A stretch of DNA of 53,267 nucleotides, counting the filler, from Jimgerdemannia flammicorona (lineage: Eukaryota): the NCBI GenBank assembly GCA_003990765.1. It is 2 parts of 2 records of this genome, joined end to end, with 100 filler letters (N's around TTAATTAATTAA, not from the genome) between each part and the next. Parts side by side here need not be neighbours in the genome. Positions count along the whole stretch, not along the records: positions 26,691 to 53,267 come from RBNJ01000717.1; 1 more part is not named here. The stretch is one strand, 5' to 3'. Both the position numbers and the translations under genes were made by a program. Of this stretch, positions 1-53,267 are shown one piece after another. The notes beneath the pieces are model-generated. The model was not told the DNA's origin. It saw nothing but the letters and a program-made list of their open reading frames with translations, and searched no databases. The stretch's first letter is position 1; the number at the start of each line of letters is the position of its first letter.

Positions 1-13
1 AAAAAAAAAAAAG

Positions 14-65
<52 letters not shown>
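1..65. repeat. Poly(A) tract at the contig start, followed by AT-rich degenerate repeat DNA
   Basis: Near-pure A run. The downstream 66-838 is very AT-rich and lacks CpG. Confidence 0.9.
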
Positions 66-67
<2 letters not shown>

Positions 68-487
68 TAACTAATTTATATGTAAGTTATTTTACTATGA
101 ATTTTAATTTGACAAACTATTTTATCTTCCTCTTAAGAGAAATATAAAAACTATAAACTATTTTAAGATTATATAGTTTTTCTAATTCTAAGATTATATT
201 AAGTAATTCTCTCATAATTATTTATTTTAGTAATAAACTCTTGTTTTTTAGATTTTTTTCTTTTTATTAAATATTAAATTTACTTTATTTTTTTTTAATT
301 ATTTTATATTCTTACTAATTTTTTATTAATATCTTTTAAAGTTTCATACTTTTCTACTATTCTGTTTTAAAGTTTCTTATTTTCTATCTTTTCTTTTATA
401 AGTATCTCAACAAATTCTAATAAACTTTTAGATTTATTATTGAGTTCAACTTCTAAATTTTTTTTATTCTTTGTTCTCACTTTTAAT

Positions 488-726
488 TAGTACTCTCAAA
501 TGAATCAAATTGAATTAGAGATTTTTCAATTAGAATCAAGTTTGAATTGAATTGAATTGAGGGTCTGATTTGAACTCTATTTTTCAAAATATAATAACTC
601 AATGAATACATGTCCAAATTTAATGAATTTAGATGTATATTTATTGAGTTATTACATTTTGAAAAATAGAGTTTGAATTAGACCTTAAATCAAATTAGCC
701 TTTGATTTAATTCATTGAGAGTATTA
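488..726. mobile_element. hAT-type foldback MITE, short copy
   Basis: TIRs TAGTACTCTCAAATGA ... TCATTGAGAGTATTA. Perfect 8-bp TSD CTTTTAAT at 480-487 and 727-734. Internally palindromic and homologous to 32493-32928. Confidence 0.9.
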
Positions 727-835
727 CTTTTAATAAGTCTTAATAATATATAAATAATATTCAGAATTCTCTTATACTAACTCTAATTCTTTCTCTAACT
801 TTTGTTATTTCTTTTTAAGATTTTTAATCTCTTCT

Positions 836-838
<3 letters not shown>

Positions 839-929
<91 letters not shown>
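839..929. repeat. Poly(T) homopolymer of about 91 nt
   Basis: Uninterrupted T run at the boundary between AT-rich repeat DNA and CpG-containing DNA. Confidence 0.9.
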
Positions 930-930
<1 letters not shown>

Positions 931-3900
931 TGAAGCAAAGTGCAAATAAATGCAAAAAAGCATTGGCCAGGCGAAGTCTCAAGTAAAGCCTCACACCCTT
1001 ACCTGCTATTGGGCCGGCAACAGCTCTAGTCATGTAGAAGGAATGATTCCAACGAAAGTGGGTGGCGCGCGCCGTTCCTTACCTTCTAGGCGGCGGACAC
1101 ATGGATTCCGCGAATTCCACACCCGTATCGCTTCGCTTCCTAGTGTGGGAAAGATTGCCAACGACGATCAGCTCTGGGCTTCTTGTAATTGTCTCCGCGA
1201 ACTTTTGAAGACCGCGACAGGACTTAAGACCTGTAATCGTGGAAACGAGAAAGCGAAAGTGTTAATATGAATGTGTTGATCAAACGAAAGAACGGAGAAA
1301 ATAAGCGTAGACAAACGTACGGAGTAGTCCGGCAGGACATTTATGACCGTATATATATGAACAATTGACATGCAAGGTTGTTCTAGCCGATTGTTTGGAA
1401 TGGAGTGACTGATAATGAGGCTTTGACGAGACGCGTCTTTTCCAACAAAAAAATCTCCAGCTCAAGCTCGGCGCCTGGTCCAAGTACCGCATCGTTTACA
1501 GCTCGTGAGTACTTACCTCTTTATTCGGCTTGACATATCAGATAAAGTGTGAATGATGAATCCCATCACGTCTCCCACTTCGTTTTCTTCGACGCGATGA
1601 TGCTCCAGATCCGAGATGCAGCAAAAGAGGCGAGGAGTTGGAGGAGGTGGACGGGGCGCCGACAAAGGCGGAGAGGGGATGAACAGGGCGGAATGTGGAC
1701 GCGGTCCAATTTTGATGCATGCATGGGCACTCCATTGTTGGGAGCTTCGACAACCTCCGCCGCCACCAATCCCTCTCCCACGCCCTCCTCATCTCCATCG
1801 GCCCTCCCGATGTCCAAGACCCACAGGTCCAGCTGAGATATCCCTGCGACTGAAACGGAAGACCCATAAAGTTGAAGGGAGCATCTCGTGTGTTTGGCAC
1901 GCACAAATTGCTTCTTATCGTTTCGTTCTCGTGATTGTTTATTTTGTTGTATTTTCACACTTTATGTTTCTGTTCTTTCTCCTATTTCGCACATGTTAAT
2001 GTTACACCAAAACACTCCTTCCGTCGCTTACTTCCATCTCCACCCTCAACTCAATATCTTATTTTATATTTTCCGTATAGTCAGGTTGAACTTTGACATT
2101 CTAGATGGTCCGCAGAGCTAATGAAGCGTGATGTGACTGGACATCGTCGATTGTTGAAGCGTTGAGAAGGCTGGTTAAAAGGTGAGATGGGAGCCGGGGT
2201 TGGCGGGGGTGCCCGTGTGGTGGTATAGGAGTGTGGAAGTGCGGGAAAACTGAGCGTGAGACGAACGCATGAGGTGCGGCGGATGTGAGATAGTGCTGGA
2301 TCTTTGCAAGAGATTCAGGGAAAACGGAGATGGTCATTGGTTAAGTGCGGAGGTCGGGTTCGTGATGGCTGGGTGGTGTCCTCTTTGATTGAATGAGCAA
2401 TTCGTTTTTCTTGTAGACAACATTGGTTAATATGAATCGAGCCTTGTTTCCCACTCACGACTCTTGCGGGTTCTATCATTCATAGCCATCAGTCTACACC
2501 AATTTGGAGAGCAACACGTGTCCAACCCCATTGATTGCCCTATACTTATTACCTCTTGTGATAGTTTTAGGTTGGTTTGGTGATCTCCTGTTGAGTGATC
2601 CTTTTTCGTCTCATGCGAGTGAAGCCTGCCTCTTGGCTTGGAGGCGGCCAGATCGTGATCTTACTCGTGGTTCGTCTGGTACTGGTATGACATGCTTGCC
2701 CTCGTCACATCATGAATCGGTTGTGCTCTTTGGTAGAATTTAGTGCGTGATGGTATGTTTAACTTTGAATTAGGAGTAAGTGAAGGTTGGGGATGAAATG
2801 AGAATAAGGATCTAAGGGAGATGAACGAGAGACGAGGCGACATTATGGGGTGACGGTGTGCGGGCGAGTTTGTGTTTTTAGATAGGCTCGGTTTGACGTA
2901 GATACGTTGTGGATGATTTCGATCTTCTTTCAGAAGGTCGCAAGGTGTGCTGATTTCCAGTTCTTTTATCAATTTATTCTTTTAGGGGATAGTATACGAC
3001 TTTCTCGCATCAGTAGGAAACCCATAGAAAATCATATTGAACAATGCATATATAAGCCATTGGACAAAACAATATCGTCTTGGAAGGCCTTTCTCGTTTA
3101 TTATTTAAGTATACGCCAATAAAGCAATATACTTAAATGATCTGGGAATGCGAATGGTTATATCGGATCGCGGTTTTTCCGGCTGCGGCAAAATTCTATT
3201 ATAAGCATTAGTCAGACTCTTTGTATGAGCGTAGGGGATGTGAGTTGGTTACACCTGTTTAAGGCGATAGTCAGGGTTTTCGCAAAAACAATTTTGTGCT
3301 AATTACAAATTATTTCGCAAATTTCATTTCATACTCTAATATTACTGCACGAGGGTTGGTTTCCGACACCCACTGAAATTACGACGACGACAATGAGGCC
3401 TTAGCTACGCCAAGGAGGTTGCATGATAGAATGGCTTGTAAATTCAATTACATCATCAATCACGCTGTGTGTTGCTTAATCGTCAACATAGTAAGGCTGC
3501 TATATACACCTCTGCTCGACCGAACAAGGAACCATGAGAACCTCACCTAGGAACAAAGGGTGGGCAAGCCGCGGGAGGAGGCAAAAACCGAAAAAGGGCA
3601 GGAAAAAAAAAGTATAATATCGGGACGTGAAAAACCGGTATATACTTGCGGGCCCCATGCATGGCGCGGATCGCCAGGAACCGTGGCGCAGATTAGTTCC
3701 CATCGCTTCTTTCCTGGTTGCCATTACAGCGTTTGATTCATACAAGCTTCCCCTTGCCGTCATTTCCCGCGATTAAAATAAATGAATTTTTTTCTCCCAA
3801 CTTATGGGGTGGGGGACGGGGGAACGGGAGAATGGGGATCGCGCGCTGAGTCAACACCAAGGAGCTGATACGGGTGGTCGAAATTTTAGTTTAATACATA

Positions 3901-5041
3901 AGCAGTATTATTAATGATGGAAATAGATCATCCATCTTGATTTCTCGAAATCGAATTTTGATTTCTCGATTCTCGATGGAAATCCTTCCCCACACATGGG
4001 AAACATAGTTCCCAGGGATCGACAAAATTTTATTATTATTTTTTTTATTTTATTTTTATTTTTAAAAATAACCGTAGCGCGGCCTTATCAATGCTTACAT
4101 GTACAGGCGGCGTCACCTTGTGTTCCTGGATCCCACTCGCCAGGCACGCAACTGAGGCTCTACATGGCTACTGGTGTGTTGCTACGCGGACGTATTGGGA
4201 GGAACCGTAGTAGGGCGGCGCGCAGGACTTTAGTGTGGGAAAACGGAGCGCCCGTGTCTGCTTTGTGGGCCCCGGAAGGGGGTGTCGCCTAACCGAGCAA
4301 CGGTAAGACTGTGGAAGGCAACCAACAACTCCTGGTCGATCGATTTTTTCCTCACCTGGGCCGGAATGGGCAGGCCCCAAGGCACCAATGAAAAATCACC
4401 GACCGACCGTTTCGGGCCCAAGCTCGAGTCGAACGAATCGCCCACACGTCCCTCGCGCTGGCCCATGCGCCTGTACCAGAGCTCGCCAATCCAAGGGGGG
4501 AGCAATAGATTGCACGCGTTAGTGTTTGACGCGCTAACGAGTAATGACGGAATTCACGGACGCTCGTGAAGGCGAAGCATTTGTTTATTTATCACGGCGC
4601 TGTTCTATGGTGTTATTTGCCCCATGAAGATATGTTCGGACTCACGCGTGTGGTTAAACGGCATGGGGGGTGGCGACATATATCGGTATGCACCTGATTG
4701 TCATCTGAGGAGCCCAGCTGGATTTGGTTGTGCCTCAGGCTGACGATGTCTCCAAACGAAAATTGACGTAAACAAACCCCTATTTATAATAGCCGTGGGT
4801 GGTGAACTAATTGTTTTGTTGATTTCCCAATGTTCGCCTGGAGCCTCAGAGCCGACGGCAAACCAACCCTCGGGCGGAGCGTGCAGTGATTGGATCAAGG
4901 ACAAAGCTGATCAAATGAAGCAAATTGCCTCCAAATTTGCACCTGTTAATCCACTCCCTATAAGTACCATCCGTTTCCCACAGTAACAAAGAAAAAAAAC
5001 CTCCCACCCGAATTCGAACCAACACTACCACCAACACAATA

Positions 5042-5656
5042 ATGGCTCTCCTCAACCGCACACCCTACAAGAACGTCGAGTCTCGTGCTCGCACCATTGT
5101 CACCTACCTAGGCCCTCTCCACGTCGACGCTGACCGCGGCCCGCGCAAGGTTCCTGTCCCGCTCGACTCTGCCGAAACCTTCCTGTACCAGCACTTCCCG
5201 CTTGAGTTCACCATCACCTCCAGCACCAAGCGCCACACCACTGACTTTCGCGGCTTTCTCTACCTGACCAACCGCCGCATCGTTCTTCTCGCTGACTATC
5301 CGACCCGTCGGTTCGAGTCCTTCGCCGTTAATCTGGCCGAGATCACCGGCTTCCGCTACTCATACCGCGACCCGCGCACCGTCGGTATCCACTTCAAGAC
5401 CGCCGACGGAAAGCGATACAGGGTCGAGCTTGCGTACAGACCGGGCGATGAGGGTCGCTGCAAGCTCCTCACCGAGTTCCTCGAAGTCATCGTTGAAGGC
5501 GTCACCAGCAGGAAACAGAAGCTTGATGAGGCTATCACGAGCGTGAGCGTGCTGCGAGACCTCGCTATTGGCGAGGTCGAGCTGCCGCCCTCGTATGGGG
5601 AGGTCGTTGCTGACGCCCTTGCAGCGGCGTACCGTGGGCAGGCTCAAGTGATGTGA
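5042..5656 (+). CDS. Intronless 204-aa PH-GRAM / WBP2-like protein with a C-terminal PPxY motif
   Basis: Strong C/G-ending codon bias and an A/C-rich leader before the ATG. GFLYLTNRRIVLL and FESFAV resemble the GRAM/WBP2 signature. LPPSY is a WW-binding PPxY motif. Confidence 0.7.
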   Translation: MALLNRTPYKNVESRARTIVTYLGPLHVDADRGPRKVPVPLDSAETFLYQHFPLEFTITSSTKRHTTDFRGFLYLTNRRIVLLADYPTRRFESFAVNLAEITGFRYSYRDPRTVGIHFKTADGKRYRVELAYRPGDEGRCKLLTEFLEVIVEGVTSRKQKLDEAITSVSVLRDLAIGEVELPPSYGEVVADALAAAYRGQAQVM

Positions 5657-8600
5657 AGGGGTCATAGTGTCGTGTTCTTTGAAGACGTGCGAAATATTTC
5701 TCAGACATTGGACCATACGACGGTCTAGAAACAGCTCTTACGATTGTTTTGAGCAAGACTTTCTCTATCAGATAGTTACAAGCAAACCAAGAAAAAGAAA
5801 CCACATTGTACATACGGCTGTGCAGCAGCAGTCCTTCTTTCCGTGTTTATCGTTGTTTTATTTTATTTTATTTTTTTATTTGTTGATATTTCCCTTGCTT
5901 CGCGACGTCCTAGAGTGACTTTGCAATTTGGTGTACGTTGTATATATCTTGCCACCCAATGTCTATGTTTCTGTCACTCTGGGTATTTTTGAACACGCAA
6001 AATCTTGTATACCACCATGTTTCAGAAATGCTATCATGATTTTATTTTTATTTTTATTTTTATTTTTAAAAAAAAAACCACATAAACAACAAACTTTAAA
6101 GTCAAACGTCATACCTTTTCGAAATGTCAGCCTTTGTTTGTGCATGACGAGAATGTGGTTGTTTTTTTCCAAACTAGCTTAGTCGCCGGGCCGAGTGCCG
6201 TCGGAACGGATTTGGCAAAACCCGGTCGGACAGACAACTCCGTCGGTGAAAGTGAAGGAATAGTCGGGGTTTTGAGTGTCCGTCAACCGTTCCTTGTCTA
6301 ACCAAAACCATGTGCTGTCACCCGTCAAACATAGTTGACGTTGAACGATCGATCACCCTTGCGTCATGCGGGTGGGATTTCGCCGCTAAGTACTGTACAC
6401 ATCGATCGCTGGTTCGACTGACGTAACTGAGGGTTTTTAAAAAATACATGCAGATGCAGCGGGGGTTGGAATGTGGAGTTTGTTGGCTTGTGCGGGGGGG
6501 TTGCCAGATACTGAGGTTTGCCGGTTTCCATGTCGGACTCTGGTCCGTGAGCGGGACCTGGCTGCAGGTTTATTGATTGTTTATTTATTTGTGGGGCCAA
6601 CCATAATTTCGACCTTGTTTCCCGCCTTGACGGAGGATATGTCTAGCGGAAATGTCTCACTATCACTGTTGACACCAACATTGACCGCGGTGTTACGGAC
6701 GCGTGTACAACACCCAACTTGGATTCCAGGAAAGGTACGCAGACGCTGTCAACAGCATTGTATGCTGGCGTGCCTGTCAAGAACATGACGCAACAGTTGA
6801 ACCGGTGTACACGTGACCAAACAACGCATATGATGTAATGTCGCGAAGTGACAAGAAAGAGAAAATTAAAAATTAAAAAAAAATAGAAGGTTCGAATGAG
6901 AATCAACAAGTGCTGGAGTGAATGTAACGGTCAAAACTGCGAAGGGCGTAGGGAAAGATAAGGGAAAGAAAGGCTGTCTAAGCCCTTCCAAAGTATCCGT
7001 TCTAGGAATCAACATCACATCACGAGCACAGCCTCAAGGACCTGGGCGACTTCAAGTAAATTAGCCAAGGTTCTGCCGGAACATGACCCCGCACAGGCTT
7101 AGAGAGCAAAATTTACACTCGGCCAAGAACACCGCGAAACGGTGCGTATGACGCGGTGTCTACAGGGTATCTGTGCGAAATTCATTCATGAATATGTAAG
7201 ATGTTTATGTATATACATAAGACAATAATAGACATATGAATTGGATTCCAAATTCGATGGAATGTTATTTCCAGTTGTTACTCTCGGCGTTTCCCAAAAT
7301 CGCTTCTTGACAACCGGAAGAAATGAACAGAATATTTAGGAACGCCTTTCCAAGTTCTTTTGGAATGTGAAAATGAAAAAAAAAAAAAAAAAAAAAAAAA
7401 AAGCATAATAGTAGCTAAGTATTGATAAGGTTTGACAATGACTTGAACAGATGACGGCAGTTACGTTGGGAATTGTAAAAGTTAAATTTTGGTGCACCGA
7501 GTCTCCGTGCAATATGTCAATAGTACAGGGAGGAAGAGTGGGAATAAGCGAAAGGGCGTCCTCTACAATGTTCAAGGAGGCAGAAGCGACAGGGGGTATC
7601 GTTTATTGTTATTTTACACAGTGACACACTAGGGCGAGCAACACTCTATTGTAAAAGCTGAGGACATAAGCAACATACAAAAAGAACATGTAATGCTTTG
7701 TCAAAAAAGGAATCGGAACAAACAGGGAGAACAAGAGCGCCAAAACACCTTTTCTGAAGGGGCTAGAGTCTTACAGGATAAATGCGGAAGGTGTCAAACC
7801 GAATTTGAAAAGCACGGCATTTCAGTAAAAGTCGAGTGTTTGTAATGTTAACGGGAACAGGGTTCAAGATGGGAAGTCGGATCTCCATGACGCTTTGAGT
7901 AATGTAAAGCTACATATTTACAAAAGAACTAGTTGTGTTATGACAATATCTTTGCGCATGTTAGGAAGATTAAAGGTGTAATATACATGTTAATTGGATG
8001 GTAATTCTGACGTGTTCAGTACATCCACTGATCTGCTGAATTATGCGGGCTCAACGTCGTTTACTACGATCAGGCTGCGTAAATTCGTCGTCGAACGGAT
8101 CGACCATTCGTCGTCGGACGACTGGAGCGGCGGGCTCAGCTGCGGTCCCAGGCAGTGTTTGGGTTCGTGACAGGGATGGTGGTAATCGAGTGCGATATTG
8201 AGGTTGAAAAAACCCCTTTTCCTTATGGTGAGAATAACGACGTCCGGAGGATAACGGTAAAAATCGAGCATAACGAAACTTTTTGAAAGAGGAGAGGGGG
8301 ATGTGATCGAGATTAGTGTGAAATGGCGAACGGGTGAAGGAGAGCGCACCTTACCGGAGAAAGACTACGGTGGCGCACCTTCGAATGTCCATTTCTTTAT
8401 AGAGATAAGGAGGATAGGGAATCGAGAGGCTATATTACCAAGAATTGTATACTAAGAAATATGATCATCCCTATTAGGTATATATGAAGGGATCCCGAAG
8501 GGATAGCGCGTTAAAGACGTGTATTAATCGATTATGCAATTACATAATTCATTGTACGCCCAACATCTTGTCCCCTTCCCCTTACGCTCAATTATCTTCG

Positions 8601-8892
8601 CTATCATACGGCTTTTACTCCCACCCACCTCCCTATTCGTACACATATTGTATGTCGGGTTCTTTGGAACTGACCGATGCAACGCATTCGCCCAAATACA
8701 CAAACATATAGTCATCTAATTTGTTATCACGTACGATTTGGTATAAGGGTGGCAGCCGTGAGAGGGCATGGGTTATCGAAGGAGTAAGACGGGGATTTAA
8801 CCTGTCGCCGAATGAACCGTAATTAGTTGGCGCTAGATGTGCGACACATGTAAAAACTGGAGGCGCTGGAAAGCCAAGAATGCCTCTCTCGC

Positions 8893-9456
8893 TCACCATA
8901 CACCTATTACCACGACCGCCGAACTCCCCTCCTTGTATTGATCACCGGATAGAATGCGTACCAACAGGCGAGGAATAACGCAACGGGGTAACATAGCTTT
9001 CCGATTGTCGTGATTAAGGAATCTGGATTGACAACAGGCATTGTGTATTGCATCACCATTCCGAGGGTGTCCAGCACATAAATCGCCACTGTCGCAGCGA
9101 CAGTAAGCCAGTAAAGGGTGTTGATGCGGCCGTCCATGGTGTAGAACTTTCCGTCCATGTCGAGCGTGATGACGACCATGAGATCGACGAATGGGATTAG
9201 GAGAGAAGACTCGAAAATGAGGAAGGGTGGCTCGGGGATCTGCGACTGGAGTCGCAGCGATTAACAGCATTGGGATCGTCACCAAGAGGCCCATGGCGAG
9301 GCAACCGAATCGGAAACGGTTGGGATCGCGGGGAGACTTTTGGAAGAGGATACAACAGCTGAGGAGACCGCAAGCGAAGACGGGCCATGCCCAGGCAAAG
9401 GTGAAGAAGTGATCGGGTGGAATTGCCTTGTTGTCGGTGTCGGCGGCTGAAACCAT
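8893..9456 (-). pseudogene. Multi-pass membrane protein remnant with a frameshift near 9185
   Basis: Hydrophobic helices in ORF 8893..9456 (FFTFAWAWPVFACGLLSCCILF, FGCLAMGLLVTIPMLLIAA) continue in a different frame in ORF 8907..9179 (LYWLTVAATVAIYVLD, LCYPVALFLACWYAFYP). No clear intron joins them. Confidence 0.4.
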
Positions 9457-10879
9457 TTGCGAAGGTTGTTGGTGTCTAGGCAGCTGTGAGAGGGATGGAG
9501 TGATCTACTCGTTGATAAAATCCTCTTCCCAACGAAGCCGAAACAATCTGTTGTTGGCTTGGTTCCACTGGCTAGTTACTAGACCAATTAATGGACAATG
9601 TCTCCAAATAGTAGATTTTCAGCACAGACATATCCTCCACGAACCTTGTCGATCCGTTTCAAATTTGGACAGAATTATCATTTCAATGTGGTAATGGCAA
9701 GGGTGAGTGCATCGGACGTGAAGTACTACAGTTACCACTATCACACTTTGAAGCCGTATTGCACCAATGATTTGGGTGCATTACCAGATGTCATATTTTT
9801 GACTGGCAGAAACAAAGTTCATTGCGAACTCTTGCGCAAACTTGCAGTGACAATATTAAGTTTGTTACAACGTATACAACGCAACGGAACATGGCGTAGG
9901 AGTGCGCATCTCAGTCCGATTATGTAGATGGATCATGTAACAATTGGTTCCTATCAATTTTCGCAGCTACGTCTCGCTTTGAAGCACATACACCAAATTA
10001 CGCTGGATATTTTTGCAGCAATCCGGCATCTGCTTTTCAATGCCAACCATAGTTCTGATTTCCAAAGAAGAGGTCGACGCTACAACCTTTGTATCTGAAC
10101 GTAACGGGTCGGTGGTGACTGCAATCAGCCAGATCGGGTCGCCAACGTGATCTGTGTCGGTGGGAGCCATTCAATCCACAAATATAAAATTACCTGATTC
10201 TCTGGTGGGATTTTAAACTCGCTAATTTTTGTTACCAAAGCCGTCGCTCACAGCATGTGGAGAGGTTTCTTTGTCCAAGACCAAATTTGCATAGTTATTT
10301 AATACCCTACGAAACTTTCGACAACACACCCTAAAAGTTCTAAGGCTGGGGTACTGTGTGTAACTCCACTCCAGCAAAAGATCAATGGAAAATCGCACAT
10401 CCTAGTATTCAATGTATACTGTGTGGAAGGATATTAATCATGTATTTACATGACTAGGGCACGGTTGTGAGAACATTCTCTGTATGGGTGGACTGCGATA
10501 TGTATATATACAAAGATAAAATTGAGTGTACAGGATTTTCACTTACAGCTTCGTTCCGAATATCGAAATTTAATATGTATATATTACATGTGTACGCATA
10601 ATATCCTCAAACATATTTTACGGTATCTCAGAATGAATTAAAATTCGATCCTATTATTGCTGTGTATGGAACGGAATTCACCTGTGCACGTTCGAGGAGT
10701 TATCTGGCATCGCGTTTGACCTTTTTAGGTATATACATCGAGATCTTTACTAATAATGTCCAACGAGCTGACAAGTTTTTTTCTGGTGTTTTTGTAAGAA
10801 TCATATAGCCAGATGTCTAACAACTGGCAAATGTTTCCCTAACAGGAGACAACTTTATAAAATCGTGAGTGGACCAGCA

Positions 10880-12427
10880 CAAGCTTGTTGAGGACATATG
10901 TAGTAGTCTATATATTTGCAGAGTTTCATCCTTCTTGATAAATAAGACTAGTGAGCCATAGAGTGACTTGATTGATTGAATAACTCCTTGGGCTAGTAGT
11001 TCTTCCAATTCCTTCTTGACTGCTTCTATTTTGAGGAGTGATATACAGTATATGTGTTTCTTGAGTGATATAGCTTTAGATCAATTTAATTTTATAATAT
11101 ACTTTATATATAAGTGATAGATCAGATAGCTTATCTGAGAAGATATTCTAACAGTAACTTGATACTTTTATTAATAGATAACTTCTTTAGATCAGACAAT
11201 GATAACAAAAATATATATAGCTTTCTTAAGTATCTTTTTATATTATATTACTGAGAGAGTTATAATCTGGGTTTTATTTATAAACTTATGACTTAATAAT
11301 GATATTAATTATATCTTAAAGTAAGATAACTTCATTATTATATCAGTCAATATATGAGTTATAATATATAAGTCAGAGTTTTTTAAGATCAAATTATAAT
11401 CTCTTAGTAATATAATATTAAAATATATATATTATTTCTATATCTTAATAGAGAGTTTAATAGTAATTAACTTGATTAGATATAGTATATAAGTTGTGGT
11501 AACTACTCTATTATTTTTTAGTAAACTTACATAGTAAGAATCTTGAGATTTTTTATGAGATTTTGATTGATAAAGTTTTTAATTAATCTATTATTAATAA
11601 ATACTTAAACTTCTTTTTCTTTTACTAGATCTTTGAAAATAAATATAATTTATATTCAGTTTTCAGATAAACTTACTACTTAATCTATATTACTAAATTA
11701 TTTCTAATCTTATTTAGTTAGAGATAGTTTTTTGACTTTAGTAATTTTGAGTTTAACTTAGTTTTATTATTATTATTATTATTATTACATAAATATTCTT
11801 GATACTTTTAGTTAATAAGTAAGACTTGAACTTATTCATAATAATTTAGATATATAATATCAGTACTAATATTTAAATAGTATGTAATTAATACTAAACT
11901 TTAATTTTACTATAATTTTTATATAACGATCTTCTAGATAATAAACTATAATTTTAATAAATACTAAATTATAATAAAACTATATACTGATAGAATTAAT
12001 ATATTGTAGATAATCAAACTGACTATAAGTCTTAAGTTCCAAGTTCTTGTAAGAAAGTGTTAAATTCTAATTATCTATTATAGTAGAGTTCAGATATCAC
12101 TTTTGAGTTCTTATATTAATGAAAGTATATACTATACTATATCTTAAGTTGATCAGACTTAGAATCATTAACAAGTCAGATCCAAGGGTTCTATGATAAG
12201 AATACTGCTTTATTCTTATATTTGGAGAAAATAGAGCTAAGATTACAATATACTCAATATAGAGAGTATTTATATATATTTGAGGCTATAACTAAATACA
12301 TATTTATACTATTTTAGATAACTATAGCTATTAGTTAGAATTTCTGTAAGAATTTATATAGAAATTTCTGTAAAAATTTCTATCAGAATTTCTATTAGAA
12401 ATTTCAGTGACTTGTAAGTATATAATA
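10880..12427 (-). mobile_element. Degenerate, internally deleted Ty3/Gypsy remnant: LTR, protease and 5' part of RT
   Basis: Minus-strand translation gives VFINNRLIKNFI (decayed LIDSG..NFI protease), NIFSDKLSDLSL..KVYYKIKLI, and ELEELLAQGVIQSIKSLYGSLVLFIKKDETLQI (RT N-terminus). Confidence 0.75.
11970..12427 (-). repeat. LTR of about 460 bp, same family as 41392-41847 in inverted orientation
   Basis: The reverse complement aligns along its length with 41392-41847, e.g. TTATCTAYAATATATTAATTCTATCAGTATA and AAGAATAAAGCARTATTCTTATYATAGAACCC. Confidence 0.8.
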
Positions 12428-14833
12428 ATCTAATAAATTCTTCTCTTCTTTACCCAAGTCTACTCATTGGACATAGTACTAAACTTTAGATATTTATCAA
12501 ACTGGAGAGTAGTATATTGGATTACTTGAAAGATAATATTACTTTATTATTTATTACTCAGATTGATAATATTTTCAGAGAATACTCTACAGAGATAGTC
12601 AAGAACTTAGAATTGAGTACAGTAAAAGATATAGAGTCTTTTAGCAATAATATAGATGTAATTGTCAATAAAAAGACAGGCTTGTTATTTAGTAGTACTA
12701 GTACTCTAAACAGATTCAATTTATCTAAATAATATTTGATTCAGATTTATTATGTGATAGATTTAAATCAACTTAGATTAATCTTGTTATCTGATCTAGA
12801 TTAATCTGGATTAATCTAGATTACTCAAAATATTTAGTAATATTACTCTTTCTTTGTTCTTTTTCTTTTTTCTAATATTTCTTTTTGTTTTTCTTACTAT
12901 ATTATAAATAAATAAATAGTAGCTCTTAATTATACATTAGTCTACTCATTTTTTTTTATTTATTCAATGATCATTAAAAGAGAGAATATTCAAGATAGAA
13001 AAGCACTCTCTGCTGATAATGTTAAATTTTTTCTCATATAAGCAGCATATAAGCTGCATATCAAGAGCCAAAGTAGCAGTGACAATAGTAATAGTAATAG
13101 TAATAGTGATGGAAATAGTGATGATAGAGATGAGGGAGAATTCTGACAACAACTTATAGTGACCCTTTAGATCTTAAAATTAATAGACCTCACAGCTATA
13201 TATACAGCAGCCTTTTTAGAGCAGCTGATAGTAGATATAGATTGTCTTTTTGCTACTATATTTAAATGACCAAATTTATTTTATACTGTTATCTTTTTCT
13301 TAAGGTCCACAGCTTTACAGTAAGATTTTCTGACTTTATTTACAATATCTGGTTAAGATGAAGAAAGGCTGAAGAATGTTATAAGATATATATACCTTTA
13401 GTAGCTGAGCTATTGAGTCAATATATTATATAGCAGAGGTCTTAAAAGGATCAAAAGCAAGCCTTTATAAGCAATCTTATATAACTCATCTGCATATAAC
13501 TTATTCTCATACTTTTTTCTAAACACTTACTCTTTATTTTATTTAATTTTATTTTTTTGTATTCTTCTCTAAAAATTTCTATATAATATTTATATATAAT
13601 TAATCTGCATACTTAACTCAGCTCACTACTCAGATCAAGACTCCATTTTACTATAGAAGAGAATTCAAAGTTATGTACTCAAGTTCAATTATATTTAGTA
13701 TCTGATTAAATAGAGAAGTTCAAGGACAAGTTATTCAGCATGAATAATACTAGTATTACTATTAAGGCTTAGAGGTCTATATTCAAATTGAAGCTAATCA
13801 TTCTTGATTAAGAAGCTCATTGATCTACTAGAGTATTTAATAATAAAGAGAACTATATCATTATTAATAATTATAGAGAGGTAGTTATATTAGTGGTAAG
13901 AAATCTCTATAGTAATGAGCTTTATCACTATATTAATAAGATTTGTAAGAATTGTATTAAATACTGAGTAGCAGAAAGAGAGGATATAAAAAGCAAAGAG
14001 GGGGAGTTTGAACAGAAATTGAGTATACTACAATATTGGCAAAGAGTGAGTTCCTCAGAGTTTTTCTGAAATTCTCTATATTTGGCCTTTTTTTTTTTAA
14101 GATTTTCTTTATTAATCTATTATTGTTAAATTTCTAGAGATATATAAGATTTTGTATCTTTATTAGAACTTTAATAGTACTGTTGAAGAACAAGCTACAT
14201 ATGAGTATAATATAGCCTATATAGTGATAGTGGCTATAATCTGGAGTTCTTTAAGCAGATTGTTGGAGTGAATAGTAGACTAGCTTAGTAGTGCTCTTAG
14301 TGTAGCTATATATATATTCTTGATATAATTTAGTGTGAGGAGCTTGACTTTTTTTTTTTTAGTACAGTCTGAGGATTTCTGTTCCCTATATACAAAAAGA
14401 AAGAATTGATCAGATGCTATCTATTTTGATAGATTTCCAAGTCAGGACTTCTAGGACTTGATAAAGAGTAGACATCCTCTATACTATCTGATAAAATAAA
14501 GTTCTGAGCCAAGAGTTCACTCAACTATATATTTGTATCACATCAGGATATATTAGGCATAATGTTTCTCTGCCCATACATATAAACAACAATATTACTC
14601 TAGTAATGTTTTATATTCTGAAAAGGAAGAGTCCAACTTGAGAGAATAGCAGTAGCATCTAGTACAATCTCATCTATGATTTCAGAGTTCCATTTGTGGC
14701 CAACATGACTGTCCTATTCTAATTATATAATATTTATAGCACTATTGTCTTCAAGGAGAGTTCAGATACTATAGTCATTATACTTACAATAGATGATAAA
14801 TATATCAAGATCTGGGATCAGCAGGTGGAGTAG

Positions 14834-14960
14834 TTTTGTAAAGATTAAGTAGTCTTTTTGTAAAGGTTAGGCAATCTTTTGTAAAGATTAGATAGTCTTT
14901 TGCAAAGGTTAGGCAGTTTTTTGTAAAGGTTAGACAGTCTTTTGTAAAGGTTAGATAGTC
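14834..14960. repeat. Minisatellite: 6 copies of a ~21-bp unit (TTTTGTAAAGGTTAGACAGTC)
   Basis: Directly visible tandem copies differing mainly by transitions, inside unclassified CpG-free DNA (about 12960-15330). Confidence 0.85.
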
Positions 14961-15399
14961 AGATATCTCTTTTTATAATACTAGTTTAGCTTTTTACTGA
15001 GCTTTACTAGCTCCTTAACTCTGCTTTATAGTACTGTTAGTGTGGTACTATAGCATAGAGCTAGGGTGCCTATAGAGCCTAAATCTGTATCAGAATCTAA
15101 CTACTTGAAGTTGTAGTCATTGAACTACAAATTCTATATACTCTCTCTAATCTAGACTTCTATACTAACTAGTAGCTTGAGGTTGCTCCTTGCTGCTGGT
15201 AGAGAGTTATAAATTTTGTATACTTCTTCTGCTAACCCTACCAATCTCCTCTACACTTAAACTAGTAAGGAGCTACAAATACTGATATACTCTCTTTGTC
15301 TGCTATCTTATATCTCAAGCTAAACTTTTTTTTAATAATATACAAAAAATAATTTATTTCTGACTTTTTGTTTAATACTACAGAACTTACTCAATTTTA

Positions 15400-16445
15400 G
15401 TAGCCTGTACTCTACTAAGACTTTAGGTATATATAAGCCCAGATTATCTCAGTATTTAGTATATATCTCTTAAGGGAAATAAGATCTACTCTATCAGAGA
15501 ACACCCACTCAACTAGAGCACTAGTAGCAGAAATAGTTAGATAGTCTTAAGCCATACTATATAGGCTAGAGAAGTCTATTTGATATATCTATAACTATTA
15601 CCCTAGGGGGTAGAATGGTGATTAGAATAATAGTTAAAATTAGCTCTATCCCACCAACTATCTGTAAGAAGACAAACCCACCTTCTATTAGTTAAGTACC
15701 TCTATGCCCTCCAACAGAATTATATAGTTACATACTAGTGAGAAAAATGATGAGTTTGTCTATTGATAGTAGTTCTTCCACTAATGGCTCTCTCTTTCTC
15801 TTTTTGCTAAAGTAAATATATGATAGAAGAGATCCTTCAGTATATTCATCTAGACTTCAGCTAGAACTTTGTAGTGATATATAGTTTTTCCAGTATGTTT
15901 CAATTATAACTTACTTGGCTTTCTCAATATAGTACTACTTCTAGCTCTGATCTTTATAGTATTGTAGCTTTAAGTATAGATCTAATACTGTTTTGAGAAA
16001 GAGAGTGAGTTTTGCTTTTTTGGAAGAGGTAACTACTATGCTAATATATTTGTACTAATTGAGTATATGATGGTATCTATTTTGAGGTAGTATTTTCTAA
16101 GCTTACTTAAAGTAATCTCTGATCTGGGCTAAACCAGAAATCATTACTACTCTCTAGTCTATTCTCAAGCTTGTCCTTTAGTCAATTAATCAAAAGATTA
16201 TATACTAGTATTATAGAGCTTATTGTTAGAGTGGTTTGTTTGACTATATCTTTATATAATTATTAAAACACTAGTAGTTAAGAATAGTAAATTATTACAT
16301 TACTATGTAGAGGCAGACAAAATGAATGTAGAGCCAAAGCAATTATTACTTACTTCTAAAACTCTGACAACATTCCTTAGTATATCCTACTTGCTTTCAT
16401 CTATAGTCTCACTCTATATTTTCTTGTTAGTAGTAATTGTGAAAT
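15400..16445 (-). pseudogene. Decayed hAT (Ac/restless-type) transposase, C-terminal half
   Basis: Minus-strand translation gives KLRKYYLK and TVLDLYLKLQYY (LDPR.K motif), then FSSLYSMA*DYLTISATSALVEWVFSD...LISLKRYILNTEIIWAYIYLKS**, a decayed hATC dimerisation domain (MARDYLAIPATSAPVERVFS), at about 15419-15590. Confidence 0.8.
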
Positions 16446-16449
16446 CTAT

Positions 16450-16638
<189 letters not shown>

Positions 16639-17931
16639 CAATTTTTTGGCTATTTATTATTTTCTGAATTAGTTTCAAAATATCATTTTTTTTAATCTCT
16701 TTGAATACTTATAAAACTCTTCTAATATTTCTTCAATGGTAATATTGTTATAATAAACTTATTTATAGTCTCATCTATAGATTGAAATAATTGGGGTCTT
16801 TGGCCATTTAGAATTTATTTTTTTCTAATCATTTCTCATTCAATAACTTATATCAGATAGAATCTGAGAGATAACTAGTAATATTTCAGATTTTTCATTT
16901 AAGTTCTTCTTTTAGTTATTCAGTTTAATTTAATAACTCTTTATTTCTCTCTTAGAGTTTATTAATTATATTGTTTATTATAATATTATATTTATTTTTT
17001 CACTTTAAACTGTCAAAGAAATACTCTGGATTTTGATATTTTTATTCAGTTATAGTATGAAAATGAAGAAAAATTTCCCATATTCTACCTAATTATGCTC
17101 CCAGCAGACACATCAAAGCCCTAAACATTTATCATCTAGAACCAGTGTCAATGATTTAAAAAATCAAGATTTCACTATAGTAGCCCTAGAACTAAATATT
17201 CAGTGGATCACTACTTTGTCTCTTAGTTGTTTTAGTTGTTAAAATTAAAATAACAAGGAAAAAAGTTACGAGCAAAGCGACAGCGAAAATAAATCAAGAC
17301 TAATTCCCAAGTGACGTCAATGTTCACTTTGTTTGGGTTTGTTGCAGCACGCCCATTAATGCATACCCATCTCGTATGTATGTATATGCGCTAAACTAGA
17401 TAGTCTCTCACAAAGACATTTGCTATCACACAAACGATGTTGCCCCGGCACATACCAGGGTACATCGGAAAAGGGGAATGGGAAATGAAGAAGACGGAGA
17501 AAACGAAGAGGTGGGAGGATGTTTTGGACAAGTAATCGAGACACCAGCTAAGAAGAGGTAGTTGGGATGATTTGTTCTTTCTACATGATGGATAAGTTGT
17601 CCCGGCATAATCATAACTTGTATAAGTAATAAAAAGGCCTTTTGTGATTGCATATTCATTTTGTCTGGTTTTGTTGCAGCACGCCCCATACATATAAGTA
17701 TATAAATTTATAATAATAAATTATAAATTATAAAATAATATATTAACTATTATTAATATAGGATAAAATAATATTTTATATTTATAAATTTAGATTTATA
17801 AAGTTAACTTTTTAATTCTTTATTTTTGAAATGAAATCCATTAATCAATATAGAACTCAGCTCAAAATACAAGCGATTAAACTGGGATGTGAGACGACTT
17901 CCGCGTTTTCATTGGCGATTAGCAATCTATC

Positions 17932-20900
17932 TTATATATGAACCACGGGTTGAAGGATCTCGAATGAGCCTGTTCCTCCGCCAACCACCTTACCCATCAC
18001 CAACCGTGCCGAAGGGGAGTCGAGCATGTCGAAATCGCCATGCCTGCCGTGGTGAAAACGTACAAATAATAAGTCATATAAACTCAGTGAAAGAATGCAC
18101 GATTATCAGGGATAGTAACACATACAGTGTAGCCTGTGTCAGAAAATGGCAAGTAGTCTCGAAACTCATTTTCAAAAACGGTGAGACGTTGGACTCGATA
18201 CCCGTACGGTTAAATGGCTTATAACCTCCTTCAAAGGTCTGTTATCGGAGAAGGGGGTGGAAGGGACGGTTACAATCGCAGCAATAAAAAACTCGCACGT
18301 GATTCACGATGTTATTAATATGCGCTAACCATATAATCAGCAATGAGTGTCAAATGTCGCGGATCGACTTCGATGCCATAGGCTTCAAACACGCCCGAAA
18401 TCTCATTCATAAGGGTAGCACGCGCGGCTTCCACACCTGGAATGGAAGTGAAATAAAATGGGTTAGTTTGTCGGAGAGTCCTATGGGTAGGCCTCCTCGA
18501 TATTCGATCGCTTTGATCATGTCTATCAACATTTCACAGTTCACTTACCATAAGTCCTCAGCATAGCCGCAATATCATTAGTACTTATCTTGTTCACATC
18601 GATCACATCATTGTATAACCACATTCCTCGCAGATTAACACCCTCAGTCGCCAAAGATTTGGTTTTGTCGTTTTCGGTAGGATTAATGTATTGAAAACAA
18701 CGTGAGATGCCCGGGATCTCGTGGATAATAACGTCGTGGCACACTTTCTCGACAATGCTGACCATTAGGATCTTCTTGGTGTCAGCCGGGAACTGGCAAT
18801 GAAAAGTGCAAATTAGTAATCACATCTTGATATATCTCGTACACTTTACAGATATGGAATCTCGGACCAATCAAACCTGCATCTCAATTTCGCACCATAC
18901 GCCGTCGGTGTTATCGAAGCGGTATTTCTTGACGTATGCACTGGCTTCCAAGATACGATCCTCCCGAGCCTTTTGTCTTTTTACGACCGCCGCGGTGGCC
19001 AATATCTTTGCTTCTTTATCTATATCATCTATACTATTGTCGTCACTGTTTTCTGCCATTTCGGCATCTAGTTCTTCCTCTTGGTCCAAAGATTTGTCCA
19101 TGGCTTGGATGACCTCCTCGTCATCCTCATCGGGCGCATCGTACGTGGCGTGTTGCGCACCGCGATTTGCCAAACGCGTAGCAGTAGCATCGCCATCACC
19201 GTCGTCAGATTCTATGGTGCAAAGAATGGTGAATTTATAGATGGCTGATTATCGAGTGATAATCGATCGCGTTTGCTTACCGTCTCCATTTTGCCCGACT
19301 GATTCAGTGTCGTCGGCGCCATTGTCCTTTGCTCGAGTTTGCCTAATCGGTTTTCCAATCTCAATTTCATCGGTTTCTAAATATATCACCAAAGGGTTTA
19401 GAATGTCAGCACAACTCTCCAGAACTCTGAGAAATATCAACCTGATAACTTACCAGCAATGTTGCCTTTGGATTTACGGTATACCTTTCTCAGATCTCTT
19501 AAAATGGCGTTTTCCAGCTTTTTGACAAACGCACGCTCAATAACATCCTCAATATGTGCGGGTCTCACATTATATTCTTCCAAATATTCGTTCTTTGTGA
19601 AGAAGTGCAATCGAATGTTGTAGATTTTGTGGCGTTGATACCCAGTCGCGGCGGTCTTTCCTGCCATTCGCTCCGTTACTCTAACTTCATCCATTATCTG
19701 ACTAAGTGCCAACCTGCTTGCATCCTTGCAAAAACTTGTGCTACGGTCGTTGGTCACTGTGGGAAGGAGACTAAGCAACATCGTCGGTGTCTTGATGTTT
19801 GCCGATGCCGTCATAACAATTTCGCGTAACCTGGGGATGCCAAGGGTGACGTTTTTGGCACCGAAGCCAGCAAAATGAAACGTGTTAAGAGTCATTTGTG
19901 TCGAAGGTTCGCCAACAGACTGCGCTGCCAACAGACCAACAGCTTCGCCAGGTTCGACTAAGCTGTGCAGATATTTCAAGTGCATTAGTGCCTTGAATTT
20001 GTTCTTGGTAAGACCTGCGAATCTCTCGTTGTTCTTAGTGATCTTCGAATCCTTCCCAAACGGAAGGTTATCCGGGTTCTCCTCAATGAACTGCCAGATA
20101 GCGGAACCGAAGTATAACAAAGAATAAATTAGACCGAGTTGCCCACCCCCCAACGTTTACATTGTAGTATATTAACACTCGTGAGATAACTGACCGTTTT
20201 CAATGCCTGCTGGAAGCGCTCTGAAACAACGCCTAGATGTCTACTTGGACTGTATTTTGATAATGCTGGGTCATATTTATGTGGTTTCTTTAGGGCTCTC
20301 CTGGAGTAATCTTCACCGATTTCAGTATCCAAGGCATTCAGTGCTGCATGTGGGTTATACTTCTGAGACAATGCCTCAAGATTTTGCGCCGAAAAGGAAA
20401 ATTGGAAGAGATGCTTCTGCTTTACAACGTCGAGCGAGTCCTGCCCGTAGTGGAACTGAGTATCGAAACACAACAAAATATGGATATTTGATGAAAATTA
20501 TAAAGCTTCTGTGAAATGCAACAGTCGACGTTTACAGAGATTACCTGCAAGACTGAGCCATCGGCATCACGGACGGTATGATCATAATGAACCCGAAGAC
20601 CTTCGAGATGCTTAATTAAGCAACGTTGCAAATAACCAGATCGAGAGGTTTTCACAGCAGTGTCGATCAGGCCTTCACGACCAGCCATGCAATGGAAATA
20701 ATATTCCTAAAATGCCGTAAAAAATTATTAGCGGTTTGGTTCCACCTCATTAAAACGATGACCCTCCACCAATCCCAGTTTCGACATGTACCTGTGGCCT
20801 GATACCTGTCAAGAAGCGACCCGAAATATATCCGCCAGCACGGGCTTCTGTACTAAACGGTTGGAATGATGGTAACGATTTTCCTGACACCATAATGGGA

Positions 20901-23900
20901 ACGCGGCGACCCTCCAATTCTTGCTGGCCTGCAGAGGATAGTACATTCCGTAAACAATGCATTAAAATGGAAAATGACATGCAAAGTAAAGCATACGTGA
21001 AACAATTTAAAGAATTACCAAGCAAGCAGGAGATCTGAGAGACGTTCACGGGTGAACCCTTGGCCCCAGATACGGTCATCATTTGCATGTTGTTTTGGGG
21101 GAAAAGCTTGAGCTGAAAATGGGGTTCCGATGGTTAGGTATGTTACTATTGTTATATAGAAAGGTGTCATCATCGAAATGGTAGACCAACAAGATCACTG
21201 CGTATTTACCAATCCATCCGGTATACATTTTCCTATTATTGAACTTGTCAGTTTATTCATTTTAGTTTTCAACGCATTATCGAGTCCAGCCAACTTTTCA
21301 TCATCACGCAGCACCTCTTCCATGTGGAGTTGGAATTCTGAGTAGAAAATACCCAAGCTCAAACCATCAGTAACCATGACCACATAGCTTGCGCACGCAG
21401 CAATCAGAAATGCACCAAGGCACGAAAGTCTATCCAGCATGTGACACGGATGAAGATCACAGAGAACTAGCCCAGCCTTACCACGATCGAGTGTCTCTTT
21501 GTCTGCGATCTTCGCTGTCTCTGCCAGGCCCATATACTCCATGTGCGCATCAGCACCATCGTTCTTGCCTTTGTCGATCAAATTGCGACGCCATTTGTCG
21601 CCGTCCTCCTGCGAATGAAATTAGCCGTCGTGTGGGAATCATTTATTTTTCTCGACTTCAATGGATTACTCAATTACGACTACATAATTTGAGACTCACC
21701 GTCAATCGCAAATCATCCATCCGACAACTGAACCCCTTCCACTGCACGTATTTCGTGAATAGTCTCCCCAGAATGCTGAGTAGCTTGCCAGCAACGGGGG
21801 GGCCATACAACTCATAGCATGAATGCACCATACCAAATGACGAGGCGCCGAATTGGGATTTGTCTAGAACACCTGTGATCAGCTCACCGTCCATGAAAAG
21901 AATTGTACCCTCTTCAAGGCCATGAGGGCCCCAATATTTGCCAGGGACTTTGGCCTTAGAAGACATGTTGAGAGGCGGGTGTCCAACTGTCAGATTACCA
22001 AGGATTGTCGAAATCTGTAAAAATCGGTTCTTGTTAACTCATATACATGATTGTCACGGAACACAATCAGACAGCCCCTCCTCTACACGTACCACCTGTT
22101 TGCCTGTCCACATTGGTAATGGCTTACGAATTGCAGGCGGAACCGTCAAAACTCTCCCGCCACCAGTTCCATCATCTTCGGGCCTCAGTGCTCCATAAAG
22201 GATTTGCATGTATTCCTCACGAGAAAGAAACGTGTCGCGGGATGTCATCCACACTCCCGTGACGACATGATCCTGGATTAAACCACGAAGGGGGTTACCG
22301 GAGGTGGGGACAAGGTATTGGTTATCTGTGTTGGCAATCAGTGTGGCCTCAGCACGAGCTATTTCGTTCTGAGGGAAATGTACGTTCATCTCGTCGCCGT
22401 CAAAATCCGCATTATACGTATTACAATTGGCATAATGCATGCGGATAGTTTTCTCTCCCGGTAAGACCCGTGCGCGATGCGCCATGATGGATGGTTTATG
22501 TAGTGTCGGCTGGCGATTCAACAATAGCAGATCGCCATTACGGAGGTGACGGTAAACCTTTTTGTTTGTCGGTTGTGTGCGTACTGGGTATGCGCCCGTC
22601 ACCGACGAAGATACCGTGGAATCTTGAGGAGTCAGGAGTGTGTTGGCGAGGGCAATGCGAGACTCCACGCTCAGATTAGCCTAAAGGCGTTGTTCAGTCG
22701 CAATTCAATATCAGACATCTTCTATACCCAAGTAGTGAAAAAAATAAAATAAAATAAAATAAAAACCCCTTGCGAATTTCTATGTATTAAAGTAGGAATT
22801 GTATATACCAATGAGATTAGTGACCCATCTTCATGCTGAACATATGTCGATCCAGGCCACTTCTCAGGTCCATTTATCACCGCCCTCATCATTTCCTTGA
22901 TATTGTAATGTGTTACAGGCTCCGGATACGTCAACTTCTTGGCGAATACAGGAGGTATCCCAATCTCCGATGTTTCAATGTTTGGATCCGGCGAAATTAC
23001 TGATCGTGCCGCGTAATTCACACGCTTACCCATCATATGCTTTCGAAAGAGACCCTCCTTTTTCTCCAGCGCCTGTCTTATTCCTGCCGGGGGAAGCTGT
23101 CGTCCCTTCAGCACCATCGGGTTTTTCGTGGAATCTATAAACGAATTCACGTCGTGCTGGAGTTGAATGATGCCCGAAACCAAGAGATCAAATGCACGAG
23201 TACGCTCAGTTCTGAGTGGGTGCTTAGAATCCGTCATGGCGGCTTTGAACGCTGTGTTGAGGTCACGAACACGATCGCATGCATTCAGTATTTTGCTGAG
23301 GAGTTGGTTCTGCGGGGATTCAAACAGTTTGTCGCCCATGACCGAAGCCGGTCGGAAGCGTGTCGGTGCAACCGGAAGTGTTTCAATAAAGAAGAGATCC
23401 GGACTGGCACGGTTTGTTTTGCGACTATGAGGGCCGCGAGCACCATATATAAGGGAGGTGATCCGTTGCTCTCTCTCGAATAAAAGGCGGATATGGTCGC
23501 GAACGTGGATTGGCGTCATGTAAGTTTGACGCGTGCCAATAGATCTCTTTTCGTCAACCTCGCCTGCACCCGATCCGTTTGTCTTCCGTTTCGCATTTTC
23601 CTCTTCGCCATTTCCTTCTTCCTCACTCGTTTCTTCTGCGTGGTTGGTCACCATCATGTTTTCCTCCCTGTCATCTTCTCCATTATTCGCGTTTTCCACG
23701 TCCCTGGCATTATATCCGTCCTCCTCGGCCTCATCGTCATATACCTCCGTTACATTCCCAGTGGACACTCTATCCGCGACTTTCTTCTTCATAAATAAAA
23801 CGTCCGTTGCCACCATACCGTGAGCATCCATGTGCATCTGTTGCTTCTTCGTCAAAGAAAGCAGGAACACTTTTGCAAACCCGTCCTTACGGATGGCGCG

Positions 23901-25060
23901 AGCATACGCACCGCAATTTTCGCATTTCTTTTTGGCGATAACGCGTTTGAGAAACTCGCCCATCACCTTCTTGCGTTCATCATTAATAAGTGTGACTTTG
24001 TAGGAACCAGTGCTGGAGCGTTCCGACAACTCTTCAGCAAGGGCGTGTTTCACGTAACAGTCTATGGGAAATAAATTGGAATTGGATCAAGTCAGACATA
24101 TTCAAAATTCTCTTGTCATGAGCGGATTTCTGGCAGTTATAGAATCGCCATCGATCACAAAATACTCACCAATCTTCCTCATAAAAGCGTCAGCTCCCTC
24201 CTCTTCGTGGTCTCCATCGTCTAGGTCTACATTTTCTGCAGCCTCCTCTTCCATCGCTTTCTTTTTTCCTTTCCCGATATGCGGTCGCAGTTGGTCTAGC
24301 CCCTGGGCCTCAAAAATTAGGCCATGTTGCAAAAGAGTCAATTTCGCAGCCAGTCTATGGGACTGATATTAGAAGACGGTAAACATATCAGTTTCTTGCA
24401 AGTGATATTCGAAATTTGTTCATAATCCCCTCTGTTCCAGAGGATTTGACTATACCTCTACTTTCCCCATACGAAACTTGTGACAGTAAAAGCATTTCGC
24501 ACGCAGTATGGCAAAAAGGTGGTTGAGGAACAGAGGGTTGAAAACGGGTACGGGAAGCTCAATGTGTCCAAAATGTCCAGGACATGAGAAATGATCAAGT
24601 TGACATGTAGCACAGCTGCATATAGGCAATCATATAAATAGAAATAGATGAGTGCGGTAGGATTGGCAATAGTTTTCGATTGTGTTATTCGCAAACGCTG
24701 TCCCGCAGTCCGTTCATTGAACAGCATCAAGCGTACCACGCCTGGTATACTTCCGCCAGTTGTTAGCACCCATGGTTGGAAGGTTCTTGTTCACATCCGT
24801 TAATACTCCAAATCACAGCTGTCATTCATATTGGAACCATCCGTCTCGAACCTCAGCAAGAGACAGTTTACATACATATGGTGTTTGTCATAAGGCCCGA
24901 GTGCAGGATCGTACAGACCGCCTTTGGTTGGATGATTTAGATTATCGAAAATTGTAGGATTAACAATTTGCTTGACGGATATCTTCTTGATTTCGTCAGA
25001 GTCGTAAAATGAGAAAGAGACCGAGGTGATCTCGGTCCCAAGTGGTCGCGCGATGTTCAT
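17932..25060 (-). CDS. RPA1: DNA-directed RNA polymerase I largest subunit (A190), about 19 exons
   Basis: Starts [19 protein letters not shown]. Contains GLYDPALGP, the [10 protein letters not shown] zinc site, [26 protein letters not shown], catalytic [10 protein letters not shown] (about 22390-22420), [44 protein letters not shown] and [12 protein letters not shown]. Ends [28 protein letters not shown] with the stop at 17932-17934. GT-AG introns can be traced between the ORF fragments. Confidence 0.97.
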
Positions 25061-25189
25061 GGTTGATTCTGTGGTGTGCAGAATTTTTTTTTTTCCTAAA
25101 ATAGGAAGATTTCTGATGTCACATCCTTTGTGACATAATTATATTACTTACGCGTGACGTTTTTTGTAATTCGCTCAGCCACAACATAA

Positions 25190-25227
<38 letters not shown>

Positions 25228-26057
25228 TTTAAAAAATTCTGTTTTGAAATTAATTAACAATTCTTAGTCATCTAAAACAATTTGCTTCACTAACTGAAAA
25301 AAGAGCACATACTACAGCAAACTCTAGTATATACTAAATTATTATAAATATCAAGTTTCAATATATATAAATATATATCTAATATTAGCTTTTTTAGAAC
25401 TAAACTAATTGCTCTATACTGTATAGTGAATTTGTCTCATCATTGTAGAGATAATTAGACCAATACAACCAGTTTGTGTAGCTTGGAAACAATACTTAAG
25501 GTTCTTTTATTTTTAGATATTTTATCTATATATACATATAAGATAATCTTAAATAGTAAGGTTCAGTATATAGATCTGACAATATACATAGTAGTTTTTT
25601 ATACCAAAGACTATAAAGATTGGCTACTAAAATTCAGAAAAATACTGTATTATTTGTAATATTGTCTATTATAATAGTCAAAATCTGTACTTAAAATTTT
25701 CAGTTAACAAATCTATATAAAAATAAATAACTATTAAAATCTATTTTGTTTTAATACATTCCTCAAAATACCAACTAGATGGTAAGCACTCTCTTTTTAT
25801 CTTAGTTGTGATACCAAGCTTCTGGATATAACTAATAAAAGTATCTATAATGTTTCTTCAGAATGAGAACCAGCAAGTTTGATGAAGTTAAGGGTAAGAG
25901 ATTTAAGTTATCAATTGAGGTTAATCTAATAACTAGTAATGTCTAGAAATAAAATTGTATTGAGAGATATCTATATATCAATCATAAATAAAATTCTGCC
26001 TGCTAAATTCTATTTATTAAATGTGAGATTAAATTAGTAAGCTCTTTATATATATAT

Positions 26058-26195
26058 TGTAATATGTCTGGCTCAATGGAGACAAATTACAAGATTGGGG
26101 ATTAATGTAGTTTGGCTTGAGCCCAGTTACTTTTAAAAGTAATAAAATATTCTTAGTGTTTAGTAGTATGTATAATAGTCAAGATCTGAATAATA
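26058..26195 (-). repeat. Inverted fragment of the 3' end of the LTR at 33588-34987
   Basis: TGTAATATGTCTGGCTCAATGGAGACAAATTACAAG...GTTTGGCTTGAGCCCAGTTAC matches the reverse complement of about 34835-34987. Confidence 0.85.
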
Positions 26196-26590
26196 CATGA
26201 GCAGTTTCCTTTTTGGGACAGGTTCTTAGATATAGTGGCAATTTGTGTATATAAATAGGTTTCCTTCTTGAGTCAACTGAGAATACCACAATTTGTGTTG
26301 CAAGGCAATTTCCAAAAGTATGCGATTTCTAGGTAATGGTCTTAGTATAGTGCACCGTACTTATACTCAACTTTTTCTATCTCCTTTTTATTGTATTTAA
26401 TAAAAAAATAAAAAAAATCGTAAATTGATAAAACATCCTATAAAGTTTAGTCAAATAGAGAGCTTTTTTTATTTTTACATATAATATTTTAATAAAAATA
26501 GTTTTTTTATTATTTTATAATAAATATTGAGACCAGTCACAATTTTGGCCTTAAATTAAAGCCAAATCACAAATCACTCGTCACAATTTC

Positions 26591-26690
26591 NNNNNNNNNN
26601 NNNNNNNNNNNNNNNNNNNNNNNNNNNNNNNNNNTTAATTAATTAANNNNNNNNNNNNNNNNNNNNNNNNNNNNNNNNNNNNNNNNNNNN
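26591..26690. other. Artificial contig linker (44 N + TTAATTAATTAA + 44 N)
   Basis: Exactly 100 bp and symmetric, with stop codons in all six frames. The flanking contigs are 26590 and 26577 bp. Confidence 0.97.
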
Positions 26691-29339
26691 AAAAAAAAAA
26701 AAAAAAAAAAAAAAAAAAGAAGATATCTTAGTCAAAGTCCTATAAGGACTCCTTCAAGGATAAGAAAGATCTGAAGAAAGAAGGCCAGCCAAAAAAGGGA
26801 AGAAGGACAGGAGTGAAATTCAAGACCTTAGTTCTAAATTTGACTGATTGGTTGGGCAGATTGAAAAACTCACTATATGTGAAAATTGGAGTTATCAAGA
26901 CAACAGAGAATACCCTCCACAAAGAAGCCAAGGTCACTTACCAAGAGATAATAGGAGGAAAGAAGGTACTCTGTCCAATACAGAGCCTAAGTTCAATACT
27001 TCTACTGTGGACAATTCAGACACTATGTCACTGAATGTAACAATAAAAGAAGTGACCAAAGGGACTTAGAACCACCAAACTGAAGGAATGATACTCAGTA
27101 CAAGAAGACTGAAGTTCATCCTGTTGAAGATTTCGAAGAAGCAAGTAACAGTGAAGACTACAATGATCTAGACTTATATCCTACTAAGGTTATTATCCAG
27201 AAAACAGTCTACCCAGCAGAAAAAAGGAAGAGACCTATTGGAAGGCCATCTAGGAATATCAGCAGAAGAATCATCCAAGAAGAAGACAAAGAACATGAGG
27301 AAGAGCAGGTAGAAATATCTCTCCAGACTCCCTCACCTTTTGTCTCCAAGACAAATAAGTTGCCACCAGAGGATGAAGAAATAGAACAAGAGGAATGTGA
27401 ACCTATTGCTCCAAAGCCCAAAAAGAAGTATATCCCAAAGACCATACCTAGAGATATCTATAATGAAGCCTGGCAGAAGATTCAAGAAGCCAAGATAGAG
27501 GTCCTCCTTTTGCAGTTCCTGCAACTAATACTAGCTGAAGTTTGAAACAAATTTCTGAGGACCACCAGGTCTAGTACCAGCCAAGTTCTCATCCCACAGC
27601 AAGAGCCAGCCCCCACACCTATCCAGGCTGCAGAGAGATATGTCAGCACCTACTTACATAGAGACATTGGAGGACAAAAGGTAAAAATTCTCATAGACAT
27701 AGGAGTAGCTATCTGTATCATTGCCAAATAGTTCCTAGATACCCTCCAATGGCCCATTGATAGACCATCCAACCTCAGCATCATAGTAGCAGATGGAGCC
27801 CAAACTCAACCCCTTGGAGAAGTATGGAATATCACTATTTCCCTTGGACACATTCAGTTCTCCATCTCAAAAGCTGTTGTCACCAAAGCTGTCACCTATG
27901 ACATAATTCTTGATATCAATTAGATGAAGGAAATGAATGCAGTTGTTGATATCAGTCAACAAGTACTCAAGTTTGACTACCAAGACAAGAAGTATAGAGT
28001 TAAGGTGACCAGCTATGAGCAATCAAAGAAGAAGAAGAAGATCACTCTCCAGGAAGAATATATCAGCAGTGAAGTGTCTACTATAGAGGAAGAAGAAGAA
28101 TCTGAAGATAGAAATAACCCCAGACTCAATCCCAGAATTAACCTAGTGGATGACAGACCAGAAGACAATATATGGGCCAAGAACACTGTCCCCATTACTA
28201 TTGGAGTCATTGCAGGAGAAATCAAAGAATGCCCTACCTGCCTCAAGAGACACAAGTGCCCTGAACACTCCTCCAAGATCATTGGGACAAGGAATTCGCC
28301 TGGCACAGTCTGCCCAGAGTGCAGAAAGAAGAAGAAGAAATGCAGACATGTTCTAGAAACATCTGCAGCTGAAGCTGCAGAAGTATAAGCAATTTGGGGC
28401 CAAGAATCATCTGAGGAAGAAGAAGTTCCTGATCAAGAAGTTCCTGAACAAGAAGTATCTGAAGAAGAGGTCCCCAAACTCATTCCCTGGGATGACTCTC
28501 ACTGGATACTACTCAAAGATGATGACCCTTGGAATATGGAAGAAGGACCCAACACAATCTCCATTATTCATAAGAAAGAAACTCACCAAGAGAAGGCATT
28601 CTGGCTAGGAAGATATCTACACCAAATGGTCTTCTACTCCCCCTGAGACTATTGCTATCAGTGTCATCTACTAGATCAGCAGGAGAGACAGAGACCCCAG
28701 AGACCAGAACCCCCAAATATAGTTACACATTGAACTACCTTCTAAGAAGTTTCCACTAAGTTGTAAAGTCAATTCAAAGAACAAGGCCTCTTCACCCAAA
28801 CAGAAGTATACTCTTTGTTTACTCTTCCCCCAACTTATAATCAAGATGGATACCAATTCACAAGATAATAAGAAATTAACAACTAGGAGCATCATTTCAG
28901 AGCAATGGGATATTATGTATAATCATAGAAGACACCCAGACTGCCAAGACTGCAGATATTAGAATATTCACCTCAGTCATGATATTGCAATCCACACTTT
29001 GAAGAGAGGAGATAACAGAGGTCAGATCTGAAGAAGCCAGATCAAGAAGCCAGAAAGAAGGACTCTTAAGATCTATAATTTAGAAGAAGATATCCTAGCT
29101 CTTATCAGACATGCAACTTGCCAAGAATAGATAGAAGATGCCACCAACTTCATGGAAGCCCTAGATCCACAGAAAGAAGAGGAATCAACTATCTCTAAGA
29201 CCCCTCTACTGGAGCCAGATAGCTACACCTCAACCTCAGAGTCTGGAGGCTCTCTACTAGTAGAGCTTTAGCCCTAGGACAGCCCAAACTCAGCAAGAAC
29301 ATTGCCCAGTATGCCCTGTTACATCCAAAGACCAAACCC

Positions 29340-29710
29340 CCAACCAAAGCTCACCCAGAAGATATATGATATAATCTTCACAGCCTAGAGGATGAATCTA
29401 TCAAGCCTGGAAAAACATTCATGATCAGAACCAGACTAGTCATATAGCCACCCCAAGGAGCTTACATCTAACTGATCTCAAGGTCTGGACTTACCAGACA
29501 GGGAATAACTATAGAAGAAGGAACTATTGACCTAGGATATATAGGTGAAAATAAGGTCATTCCACACAACAGTAGTACAGAATAGCACTGAATCATTAGA
29601 AGACAGAAGATTGTCCAAGCAGTCTTCATGAAGGTCAAGACCCCATAATTACAAGAAGTCTTCAAACTGAATGAAGGAACAAGACAAGCCAAAGGATTTG
29701 GAAGTTCAGA
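29340..29710 (+). pseudogene. dUTPase domain of Gypsy A, between protease and RT
   Basis: Translation *YNL ... SRSGL ... GTIDLGYIGENKV ... QKIVQ ... RQAKGFGSS corresponds to the five trimeric dUTPase motifs. Confidence 0.9.
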
Positions 29711-32492
29711 TAAGAAGGAGGTACATCTTCTTCAAGTCAACCATCTCAAGAGGAATGTCCTCCAGCAAGTATACTGCCAATAAGCCAAACTGCACAAGAA
29801 TATCATCCTGGAGCCTAGAGAACAAACCACCTTCGAAATCTTTGCACCACCCAACCCCAGAAATTTTTTCTTTGAACCCAATGAAGATATCTCACACCTG
29901 GACATAGAAGGACACGTATTCCCCAACAAGATGAATCCAGTATATTCTCGAGTAACCAACTGAAGTTGGGAAACCATCATCTTGCCAAAAGGAACTATCA
30001 TAGGGCATCTGGTGCCTTTTCTCAGCCAAACTTATAGAGAAGTTTATGAACTAAACTTATCAAGAAATGGCAAAAGGTTCCAGAAGAAAGGAAAGGCCCC
30101 TCTGTGACCCAGGAGATAGTAAAGCCTTTCACCAATATTGAAGAAGAATTGACACCCCAACAATAGCAACAACTAGTAGAACTTCCCAACAAATATCAAG
30201 ATATCTTCACTACTAATTATGGCAACCTGCCATACAATCTATCATATTACCACAGCATAAATATACAAAATGCAACACCCATCCAGCAGAAACTCTATAG
30301 AATACCCCATTACTTGAAAACATTTGAAAAAGAGCACATTCAAGAACTCTTAGACAATGGAGTTATCTGACCCTCTACCAGCCCCTGGGCCAGCCCTATA
30401 CTTATTATACCAAAGAAAAGAAGATGGAGACTCTGTATAGATTACAGAAAACTCAACTCAGTCACTGAAAAGAATGTCTATTCTTTGTTCAGAATTGATA
30501 ATCTTTTGGATCAGTTATAAGATACCAGATACTTCAGCAGTATGGACCTTTTCACAGGATTCCATAAGATCTCCATAGACCCCAAAGACATTCAAAAGAC
30601 AGCCTTTCTTACTCTAGAAAAACTGTTTAAATATCTCTGAATACTCTTTGGACTTTGCAATACACCCCCCACCTTTCAGAGAATGATGAATTCAGTCTAT
30701 ACCCCCTTGATCCATCACTACCTGATTGTATATATAGACAATTTTAATATCTATTCAGTAAATTTTGAAGAACACCTGTACTACCTAGAGGAATTCTTCA
30801 AGCTCACCTGCAAGAACTACCTGAGACTCAATGTAAAGAAATACTATTTCAGAAAACAGAAACTTGAATTCCTTGGATTTATAGTTTTGAAAGAAGGAAC
30901 TCATACAGATTTAAAGAAAACTGAGAAGATTAACAACTGGTCAGTATCCAAGACCCTGAAGGAAACACTATCATTTCTGATACTAGTATCCTACTATAGA
31001 AGATTTATTAAGAACTTCACCCAAATCACTACCCCAATCTGAGTCCTTCTCAAGAAAGAAGTACCTTATAAATAGACAGAATTACAAGAAAAAGCCTTCA
31101 AAGAACTCAAGAACCACATGACCACAGCACCAATCTTTGTGTGCCCCAATCTATAGAAGCTATTTATCTTGTACACAGATGCTTCTAAAGATGGCCTAGG
31201 AGCAGTTTTAGCCCAAGAAAAATCTGACCAACAGTACTATATAATAGCTTATGCAAGCTGAGCTAATTAGCAGCAGATGAACTATAGTAGCACCAAACTG
31301 GAATGTCTTGCAGTCATATGAGCAGTCACTCTGTTCAAGTATTACCTCATCAGAAAAAGATTCAACCTGATCACAGACCATATAGTCCTCAAATAACTAT
31401 TCAACTGCAAGAAACCTACCAGAATCCTAGTTTGCTGGATCCTTATTCTTCAGGATTACAAAATAACCATTATCTACAAAGTAGGGAAAGCTTACAACAA
31501 TATTGATATACTTTCCCACCAGCCCCAATAAATCAGAAAAAGGATGTTCTGAGGAACTACACCCTAAAGGAAACTCCTCAGACCATTAAGACACAAGAAG
31601 ATCTCATCTGAAAAGAACATCAAAAAGCCCATCAAGGATAAGTAAACATAGAAAAAAAGTTGTGAACAACATACCAACATTGGCCCAATCTCAGAATACA
31701 AGTCTGTAACATACTCAAGAAACGTGACACCTGCCAGAAGTACCAAGGAAGGAAGAATTATCAAGCACCATTGCAACCAATTGTACCACTAGACAACATC
31801 TTTCAGAGATAGAGAGTAGATATAATTGGACTCCTACCCATTACACCAAGAAGAAATAAATATATTCTTATATTTATGGAATATCTAACAAAGTGGCCTG
31901 AGGCTTTCCCAATAGAAATCACAGATGTTTTAACCATTGTAAGCCTTCTCCATAGACTCACACTCAGATATGGACTCCCAGAAGAACTTATCTCCAACTA
32001 AGGCACAGAATTCATCAATAACATAATCACAAGTTATACCCAAATTTATAAGATCCACCTCAAACAGACTATATAATATTACCCTCAGACCAATGATATG
32101 ACAGAAAAAATGAACCAAACTATCAAGAAAGGACTTGCCTGAATCAATCCTACCAACTGAGATCTCTGCTTATCTGAGATTCTATGGGAAATTCAGAACA
32201 CCCCTGCTATCTCTATAAAATAAAAGCCATTCAAAATGATATTTGCCAAGAAAACCAGAACTGCTGACTATGAGAATCTTGGAGACTTCCTCAAGAAGGC
32301 AGAACAGTTACATAATCAGGCCCAAGTTCAGATTACCAAGCCCAAGAAAGACAAAAGAAGTACTATGACCAGAAACAGAAGGATCAGAAGATCAAGATTG
32401 GAGATCAAGTACTAGTTTGAAGAAGCATGATTGAAACAAACTTTGCTGCCAAATTGGAGCCCAAATGGGAAGGATCTTATCTTGTATATAAC

Positions 32493-32928
32493 TAGTACTC
32501 TCAAATGAGTTGAATCAATTCGAATTGAATCAAATTGAGGGTTATATGAGTCAAATCAAATTGGGGATTTTTCAATTTGAATCAATTCGAATTAAATCAA
32601 AAGTTGAATTAAATTGAGGGTCTGATTTGAACCCTAATTTTCAAAATGCAATAACTCAGTGTAAACACATCCAAATCTAACATACTTTAGCTTGTTAGAA
32701 TCACATTAATACGATGAATCTAACAAGCTGAAATATGTTAAATTTAGATGAGTTTTCATTGAGTTATTATATTTTTAAAATTAAGGTTGGAATTGAACTT
32801 CGAATTGAACTTCGAATCGAATTGGACCTTTGATTCGATTCAAATAAAATTGAATTGGACCCTTGATTCAATCGAATCAAATCAAGTTTGGGCCAAATTT
32901 GATTCGATTTGATTCATTGGGAGTACTA
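32493..32928. mobile_element. hAT-type foldback MITE, long copy, inserted in the Gypsy A integrase
   Basis: TIRs TAGTACTCTCAAATGA ... TCATTGGGAGTACTA. Perfect 8-bp TSD TATATAAC at 32485-32492 and 32929-32936. Removing it restores integrase EGSYLVYN-IRGISIYLR. Confidence 0.95.
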
Positions 32929-33033
32929 TATATAACATTAGAGGAATTAGTATCTATTTAAGAAATATGGATAGATGAACCCTGAGGACACTAGTATACA
33001 TCAATCACCCCAAGATATACCTTTTCCCATATC

Positions 33034-33546
33034 ATGAATCAGAGAGTTGACAACTACCTTCAGACTCTTGTCCTTAGCTCATTTTAATCACTGCCAGTTC
33101 TTCTATCTCAATTCTAAGAAGTCAATAGAAACACTCTCCAGAAGATCCAGATTTATCAAGAGAATCTTGTCCTGGTCAGACAATTGTTACAGGTCCATCA
33201 ACTTTAGGCCCATTATGCAATTGGAGAATAATTGCAGAACCTCTTAGTTCCCAAACAAATATATATCAGAAATACCACAGGACTACTAAGGAGAGATGTC
33301 ACTGCTGTAGACAGACTCTATACTCTTTATAAATGAAACTCTGCAGCCCTGATACAAGTACAATTCCCCTAGTATAATACATAAGAAATGAATCTAGCCA
33401 CCTATCTCAGCATCATCAATGGTCAAAATCCTATTCCCAGAAGAAGAAGAAGAACTCTTGAAATAGAGCAACTATGGTACAGATAACAAAGATGATAAAA
33501 CAGGTATTGATGCAGAAGATGCTTATCCACACTGAGATGATGACTA
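33034..33546 (+). pseudogene. Putative extra ORF (ORF3) after the Gypsy A integrase
   Basis: The ATG overlaps the pol end (stop 33048-33050). The frame reads MNQRVDNYLQTL...QL*AHYAIGE*LQNLL...VDRLYTLYK, with stops explicable as C>T changes. The 3' end is uncertain. Confidence 0.5.
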
Positions 33547-33587
33547 AAGAACAGTCTGAGGACAGACTATCTTTTAGTGAGGACTGA

Positions 33588-34987
33588 TATGATAAACCAA
33601 AACATATCATCTGAATTATAACTTAGTCAAATAATGTAAACAATTAGTAACTTAGCCAGATGACATAAACAATTAGTAACTTAGTCAGATGACATGAAAA
33701 TATAGTATAGTAATCAGACACAGCAACCATTATTGTAGAAAACTGTATAAATAGCCAGACTACTAGATAAGGTATATCTGTACAGGATCTGCACACTTGT
33801 GCCAGACCTGTATACTTATGCTGGACCTGTACAACTTGCCATAAATAGCAAATCTATAGTTAGCTACATAGCAACCAGTTAGCAACCACAATGTATAAAA
33901 TACTCCAAAGACAAGAGTGAATAAACCTTAGTTCCAAAATATAAAGCAAAAGACAAGTCTGCCTACTACACTTTAAGAGATATGCCTGCCCAAAGCCACT
34001 TGATCCAGGAAGGATTGCAATACTTCAGAGAAATGTCTGCTCTATAGCCACTACTAGGGATTGTGATCTTTATCCCTTTCCCACTCTAGTTCACTTTCTG
34101 ATACAAAGCCTTAGTTCACTTGCCAGATAAGTCTGAAGTTTGTCACCAAGTTTAAGGAAGAACTTTATCACCTTTGAAGAGAAGTCTGCTGCTTAAGGAA
34201 TAAGCCACTATGTTTTTGGTTCACTTGTCAGATAAGTCTGAAGAGAAACCTGCATTCTCAGAGAAGCTCTATTCTTGCCACAAGTCAGTCTGTTGATACA
34301 ACTTCACAGTAGAGCCAGTCTGCCAATGTAACTCTGTGCAAATAAAGTCAGTCTTGATGTAACTTACTAAGAACCTGAGCTATTATTCCTAGAGAACTGC
34401 TAATTCAGGAAGAATCTGCACCATCCAAGTTATTAATTGTTCCCAGTAAGCCTGATTTAGAGAATCTGCTACCAGTACAATTCCCAGTGAGAAGAATCTA
34501 TATCATCTTTTATTCTCAAACTGCTGATTCAGGAGAATCCATGCCAAACTGAGTCATCTACCAAAACTACATAAGGAAACTGTCAATTACCAGATCACTT
34601 CATATAAGAAAACCCACCATACCATACAAGAGATCATCATACTACATGAGATCATCATGCCAGAAATCATATACTTTTGAAGATTGTCTCGCTACATATG
34701 AAATTCTACCAATTTCCAGTTGACCCAAGAAGGAAATCCATTCACACACAAATCGCCACTACACCCAGAGAACCATCCCAATAAGGAAATCTACATAAAT
34801 CGACCACCACATGAACAGAGGAACTACTACTGTATCCAGATTGACTATTATACCACTAAACACCAAGGACCTCAGGAATCTTAGAATATTTTGTTGCTTT
34901 TTGACAAAGTAACTGGGGGCTCAAGCCAAACTACACCAACCCCCCCCCAACCTTGTAATTTGCCTCCATTGAGCCAGGCATGTTACA
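33588..34987 (+). repeat. 3' LTR of Gypsy A (about 1.4 kb)
   Basis: Follows a PPT-like GAGGACAGACTATCTTTTAGTGAGGACTGA and ends TGTTACA. Contains internal tandem repeats. Its terminus recurs at 26058-26195. The 5' boundary is inferred. Confidence 0.7.
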
Positions 34988-36108
34988 CTATATAGGCTAT
35001 TAAATACTATAATTATATCGAAAATTATATAGTTACTCTTAAGATCTAAGTACAGATCTCAGTAGAGTGAATTCGGTTACATGCATATCATAACTGTAAT
35101 TGATAATCTATAAATTTGAAATGTTAGTTTCTCAAGAAAGGATCAATTTTGAGATGAGATATGCACCACCTTGAGAAGAACAACATTTCAAATAGAGAAC
35201 TACAAAAAATCGTCGTTGAAGTCGTTAGACAGTTAGGGACGAAATTGTTTAACAACCAATGCCGAGTATGCCGGACGAATAATAGGTAAACAAGGTGACC
35301 CAAGCCATTGTCGGAATTGCGGGCGTGGAAAATAGAGGATGGGTTCAATAGGAACATCGCCGGAGATCATAGAACGCCCGGCGACAGGTTGCTCATCTCA
35401 ACTCACAATCGCCGAGATGCCTACACGAGCGGAAAAGAGATGTGAGTTCACTTTCTTCAGCTTCGGCGACATTACCTCTGCAAGGTGTTGTCATTAAGCA
35501 TTTTATGTGAATAGTTTCGGGGCTTGACAAGACAGACAAAGCTGTAACATTCATCTTAGATATTGGGTCATATAAAAATAGGCTGTAATTAAGCAGAAAA
35601 GACCAAGATAATTATGATGCCATGTCAAAGCTTGGTTTGCCTTTGCTCAGAAGTACAAAGACTAGATCAACAATGACTGAAAATGTATCATATTCTCTGA
35701 TGAGACTAAGATTAACTGCCTAGGATTATACAGATAGATATGGGTGTGAAAGAAGTCTAGTGAGGGACTTACTGATTGTCTAATGATGGTCATAAAATTT
35801 CTATCCATTATATTACATTTCCAATATTGGGATGCACTGATAAGTAGATAATAATTTATTTGAAATCATTTAAAATTCGCAATAGTTTACATAAACGGCC
35901 TTCTCGGCTGAAACTTTCGATTCCAAAAAACTATTCCACAGCAGCTTCCATTCGTCAAGGCTTCCAAAATAATTTTTCTGATCGATTGTTCGAAGATTTG
36001 CTGGGCGGAATCTGCGCCAAAGTAGTTTTACGCCTTCCAGAGAGTGATATCAGATTTAGCAGGACAAAAAAAATGGCCCATGAAATACATATCAACTTGG
36101 AACAAATA

Positions 36109-39100
36109 TTACCTGGCTTGCTTTGGTGCAGAAGGCACCACGCTTCTTAAAGTGGATTTTGTGTATAACCGACTGCGTGAACTTTCTACGAGCGTGGACC
36201 TCGACCCGGAGGCGATCGCGGCTTGTATTTTTTTAAGATGTGCCGAGGCTTCAGGGGTGATGTTCCGCCAATCTTCTGTTTCTATGCCTTCAAGATCACA
36301 CAACACCTTGTCGATGGTCGGGCGCATTTCGGGGTCAGGGTTCCAGCATCTCATATAGATATCAGAATATTCGGTCGGTGTTCCCGGGATGGGTTCTTCG
36401 CGCAATCCAAGGGCGGCAGCATCGGGAGGATTGATTGCATTTCCTCGAGGACAGAATCTTGCAGTAATTTGCCATAGAATTGTTCCAAGACAGTATATGT
36501 CAGATTTTTGTGTATAAGACACAATGATCTCCTTGAATGCTTCCGGTGGGAAATACTCAATCTGCCCGTAGATGTGACTACCATATTTTTGAAAGTGTTC
36601 GACAGTATTGCTTATACCAGCATCAATGATCATAGGGTTTAAATGGGTGGTATCTAAAAACACAATATTTCCGGGATGCAAGTCACCGTGGATCAAACCT
36701 GCTTTGTGAATCATTTGCAACCTGCGGGTGATCTCGGTAGCAATCTGCCACACTTTCAACCAGGAATTTAGTGGCGATATAGTGAGGAGTTGTGTAAGAT
36801 CACCACCAGTAGCGTATTTCATCACCAAAATGTAACAGCCAGTTGTATCATCCATCGATAATCCTATGACTGTGGGCACCGCTGCACTCTGGGAGTTATT
36901 GTGGATCTGAAGGTAGATGTTGACTAGTAGCTATTTGTAACAAGAAAAATGAATTATCATAAAAATTAATTGTAAACATTAAACTTTAAATTTGTAACAG
37001 AATAAGTGAAACCCACCTCATATCGCAGTTGATCTATTACAATGATACTCCGTTTCAATATCCTCAAAACAACAAACGTTTTCCGTTTCTGATTATCATA
37101 CACCATGGCTTTGTATACAGTTGCAAATTCACCTTCGCCCAACTTTTCTATCAATGTGAATTGGCGGTAAGGTATCCAAAATATGCAACCTGCAACCTCA
37201 ATCATTCGTAGCATTGCCAGGCACTGAAAGAGCTTATCCTCGTCACCGGGAAACTTGGATTTAAGCATTGACAGAATACCGGCATCAGATGTTTTAAGAA
37301 TAGCTTGAATCTGATCAAAAGTATAAGGGACCTTGGTGGAAAGATCATTTGGAGGAGGCGGCGAATAACTTGAAGCTGTCCATTAAAATGAGCAAAAATG
37401 TAAATATTGTAAACTGTATCCCTGAAACCATAGATAAACATAGTTCTAACATACCAACGCGGGTCGCGTTTCGATTCAAAGCATCACCAAGGAGGCGTGC
37501 GGTTTTGATAGTGATATTGTTCCCTACATATAAAAAGGGAGGGGTGAATGCACACGGACAAGCCATGAGTTGGAGGCCATCAGGTAGCTACAAAACCACA
37601 TCTCACAGTTTTAATATACCAATAATATGAAGCGTTTTCAGAGTCGTGTTCTGCATCAGAGATTCGGTCAGTGCCTGTGCTCCCTCATCGCTGATATTGG
37701 TGTCTAAGAAAGAATAACGGATGGATGAGCAAACACGCCTATGTTATGAGCAGTATCACGGAGTTCTATACAAAAATTCACACAGTTCTAACATACGATT
37801 GAGATTCAGCATAAATAGGGTCACATTTTTCTTCAAAGTTTCGGCCAATGCGCGTGCTCCCTCTGCACCGATGATATTAGCTGAATTCAAACAGAGAATA
37901 TATATTCAAGAGTAAGCAAGTTGAGATAAAATATATGAAATAGCTGCAAACAAGCATTCATACAGTCCAAACATACATTGAAGATTAAGCATCGTCAGGC
38001 TCGTGTTTTTCTTCAGAGATTCGGCCAGTACGCGGGCTCCCTCAACGCCAATATTGTTGTCTGAAGATAAAATAAGATGGGCGATATCCATTTCATGAGC
38101 TGGAACCTACCACGCAGTTGCATACTAAAAATTACACAGTTTAAACATACAGTTGAGATTCAGCATTGTTAAAGTTTTGCTCGATTTCAAAGAATTGGCT
38201 AGAGCGCGTACACCCACATCGCCGATTTTGTTGCCTAACGATTAATAGGAGATAGATGAGCCATAACCACAATGTCAGCTGGAACTCATTATGGAGCGGA
38301 AAATAATTATTCCCCCATTTATAACATACGATTGAGATTCAATATAGATAGGGTCTTGTTTTGCGTTAGAGATTCGGCCAGTGCGCATGCTCCATCTGCA
38401 CCAATATTATTGGCTCATGGCGAAAAAACAAATAAGCTGGTTGGGAGCTTTAACACAAGAAAGAGTTTCAAACAACTGTTCAATAGGTCAAACATACATT
38501 CAAGATTAAGCATGGTCAGGGTCGTGTTCTTCTTCAGAGAAACGGCGAGTGCGCGTGCTCCCTCAACACCAATGTCGTTGTCTGATGAATGAAGAAAATG
38601 CAAAAATTGTTAGCTGGCTTTCACCAACCAGCTGCAAAGAACAGCAATGTAGTTAAAACATACGAATGAGTTCCAACGTAGTCAGGATCCCGTTTTGCTT
38701 CAGCGACTCAGCCAGTGTTTGTGTTCCTATAGTACTGATCGTGTTAACTGAAATTGAAAACAAAGCGGTGAGCTAGAACTCATTAAGCAGCGGCAAGCCA
38801 CAGTTGACACAGCCCTAACGTACAATTAAGATTCAGTGTGGTCAATGTCGTGTTCTGCTTCAGAAGCTCAGCAAGTGCATATGCTCCCTGGACACCGATA
38901 TCTTTGGCTGAAGATGAATAAGAGATAGTGGATTAAACACGTATAAGCGGTGGGTTGGAATATATCACACAGCAGCAAACTACAGTTCACATACTTCTCA
39001 TACCTCTGAGATTCAGCGTGGTCAGGAACGTGTTGTTCTTCAAGGATTCGATCAATGCACGTGTTTTCTCGCCACTAGTTCTTTTATCTGAACACCACGT

Positions 39101-40891
39101 GTAAAGGGTTAGCTATATTTCAGTGCAAACTGTTCCAAAACACAGTACGCACCTGAAGGATCACCAAACCACAACTCGAAATTGGGGTTTGGCTCGAACA
39201 CCAAAACGGGAGCCTGCTTGTCGGTAGAAACGTTCCTTGAGTTCAATCCTTCCGATGTCGAGGTATCTAGCGCGCGTTCAACAGATTTACAACAAGCGTC
39301 AACATCCGAAATCGGAGCTTCTTCGAAGCTGGTGGTCGTCCCGTCGATGTCTGTAATGGTAATCAAGGGGATGCTATGGGAGGCTGCATGGGGGGGGTGC
39401 GGGGAGAATATTTGGGAGATGGTGGCTGTCGGCTCTTTTGGCTCCGGAGAGGCCATTTGGGATCTTTTGGCATTCAAAGTTTTCGGCTGCGAGGAGTGCA
39501 TTTGGGAGGTATTGGCTGGCTGCGGGGGAGACATTTGGGGGATATTGACATTCAACCCTTCTGCTAGTGAGGAGAGCTCCCAAGGTTGTGGTGGAAATAG
39601 TGACTCTTCACTATAGGCAGAAAAAAGGGAATGCTGGGTCAGTGAACAAGTGGAATAAAAGCAAATAGATAGAATGTGTCAGTGTCATACCAAAAGCTAT
39701 AAAATGGGATGTCATTGTAAAGGATGAAAATGATATACTTCAAGCAATTCACTAGTGGAAGCCCGCTGCTCAGGATCTCGTTTAAAGCATAGGTTCATGA
39801 AATCCTCCAGCTGGCTGTTCAAATTCTCCGGATAGGGTGGCCGACCTTGCTCAAAAATTTTTCGCTTCATCTAATATTAAATTGTATAATCTTATATATA
39901 AATAATTAATTGATATATAGTGCAACAAGACAATGCTCTGATAAAAGAATCTGAAAACAATAAACCTCTTTATCTTCTAGGTTGTCATCTTCATAAGGCG
40001 CCTTGCCGTGGTTAAGCATCTCAAGAACTACGATGCCTAATGCCCAAATGTCAGCCTTTAGGTCGATGACCTCGCCTTTACAAACTTCAGGAGCCCAAAA
40101 TAGTATGACGCCAGCATTTTCGACTGACGAGTCCACAGTAGGCGCCGAGGAGCTGACGCCGAAGTCACCTGAATGAGTGATTAAGTGAGATTGAGGGTAA
40201 GAGGATAAGTAGGAATTAGCATTGGAATGTGCGAAGCCTCTCAAGATGATATAATTGTACAACGTATTTACCAATCACAATGGTGTTGTCTTTGCCAAGG
40301 AAGACGTTTTCACATTTAATGTCGCGATGGATGTAACCGTGCCTATGAATTTCCGAGAGGCCTGACACAAGCTGCGGTATTTGTGTTAGCCGAATGGCAG
40401 GATTGAAGGACGAGGCACGAATTATTTGGGGTGGTTCCAAAACGCCATACATCGTACAACATATCTTAAGGGGTATAAAGCACTATACTGACCCCTTTGA
40501 GGATAAAGACCATTTGCGACAAAGAGACGCGGTTGACGGAGCAATACTCTTGCAGGGTCCCGCCGTCGTAGTACGGCGTTATGAGAAAGACGTAGCCTTC
40601 GTAGATGTGGACGCTGAGTAGTCGCAGAATATTTGAATGTTGGCATTTGGCCATGGTGTCTATTTCGGTTTCAACGAGCTCCTTGGGCATTACAACGGTT
40701 TCCGAGTCCTTGCTGTACACGATCAAGTACTTTTTGATGACCACAATCTGTCGCGCGCCGCTGACTTCGTGGCACAGGTACACACTGCCCTGTGCCGAAG
40801 GCCATGTGGGTTTTATGGCGCTGAGGCCCGCATAATCGAATTGCGGATCAGAGAAGTGTATGGGGACGCCCTCTATTAAATGATCCGCCAT
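36109..40891 (-). CDS. Dual-kinase LRR protein of about 1,100 aa: STE20-like kinase, P/S-rich linker, 10 RI-like LRRs, TKL-like (pseudo)kinase; 17 exons
   Basis: Hand-traced GT-AG exons in one frame: 40891-40493, 40371-40272, 40168-39966, 39870-39739, 39633-39153, ten LRR exons between 39087 and 37455 (or 37440), 37375-37017, 36930-36109. Kinase 1 has VVIKK, HRDIKCEN, DFG, WAPE, DIWALG. Kinase 2 has WIPYRQF..IEKLGEGEF, HGDLHPGNI, DAG, YFPPE, KSDIYCLG, RCWNPDPEMRP. The N-terminus may extend by a few small exons. Confidence 0.85.
37440..39087 (-). repeat. Array of one-LRR-per-exon cassettes
   Basis: 84-nt exons at 39087-39004, 38907-38824, 38747-38664, 38581-38498, 38413-38330, 38234-38151, 38060-37977, 37880-37797 and 37703-37620, plus 37523-37455 (or 37440). 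Consensus xNxIGxEGARALAESLKKNTTLTxLNL. Confidence 0.92.
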
Positions 40892-41391
40892 GTGCTTGGG
40901 ATGGAGGACGTCGTTTAGGTTGATGAGTTTTGACTAAGCGTCACGTGAACAAGAAAATAAGTTGGTGTGGCTTGGTCTTTGTGCGTACCGGAAAAGTCGT
41001 CTCTATCGCAACCTGTCAAGCCTGGAAAGTGACCTATTCTACGCGGATTCCTCTAGTAGCCCACACCGAAAATCAAATACGTCAAATCTGGGCTATATTG
41101 CTCCTGCAACCTAATCCATTTTTAAAGCACTGCCCAAGTTTACGGGGATATCTATAGAAGCACTTGGCTTGTGTATAGCGGTAAGTGAAGTGTATGGATC
41201 CCTTCCGCCATTGTTCAACATGAATTGCACCATATATCCACAAATGTGTCAGGAAACCACTTCGAATTAACATGCTTCATTAAAGACAAACCATATCACA
41301 AATGTAATAAAGAAAAAAAAAAAATACAAATGTACAGAATATTAGTTAAATATAATTAAAATATTTATTAAAGTTATTATTTATAATGAAT

Positions 41392-41847
41392 TGTTATATA
41401 TAAGCCACTAGAATTTCTGATGGAAATTCTGATGAAAATTCCTATGATAATTCTTATAGAATTTTCAACTAATAGTCATAGATACCAAATATAGTATAAC
41501 TATATATATATACTCAATATACTATATTTAATCATAGCTTCAAATCTGTATAAATATTCTTTATACTGAGTATATTATAATCTAGCTCTATACTCTCTGA
41601 CTATATATAAGAATAAAGCAATATTCTTATTATAGAACCCTCAGATCCAACTTGTTAATGATGCTGAGCCTGATCAACTTGGGATATAAGTATGACTCTT
41701 TTACTAATATAAGAACTCAAAAGTAATACTTAGACTACATCATTACAACAGGCAATTAGAACTTAGTACTTTCCTACAAATATTTAGAACTTAGAGCCAA
41801 TAGTTATCTATAATATATTAATTCTATCAGTATATTGTTTTATTATA
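41392..41847 (+). repeat. LTR (TG...TA, decayed CA end) followed by a PBS-like ATTTGATAGTAG
   Basis: Homologous to 11970-12427 and starts TGTTATA. Confidence 0.75.
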
Positions 41848-43347
41848 ATTTGATAGTAGTAAAAGTTATTTCTATCTAAAAGTAAGTTTTTCTTAAGAAA
41901 CTTACTATGAATATAGACTACTTAGTTAATATCACTAATATTATTAGTAATAACTAAAGAATACCTTTATTCTGACTACTCTTTAGAACTAAGCTAAAGA
42001 AGCTAATAGATCATTACTGAGTAGACTGAGACCTATACTAGCTAAGAGAAATTCAATAGACTCAACAATGAAATTATTCAAGAAGTATTCAATATATTTA
42101 TCATATTTAATAAAGAAGTTATCTATACTTAAGAAATTAGAAAGAAATTCAAAGATTAATTAATAGCTACTTTTATTAAAAATATACAAATAAGTCTATT
42201 GAAGTTATAAGTAAATATTTTCTAAATCTTCTCTCTAATAACTACTACTATAAAACCAAGACCTTTCTAAACTACTAGGAATATTATACCAACTAAAGAA
42301 AATTCTACCTCTACTACTAAGTCCTTTATATATAAGTAAAGATAATTCAATTATGAGGATTAATAACTACTAGACTCACTAAAGTCTCTGCCATATTATC
42401 TTAATCTAGAAAAATAATTGAAAAAATATCTAAACTCAACAATAGTGACTTCAGTACTACTATAGACCCATTATTAAGAATACTAAATTTACTGAAAATT
42501 ACTGTAGAAGATCAAGCAATAACTTGATTAAAACTACCAATCTATAGACTAGTTATTAAGTTCACCTATCTTGATAATATATAAAAGAAACAACTAAATA
42601 TTACACTATCTCTGATATAATAGTATTTAAAGAAAGACTACTACTATTTTACTATATAAGTAATAGAATGATATTAGTAGATAAAAAGATAGTAGCTCTG
42701 GCTGACTAAGTGATCATACTTATCCAAGCCCTCTACCTTAGTATCAAAACAAACAAATCTACAAAAGACCACTACCTTATATCATTTAAAGGTAAAGCAG
42801 ACTAAGTAATAATATTTATAAAATAAGTTAATACTAATTAATATGATAATAGATAGAATAATAATTAGAACTCAGATAGTATCTTTAATAATAATAAGTA
42901 TTATAATATTGAAGATCTCTATATAACTATAGACTCATAAGTAGAAAAATCACTATCTATTTCATAAGTATAGCTGCTCAATAGTGATACAATCTCTCAA
43001 TATTCTCTTATCTGAGAAACCTATATTGAAATCAATATAAGTGAAGAAGATAATAATTGCTCTAACTATAAAGTCTACTCAGCAACTATGAGCATAAAGG
43101 AGCTGATCATCCAACAGTTCTATAGCTCTATCTATATTGCTAAAGCCAGAACCAAACTCAAGAATCTCTAATTCTATAATAATAGAAAAGAAGACTTAAA
43201 AACATTCATAATAAGATTCTCTCCTGAATACTATAGAGGTAGAATATAGCTGATAAGAACAAACTGTGAATAGAACCAGAGCAGTATACTTCTTTAATGC
43301 TATTTCTGAATAATTATCAGAAAAGATATAAGAGCAAGGATAATTAT

Positions 43348-44844
43348 TATAATGGTGATCTCAGAATGATGACATCAGCACAGAAGATAGCCTTTCCTCA
43401 CAAGCCACCCAATTGAAGTACAAGAAGATCATATAGTATATGAGATGAGCAATAATGACCAACTGTAAGTCATTGTGACCACAGTACAAGCATCCTGAAG
43501 ACTATAAAAGAAGGATCAAGGAACTGCAGTAGCAGTAACCAATAAGAACCACTAATTCCAAAATAGCTCAAAGACTTACCACAAATGAAATACCTGCTAC
43601 TCGCCAAACCTCAAGATCAAGGAATCACCAAGATATCTCAGTCAAGGAGAGAATGCTCTAAGATATCAGAAGAGCTATGAGGACCCACTCAAGAAGGACT
43701 CCTAGTATTGATCTGGGTACTATAGACTCTTATCACTTTATCCTCTACTGCTGTAAAATAGAAACAAGGATTACTATTGCTATTGAATGCCTCTAAATAT
43801 GGTAGAAGTATGAAATAGAAAACCTCCTCTGCCAGGAGTTCCCACAGACCAGCACTCAAGAGCTACAAGATACCACTCCCATGAATATATATAAAACAAG
43901 GACAGTTAAGAAGATCCATCAGATCTTCAGGCATATACTATGGTTGATCCCCAACTTGGAGTATGTTAAAGTCTCAGATTTCAGAGACCTGTCATTCCAC
44001 CATATCAATGCACTAGAAGCTAGGGTGGCTACAGAAGCCCAGTCCACTATCACCCTCAATAGTGATGAAGTAGAAGACTTCTGACATCCCATCCTCCAGA
44101 ACAACCCAGACCAATTCCTACAAGAGTTGATCTCAGTATTCCAAGACCCAAGCATCCAGATTAGACCTCTCTAAGACTCTACATTTGTTCCCTATTTTGT
44201 AGAAGAGAACCTCATAGACTGGAGAGCCCCAGACCTCCTTCCCACTGCCAAATGTGATGACATCATCAGCAATGATGTCATCCCATGTAACATCAAAGTA
44301 CATGAAAATGATGAATTCATAGACCTCATCTCCTTCAAAGATATCCTGATCTCTAATGATGAGGATAAAGCCCCCATGGTCCTGAACTTTCTGCTCTAAG
44401 TTCTTTGTTATACTAAATAATGCCAGCACTGGCATTCTGAGGTGATGCAAAATTGTTCCAGCACTAGTATTCTGATATAACACTGAATTATACCAGCATC
44501 CTGAACCTATACAACCATCAGTACCAACTCTGGAACTTAGTAGTTTTAGTTATTGGAATTTATATTTAGCTTTATATCTTAGCAACCATTGGATTATATT
44601 TTGTATAAATACCCCTCTTATTTCCTCTGAAATAAAGTTAGTTCCTCTCAGTATAATATATATACTTTCTTGCAAGCAATCTAAGAGATAACAAGACAGT
44701 TTAAAGATAAGAAGTTTGAGGACTATAAGACCTTGGGAAGGCACTCCAATAAGAACTTGCTTATAACAAACTTGAGTTAGTCTAAGAGATACATCTTGAA
44801 GAGAATCTGGGGTATTTGAAGGACTCAGTGACCACTACATGACA
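43348..44844 (+). repeat. 5' LTR of element B (1497 bp)
   Basis: Starts TATAATGGTGATCTC (decayed TGTAACGGTGACCTC) and ends CTACATGACA. Colinear with 50503-52021. TATAAAA at 43503-43509. Confidence 0.95.
43590..44399 (+). pseudogene. LTR-encoded ORF, 5' LTR copy (269 codons, start decayed to ATA)
   Basis: Same 810-nt frame as 50745-51554. Most of its stops differ from those in the 3' copy. Confidence 0.7.
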
Positions 44845-44847
44845 ACT

Positions 44848-44864
44848 TGGTACCCATTGGCTGG
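44848..44864 (+). promoter_or_regulatory. Primer-binding site of element B (TGGTACCCATTGGCTGG)
   Basis: TGG start 3 nt after the LTR-terminal CA. Cognate tRNA not identified. Confidence 0.7.
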
Positions 44865-44964
44865 TGATTCAAGATGAATCCCTCACTTTCAAGCTGAAAA
44901 ACGAACAATCCCCACAATAACTACCCTGATTACAAGAGTCACCCCTGCAAGAATTCAAGACAAG

Positions 44965-47900
44965 ATGGAAATACATCCCCTCACATTCTATAGATATACT
45001 ACTAAAGAGTCAATCCTGACCTTCATTAAAGACTTTAAACAATTTGCCACTATATGAGCCCTTGGTATAGATGCTCAATTGGCCCTTCTACTAGTCAGCC
45101 TCAGAGGACCTACCAGAGACAAGTTCAATGCAGTCACTATTGCTGATGCTGGTGCAGCCAAACTTGTCAACATGAAGGCCTTCCTCAGAACAACATATTA
45201 TACTGAAGAGATCAAGCAAGCTCTCAAGAATCAACTCAATACTATCTGCCAGAGACTTAGTAAAGATTCCAACCCATTCTATACCCAAATCTGCCACCAG
45301 ATTATCTTGGCTGGCTATGATGACTGCCTCAAGGAACAAATAGCAGATTCAACCTTCCTCAAAGGAGTTCACCCTGAAATTGCCCTAGCAATCTGGTCTA
45401 CCTCAGCTGCACTGACCCTTGATCAGAAAGTGGTCTTTGTATAGAGATATTGGACTACCAGACATCCTGCTGAATACTTAATAGAGAAAATAACTGGTAT
45501 TAAGATGGAGCCATCAAAGCTAACTAGTATCATACCTACCACAGTTGTAAACAGACAACCAACCCCACCTACTCTCAAGACAGCCAAAGCTGACCCAGTG
45601 GAAGAACTTGCCAAGCAGTTCACTGAGATGATTGCACACCTTGGTGATGTTGTTAGAGAAGTCTGAAGTGCCAACAGAAGACCAGTATAGAGATTTGCAG
45701 CTGCTACAGAAGAATGCAATATCATATACTTCAGATGTGGAGAAGAAGGCCACTATGCAAAGAATTGCATGACTGAAACAAGATGCAAAGCCCAACCAAG
45801 CAATGCTAGCAGAACCAGAGAACAAACTAATACAGTAGTTATCGAGGAGATTGGTGACACTGATGATAAAGAATACTATGAGGAGCTCAAATTCTACCCT
45901 GCTACTGAAGGTACCAGAACCTGGTCCAAGCCCTATGACAAGAAGAGCAACAGCAAGCCAGTTGGAAGACTAAAGAAGACCCCAGCTGTCACTATTCAAA
46001 GTAAGACCCAATCTGAGGAGATTGATCAAGATATAGAGTTAGATAAAGCTGCCCACCAAATCATTGAAGGCACTCCTCCAGTCTCAAGAGAAAGTGAAAG
46101 CAAGAAGGAACAGAAGCTGTACAAGACCAAGATCTACTAGTATGATATCTACAAGGACCTCAAGAAACAGAAGGTCAATGTCACCTTTGGACAGCTAGCT
46201 GAAGTCCCTGCCTTCAGACAGCAGTTGAGAGTAGGACTTGCAACTACTGCCAAGAATTAAGAGTACAAGATTTTAGAAGCTCACAATGTACAGGAAGAAT
46301 CTGAGAACTCAGGTGAAGAATCTGAAGACCAGTGCAAGACATCAGCCTATACTCCATGTCAGATTGAAGACTGTATCTTTGATGCCATCATTGATACTGG
46401 TGCTGGAGAATGCCTCATGAGCAAGAAGACAATTGACCACCTAGGTTGGGACATTGAAGAGTCCACCAAGATGGTCTATGTTACAGCAGATAGTATATGA
46501 GCTACCCCCCTTGGCAAAATCTGAGAAGTCTCCATCAAGATAGGAGGAGCTACCATCTCAGTAGATGTGATTGTCACAAGTACTACCAACTATGACATCC
46601 TCATTGGCAACCAATGGCTTTACAAGGCCAAGGCCATCATTGACCTCAATGCCCAGAAGATGCAGATCAACTATAGAGGAAGAAAGATATGAGTCTCTAT
46701 CAATGTTCACAAAGGAGTCCTATCAGACATAGAGGAAGGAGATGAAGAGGACACAGAGGTCTTCATGTACTTGGTGAACAAGAATAAGAACAAGACACCC
46801 AAGCTCACAGATGAGCAGTGGTACAACAAGATTATCAATGGGTATGCCCCTCAAGGAAGATGCCCCCATGGTACTAGGATATACTGCACTGAACACCTGA
46901 ATGACTACTGGTCCTATATCAGTGAAGTTAGGAAAATCTGTCAACAGAAATATGAGCAAGAAGCCACTGAAGCAAGAAGGAAAGCTGAAGAAGATAACCA
47001 ACCCCCAGAGCTTCAGGCTGACAGTGATGATGAGGAGGAACAAGAATCAGACATCACTCTCAAGGTTAAGAAGTTTCACCCTGAAGCCAAAATCCCAGAA
47101 TATAAGACTGAAGGAGCCATAGGAATGGATATTGCCAGCATTCAAGATGCTACTCTTGAACCACAGACCACCACCCTACTTGGCACTAGAATTGGAGTCA
47201 AGCTGCCAGAGAACCATACCAGAATTATCAAGACCAGAAGCAGTCTGGCCAAAAGCGAAATCTCAGTTAAAGGAGGAGTAATTGACCCTGATTATACTGG
47301 TGAGATCTTTATCATAGTCAGGAATCACAACCCCACCACCCCATTTGAAGTCAAGAAGTATGACAGGATTGGCCAGATGCTGGTCCACGAAATCAAGAAG
47401 CCCAAGATCATAGAAGCCATTGAACTCATCATGACCAAGAGAGAAGAATAAGGCTTTGGATCTACTGGAAGAGGAGCCTATGCTGCCACCAAGATTACTG
47501 AACTTGAGCACAAGAAAGACAAGGACCAGAACAAGCATATATACACTATTGGAGAAAACTTTCCCCTAGAGGAATAACTTCTCAAGGTCCTGCATCAGAA
47601 TGCTACAAACTTCCAGGATATCTACAATCAAGAACCCAAGCACTACTATAAAGTTGACACTGGTAATACCAAGCCCATCTACCAGAAAGCCAGACCCATA
47701 CCACCTGCCTACAGAGAATGGCTGTGAGCAGAACTCAAGGAAATGGAAGAAGCTGGAATCATCAAGCAAGCTATCAGCCCCTGGACCTCACCCATTGTCC
47801 TTGCCCCAAAGAAAGGAAGCAAGCCTGGAGAGTTTGCACCAAGACTCTGTATTGACTACAGGAAGCTCAATGCCATCACCAAGAAGGATAGGCAGCCCTT

Positions 47901-48942
47901 GCCAAATATTCAAGAAATTCTTACTACCCTTGAGAGTGAAGCCAAATACTACACTACCTTGGATCTGTTCTCAGGCTTCCATCAGATTGGTCTCACTCAA
48001 GATGCCAGTGAGAAATCAGCCTTCATTACACCTGATATCACCTATATCTACCTGCGAATGCCATTTGGAATATGCAATACCCTAGCAAGTTTCCAGTGAA
48101 TGATGAACAGAGTCTTTAGCAATGAGATTGGAAAATAGCTCTTTGTCTATATTGATGATGTCAATTATATACAGCTAGCCCTCAAGAAGCTCAAGGAGCA
48201 TAGCCTCTACATCAAGCCCAAGAAATGTAAGTTTGCAGCTCAAGAAATCACCTATCTAAGACACCTCATCAACCAGACTGGAATCCACACAGACCCTATA
48301 AAGATTGAGGCTGTTGTAGCCTACCCAAGACTCAGAACAACTACAGAAGTCCATGCCTTCCTTGGACTGGCCAGTTACTACAGAAGGTTCATCAAAGGAT
48401 ACTCCAATATTGCAGCATCCATCTATGAGCTACTGAAGAAGGAAACCAAATTTGAATGGACCAAGGAGTACCAAGAAACCTTCAATGAACTCAAGACCAG
48501 GTTGACCCAAGCACTTATCCTCAGAAGACCAGACTGGAATCTAGAATTCATCCTGCAGACAGATGTAAGTGCTATAGGACTTGGAGCAGTCCTAGCTCAG
48601 AAGAAAGATGAATATGAATATATTATCTCCTATGCAAGCTGAGGTACCTGTAGAGCAGAACAAAACTACAAGTTATGTAAGCTTGAATGCTTAGCAGTAG
48701 TTTGGGCAGTAGACAAGTTCTACTACTACCTAGCTGAGAAACACTTCACCATTCAAACAGACTACTCTGCTCTTGCCTGACTATTCTACACTCTGAACCC
48801 CAAAAGAATATATACCAGATAGATCTACAGACTGTAAGAGTATGACTGTACTGTCAAGCACTACTCAGGAAGAACCAATATCAATGCTGATGCACTCTCA
48901 AGGACACCCTGAAACACCCCCAACAAGACCATTCAATCATAA
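44965..48942 (+). pseudogene. gag-protease-dUTPase-RT-RNase H polyprotein of element B, single frame with premature stops
   Basis: ORF fragments starting at 45079, 45769, 46765 and 47743 share the frame of ATG 44965 through DALSR at about 48900. Confidence 0.9.
47053..47469 (+). pseudogene. dUTPase domain of element B, between protease and RT
   Basis: AKIPEYKTEGAIGMDI, KTRSSLA, GGVIDPDYTGEIFII, DRIGQ, REE*GFGSTG. Confidence 0.95.
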
Positions 48943-50167
48943 ATAAGGAGCTATACTATGGATTAATCAGCTATCTTAGGCAGGGGAAGATGTCCAACCA
49001 CCTTGAACCCTGGATAATCACTATTATCAACCAGACTTAGAAACAGTTTGAACTAGACAATACTACACTTAGAAAAGGAGAAAACTAGTAATATCTGAAC
49101 ACAAGAAGTATTATGTAATGAAGGAAGTATATGAGCAAGGACACCTAGGAGGAACCAACACATATGACAAGGTAAGAAGAACCATATAGTGGCCCAAGAT
49201 GGAAGAAGATCTGTGCCAATTTGTCAAAGGGTATGACAAGTGCCAAAAACAGAAATAAGATCAACAAGACCAGGCACCCAAGTCATCAAGAATTGAGCCT
49301 ATCTCCTTCCACCACATCACAATGGATATCATTGGGCCACCAGCAGTAATACTATCAGGAAACTGCTATATTATAGTTATTGTAAACCTCTTCACCAAAT
49401 GGATAGAGGCAGGAGCATTACAAGAAGCCAATGCTCTCTCTATAGCTGACTTCCTGTACCGAGAAATCATCTGCCACTACAAGACACCAAAGCAAATCAC
49501 AACAGACTGCGGCATAGAATTTGCTAATGGATTCCACAAGATAATATATCAGAAATATAAGATCCAGCACATCAAGACCACTGTATATCATTTTCAAGGA
49601 AATGGACAGATAGAGAGAACTAACAAGACCCTTAAGAACATCTTAGCAAAGATCTCAGAGATATATGAGAATTGAGATAACTATCTCCCAACCACCCTCT
49701 CTGTCCTACAAGATATATGGTCACAGAGCACACACTTTACCCCAAGGGAGCTGCTCTTCAGAGAAGAAGATTCTGATGGAACCTCAGTTATAAATCTAGA
49801 CCTAACTTAGAGACTGGTTGATGCAGAAATCCAGAGACTACACCAAATCAAGAAGAAGGCTGAAGATTACATCATCAAGTCACAAGCGCTGACAAGGAAG
49901 AATGTGGAAAAGAATCACAAGGCCCTAGAATCCATCCAAATTGGAGAAAAGGTTCTACTGTATCAAAATATAGTAGAAGCCTCATGGTCACGAAAACTGG
50001 AGCCCAAATGGAAAGAATCCTTCTACATATAAGATATCAAGAGAACTACCTTCTAGCTTAGAAAAATCTCAGAGACCATACTGACTATCATGGTACATAG
50101 GAACAGACTCAAGAAGTACCACAAACCTATACAAGAGAAGCAAAATGTGATATATAACCACTCATGA
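48939..50167 (+). pseudogene. Integrase of element B (no chromodomain seen)
   Basis: HHCC region GHLGGTNT...WPKM...DKCQ, DDE core in ORF 49322..49675, then KLEPKW and VHRNRLKKY. One frameshift near 49075. Stop TGA at 50165-50167. Confidence 0.88.
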
Positions 50168-50478
50168 GATTCTAGTCTGCAAATCATAACAGCATATCCT
50201 GTGACCAGCAGGCTATCTGTCTGGACTATTCTCTAAGAGATATGGCACTGGCAACTACTCATCCATGAGACTTTCAAAGTCAGAGGAGTTCAAACTGTCA
50301 ACTGATTGGTCAAGATCAGAATTAGGCCCTTGCTCTATATAAAGAGAGCAACTCTTCACCATTATGTCAAAATACAAAAGAAAGACACCAGCTCATAAAT
50401 ACCACTTTTCAACCCCTTGCCAGAGGTTATGGGATTAGCAAATTTTTCAGGACTGGACCAATGAATAAGGATGCTTAA
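50164..50478 (+). pseudogene. Putative ORF3 of element B (about 104 codons)
   Basis: The ATG overlaps the integrase stop as ATGA. Reads MRF*SANHNS...AICLDYSLRDM...N*ALALYKE with three internal stops. Confidence 0.45.
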
Positions 50479-50490
50479 GAAGATCCTTAT

Positions 50491-50502
50491 TTAGGAGAAA
50501 GA
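50491..50502 (+). promoter_or_regulatory. Polypurine tract of element B (TTAGGAGAAAGA)
   Basis: Purine run immediately before the TGTAAC start of the 3' LTR. Confidence 0.8.
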
Positions 50503-52021
50503 TGTAACAGTGACCTCAGAATGATGACATCAGCACAGGAGATAGCCTTTCCTCATAACCCACCAGATCAGAGTACAAGAAGATTATACAGCATACAAGA
50601 TAAGCAATGATGACTAACTGTGAGTCATTGTGACCACAGTACAAGCATCCTGAAGACTATAAAAGAAGGATCAAGGAACCATAGTAGTAGCAATCAACAA
50701 GAACCACTAATACCAAAATAGCTCAAAGACTTACCACAAATGAAATGCCTGCTGCCCACAAAACCTCAAGGTCAAGGAATCACCAAGGCATCTCAGTTAA
50801 GGAGAGGATATTCTAAGACATCAGAAGATCTATGAGGATCCACTCAAGAAGGACTCCTAGTGTTGACCTGGGTACTGTAGACCCTTATCACTTTATCCTC
50901 TACTGCTATGAAATGGAAACAAGGATCACCATTGCTATCAAATGCCTCCAAATGTGACAGGAGTATGAAATAGAAAACCTCTTCTACTAGGAGTTCCCAC
51001 AGGCCAACACTCAAGAGCTATAAGATGCTACTCCCATGGATATATGCAAAATGAGGACAGCTAAGAAGATCCATCAGATCTTCAGGCATGCACCATGGTT
51101 GATCCCCAACTTGGAGTATATTAGAGTCTCAGATTTCAGAGATCTGTTATCCCACCATATCAATATACTAGAAGCCAGGGTGGCTACAGAAGCCCAGTCC
51201 ACTATCACTCTCAATAGTGATAAAGTAGAAGACTTCTGGCACTCCATCCTCCAGGACAACCCAGACCAATTCCTATAAGGGTTGATCTCAGTATTCTAAG
51301 GCCCAAGCATCCAGATTAGACCTCCCCAAGACCCTACATTTGTTCTCTATTTTGTGGAAGAGAATCTCATAGACTGGAGAGCCCCAGACCTCCTTCCTGC
51401 TGCTGAACATAATGACATCATCAGCGATGATGTCATCCCATACAATATCAAAGTACATGAAAATGATGAATTCATGGACCTCATCTCCTTCAAAAATATC
51501 CTGACCTCTGATGACAAGAATGAAGCCCCCATGATCCTGAACTTTCTGCTCTAAGTTCTTTATTACACTGAATAATACCAGCACCAGTATTTGATGTAAC
51601 ACTGAATAATGCCAGTATCGGTATTCTGAGGTGATGCAAAATTGTTCCAGCACCAGTATTCTGATGTGATACTGAATTATACCAGCATCCTGAACCTGTA
51701 CAACCATCGGAACTTAGTAGTTTTAGTTATTGGAATTTATATTTAGCTTTATATCTTAGCAACCATTGGATTATATTTTGTATAAATACTCTTCTTATTT
51801 CCTCTGAAATAAAGTCAGTTCCTCTTAGTGCAATATATACACTTCCTTGCAAGCAATCTAAGAGATAACAAGATAGTTTAAAGATAAGAAGTTTGAGGAC
51901 TATAAGATCTTGGAAAGGTACTCCAATAAGAACTTGCTTATAACAAACTTGAGTTAGTCTAAGAGATACACCTTGAAGAAAATCTGGTGTATTTGAAGGA
52001 CTTAGCAACTACTACATGATA
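50503..52021 (+). repeat. 3' LTR of element B (1519 bp)
   Basis: Starts TGTAACAGTGACCTC and ends CTACATGATA. TATAAAA at 50658-50664. Confidence 0.95.
50745..51554 (+). pseudogene. LTR-encoded ORF, 3' LTR copy (269 codons), unknown protein
   Basis: MPAAHKTSRSRNHQG ... EAPMILNFLL*. ORF-track pieces 51036..51278 and 51354..51554 are in this frame. Confidence 0.72.
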
Positions 52022-52374
52022 TTATATAATTATCTACATAAGCAATGAGACTTAGGATAAGTCATTATCAGGGTATATATAATCTTAATAGCTCAAAGAC
52101 CAAGAGACAATAGAAATAATAACAAAGAAGACAAAGTGAAATCAATTTAAGAAGAAATACAAATCTCAGAATAACTTCTCAAAATTTCAAAATAGATTCA
52201 AAAAATTGTCTAATAAGAAAATAGAGAAACTCATCAAGAAAGGAGTATGTTTTCACTGCAAAAAGAGGAGATATATATCTTATAAATACTCTGACAAGAA
52301 GACCAATATGAATAAAGAACTATTCTTCTTACATACTATCACTATAATAGAAGATGATCTCAAAGAAACCTCTG

Positions 52375-52697
52375 AGAAATTCAAAATTAAGAGATTTTAC
52401 ATTATTATAAAAATTCAAGACAAAGTATATAAATTTGATACTAACTATGACCTCTAATATAGCATAAAAGTAACTATTGAATCAGACAAATAAGTGACTA
52501 TTAGCACAGGTGTTAAAATGGAAGTCTTCAAAAGAACTTATATTAGCCTCACAGAAAGGAGTAGTCTGGTCAAGAAAAAAAGACTCTATATAGCTAAAGG
52601 AGTTATAGACCAAGGATTTAAAGACAAAATTAAGATTCTACTATATAATATTTGATAGAAAATAGTAGAAATCATATGTAGAAAATGAATTACCCAA
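52375..52697 (+). pseudogene. Third dUTPase remnant, directly after the gag zinc knuckle of element C
   Basis: VYKFDTNYDL (DAGYDL), ISTGVKME, TERSSLVKK, GVIDQGFKDKIKILLYN, K*ITQ (RIAQ). Confidence 0.8.
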
Positions 52698-53267
52698 TAT
52701 AATAACCCTCTTTCTATCCTTTTCTTATCCTTGATAATTAGGGAAATATGGTATTACTTAGAGACTTAGTATACAAGTATACCAAGAAGCCTTCAGTGTG
52801 AGGAAGTACTTACTTAAAAGTAATTATAGCAGTAGTGTCCTTCTTGATAACCATAGTTATAAGAAACTTATTCTTTACTATATATAGACTGAATTCATCT
52901 TGGAATTCAGATTCAAATAGAGGAGATTTTTTAAGTCTTTGGAATTCATAAACTGATCTCAGTTCTGGTAAAAGTTAGTTAGGCTTCTAGAGTTAAGTTA
53001 GAAATACTAGAGTTACTTAGGTGTTATTACTAAGACTTAGAAGAATGTTTATATGTAGAGTAGAGAATTGATTCTTATATTAAAGACTGAACTAAAACTG
53101 CTTTATTTCAGATAAAATATTGTGGGTATTTATACAAGTTAGTTCATAATTTCTGACTAAATATGAGTAATTAATTTGGTAACTATAGGTGAATTTGTAA
53201 TTATATCCTTTATGATCAAGATCTTTGTGATCAGAATCTTTATAATATAAATTGTTTTTTTTTTTTT
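52698..53267. mobile_element. Probable further LTR or repeat interrupting the third dUTPase, running to the contig end
   Basis: The dUTPase stops abruptly at TATAATAACCC, which resembles a decayed TGTAACGACCC LTR terminus. The DNA is CpG-free. Confidence 0.4.

Follow-up and report, generated by a model that had tools for sequence, protein, structure and literature searches.

A spliced gene of Jimgerdemannia flammicorona that places NOD-type leucine-rich repeats between a PAK/STE20-like kinase and a TKL-type kinase

LRRK2, a ROCO protein, is soluble and carries its leucine-rich repeats (LRRs) N-terminal to a TKL-group kinase, with a Roc GTPase and a COR domain in between and the LRR domain shielding the kinase site. 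The plant tandem kinase proteins (TKPs), among them WTK1/Yr15, Rpg1, Sr60, Lr9 and WTK4, are intracellular immune receptors; the abstracts of three sources describe two kinase domains of RLK/Pelle origin lying next to each other in one soluble chain, commonly one active and one a pseudokinase, with an integrated extra domain in some members (PMC8761531, PMC10260399, PMC13478195). The intracellular receptors described from fungi are NLRs with WD40, TPR, ankyrin or HEAT repeats. Reviews agree with an earlier note on this DNA that these fungal proteins mostly use WD40 or TPR repeats and not LRRs, and they regard sensing by LRRs as a feature of animals and plants (PMC10197012, PMC12258605). Kinases bearing LRRs ('PknD with LRR') are reported, in passages of one source, from Glomeromycotina and Mortierellaceae fungi and from Mollicutes-related endobacteria (PMC10507103), and another notes that in Rhizophagus the tyrosine kinase-like genes are expanded (PMC4219462).

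Here we describe a gene of Jimgerdemannia flammicorona, which belongs to the Endogonales (Mucoromycotina) and not to the Glomeromycotina. It lies in a window of 53,267 nucleotides, by which we mean the whole stretch of DNA that was analyzed. The explanation we favor, at a probability of roughly 0.6, is a single expressed gene for a soluble, 1131-aa signaling protein that works as an LRR-gated two-kinase switch. Its parts follow one another as a PAK/STE20-like kinase, a Ser/Pro-rich linker, ten LRRs, a conserved helical pre-kinase region and a RIPK/MLK-like TKL kinase (Table 1). On the minus strand, GT-AG introns chained onward from the ATG at 40891 gave an open frame of 17 exons and 1106 aa that ends at 36109, the exon count given by the earlier note. 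Spliced contigs from two public runs, X1 and X2, bear out its single frame and correct its count, adding one intron to give 18 exons and 1131 aa. In these contigs the GT at 36112-36111 is a used donor and the TAA at 36111-36109 falls within the resulting intron, so the coding sequence continues to the stop at 35955-35957. The 3' UTR of exon 18 extends to ~35877, and the introns are 65-121 nt long and all GT-AG.

Table 1. Features of the kinase-LRR-kinase gene, in positions of the window
Feature	Coordinates	Strand	Basis or remark
Whole transcript	35877..40910	minus	spliced-contig coverage; ~3.49 kb after removal of 17 introns (1541 nt)
CDS, 18 exons, 1131 aa	35955..40891	minus	ATG 40891-40889, stop 35957-35955
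Exons 1-4, PAK/STE20-like kinase, aa 1-278	39739..40891	minus	Pfam, PDB ranking, structural neighbors, motifs
Exon 1	40891-40493	minus	N-kinase part
Exon 2	40371-40272	minus	N-kinase part
Exon 3	40168-39966	minus	N-kinase part
Exon 4	39870-39739	minus	N-kinase part
Exon 5, 160-aa Ser/Pro/Thr-rich linker	39153..39633	minus	no Pfam family; composition
Exons 6-15, ten RNI/NOD-type LRRs	37455..39087	minus	one 28-aa repeat each
LRR exon starts	39087, 38907, 38747, 38581, 38413, 38234, 38060, 37880, 37703, 37523	minus	
Exons 16-17, pre-kinase helical region (ends WIPY) and TKL-type kinase	36113..37375	minus	Pfam, alignment, motifs
Exon 16	37375-37017	minus	pre-kinase region and kinase N-lobe
Exon 17	36930-36113	minus	TKL-type kinase
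Exon 18, coding part (last 26 residues and stop)	35955..36033	minus	joint 36032/36112 (cut +1, CT..AC), both runs

The contigs of both runs contain 15 joints exactly at predicted exon borders, each reading CT..AC on the plus strand (GT..AG on the gene strand). Among them are 39087/39153 and 37375/37455, the two junctions whose splicing the earlier note had set as a refutation test. A 16th junction, 40371/40493, follows from the adjoining record coordinates of the contigs, and evidence for the 17th, 38060/38151, is indirect: in both runs the 3' contig has an 11-nt overhang identical to the last 11 nt of exon 11, a sequence found once in the 53-kb window. The contigs end at 40907 and 35878 in X1 and at 40910 and 35877 in X2. 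The two X2 contigs (1857 and 1666 nt) add up to exactly 30 nt more than the predicted mRNA of 3493 nt, the k-1 overlap expected of neighboring contigs if k is 31, as it presumably was in the assembly. Each run gave two contigs broken inside the LRR array, with no single molecule seen across both kinases. Because the library type of the runs is off record and RNA is a guess, the spliced contigs could in principle derive from a processed DNA copy instead. Over 3396 nt the frame is open, and X2 is listed with 22 coding differences, of which none creates a stop. Between the two alleles, 15 of these differences are non-synonymous and 7 synonymous, and the resulting dN/dS of roughly 0.6 (2610/783 sites) indicates weak constraint on the gene. 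We are highly confident that this is one expressed gene with a PAK/STE20-kinase-LRR-TKL-kinase architecture.

The earlier assignment of the N-terminal domain to the STE20-like kinases held up. In exons 1-4, the matches to Pfam Pkinase follow the order of the profile (positions 12-93, 108-137, 141-201 and 223-258), and for the whole domain, as represented by the public model P0011, the best 18 PDB rows are PAK1/2/3 (E 1.7e-27, for PAK1, to 2.8e-26). Structural neighbors in the Atlas of a paralogue, P0013, are PAK2/3 and SLK. The translation keeps the catalytic residues in VVIKK (K53), HRDIKCEN (aa 148), DFG (aa 168) and WAPE. Its glycine loop is degenerate (TWPSAQGSV): where PAK1 reads GQGASGTV this kinase reads WPSAQGSV, and of the three glycines in GxGxxG it retains the third alone, so that activity is not assured. 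P0013 has the same loop, along with 67% identity over exon 1, a similar linker and an end that appears to read through the same intron-5 border; the odd loop is thus a family trait rather than decay. Unlike PAK kinases, the protein lacks a p21-binding domain, and in P0013 Pfam finds nothing but kinase families. The linker, with 24 Ser and 20 Pro among its 160 residues, is predicted to be disordered.

The repeats that follow the linker are, as had been claimed, ten 28-aa units of the ribonuclease-inhibitor (RNI)/NOD type, one per exon. All ten exons are in phase 1, and they measure exactly 84 nt except for the last, of 69 nt. The consensus of nine 28-aa repeats, NxIGxEGARALAESLKxNTTLTxLNL, fits the RNI-type (LRR_6) pattern LxxLxLxxNxIGxxGaxxLaxxL with its 28-29-aa period, and the best solved structure for the nine-repeat profile is the NOD2 LRR (5irm/5irl; E 1.2e-16). 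Searched one exon at a time against Pfam LRR_6, 6 of the 10 matched half of the profile (positions 13-24 at the start of exons, 1-11 at the end of one) with E values of 0.0012 to 3.3, all below the 23.4-bit gathering cut-off. The LRR exons are 49-86% identical among themselves, while the introns of this region are 53-74% identical, compared to 57 ± 3 for shuffled sequences, with most near that baseline. That the exons remain alike while most introns have drifted argues for an old array whose exons have been kept.

Exons 16-17 match Pfam PK_Tyr_Ser-Thr (positions 2-38 and 58-257). In agreement with the earlier note, the C-terminal kinase belongs to a different group from the PAK-like domain. 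The best solved matches of exon 17 are RIPK4, RIPK1, MLK, TAK1 and TNNI3K, which we take to be TKL-group kinases. The domain keeps a GEGEF glycine loop, HGDLHPGN (aa 914) and DAG (aa 936), and has Arg818 (VVLRIL) in place of the beta3 lysine. We compared the catalytic motifs in an alignment of 18 sequences that includes the one in the window. Of the 14 sequences with a residue at the beta3 position, 12 have Lys, and the two with Arg are those of the window and of Endogone P0001; the catalytic-loop Asp is present in 16 of 18, the window among them, and the D.G Asp in all 18. None of the listed allele differences falls in the Arg818 codon. Judged from these residues, the loss of the beta3 lysine means that the domain may be a pseudokinase, and the retention of every other catalytic residue means that it might still be active.

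This kinase belongs to a TKL expansion shared by the Endogonales and Glomeromycotina. Aligned, named relatives confirm that the H.DLHPGN family occurs in the latter too; 7 of the 10 relatives looked up carry names, and these come from Endogone, Jimgerdemannia, Gigaspora and Diversispora. Examples are Endogone sp. RUS13961.1 (P0016), J. flammicorona RUS29268.1 (P0040) and Gigaspora margarita KAF0414656.1 (P0014), and identities are 30-59% to members from the Endogonales and ~32% to those from the Glomeromycotina. They share a pre-kinase region ending in WIP, the H.DLHPGN loop, a D(V/I/A)G motif and a conserved tail. In contrast to the present gene, the long relatives that we examined, 15 in number, either have two TKL kinases in tandem or combine the kinase with Sel1, MLKL_N, TLDc or Roc; here the partner is a STE20-type kinase and the beta3 Lys is Arg. 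RNI-type LRRs occur in none of the 150 closest relatives. Elsewhere, the TKL module is fused to Peptidase_C14 (caspase-like) in Endogone P0001, MLKL_N in Diversispora P0021, Roc/Ras in P0030 and TLDc in P0025.

How does the whole protein compare with the described systems? Of its seven non-LRR exon translations, six match kinase families and the linker matches none; at E ≤ 0.01 Pfam returns only Pkinase, PK_Tyr_Ser-Thr, ABC1, APH and RIO1. NACHT and NB-ARC are absent, and we therefore reject an NLR/STAND identity. The arrangement resembles LRRK2 in having LRRs N-terminal to a TKL-group kinase in a soluble protein, but differs in its 28-aa RNI-type repeats and its second, STE20-like kinase; with Roc and COR in no exon and exon 16 directly after the last LRR, membership in the ROCO/LRRK family is also rejected. 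In 19-residue windows, hydropathy peaks at 1.64, in kinase helix F, followed by 1.61 in a charged helix of the pre-kinase region, consistent with the earlier view that there is no transmembrane segment, and the protein is predicted to be cytosolic and soluble. A plant-type LRR receptor kinase is likewise rejected, as the N-terminus is the kinase itself and no hydropathy window is transmembrane-like. Like plant TKPs, the protein has two kinase domains on one chain, of which the second may be a pseudokinase, judged from a single Lys-to-Arg change; the kinase types (STE20 and TKL) and the ten LRRs between them differ, which implies an independent origin. Resemblance to NOD2-RIPK2, with NOD2 the best LRR match and RIPK4 and RIPK1 the best C-terminal kinase matches, is limited to repeat class and kinase group: NACHT and CARD are missing and the parts sit on one chain.

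The earlier note called the architecture unusual for fungi. Kinases and LRRs, joined or adjacent, are already reported in Mucoromycota-associated genomes, with a cited similarity to fungal tyrosine-type kinases, so the pairing is not unprecedented there; the passages of that source do not describe a two-kinase layout, and our comparison is by description, not sequence (PMC10507103). A soil-metagenome contig (L027) has the same kinase type adjoining the same kind of LRR exons. The alignment of the C-terminal kinase against prokaryote genomes gave no relative.

We propose the LRR-gated switch as a tentative mechanism, by analogy with LRRK2, plant tandem kinases and NOD2-RIPK2, and our confidence in its details is rather low. 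The LRR horseshoe, on the model of LRRK2, would bind a protein or ligand and act as an autoinhibitory element. The N-terminal domain, with Lys53, HRD, DFG and APE, would be the catalytic output and might feed a MAPK-type cascade in the manner of a MAP4K. The C-terminal domain could serve mainly as a (pseudo)kinase for regulation or docking, either pairing with the N-terminal kinase or being phosphorylated by it.

Other readings of the locus must be weighed against this one. Public annotation would divide it into two or three neighboring genes, a 286-aa kinase gene followed by unannotated ones: the public proteins P0011 (286 aa) and P0012 (358 aa, partial) span the N-terminal part only, exon 16 is in no public protein of at least 210 aa, and no public protein of at least 479 aa exceeds 54% identity to exon 17. 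Contigs from two runs contradict this, for in them the LRR array is spliced to exon 5 at its first exon and to exon 16 at its last. P0011 runs into intron 4 at its end and P0012 lacks exon 3, both in conflict with the spliced contigs, and we regard separate genes as highly improbable and the two models as truncations. It is quite unlikely, too, that the gene is a young, effectively neutral chimera, built by transposon-mediated or tandem rearrangement from a STE20-like kinase gene, an LRR array and a TKL gene, whose spliced product has no selected function and whose kinases are decaying. The gene does lie between transposon blocks, as had been noted, with decayed retroelements on both sides (RVT_1 at 30.6 kb; zf-CCHC, dUTPase, RVT_1, RNase H and rve at 45.7-49.7 kb). 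The degenerate glycine loop, the Lys-to-Arg change, the 15 non-synonymous among the 22 listed allele differences and the lack of such LRRs in the closest TKL relatives fit this reading as well. However, the 18-exon frame is intact in two alleles with 17 of 17 introns canonical, the odd loop is shared with P0013, the LRR array appears old, and the metagenome contig pairs the same kinase type with the same kind of LRR exons.

A NACHT-less cytosolic sensor of the innate-immune type, in which the NOD-type LRRs would bind a non-self, endobacterial or host-plant molecule and the RIPK-like and STE20-like kinases would relay a defense or cell-death signal, strikes us as rather doubtful in that full form. 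The closeness of the LRR profile to NOD2 and of the C-terminal kinase to RIPK4 and RIPK1 speaks for it, as do the death- or defense-type domains joined to the TKL module elsewhere and the gene's restriction to a lineage, with at least one paralogue, a transposon-rich setting and weak constraint between alleles. Endogonales members are also reported, in part of one source, to harbor Mollicutes-related endobacteria (PMC10507103). On the other hand, the protein has no nucleotide-binding oligomerization domain, death fold or amyloid motif, its linker is empty in Pfam, and its likeness to NOD2 and RIPK is that of generic RNI-LRR and TKL folds. A broader version is unlikely: a new NACHT-free class of fungal receptor, its NOD-type LRRs flanked by a RIPK-like pseudokinase and by a STE20 kinase resembling MAP4Ks, through which mycorrhizal Endogonales would sense endobacteria, host-plant molecules or conspecific non-self. 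Such a class would have arrived by convergence at a single-chain equivalent of the animal NOD-RIPK axis and of plant tandem-kinase receptors. By the same analogies, a sensor of non-self or symbionts is plausible.

With the single-gene, two-kinase reading preferred, an early-diverging mycorrhizal fungus transcribes a gene with NOD-type LRRs between kinase domains of different groups, a layout hidden in public annotation by truncation of the gene. Should the protein prove to be a sensor, the receptors of fungi would include a type that is based on kinases and free of NACHT, and there would be a handle on signaling in the Endogonales, with their ancient plant symbioses and their role as hosts of endobacteria. 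If it is merely another shuffled member of the TKL expansion, domain shuffling there goes past tandem kinases, and gene models in such genomes need RNA-guided correction.

Taking the minus-strand ATG at 40891 as the start, we built the gene model by chaining frame-preserving GT-AG introns, with GT at every donor and AG at every acceptor. Chaining reproduced the single frame of 17 exons and 1106 residues, ending at 36109, that an earlier note on this DNA had reported from sequence. However, contigs from two public sequencing runs, X1 and X2, remove one more intron and add an 18th exon, extending the product to 1131 residues. The apparent stop at 36111-36109 is not the end of the coding sequence, because it falls within this additional intron. 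The kinase-LRR-kinase observation is therefore confirmed, with its 3' end corrected: a PAK/STE20-like kinase (N-kinase), a linker, ten leucine-rich repeats (exons 6-15), a pre-kinase region and a TKL-type kinase (C-kinase), most of which lies in exon 17.

Features of the gene and of its surroundings in the window
Feature	Position	Strand	Basis or remarks
Exons 1-5	40891-40493, 40371-40272, 40168-39966, 39870-39739, 39633-39153	-	GT-AG chaining
Ten LRR exons, starts	39087, 38907, 38747, 38581, 38413, 38234, 38060, 37880, 37703, 37523	-	GT-AG chaining
Exons 16-17	37375-37017, 36930 onward	-	GT-AG chaining
Additional intron, absent from the earlier model	36112..36034	-	Spliced contigs
Exon 18, end of coding sequence	stop 35957-35955	-	Spliced contigs; product 1131 aa
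RNA polymerase largest-subunit gene exons	19437-24086	-	RNA_pol_Rpb1 domains 1, 2, 3, 5; E down to 4e-37
Decayed LTR-retrotransposon remnants	45691-49675	+	zf-CCHC, dUTPase, RVT_1, RNase H, integrase core in order, several frames
Lone RVT_1 fragment	30641-31042	+	Decayed LTR-retrotransposon remnant
Blocks of 17-32% G+C	1-1000, 11000-17000, 25000-27000, 41000-43000		Between genic stretches of 40-53% G+C
Long open frames, G+C-rich left part	4964-5656	+	230 aa
	8893-9504	-	203 aa

The gene does lie between transposon blocks, as had been claimed. The longer series of LTR-retrotransposon remnants is described as downstream and the lone RVT_1 fragment as upstream, so retroelement coding sequence flanks the gene on both sides. 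Elsewhere in the window there are exons that encode the largest subunit of an RNA polymerase, and two long open frames in which Pfam found no match.

X1 and X2, both tentatively taken to be RNA, share 0.58 and 0.45 of the sampled words of the stretch, and their contigs were aligned over 35500-41500. The predicted introns are removed in these contigs: 15 joints are listed, each of the form CT..AC on the plus strand and at the predicted borders, in both runs. The junction 40371/40493 lies outside this list and was deduced from the coordinates of adjacent contig alignments. The earlier note had named the borders between the linker and the first LRR (39087/39153) and between the last LRR and exon 16 (37375/37455) as the places where splicing would tell one gene from several, and both junctions are found in both runs.

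In X1 and X2 alike, two contigs cover the gene, and the break between them lies within the LRR array, where exon 11 meets exon 12. In both runs, the 3' contig carries an 11-nt overhang past 38060 that matches plus-strand 38151-38161, the end of exon 11; this sequence is unique within the window and unlike the genomic intron that follows 38060. The 5' contig of X2 consists of exons 1-11 plus 19 nt, with no loose end reported, and the combined length of the two X2 contigs exceeds that of the predicted mRNA (3493 nt) by exactly 30 nt. If the contig k is 31, neighboring contigs would be expected to overlap by k-1 = 30 nt. In X1, a 14-nt gap separates the two contigs. Because of the overhang, the length of the X2 5' contig and the X2 length sum, a single mRNA is strongly supported, as deduced from two contigs per presumed-RNA run; a processed DNA copy is a formally possible source of the spliced contigs. 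The contig ends agree between runs (40907/40910 and 35878/35877 in X1/X2), a weak hint that they mark the transcript ends; the 5' leader would then be 16-19 nt long and the 3' UTR about 78 nt. Separately, within 37600-39050, 5 of the 13 aligned records are further X1 contigs that match LRR exons only partly and then continue into unlike sequence, at far higher depth (bins of 127; joints at 46 and 183). These partial contigs suggest that other expressed genes contain near-identical LRR stretches.

In the LRR array, nine exons have a length of exactly 84 nt and the last one of 69 nt; every one is in phase 1, such that one exon corresponds to one 28-residue repeat. Searched singly, these exons can yield only half-profile matches to Pfam LRR_6, and 6 of the 10 do so, all under the curated cut-off. 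The matched halves correspond to positions 13-24 of the profile (exon starts) and 1-11 (one exon end), which fits repeats completed by splicing. A profile built from nine of the repeats matched 8 PDB sequences with E <= 0.01. First among them is 5irm/5irl (1.2e-16), the NOD2 structure (PMC4906405), followed by Ralstonia GALA LRR proteins, TCTE1/DRC5 and tropomodulin. At the DNA level, the LRR exons share 49-86% identity with one another; the introns of the array are 53-74% identical, mostly near the shuffled baseline of 57 +/- 3 (shuffle maximum 65). By these identities, the array is an old tandem duplication with retained exons.

At the N-terminal end of the protein, exons 1-4 give a collinear Pkinase match in Pfam. 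The public protein P0011, which contains the complete N-kinase, was compared with the PDB, and the best 18 rows are all PAK1, PAK2 or PAK3 (E 1.7e-27 to 2.8e-26), with PAK4-6, MST3/STK24 and SLK next. Structural neighbors of the paralogue P0013 in an atlas search are PAK2/3 and SLK clusters; that search returned generic kinase clusters only, none with an LRR architecture. The ranking and the neighbors together support the STE20-like label that the domain had been given. Lys53, HRD, DFG and APE are kept in the N-kinase, and its glycine loop retains the third glycine only. The linker that follows counts 24 Ser and 20 Pro among its 160 residues and has no match to a Pfam family. The translated 1131-residue product has no signal peptide, and hydropathy windows along it revealed no transmembrane-like segment, in agreement with the earlier note; the protein is likely to be soluble and cytosolic.

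The C-kinase belongs to a different family. Exon 17 matches PK_Tyr_Ser-Thr in Pfam (E 1.7e-20), and the best solved structures are RIPK4 and RIPK1, then NEK2, MLK1 (MAP3K9), TAK1 and TNNI3K. An exhaustive HMMER search with this exon returned 99,575 representatives at E <= 1e-3, 3,395 at <= 1e-10 and 91 at <= 1e-30, with a top identity of 59%. Seven of ten high-ranking relatives are named, from Gigaspora margarita (2), Gigaspora rosea, Diversispora epigaea, Endogone sp. and J. flammicorona (2). An alignment of 18 family members shows a pre-kinase region of about 50 residues with a terminal WIP, an H.DLHPGN loop and a conserved tail; D(V/I/A)G replaces DFG, and PPE replaces APE. The catalytic-loop Asp is present in 16 of the 18 sequences, including that of the window, and the D.G Asp in all 18. 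At the β3 position, 12 of the 14 sequences with a residue there have Lys, and the two with Arg are the window's own (Arg818) and P0001, an Endogone sp. protein. By its motifs in this alignment, the window's C-kinase is thus intact save for the Lys-to-Arg change. As this substitution is the usual kinase-dead mutation in other kinases, the domain may be a pseudokinase. In P0001 (Endogone sp. FLAS-F59071, 719 aa), a precomputed annotation places a caspase-like Peptidase_C14 domain N-terminal to a TKL module of the same type. In addition to the β3 Arg, this module has Asn in place of the catalytic-loop Asp, and is a clearer pseudokinase than the domain in the window.

All 15 long C-kinase relatives that were scanned contain 2-10 kinase stretches each. 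Their partner domains include Sel1 in two proteins and MLKL_N, TLDc, Ras/Roc and DUF7580 in one each, and the C-kinase likely belongs to a TKL module prone to shuffling. None of 17 scanned proteins has an LRR at E <= 1e-6. An HMM of the window's own repeats, which by construction recovers all nine source repeats, found no LRR at E <= 1 in the 162 proteins gathered. Prokaryote genomes scanned with the C-kinase alignment gave 14 pattern stretches, none of them confirmed.

The full architecture is missing from the protein collections that we searched, as they contain no protein with exon 16 (none of 117 candidates of at least 210 aa at E <= 0.01) and none of at least 479 aa matching exon 17 above 54% identity. 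Exon 1 as the query retrieved three longer proteins and no others, all from Jimgerdemannia flammicorona; the source lineage is Endogonales (Mucoromycotina), not Glomeromycotina. Two of them, P0011 (286 aa) and the partial P0012 (358 aa), match exon 1 at 100% identity, and both are faulty when set against the spliced contigs: P0011 runs through intron 4 to a stop, whereas P0012 skips exon 3, uses a different exon 5 acceptor and terminates where that exon ends. The third protein, P0013 (456 aa), is a paralogue with 67% identity to exon 1. It shares the odd glycine loop and has a similar linker and C-terminal residues resembling read-through of the equivalent of intron 5, suggesting that its locus may likewise continue into LRRs. 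We conclude firmly that this is one spliced gene, with its exon structure, domain make-up and lineage established and its public models truncated.

Compared with the window, X2 has 23 listed differences, 1 in the 3' UTR and 22 coding, the latter comprising 7 synonymous and 15 non-synonymous changes with no stop created. Over approximately 783 synonymous and 2610 non-synonymous sites, the ratio is about 0.6, which indicates weak constraint. The listing omits places fewer than 31 nt from piece ends, and at least three further differences were counted outside it. Nine of the listed differences fall in the linker. We considered whether the two alleles are unusually alike in the LRR array but dropped the idea: its zero listed differences are unremarkable, since only about 225 nt of LRR exon was eligible.

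The architecture had also been put forward as a candidate for an undescribed system. We found no description of a fungal STE20-LRR-TKL protein in the literature searched, which had most subscription journals outside its scope, but LRRs joined to kinases are already known from Mucoromycota. According to PMC10507103, Glomeromycotina or Mortierellaceae fungi have kinase genes and LRR domains in common with their Mollicutes-related endobacteria. JGI metagenome contigs, mostly of 1-2 kb, contain 46 loci with 27-47% identity to exon 17. Only one of these was informative: the soil-metagenome contig L027 (1508 nt) has matches to the repeat HMM 3' of its kinase and on the same strand; the kinase is 36% identical to the C-kinase, with an apparent frame change. 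Its DNA contains LRR exons with canonical borders, at least two of them, and one measures exactly 84 nt and ends in phase 1. Although this exon design is like that of the window, the order in L027 is TKL kinase followed by LRRs, up to the contig end. A tblastn search of the 46 loci with the N-kinase picked up nothing beyond generic similarity between kinases, 24-30% and at those same positions.

The earlier note had interpreted the gene product as a cytosolic sensor of non-self or symbionts, and its interpretation as a whole is partly supported. An immune role would be compatible with our analysis, in that the TKL module elsewhere accompanies caspase-like, MLKL_N and Roc domains and the best matches of the repeats and the C-kinase are NOD2-like and RIPK-like; however, the protein has no defining NLR feature beyond the repeats. 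In a working scheme, the LRRs would gate or target the kinases, with the STE20-like domain as the output and the TKL domain in a regulatory role. The gene is a variant on LRR-kinase fusions and tandem kinases, both of which are known.

Follow-up and report, generated by a model that had tools for sequence, protein, structure and literature searches.

A Jimgerdemannia flammicorona gene with one ribonuclease-inhibitor-type leucine-rich repeat per exon, lying between two kinase domains

Ten repeat exons on the minus strand of the window (the whole stretch of DNA analysed, 53,267 bases) are best read as the repeat domain of one expressed Endogonales gene that grew by old tandem duplication, is constitutively spliced and presents a fixed surface, a reading to which we assign a probability of about 0.68. 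Nine successive exons of 84 nt are followed by a tenth of 69 nt, and every one is of phase 1-1; a regular-expression and translation search, inspection of the sequence and an RNA-junction model all agree on this layout. The introns between the repeat exons are 96, 76, 82, 84, 95, 90, 96, 93 and 96 nt long, and the one after repeat exon 10 is 79 nt. An earlier sequence-only reading had described nine 84-nt phase 1-1 exons with introns of 76-96 nt, which translation and RNA junctions bear out. It had left the tenth exon at 69 or 84 nt; RNA junction 37375>37455 settles this at 69 nt, and also moves the lower bound of the array from 37440 to 37455.

Gene architecture and the repeat

Two runs, X1 and X2, the latter from a second strain, were treated as RNA because their contigs skip introns. 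The features of the gene are as follows, in coding order with the introns last.

39739 to 40891, minus strand: first protein kinase, several exons; likely ATG at 40891; final exon of this part 39872-39739; upstream borders predicted only
39153 to 39633, minus strand: linker exon of 160 codons, Pro/Ser/Gln-rich; RNA piece in X1 and X2
39004 to 39087, minus strand: repeat exon 1, 84 nt, phase 1-1, degenerate N-terminal repeat; RNA junction 39087>39153
38824 to 38907, minus strand: repeat exon 2, 84 nt; RNA junction 38747>38824; weak Pfam LRR_6 match
38664 to 38747, minus strand: repeat exon 3, 84 nt; RNA junction 38747>38824
38498 to 38581, minus strand: repeat exon 4, 84 nt; RNA piece 38498-38581, junction 38413>38498; 85% identical to exon 7
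38330 to 38413, minus strand: repeat exon 5, 84 nt, GAG acceptor; RNA junctions 38413>38498 and 38233>38329 (cut +1)
38151 to 38234, minus strand: repeat exon 6, 84 nt; RNA junction 38233>38329
37977 to 38060, minus strand: repeat exon 7, 84 nt; RNA junction 37880>37977
37797 to 37880, minus strand: repeat exon 8, 84 nt; RNA junctions 37880>37977 and 37703>37797; 78% identical to exon 5
37620 to 37703, minus strand: repeat exon 9, 84 nt, GTATAT donor; RNA junctions 37703>37797 and 37522>37619 (cut +1)
37455 to 37523, minus strand: repeat exon 10, 69 nt, truncated C-terminal repeat; RNA junctions 37522>37619 and 37375>37455, with a frame check
37017 to 37375, minus strand: pre-kinase segment and N-lobe of the second kinase; RNA piece; weak Pfam kinase match
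36113 to 36930, minus strand: rest of the second kinase, TKL-like; Pfam PK_Tyr_Ser-Thr, E 1.7e-20; RNA piece
35955 to 36033, minus strand: last coding exon, carrying the stop 35957-35955; RNA junction 36032>36112 (cut +1) and translation
37376 to 39003, minus strand: the ten array introns, one after each repeat exon, 76-96 nt, alignable with one another over about their first 60 nt

A single open frame runs through a kinase, a Pro/Ser-rich linker, the ten repeats and a second, degenerate TKL-like kinase to the stop at 35957-35955, and stays open over at least 15 exons with GT..AG borders. The first kinase is supported by Pfam Pkinase matches on the ORFs at 40466-40933 and 39906-40274, whose translations contain HRD, DFG and APE-like motifs; in RNA contigs position 39739 is joined to 39633, where the frame remains open. 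The linker exon matched no Pfam family; a 33-nt tandem repeat lies within it at 39485-39547 (TRF). Only 119 codons separate the repeats from the body of the second kinase, whose N-lobe has a GxGxxA loop and an arginine at the place of the beta-3 lysine, as judged by alignment to the VAVK/VAIK lysine of TYRO3 and EGFR. Its catalytic loop reads HGD in place of the usual HRD, and its activation loop opens with DAG in place of DFG. All three hallmarks of an active kinase (beta-3 Lys, HRD and DFG) are thus absent, and from these motifs the domain is probably a catalytically dead pseudokinase. The closest solved chains are RIPK4, RIPK1, MLK and TAK1. The flanking ORFs gave Pfam matches to kinases only, the linker being blank, so that a nucleotide-binding NACHT or NB-ARC domain is absent, and no ORF of the gene gave a Pfam match to Roc or Ras. 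No public protein is identical to the second kinase, the best named match being 47% identical and from Endogone sp.; the gene appears to be missing among the public predicted proteins searched. A gene next to it has 100% identity to a protein of Jimgerdemannia flammicorona (Endogonales).

Each 84-nt exon encodes one 28-residue leucine-rich repeat of the ribonuclease-inhibitor type; that each repeat occupies a symmetric, frame-preserving exon had been proposed from the sequence and is confirmed. The consensus is NxIGxEGARALAESLKxNTTLTxLNL. Its leucines L12, L16 and L25 never vary, and the N, I and G columns hardly do. The repeats conform to the class pattern LxxLxLxx(N/C)xLxxxGxxxLxxxLxxxxx of 28-29 residues, with a period of exactly 28; a consensus for the class is given in PMC6642158. 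Single exons score 14-17 bits against Pfam LRR_6, for which the gathering score is 23.4, each exon holding the end and the start of model copies. The codon that the intron interrupts immediately precedes the conserved Asn of LxxLxLxxN. This junction codon is, as previously suggested, built from two exons, and no other column of the repeat varies more (entropy 2.92 bits). The accompanying claim that positions around the splice junction vary among repeats holds for that codon, but several convex-side columns are nearly as variable.

Origin and age of the array

The array introns align with one another: 17 of 45 pairs reached z>3 (MAFFT, permutation test), as did a single one of the 40 controls with the gene's other introns, and mean identity was 58% for array pairs against 51% for controls. 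That these introns can be aligned indicates that the array expanded by tandem duplication of an exon-plus-intron unit, a process that some authors count as exon shuffling. The copies are old: no two exons exceed 85% identity, the best pair differing at 12 of 84 nt, and the introns share 49-69% identity. Exon pairs 4/7 and 5/8 are 85% and 78% identical, while their introns are 60% and 64% identical.

These observations suggest a founder unit of one 84-nt exon and an intron of about 90 nt, which would have been duplicated repeatedly in tandem through unequal crossing-over. Every copy would then inherit the identical intron position, in the codon ahead of the conserved Asn, and the uniform size and phase of the exons would be a by-product of this origin and no sign of use. 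The duplications probably ceased long ago. The repeat exons would since have been spliced constitutively, and the curved arc that they encode may serve as a fixed protein-binding surface that recruits a partner or regulator to both kinase domains.

The alternative that fares best is that germline exon shuffling in the style of Ectocarpus ROCO genes or Tetrahymena is still under way, with recombination making new repeat orders and numbers; we consider it unlikely. The homology among the array introns speaks for it, and the closer resemblance of exons 4/7 and 5/8 than of their introns could mean exon-limited conversion. A sizeable family may also exist: 96 of 109 X1 contigs are only 90-95% alike and sit on repeat exons at high summed depth, which suggests many related repeat transcripts. 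Against ongoing shuffling, the closest exon pair is only 85% identical, and X2 has the same exons where it is covered, with few differences. A six-frame profile scan of the window for orphan, intronic or antisense repeat exons returned only the nine 84-nt exons from which the profile was made, and the array introns, at 76-96 nt, leave no room for one. Furthermore, our repeat profile picked out no ribonuclease-inhibitor-type repeat in the 150 representatives that ranked best in a search with the second kinase, so nothing points to movement of the module between these kinase genes.

Splicing of the repeat exons and comparison of strains

Transcript contigs of X1 and X2 omit the array introns, whose ends, CT..AC on the plus strand, correspond to GT..AG in the coding direction. 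Of the 11 introns within or flanking the array, eight are listed directly as junctions in these contigs. Two more, 39003-38908 and 38663-38582, follow from contig arithmetic, the stretch that separates mapped pieces measuring 336 nt (4 x 84) in X1 and 252 nt (3 x 84) in X2; the exon 6-7 junction 38060>38151 is absent from the junctions listed, and no single contig covers the entire array.

Regulated or stochastic skipping of single 84-nt exons, which would shorten the arc in frame and alter the binding partners of the kinase scaffold, as has been reported for exon 5 of human NLRP3, is very unlikely on this evidence. In its favor, all repeat exons are symmetric, such that the frame survives any skip, and human NLR genes of the same modular layout are alternatively spliced (PMC6642158). 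Repeat exon 5, with its atypical GAG acceptor, had been singled out as a skipping candidate. Its acceptor does have G at position -3, yet the AG dinucleotide is intact and the site is used in both runs: the junctions on both sides of the exon occur in two contigs of X1 and one of X2. None of the 15 junctions listed for the X1 and X2 contigs joins non-adjacent exon borders, although assembled contigs drop rare variants, and minor isoforms may have escaped this list.

Five odd junctions (37872>38350, 38393>38350, 38393>38829, 38561>38829 and 38864>38829) might be taken for skips or back-splices, but this reading was rejected. They lack CT..AC ends and lie at no exon border; extra letters are listed for four, and for the fifth the intervening sequence is given as not known. 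The contigs that carry them have depths far above those of the cognate contigs. They look as mis-mapped paralogues would be expected to look.

The X2 strain has the same repeat exons wherever it is covered, though no X2 contig spans the array. The window and X2 differ at 2 positions across 254 nt of repeat exon and at 9 across 481 nt of linker, and the repeat exons are therefore not unusually variable between the two. The 19 coding differences listed ahead of the stop comprise 14 non-synonymous and 5 synonymous changes, which indicates that purifying selection on the whole gene is not strong. This ratio, the degenerate motifs of the second kinase and the absence of the gene among the public predicted proteins searched would suit a gene in decay or without function, its regular structure being a mere relic, a reading made highly improbable by a frame open across all those correctly bordered exons, by transcription and splicing in two runs, and by the invariant scaffold leucines of the repeats. 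Taken together, neither the transcripts, the orphan scan, the age of the copies nor the second strain lends support to the combinatorial diversification of recognition that had been inferred from the exon layout.

Relatives, known systems and wider meaning

A metagenome scan with a three-exon alignment returned 67 loci, most of which consist of contiguous 84-nt units with no introns. The closest, L001 (77%), has a single 54-nt insert at the same place as the introns of the array, without a GT donor. The same 84-nt phase-1 layout is present in two of the 67, L005 and L008, which come from compositionally very different metagenome eukaryotes. A 66-residue read-through ORF containing exon 7 matched one protein, P0281, which probably shares the 84-nt, same-phase layout. 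Among relatives of the second kinase, 10 of the 12 close representatives scanned are tandem-kinase TKL proteins with two to four kinase domains, sometimes with an additional MLKL_N, TLDc or Ras/Roc domain, and in P0001 with Peptidase_C14; P0001 and P0002 share the degenerate catalytic motifs of the second kinase. Unlike the fungal gene, none of the proteins returned carries a ribonuclease-inhibitor-type array between two kinases.

Repeat exons of equal length that preserve the frame have already been described from the human NOD/NLRC genes, from Ectocarpus and from Tetrahymena, and the vertebrate NLR and brown-algal ROCO precedents cited in the sequence-only reading are real. In human NOD/NLRC genes each exon holds a single repeat of 28 residues, is strictly frame-preserving and has a fixed border (PMC6642158), and zebrafish NLR-B30.2 genes have one ribonuclease-inhibitor-type repeat per exon (PMC4852459). 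The fungal array matches both in repeat class, in size (28 residues per exon), in frame preservation and in its fixed border, and so has the modular exons of NLR genes, with each border at one position of the repeat. It differs in that the fungal gene is without a NACHT or other nucleotide-binding domain and its repeats sit between two kinases.

In Ectocarpus ROCO genes the exons measure 72 nt, each coding for a 24-residue repeat of the plant type, and the case for shuffling rested on repeat exons lying in introns or in antisense orientation and on recent duplicates that differ in repeat number (Zambounis et al. 2012, PMC3341825). The likeness to that account lies in one repeat per equal-length exon and in a shuffling-cassette idea tied to a signalling domain; the intronic and antisense orphan exons reported there have no counterpart within the 53-kb fungal window. 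In contrast to ROCO/LRRK kinases, the fungal gene lacks a Roc GTPase and COR between repeats and kinase. The Tetrahymena study describes 90-bp exons with phase 2 introns, in tens of thousands and in highly variable number per gene (Xiong et al. 2019, PMC6564038). Common to both are exons of exactly equal length, a single intron phase, a residue at each junction that two exons encode jointly, and growth of the array by clonal expansion of one exon-intron unit; some of the Tetrahymena arrays are also fused to protein kinase domains. The fungal exons differ in being of 84 nt with phase 1 introns, and in forming a single old array of ten. We found no fungal report of a one-repeat-per-exon layout in a literature search that was non-exhaustive and reached few subscription journals.

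A bolder reading, which we regard as a long shot, would make the 84-nt phase-1 exon an ancient pan-eukaryotic block of ribonuclease-inhibitor-type repeats, with one intron position common to this Mucoromycotina fungus, to L005 and L008 and probably to P0281. On that reading animal NOD/NLRC genes may have their intron at this very position, and the intron would then predate the split between fungi and animals. The module between active kinase and pseudokinase would be a cytosolic sensor, comparable to the tandem-kinase immune receptors of plants, whose recognition could be tuned by low-level skipping of single exons.

If the reading of an old, constitutively spliced array is true, tandem exon-intron duplication directly yields repeat exons that are uniform and symmetric, and such exons alone would be no evidence of a diversity-generating mechanism. 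The gene extends to a fungus, and to a new domain context (kinase, repeats, pseudokinase), a layout described in vertebrate NLR, brown-algal ROCO and ciliate genes, and it brings a small gain in annotation for a poorly studied mycorrhizal lineage. Since one intron position recurs in eukaryotic contigs that are unrelated, it can be asked, and tested, whether this is an ancient intron or one that has been gained repeatedly.

Splicing and repeat structure of the array

The ten repeat exons of the minus-strand gene, numbered in coding order, were located by reading the minus strand and by scanning for AG-[84 nt]-GT. Eight are exactly 84 nt long, all in phase 1, and each 84-nt exon holds 27 full codons and one split codon common to the next exon. 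The remaining two are as follows.

37703-37620, minus strand: ninth 84-nt exon, with a GTATAT donor, outside the scan pattern
37523-37455, minus strand: tenth repeat exon, 69 nt

The introns between the repeat exons measure, in order, 96, 76, 82, 84, 95, 90, 96, 93 and 96 nt; one of 79 nt follows the tenth exon. Transcript evidence came from assembled contigs of two public runs of one organism, X1 and X2 (the latter a second strain), placed on 35900-39900. We take these contigs to be spliced RNA because they lack the predicted introns, whose ends on the plus strand are CT..AC. Of the 11 introns within or next to the array, eight are seen directly.

Contig junctions: 39087>39153, 38747>38824, 38413>38498, 38233>38329, 37880>37977, 37703>37797, 37522>37619, 37375>37455

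Two further introns follow from contig arithmetic: in X1 exon 5 is separated from the linker exon (39153-39633) by exactly 336 nt (4 x 84), and in X2 exon 4 is separated from it by exactly 252 nt (3 x 84). Both assemblies break at exons 6-7, a junction absent among those listed, and the array is not covered end to end by any contig. Reading, scan and RNA junctions together confirm the layout proposed in the sequence-only reading, of nine 84-nt exons plus a tenth, all phase 1-1, with introns of 76-96 nt; the tenth exon, given there as 69 or 84 nt, is fixed at 69 nt by the junction 37375>37455. Exon 5 (38330-38413, minus strand), put forward as a skipping candidate for its GAG acceptor, is present in the transcripts of both runs. 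Among the 15 junctions listed in the X1 and X2 contigs, none joins non-adjacent exon borders, and these contigs lend exon skipping no support. Five odd junctions have no GT..AG ends and lie off the exon borders. Extra letters occur in four of them, the fifth bears the mark 'between: not known', and their contigs are all far deeper than the cognate ones. They were accordingly rejected as exon skips or back-splices and read as mis-laid paralogues.

Once translated, the ten units form a gap-free alignment of 28-residue repeats with the consensus NxIGxEGARALAESLKxNTTLTxLNL plus the junction residue, a pattern that is of the ribonuclease-inhibitor class of leucine-rich repeats. Taken singly, the exons reach only sub-threshold Pfam LRR_6 scores (14-17 bits), since the exon border interrupts the Pfam model midway. 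Of all repeat columns the junction codon varies most (2.92 bits, entropy over repeats), and the adjacent columns 3 and 28 vary with it, but column 26, the x of LxL, is almost always Asn, and columns 6, 7, 18 and 20 on the opposite face vary as well. Variability is not limited to the concave face.

The gene, with its probable kinase-repeat-pseudokinase order, and its organism

Joining the RNA-named exons gives one open frame, which comprises, in order:

39872-39739, minus strand: C-terminal end of the upstream kinase domain
160-codon Pro/Ser/Gln-rich linker, no Pfam family
the ten repeats
119-codon exon with a glycine loop
remainder of the second kinase
stop at 35957

The linker exon contains a 33-nt tandem repeat (1.9 copies, 39485-39547). 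Pfam places kinase domains on both flanks of the array. HRD, DFG and APE-like motifs are present in the first; the second (36113-37375, minus strand) is assigned to the TKL group because its nearest solved structures are RIPK4, RIPK1, MLK and TAK1. Given an Arg aligned to the beta-3 Lys of TYRO3 and EGFR, HGD in place of HRD and DAG in place of DFG, the second kinase is probably a pseudokinase. Two protein-search relatives, P0001 and P0002, are similarly degenerate (HSN or HND; DIG or DVG) and probably form a pseudokinase clade with it. Ten of the 12 close second-kinase representatives scanned with Pfam (of 150 listed) have two to four kinase domains, in some cases together with MLKL_N, TLDc or Ras/Roc, and P0001 carries Peptidase_C14; the repeat type of the array is absent from all 150 listed. 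The whole gene (35955-40891, minus strand) was not found among the public predicted proteins searched, and is probably unannotated or split in public annotation.

The organism is an Endogonales fungus, since the ORF at 22722-24086, within the RNA polymerase I largest subunit gene, is 100% identical to a Jimgerdemannia flammicorona protein, with Endogone sp. next at 64%. This subunit has an identical public protein, whereas none was found for the array gene. The dUTPase within a fungal LTR-type element is noteworthy among the other features of the window.

19437-24086, minus strand: RNA polymerase I largest subunit gene
45691-49675, plus strand: retrotransposon remains (Pfam zinc knuckle, dUTPase, RT-RNase H, integrase)
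30641-31042, plus strand: separate reverse-transcriptase fragment
16244-16672, plus strand: very long T-rich low-complexity tract, poly-Phe in one frame, set in an AT-rich stretch (GC about 0.25-0.31)

Origin and diversification of the repeats

The ten array introns are mutually alignable over roughly their first 60 nt. In a shuffle test, z exceeded 3 in 17 of 45 array intron pairs versus 1 of 40 control pairs, formed with four other introns of the gene, and mean identity was 58% versus 51%. What was copied was thus an exon together with its intron, about 160-180 nt in total, which explains the equal length and phase of every copy. Exons 4 and 7 are the closest pair, with 12 differences in 84 nt, of which seven are third-position changes, and an intron identity of 60%; the remaining exon pairs are 42-78% identical. 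The copies are old.

A six-frame search of the whole 53-kb window with a profile of the nine 84-nt repeats found only the profile's own source exons, and hence no orphan repeat exons; it did not recover the shortened tenth repeat, and the array introns leave no room for a further repeat exon. Between X2 and the window, 20 differences are listed in the exons compared, none in repeat exons, while the piece table gives 2 of 254 nt for repeat-exon sequence, 9 of 481 for the linker and 7 of 819 for the second kinase. Nineteen of the listed differences are coding and precede the stop (14 non-synonymous, 5 synonymous), and fall in the kinase 1 tail, the linker and the second kinase. Constraint on the gene as a whole is loose, and the repeats are not its variable part.

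Of 109 X1 contigs placed on this region, 96 are only 90-95% alike and pile up on short stretches of repeat exons. Summed depth reaches about 4,900 on ~36-nt stretches (38829-38864 and other repeat exons). The loose ends of these contigs run on into the next repeat, which suggests many related repeat transcripts in the sample. Combinatorial diversification by active skipping or shuffling draws no support from the contigs or the window scan. The proposed shuffling cassette stands as regards modularity and, through its homologous introns, duplicative origin; the layout is confirmed and its interpretation partly supported, with active skipping or shuffling not borne out.

The layout in other eukaryotes

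Like the fungal array, most human NOD and NLRC genes are described as having one 28-residue repeat per exon, with the border always at the same beta-sheet place and exons strictly frame-preserving, presented as a prerequisite for alternative splicing (Hoss et al. 2019, PMC6642158). Zebrafish NLR-B30.2 genes are reported with a single exon per repeat (PMC4852459). Repeat exons in Ectocarpus ROCO genes are given as 72 nt, against 84 nt here, and shuffling was argued there from orphan repeat exons (PMC3341825), a signature that the fungal window lacks. Tetrahymena repeat genes, described as products of clonal expansion, have 90-bp exons, phase 2 introns and a junction amino acid (PMC6564038), whereas the fungal exons are 84 nt and phase 1.

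Scanning metagenomes with three repeat exons of the window gave 67 loci, most with contiguous intronless repeats; 93 unit pairs are spaced exactly 84 nt apart. Two loci, whose contigs are very different in composition, have 84-nt exons and GT..AG inserts at the window gene's exact phase-1 position.

L005, 1-560: GC 0.29, inserts of 54-101 nt
L008, 1-235: one insert of 67 nt

The closest metagenome relative, L001, shares 77% identity with exon 7. It carries ten contiguous repeats; its only insert, 54 nt at 540-593, contains stop codons, sits at the same point of the repeat and begins with GA, not GT. In one metagenome ORF (P0281) repeat units lie 48-52 residues apart and the filler start is compatible with NGT read-through; it is probably another such array. 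The one-repeat-per-exon layout is widespread, and what is new here is its occurrence in a fungus and its kinase-repeat-pseudokinase context.

What the first reader, a model, noticed from the sequence alone, without database searches (positions are those of the whole stretch)
50745..51554. A 269-codon protein gene carried inside both LTRs of a Gypsy element
Seen: the same 810-nt frame with no indels lies in both LTRs (43590-44399 and 50745-51554), about 80 nt downstream of a TATAAAA. Most stops are complementary: TGA/TGG at FWH, CAA/TAA at LQG, FQG and LQD, and ATA/ATG at the start. One early TAA is shared and is explicable as CAA>TAA. The consensus is therefore a nearly open ORF with a basic N-terminus and acidic C-terminus and no domain I recognise. 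Known: LTR-resident genes exist in retroviruses (MMTV sag; nef overlapping U3) but are not a standard part of Ty3/Gypsy elements. Inference: an accessory protein such as a trans-activator or anti-silencing factor, which solo LTRs could still express.
Basis: partly seen in the sequence, partly recalled or inferred. Interest (0 to 1): 0.75.

Follow-up and report, generated by a model that had tools for sequence, protein, structure and literature searches.

The report
Protein gene inside fungal retrotransposon LTRs
Both end-repeats of a dead Gypsy-type retrotransposon, most likely in a fungus, carry decayed copies of a real 270-codon gene for a protein of no known family, an arrangement known mainly from mouse mammary tumour virus.

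Summary
The two LTRs (43348-44843 and 50503-52020; 5-bp target duplication ATTAT) align without gaps across the 810-nt frame. That frame has 5 and 6 internal stops. Only one stop (codon 24) is shared, and all 9 private stops are one transition from CAA, CAG or TGG in the other copy.

It is a real gene. Public protein sets hold 12 relatives in three subfamilies, 27-79% identical to one another. One is an intact 271-aa protein, 67% identical over the full length, with Gln at codon 24. Five relatives share the window's start (MP..R..QT), and length differences keep the frame.

There is no Pfam or PDB match, no membrane segment, and AlphaFold confidence is low. In the window's subfamily the N-terminus is basic. 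The rest of the protein is acidic in all subfamilies.

The element is gag-PR-dUTPase-RT-RNaseH-IN. The host is very probably a fungus, and the decay is RIP-like.

Motif positions suggest the gene lies in U3 with its own TATA box, upstream of 35-nt repeats, a second TATA box and AATAAA. This is inferred, not shown.

Function, expression and dN/dS remain untested, because no DNA of relatives could be fetched. I rate it a new variant of a known kind, of moderately high interest.

The parts
43343..43347 (.). target-site duplication ATTAT, upstream copy
   Evidence: ATTAT directly before the 5' LTR and directly after the 3' LTR
43348..44843 (+). 5' LTR
   Evidence: aligned with 50503-52020, 88.7-90.2% identity
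43503..43509 (+). first TATA box (TATAAAA) of the 5' LTR
43590..44399 (+). LTR gene, 5' copy: start codon now ATA, 5 internal stops (codons 24, 69, 72, 165, 195)
44846..44859 (+). primer-binding-site-like stretch TTGGTACCCATTGG, 2 nt after the 5' LTR
   Evidence: the tRNA was not identified (no tRNA gene in the window)
44844..50502 (+). internal region. zf-CCHC about 45730-45771; aspartic protease about 46345-46668; dUTPase 47083-47469; RT 47806-48258; RNase H 48457-48843; then a frame change; integrase H2C2 49106-49258; integrase core 49307-49582. Many stops; no chromodomain hit.
   Evidence: coordinates converted from residue numbers
50493..50502 (+). polypurine tract AGGAGAAAGA abutting the 3' LTR
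50503..52020 (+). 3' LTR
   Evidence: In one search a contig of run X10 stops matching exactly at 50503, with 255 unrelated letters before it.
50658..50664 (+). first TATA box (TATAAAA), 81 nt before the ATG: candidate promoter of the LTR gene
   Evidence: the role is inferred
50745..51554 (+). LTR gene, 3' copy: ATG kept, 6 internal stops (codons 24, 71, 82, 93, 178, 185)
51565..51687 (+). 3.5 tandem copies of a 35-nt unit just after the stop codon, enhancer-like in position
   Evidence: the role is inferred
51781..51813 (+). second TATAAA (51781) and AATAAA (51808); the same pair sits in the 5' LTR at 44604 and 44631. Candidate start of the genomic RNA and shared poly(A) signal.
   Evidence: the roles are inferred
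52021..52025 (.). target-site duplication ATTAT, downstream copy

Best explanation
SHOWN. The frame is the decayed remnant of a real protein-coding gene of about 270 codons. The gene is an integral part of the LTR of a Ty3/Gypsy retrotransposon family with the order gag(CCHC)-PR-dUTPase-RT-RNaseH-IN. It was open, or nearly so, when this copy inserted. Both LTR copies were then broken independently by C>T and G>A changes of the RIP-like kind. The protein belongs to an unnamed family with at least three subfamilies and no detectable relation to any Pfam family or solved structure.

INFERRED. The host is a fungus. The gene lies in U3 as its own small transcription unit: TATA box at 50658, ATG at 50745, stop at 51554. 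Downstream come the 35-nt repeats, a second TATA box (51781) that would start the genomic RNA, and an AATAAA (51808) that would serve both RNAs. On this model every LTR is a promoter-gene-terminator cassette, each element carries the gene twice, and reverse transcription copies it from the 3' U3.

MOST LIKELY MODE OF ACTION (weak, about 1 in 4). The product is a soluble, trans-acting protein that works in the nucleus on the element's own expression or silencing. It has a partly basic N-terminus, a helical conserved core and an acidic tail, which is how the regulatory proteins encoded at the 3' end of complex retroviruses are laid out.
For: Gene reality:
- The run free of shared stops is 245 codons, against 38-98 in the other frames. 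It was reached in 0 of 5000 column shuffles and in 11 and 18 of 5000 triplet shuffles.
- 9 of 9 private stops are one transition from a sense codon in the sister copy.
- 12 distinct database relatives were found. They include P0003, 271 aa and intact, 67% identical over 100% of the query.
- Subfamilies only 27-47% identical to P0003 keep motifs such as WxEYEI, HQ(I/V)FRH, LEx(x)VA and F(Q/E)GPxI. They keep the frame across several length differences.
- 5 relatives from all three subfamilies begin MP..R..QT, like the 3' LTR copy.
- At 60 of the 65 codons where the two window copies differ, one copy keeps a residue seen in an intact close relative.
- In contigs of four runs, the three best-supported differences inside the gene (50839 T>C, 50957 A>G, 51315 A>G) each restore the relatives' residue, and 50957 removes the TGA. 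0 of the 12 listed indels fall in the gene, while 11 lie in the 390 nt after it (21 further indel rows were not shown).

LTR location: paired repeats with target duplication, polypurine tract and primer-site-like stretch; the gene occurs only in the two LTRs of the window; a contig joins the LTR end to the start of the internal region (table 5c).

Element type.

Fungal host: the neighbouring RNA polymerase I largest-subunit exons score E 2e-93 and 7e-89, and 1.6e-87 and 1.8e-77, against the two chains named rpa1 and RPA190. The next Pol I chain scores 1e-44 and 2.5e-64. PR-dUTPase-RT Gypsy elements are described from fungi (PMC2864245, passages). The element has CpG o/e 0.02-0.05, against 1.21 in the host exon, and its differences are mostly CpA/TpA and TpG/TpA.

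U3 model: the positions of the two TATA boxes, the AATAAA and the tandem repeats are conserved in both LTRs.

Protein character: charge layout; no membrane segment, maximum 19-residue hydropathy 0.59-1.07; mostly helices in the first 185 residues of two low-confidence models.
Against: - No nucleotide sequence of any relative could be fetched. dN/dS could not be computed, and the LTR location is shown directly for this one element only.
- Protein databases list only open frames, so intact close relatives alone could be young copies of a neutral sequence. The case for selection rests on the distant subfamilies.
- Differences between the two window copies show no codon-position bias (39, 22 and 31 at positions 1, 2 and 3). 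That is expected after insertion and says nothing about earlier selection.
- The strongly basic N-terminus is not kept in the distant subfamilies (net charge 0 to +2).
- An out-of-frame ATG lies 5 nt before the start in both copies.
- The promoter and poly(A) roles are read from motifs only.
- Both structure models are poor (pLDDT 45.8 and 43.2; Atlas model 0.35). The protein may be largely disordered, and no fold supports any function.
Confidence: 0.6

Rival explanations
1. Leader-gene model. The first TATA box (50658) is the promoter of the genomic RNA, so the gene lies in a very long R region (about 1.1 kb). It would then be the first cistron of the full-length RNA, ahead of gag. It would be an upstream accessory ORF that happens to fall inside the repeat, not a separate LTR transcription unit.
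For: The TATAAAA is 81 nt before the ATG in both LTRs. The only AATAAA of the LTR lies after the gene. The gene has the same orientation as gag-pol.
Against: From established knowledge of LTR elements, R would be far longer than usual, and gag would have to be translated after a 270-codon ORF. A second TATAAA preceded by tandem repeats and overlapped by the AATAAA sits where a normal U3/R border would be. No test was possible.
Confidence: 0.15
2. Passenger model. The gene was captured into the LTR of this lineage from a host gene or another mobile element and rides along without serving the retrotransposon. The wider protein family normally lives elsewhere.
For: The genomic context of all 12 relatives is unseen. 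No functional evidence ties the protein to retrotransposition. Gene capture by LTR elements is well known (PMC5408684, listing and abstract only).
Against: An exhaustive profile search of 1.84 billion representatives found only 5 true relatives and no cellular family. All relatives come from short unnamed contigs, as expected of repeats. Contigs 80-99% alike cover the gene in 4 of 4 runs laid, as they do the rest of the LTR. The start codon and motifs are kept across subfamilies.
Confidence: 0.12
3. Not a gene: an accidentally open frame in non-coding LTR sequence, with the database 'proteins' being gene-caller artefacts on the same repeat.
For: The database entries are automatic calls on contigs of 600-4848 nt with no names. 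The structure models are poor. There is also a long antisense open frame over the 3' third of the gene in both copies.
Against: Shuffle tests. Relatives at 27-47% identity stay open over 200-342 residues, with conserved blocks, a conserved start and in-frame length changes. This is not expected of drifting non-coding DNA under RIP-like decay, which put 4-5 private stops into each window copy over the 11% divergence between the two LTRs.
Confidence: 0.03

Closest known systems
MMTV sag, the 'LTR ORF' in U3 of a betaretrovirus
   Same: A whole protein gene lies inside the LTR and is therefore present in both LTRs of a provirus. In two phrase searches, the only hits that named a protein ORF lying inside an LTR were MMTV papers.
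   Different: Sag is a type II membrane glycoprotein acting on the host's T cells (recalled). Here there is no membrane segment and no Pfam match of any kind at E up to 10. The host is a fungus and the element is a Ty3/Gypsy retrotransposon without env.
Regulatory and accessory genes at the 3' end of complex retroviruses that reach into U3 (HIV nef, foamy-virus bel/bet, HTLV pX); recalled, not tested
   Same: Position at the U3 end of the element. Small non-enzymatic proteins, some with acidic activation regions, that act in trans on expression.
   Different: Those genes only overlap U3 and start in the internal region. Here the ORF lies wholly within the LTR, 242 nt inside its 5' edge and 466 nt from its 3' edge. 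There is no sequence similarity.
Additional ORFs of LTR retrotransposons: plant aORFs (PMC7264820, passages), Cer1 CERV (PMC10309623, passages), bdelloid captured ORFs (PMC5408684, abstract only)
   Same: Lineage-specific extra proteins of unknown or regulatory function, without homologues outside a narrow group.
   Different: [quoted passage not shown] A search of PMC7264820 for 'in the LTR', 'within the LTR' and 'inside the LTR' found no occurrence.
dUTPase-bearing fungal Gypsy elements (PosPlaTy3-5 of Postia placenta, elements of Phanerochaete chrysosporium, Tmt1 of Tuber melanosporum; PMC2864245, passages)
   Same: A dUTPase domain between protease and RT in a fungal Ty3/Gypsy element.
   Different: No LTR-borne gene is mentioned in the passages read. 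A figure legend there names an 'add. ORF' of unknown function in some elements. Its position could not be seen, because figures are not held and the supplements are .DOC files.

Membership tests
Ty3/Gypsy (Metaviridae) LTR retrotransposon | Paired direct LTRs flanked by a short target-site duplication | tested here: met
   LTRs 43348-44843 and 50503-52020; ATTAT on both sides
Ty3/Gypsy (Metaviridae) LTR retrotransposon | Domain order PR-RT-RNaseH-IN (integrase after RT), with gag carrying a zinc knuckle | tested here: met
   Pfam hits in that order on stop-masked frames; single ORFs
Ty3/Gypsy (Metaviridae) LTR retrotransposon | Primer-binding site after the 5' LTR and polypurine tract before the 3' LTR | tested here: inconclusive
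   The polypurine tract is clear. TTGGTACCCATTGG is primer-site-like but no tRNA was matched. No self-priming complement of 10 nt or more was found.
Chromovirus branch of Ty3/Gypsy | Chromodomain at the C-terminus of integrase | tested here: not met
   No chromodomain hit at E up to 0.01 in any of the three stop-masked frames. The region is decayed, so loss of signal is possible.
dUTPase-bearing fungal Gypsy elements | dUTPase domain inside pol, between PR and RT | tested here: met
   PF00692, E 1.7e-25, at 47083-47469, between the protease and RT hits
MMTV Sag-like LTR superantigen | ORF wholly inside the LTR (U3) | tested here: inconclusive
   Inside the LTR: met. Inside U3 specifically: inferred from motifs only.
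MMTV Sag-like LTR superantigen | Sequence membership in the Sag family; type II membrane protein | tested here: not met
   No Pfam family at E up to 10 apart from a sub-threshold ATG5_HBR hit. No segment with 19-residue hydropathy above 1.07.
Retroviral trans-activators (Tas/Bel1, Tax and the like) | Sequence or fold similarity; binding to and activation of the element's own LTR | tested here: not met
   Sequence: no Pfam or PDB match. Fold: the models are too poor to search. Activation of the LTR cannot be tested with these tools.
Internal additional ORFs of LTR retrotransposons (aORF, CERV, env-like) | Location in the internal region, between an LTR and gag or between pol and an LTR | tested here: not met
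   The ORF at 50745-51554 lies within LTR 50503-52020 and is duplicated in the 5' LTR.

The most novel reading that the evidence does not exclude
The LTRs of this fungal Gypsy family are genes in their own right. Each LTR, solo LTRs included, is a promoter-ORF-terminator cassette for a trans-acting protein that raises the family's expression or blunts the host's genome defence (RIP, cytosine methylation or RNA silencing). This would be the first sag-like, LTR-resident accessory gene outside the retroviruses, and the founder of a new protein family spread over several element lineages.
Probability: 0.2. Interest if true: 0.8.

Novelty: new variant of a known kind. Interest (0 to 1): 0.6.

Why it matters
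LTRs of retrotransposons are treated as purely regulatory DNA and are masked before gene calling. A conserved protein gene inside them has several consequences:
- Thousands of LTRs, and the solo LTRs left by recombination, may be or have been coding units.
- An element can carry an accessory function at double dose.
- That function is inherited through the U3 copying step of reverse transcription.

The finding adds an unnamed protein family to the short list of retrotransposon accessory proteins. It also gives a concrete candidate for a factor in the conflict between fungal genomes and their Gypsy elements. If the function proved regulatory, it would show that the layout of complex retroviruses, with regulators at the U3 end, arose independently in fungal elements.

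Tried and rejected
- DNA of relatives: the search for related loci with the family alignment found nothing confirmed in metagenome contigs, genome contigs or viral contigs. With the pol fragment P0009 it returned only three loci matching the dUTPase part at 38-42% identity, which I did not use. No whole genome is held. dN/dS and a survey of copies were therefore not possible.
- Expression: no RNA holder listed. Run X10 is only guessed to be RNA. Its contigs lie on the LTR, including the part before the first TATA box, and run into unrelated flanks. I draw nothing on transcription from it.
- Depth figures were not used to rank parts or to estimate solo LTRs.
- Structure: AlphaFold2 on 10 and on 14 sequences gave mean pLDDT 45.8 and 43.2, and the Atlas model has pLDDT 0.35. 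No fold search was run because matches to such models are meaningless. Atlas feature hits scored 0.83 or less, which is chance level.
- Other searches that found nothing: Pfam on the pieces and on all members; PDB profile search; Rfam on the window; tRNA genes.
- Self-priming: only 9-nt complements of the post-LTR sequence occur in the LTR, which is not convincing.
- P0014, a 698-aa ankyrin-repeat protein at E 5.8e-4, was rejected as a chance hit.
- Earlier findings of this scan: nothing relevant.
- Literature: phrase searches for an ORF inside LTRs returned MMTV sag papers and unrelated uses (passages checked). This does not prove that no such report exists. Subscription journals are not searched, and the figures and .DOC supplements of PMC2864245 could not be seen.
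- A target duplication assuming the LTR ends at ...CTACA (TGATA against ATTAT) did not match, so I chose the ends that give ATTAT on both sides.

Full report
WHAT IS THERE

The window holds one complete but dead LTR retrotransposon at 43348-52020. Its two LTRs align at 88.65% identity over 1075 nt without a single gap, then at 90.2% over 437 nt with 12 gaps. With transitions allowed at the edges, the LTRs run 43348-44843 and 50503-52020. They are flanked on both sides by ATTAT. A purine tract AGGAGAAAGA abuts the 3' LTR, and a TGG-containing primer-site-like stretch starts 2 nt after the 5' LTR.

The internal region reads gag with a CCHC knuckle, aspartic protease, dUTPase, RT and RNase H. After a frame change come the integrase zinc domain and the integrase core, with many stops throughout. 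No chromodomain was detected.

THE OBSERVATION

The 810-nt frame is at 43590-44399 and 50745-51554.
- The 5' copy has internal stops at codons 24, 69, 72, 165 and 195.
- The 3' copy has internal stops at codons 24, 71, 82, 93, 178 and 185.
- Only the TAA at codon 24 is shared.
- All 9 private stops face CAA, CAG or TGG in the sister copy.
- The start is ATA in the 5' copy and ATG in the 3' copy.
- TATAAAA lies 81 nt upstream in both LTRs.

Of the 122 differences in the ungapped block, 117 are transitions. Counting only stops shared by both copies, this frame has an open run of 245 codons, against 38-98 in the other five frames. That length was reached in 0 of 5000 column shuffles and in 11 and 18 of 5000 triplet shuffles.

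IS IT A GENE?

Yes. I read the 3' copy through with X at the stops and searched the 5.8-billion-protein set.
- The first search found four relatives. One is P0003, an intact protein of 271 aa, 67% identical over the whole length.
- An exhaustive profile search of 1.84 billion representatives added more distant members. Its one outlier, an ankyrin-repeat protein, I discard.
- A last profile search brought the total to 12 distinct relatives.

The relatives form three subfamilies: P0003/4/5/6/10/16/18, P0011/12 and P0013/15/17. The two distant groups are 27-47% identical to P0003. The evidence for coding constraint is as follows.
- Conserved blocks are kept across the subfamilies: WxEYEI, HQ(I/V)FRH.P, LE..VA.E..S.I, LQDN and F(Q/E)GP.I.
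- Several length differences keep the frame.
- Five relatives from all three groups start MP..R..QT, exactly as the 3' LTR copy does.
- Codon 24 is a sense codon in 6 of 6 relatives that cover it, and Gln in the two closest.
- At 60 of the 65 codons where the two window copies differ, one copy still has a residue seen in an intact close relative. This is the pattern expected if both copies decayed independently from one intact ancestor.

Contigs of four public runs tell the same story. The runs are two soil metagenomes and two coded organisms, and their contigs lie on the element at 80-99% likeness (6057 contigs in run X1).
- The three best-supported differences inside the gene each restore the relatives' residue, and 50957 A>G removes the TGA at codon 71.
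- None of the 12 listed indels falls in the gene, while 11 fall in the 390 nt after it. 21 further indel rows and 1377 substitution rows were not shown.
- One contig replaces 113 nt of the acidic tail by 149 nt, a net gain of 36 nt that keeps the frame.

LIMITS OF THIS EVIDENCE

No nucleotide sequence of a relative could be fetched from any collection, and no genome is held. dN/dS is therefore untested. The LTR location is shown directly only for this element. Supporting it, one contig ends its match exactly at the LTR edge 50503, and another joins the LTR end to the internal region.

Protein databases contain only open frames, so the close relatives alone would not prove selection. The distant subfamilies carry that argument. 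The differences between the two window copies fall 39, 22 and 31 at codon positions 1, 2 and 3. That is neutral decay after insertion, as expected.

WHAT KIND OF PROTEIN?

None that is known.
- Pfam gives nothing, except a sub-threshold ATG5_HBR hit at E about 0.1 in 3 of 10 members.
- A profile search of PDB sequences gives nothing at E up to 10.
- The Atlas holds P0003 with a model of pLDDT 0.35 and no credible neighbours.
- AlphaFold2 on 10 and on 14 sequences gave pLDDT 45.8 and 43.2. Both models show helices through residue 185 and a disordered tail. I ran no fold search on such models.
- There is no membrane segment.
- The first 60 residues are strongly basic in the window's subfamily (pI 10.2-11.8 in P0001-P0003) but not in the distant ones. 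The remainder is acidic in all subfamilies (pI 4.1-4.5).

HOST AND DECAY

Exons of the largest subunit of RNA polymerase I lie at 19437-24086 on the minus strand. They match the chains named rpa1 and RPA190 far better than the next Pol I chain: E 2e-93 and 7e-89 against 1e-44, and 1.6e-87 and 1.8e-77 against 2.5e-64. That these two chains are the fission-yeast and budding-yeast enzymes is recalled, not shown by the tool.

Gypsy elements with a dUTPase between PR and RT are described from fungi (PMC2864245, passages). The element has CpG o/e of 0.02-0.05, against 1.21 in the polymerase exon. The LTR differences are mostly CpA/TpA and TpG/TpA. This is the signature of repeat-induced point mutation plus CpG loss, and it explains why every private stop is CAA or CAG to TAA or TAG, or TGG to TGA. 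I conclude the host is very probably a fungus.

HOW IT MOST LIKELY WORKS (INFERRED)

Both LTRs share, in this order:
- TATAAAA (50658);
- the gene (50745-51554);
- 3.5 tandem copies of a 35-nt unit (51565-51687);
- a second TATAAA (51781);
- an AATAAA (51808) that overlaps the expected start site of that second promoter.

This is the layout of a normal U3/R border preceded by enhancer-like repeats. The simplest reading is that the gene sits in U3 with its own promoter and shares the LTR's poly(A) signal. Each LTR would then be a self-contained gene of about 1.1 kb.

The alternative is that the first TATA box starts the genomic RNA and the gene lies in a 1.1-kb R region ahead of gag. That reading needs an unusually long R and translation of gag after a long ORF. 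I give it 0.15.

For function I commit, weakly (about 1 in 4), to a soluble trans-acting nuclear regulator of the element's own expression or silencing. This rests on position and charge layout alone.

COMPARISON AND NOVELTY

The nearest known arrangement is MMTV sag, an ORF wholly inside a retroviral LTR. The present protein fails both tests for membership in that family, having no sequence match and no membrane anchor. What it shares is the place of the gene, not descent.

Extra ORFs of LTR retrotransposons that I could read about lie in the internal region. Five literature searches with phrases for an ORF inside an LTR, or for additional ORFs of LTR elements, found no Ty3/Gypsy case. This cannot exclude one in journals that are not held, or in the unseen figure and supplements of PMC2864245.

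I class the finding as a new variant of a known kind: an accessory gene of a retroelement, but resident in the LTR of a fungal Gypsy family and founding an unnamed protein family.

VERDICT

- The gene is real (about 0.9).
- The LTR residence is real for this element and probable for the family.
- The U3 cassette model is plausible (about 0.6 against the leader model).
- The function is open.
- Interest: 0.6.

Noticed in passing
window 43348-52020 compared with 22722-24086: The retrotransposon is almost free of CpG (o/e 0.02-0.05), while the neighbouring polymerase exon has o/e 1.21. The LTR differences are mostly CpA/TpA and TpG/TpA, a RIP-like signature with CpG loss.
   Followed up: partly
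window 19437-24086, minus strand: Exons of the largest subunit of RNA polymerase I (Rpb1 domains 1, 2, 3 and 5), split by introns. The best solved relatives are the chains named rpa1 and RPA190.
   Followed up: partly
window 36109-36930 and 40466-40933, minus strand: Two open frames with protein-kinase domains. The nearest solved chains are RIPK, NEK and MAP3K-type kinases at E about 1e-14.
   Followed up: no
window 51288-51713 and 44133-44549, minus strand: An antisense open frame of 141 and 138 codons lies over the 3' third of the LTR gene and the 35-nt repeats, open in both LTR copies, with no Pfam match. It may simply mirror the codon bias of the acidic tail.
   Followed up: no
window 50740 and 43585: An out-of-frame ATG lies 5 nt before the gene's start in both LTR copies. 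It could act as a short overlapping upstream ORF or be passed by leaky scanning.
   Followed up: no
window 30641-31042, plus strand: A fragment of another reverse transcriptase (RVT_1, E 1e-10) outside the element studied.
   Followed up: no
window 11966-12298 and 41525-41851; 37776-38064 and 38309-38585: A roughly 330-nt inverted repeat pair at 80% identity and a roughly 290-nt direct pair at 76% identity, probably remnants of other repeats.
   Followed up: no
window 26591-26634 and 26647-26690: Two runs of 44 N, which are assembly gaps or masked stretches.
   Followed up: no
protein P0017 (relative): This relative has C, W and H where its sister sequences have R, the same CGN-codon decay seen in the window copies. 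Some database 'proteins' are therefore themselves decaying copies.
   Followed up: no
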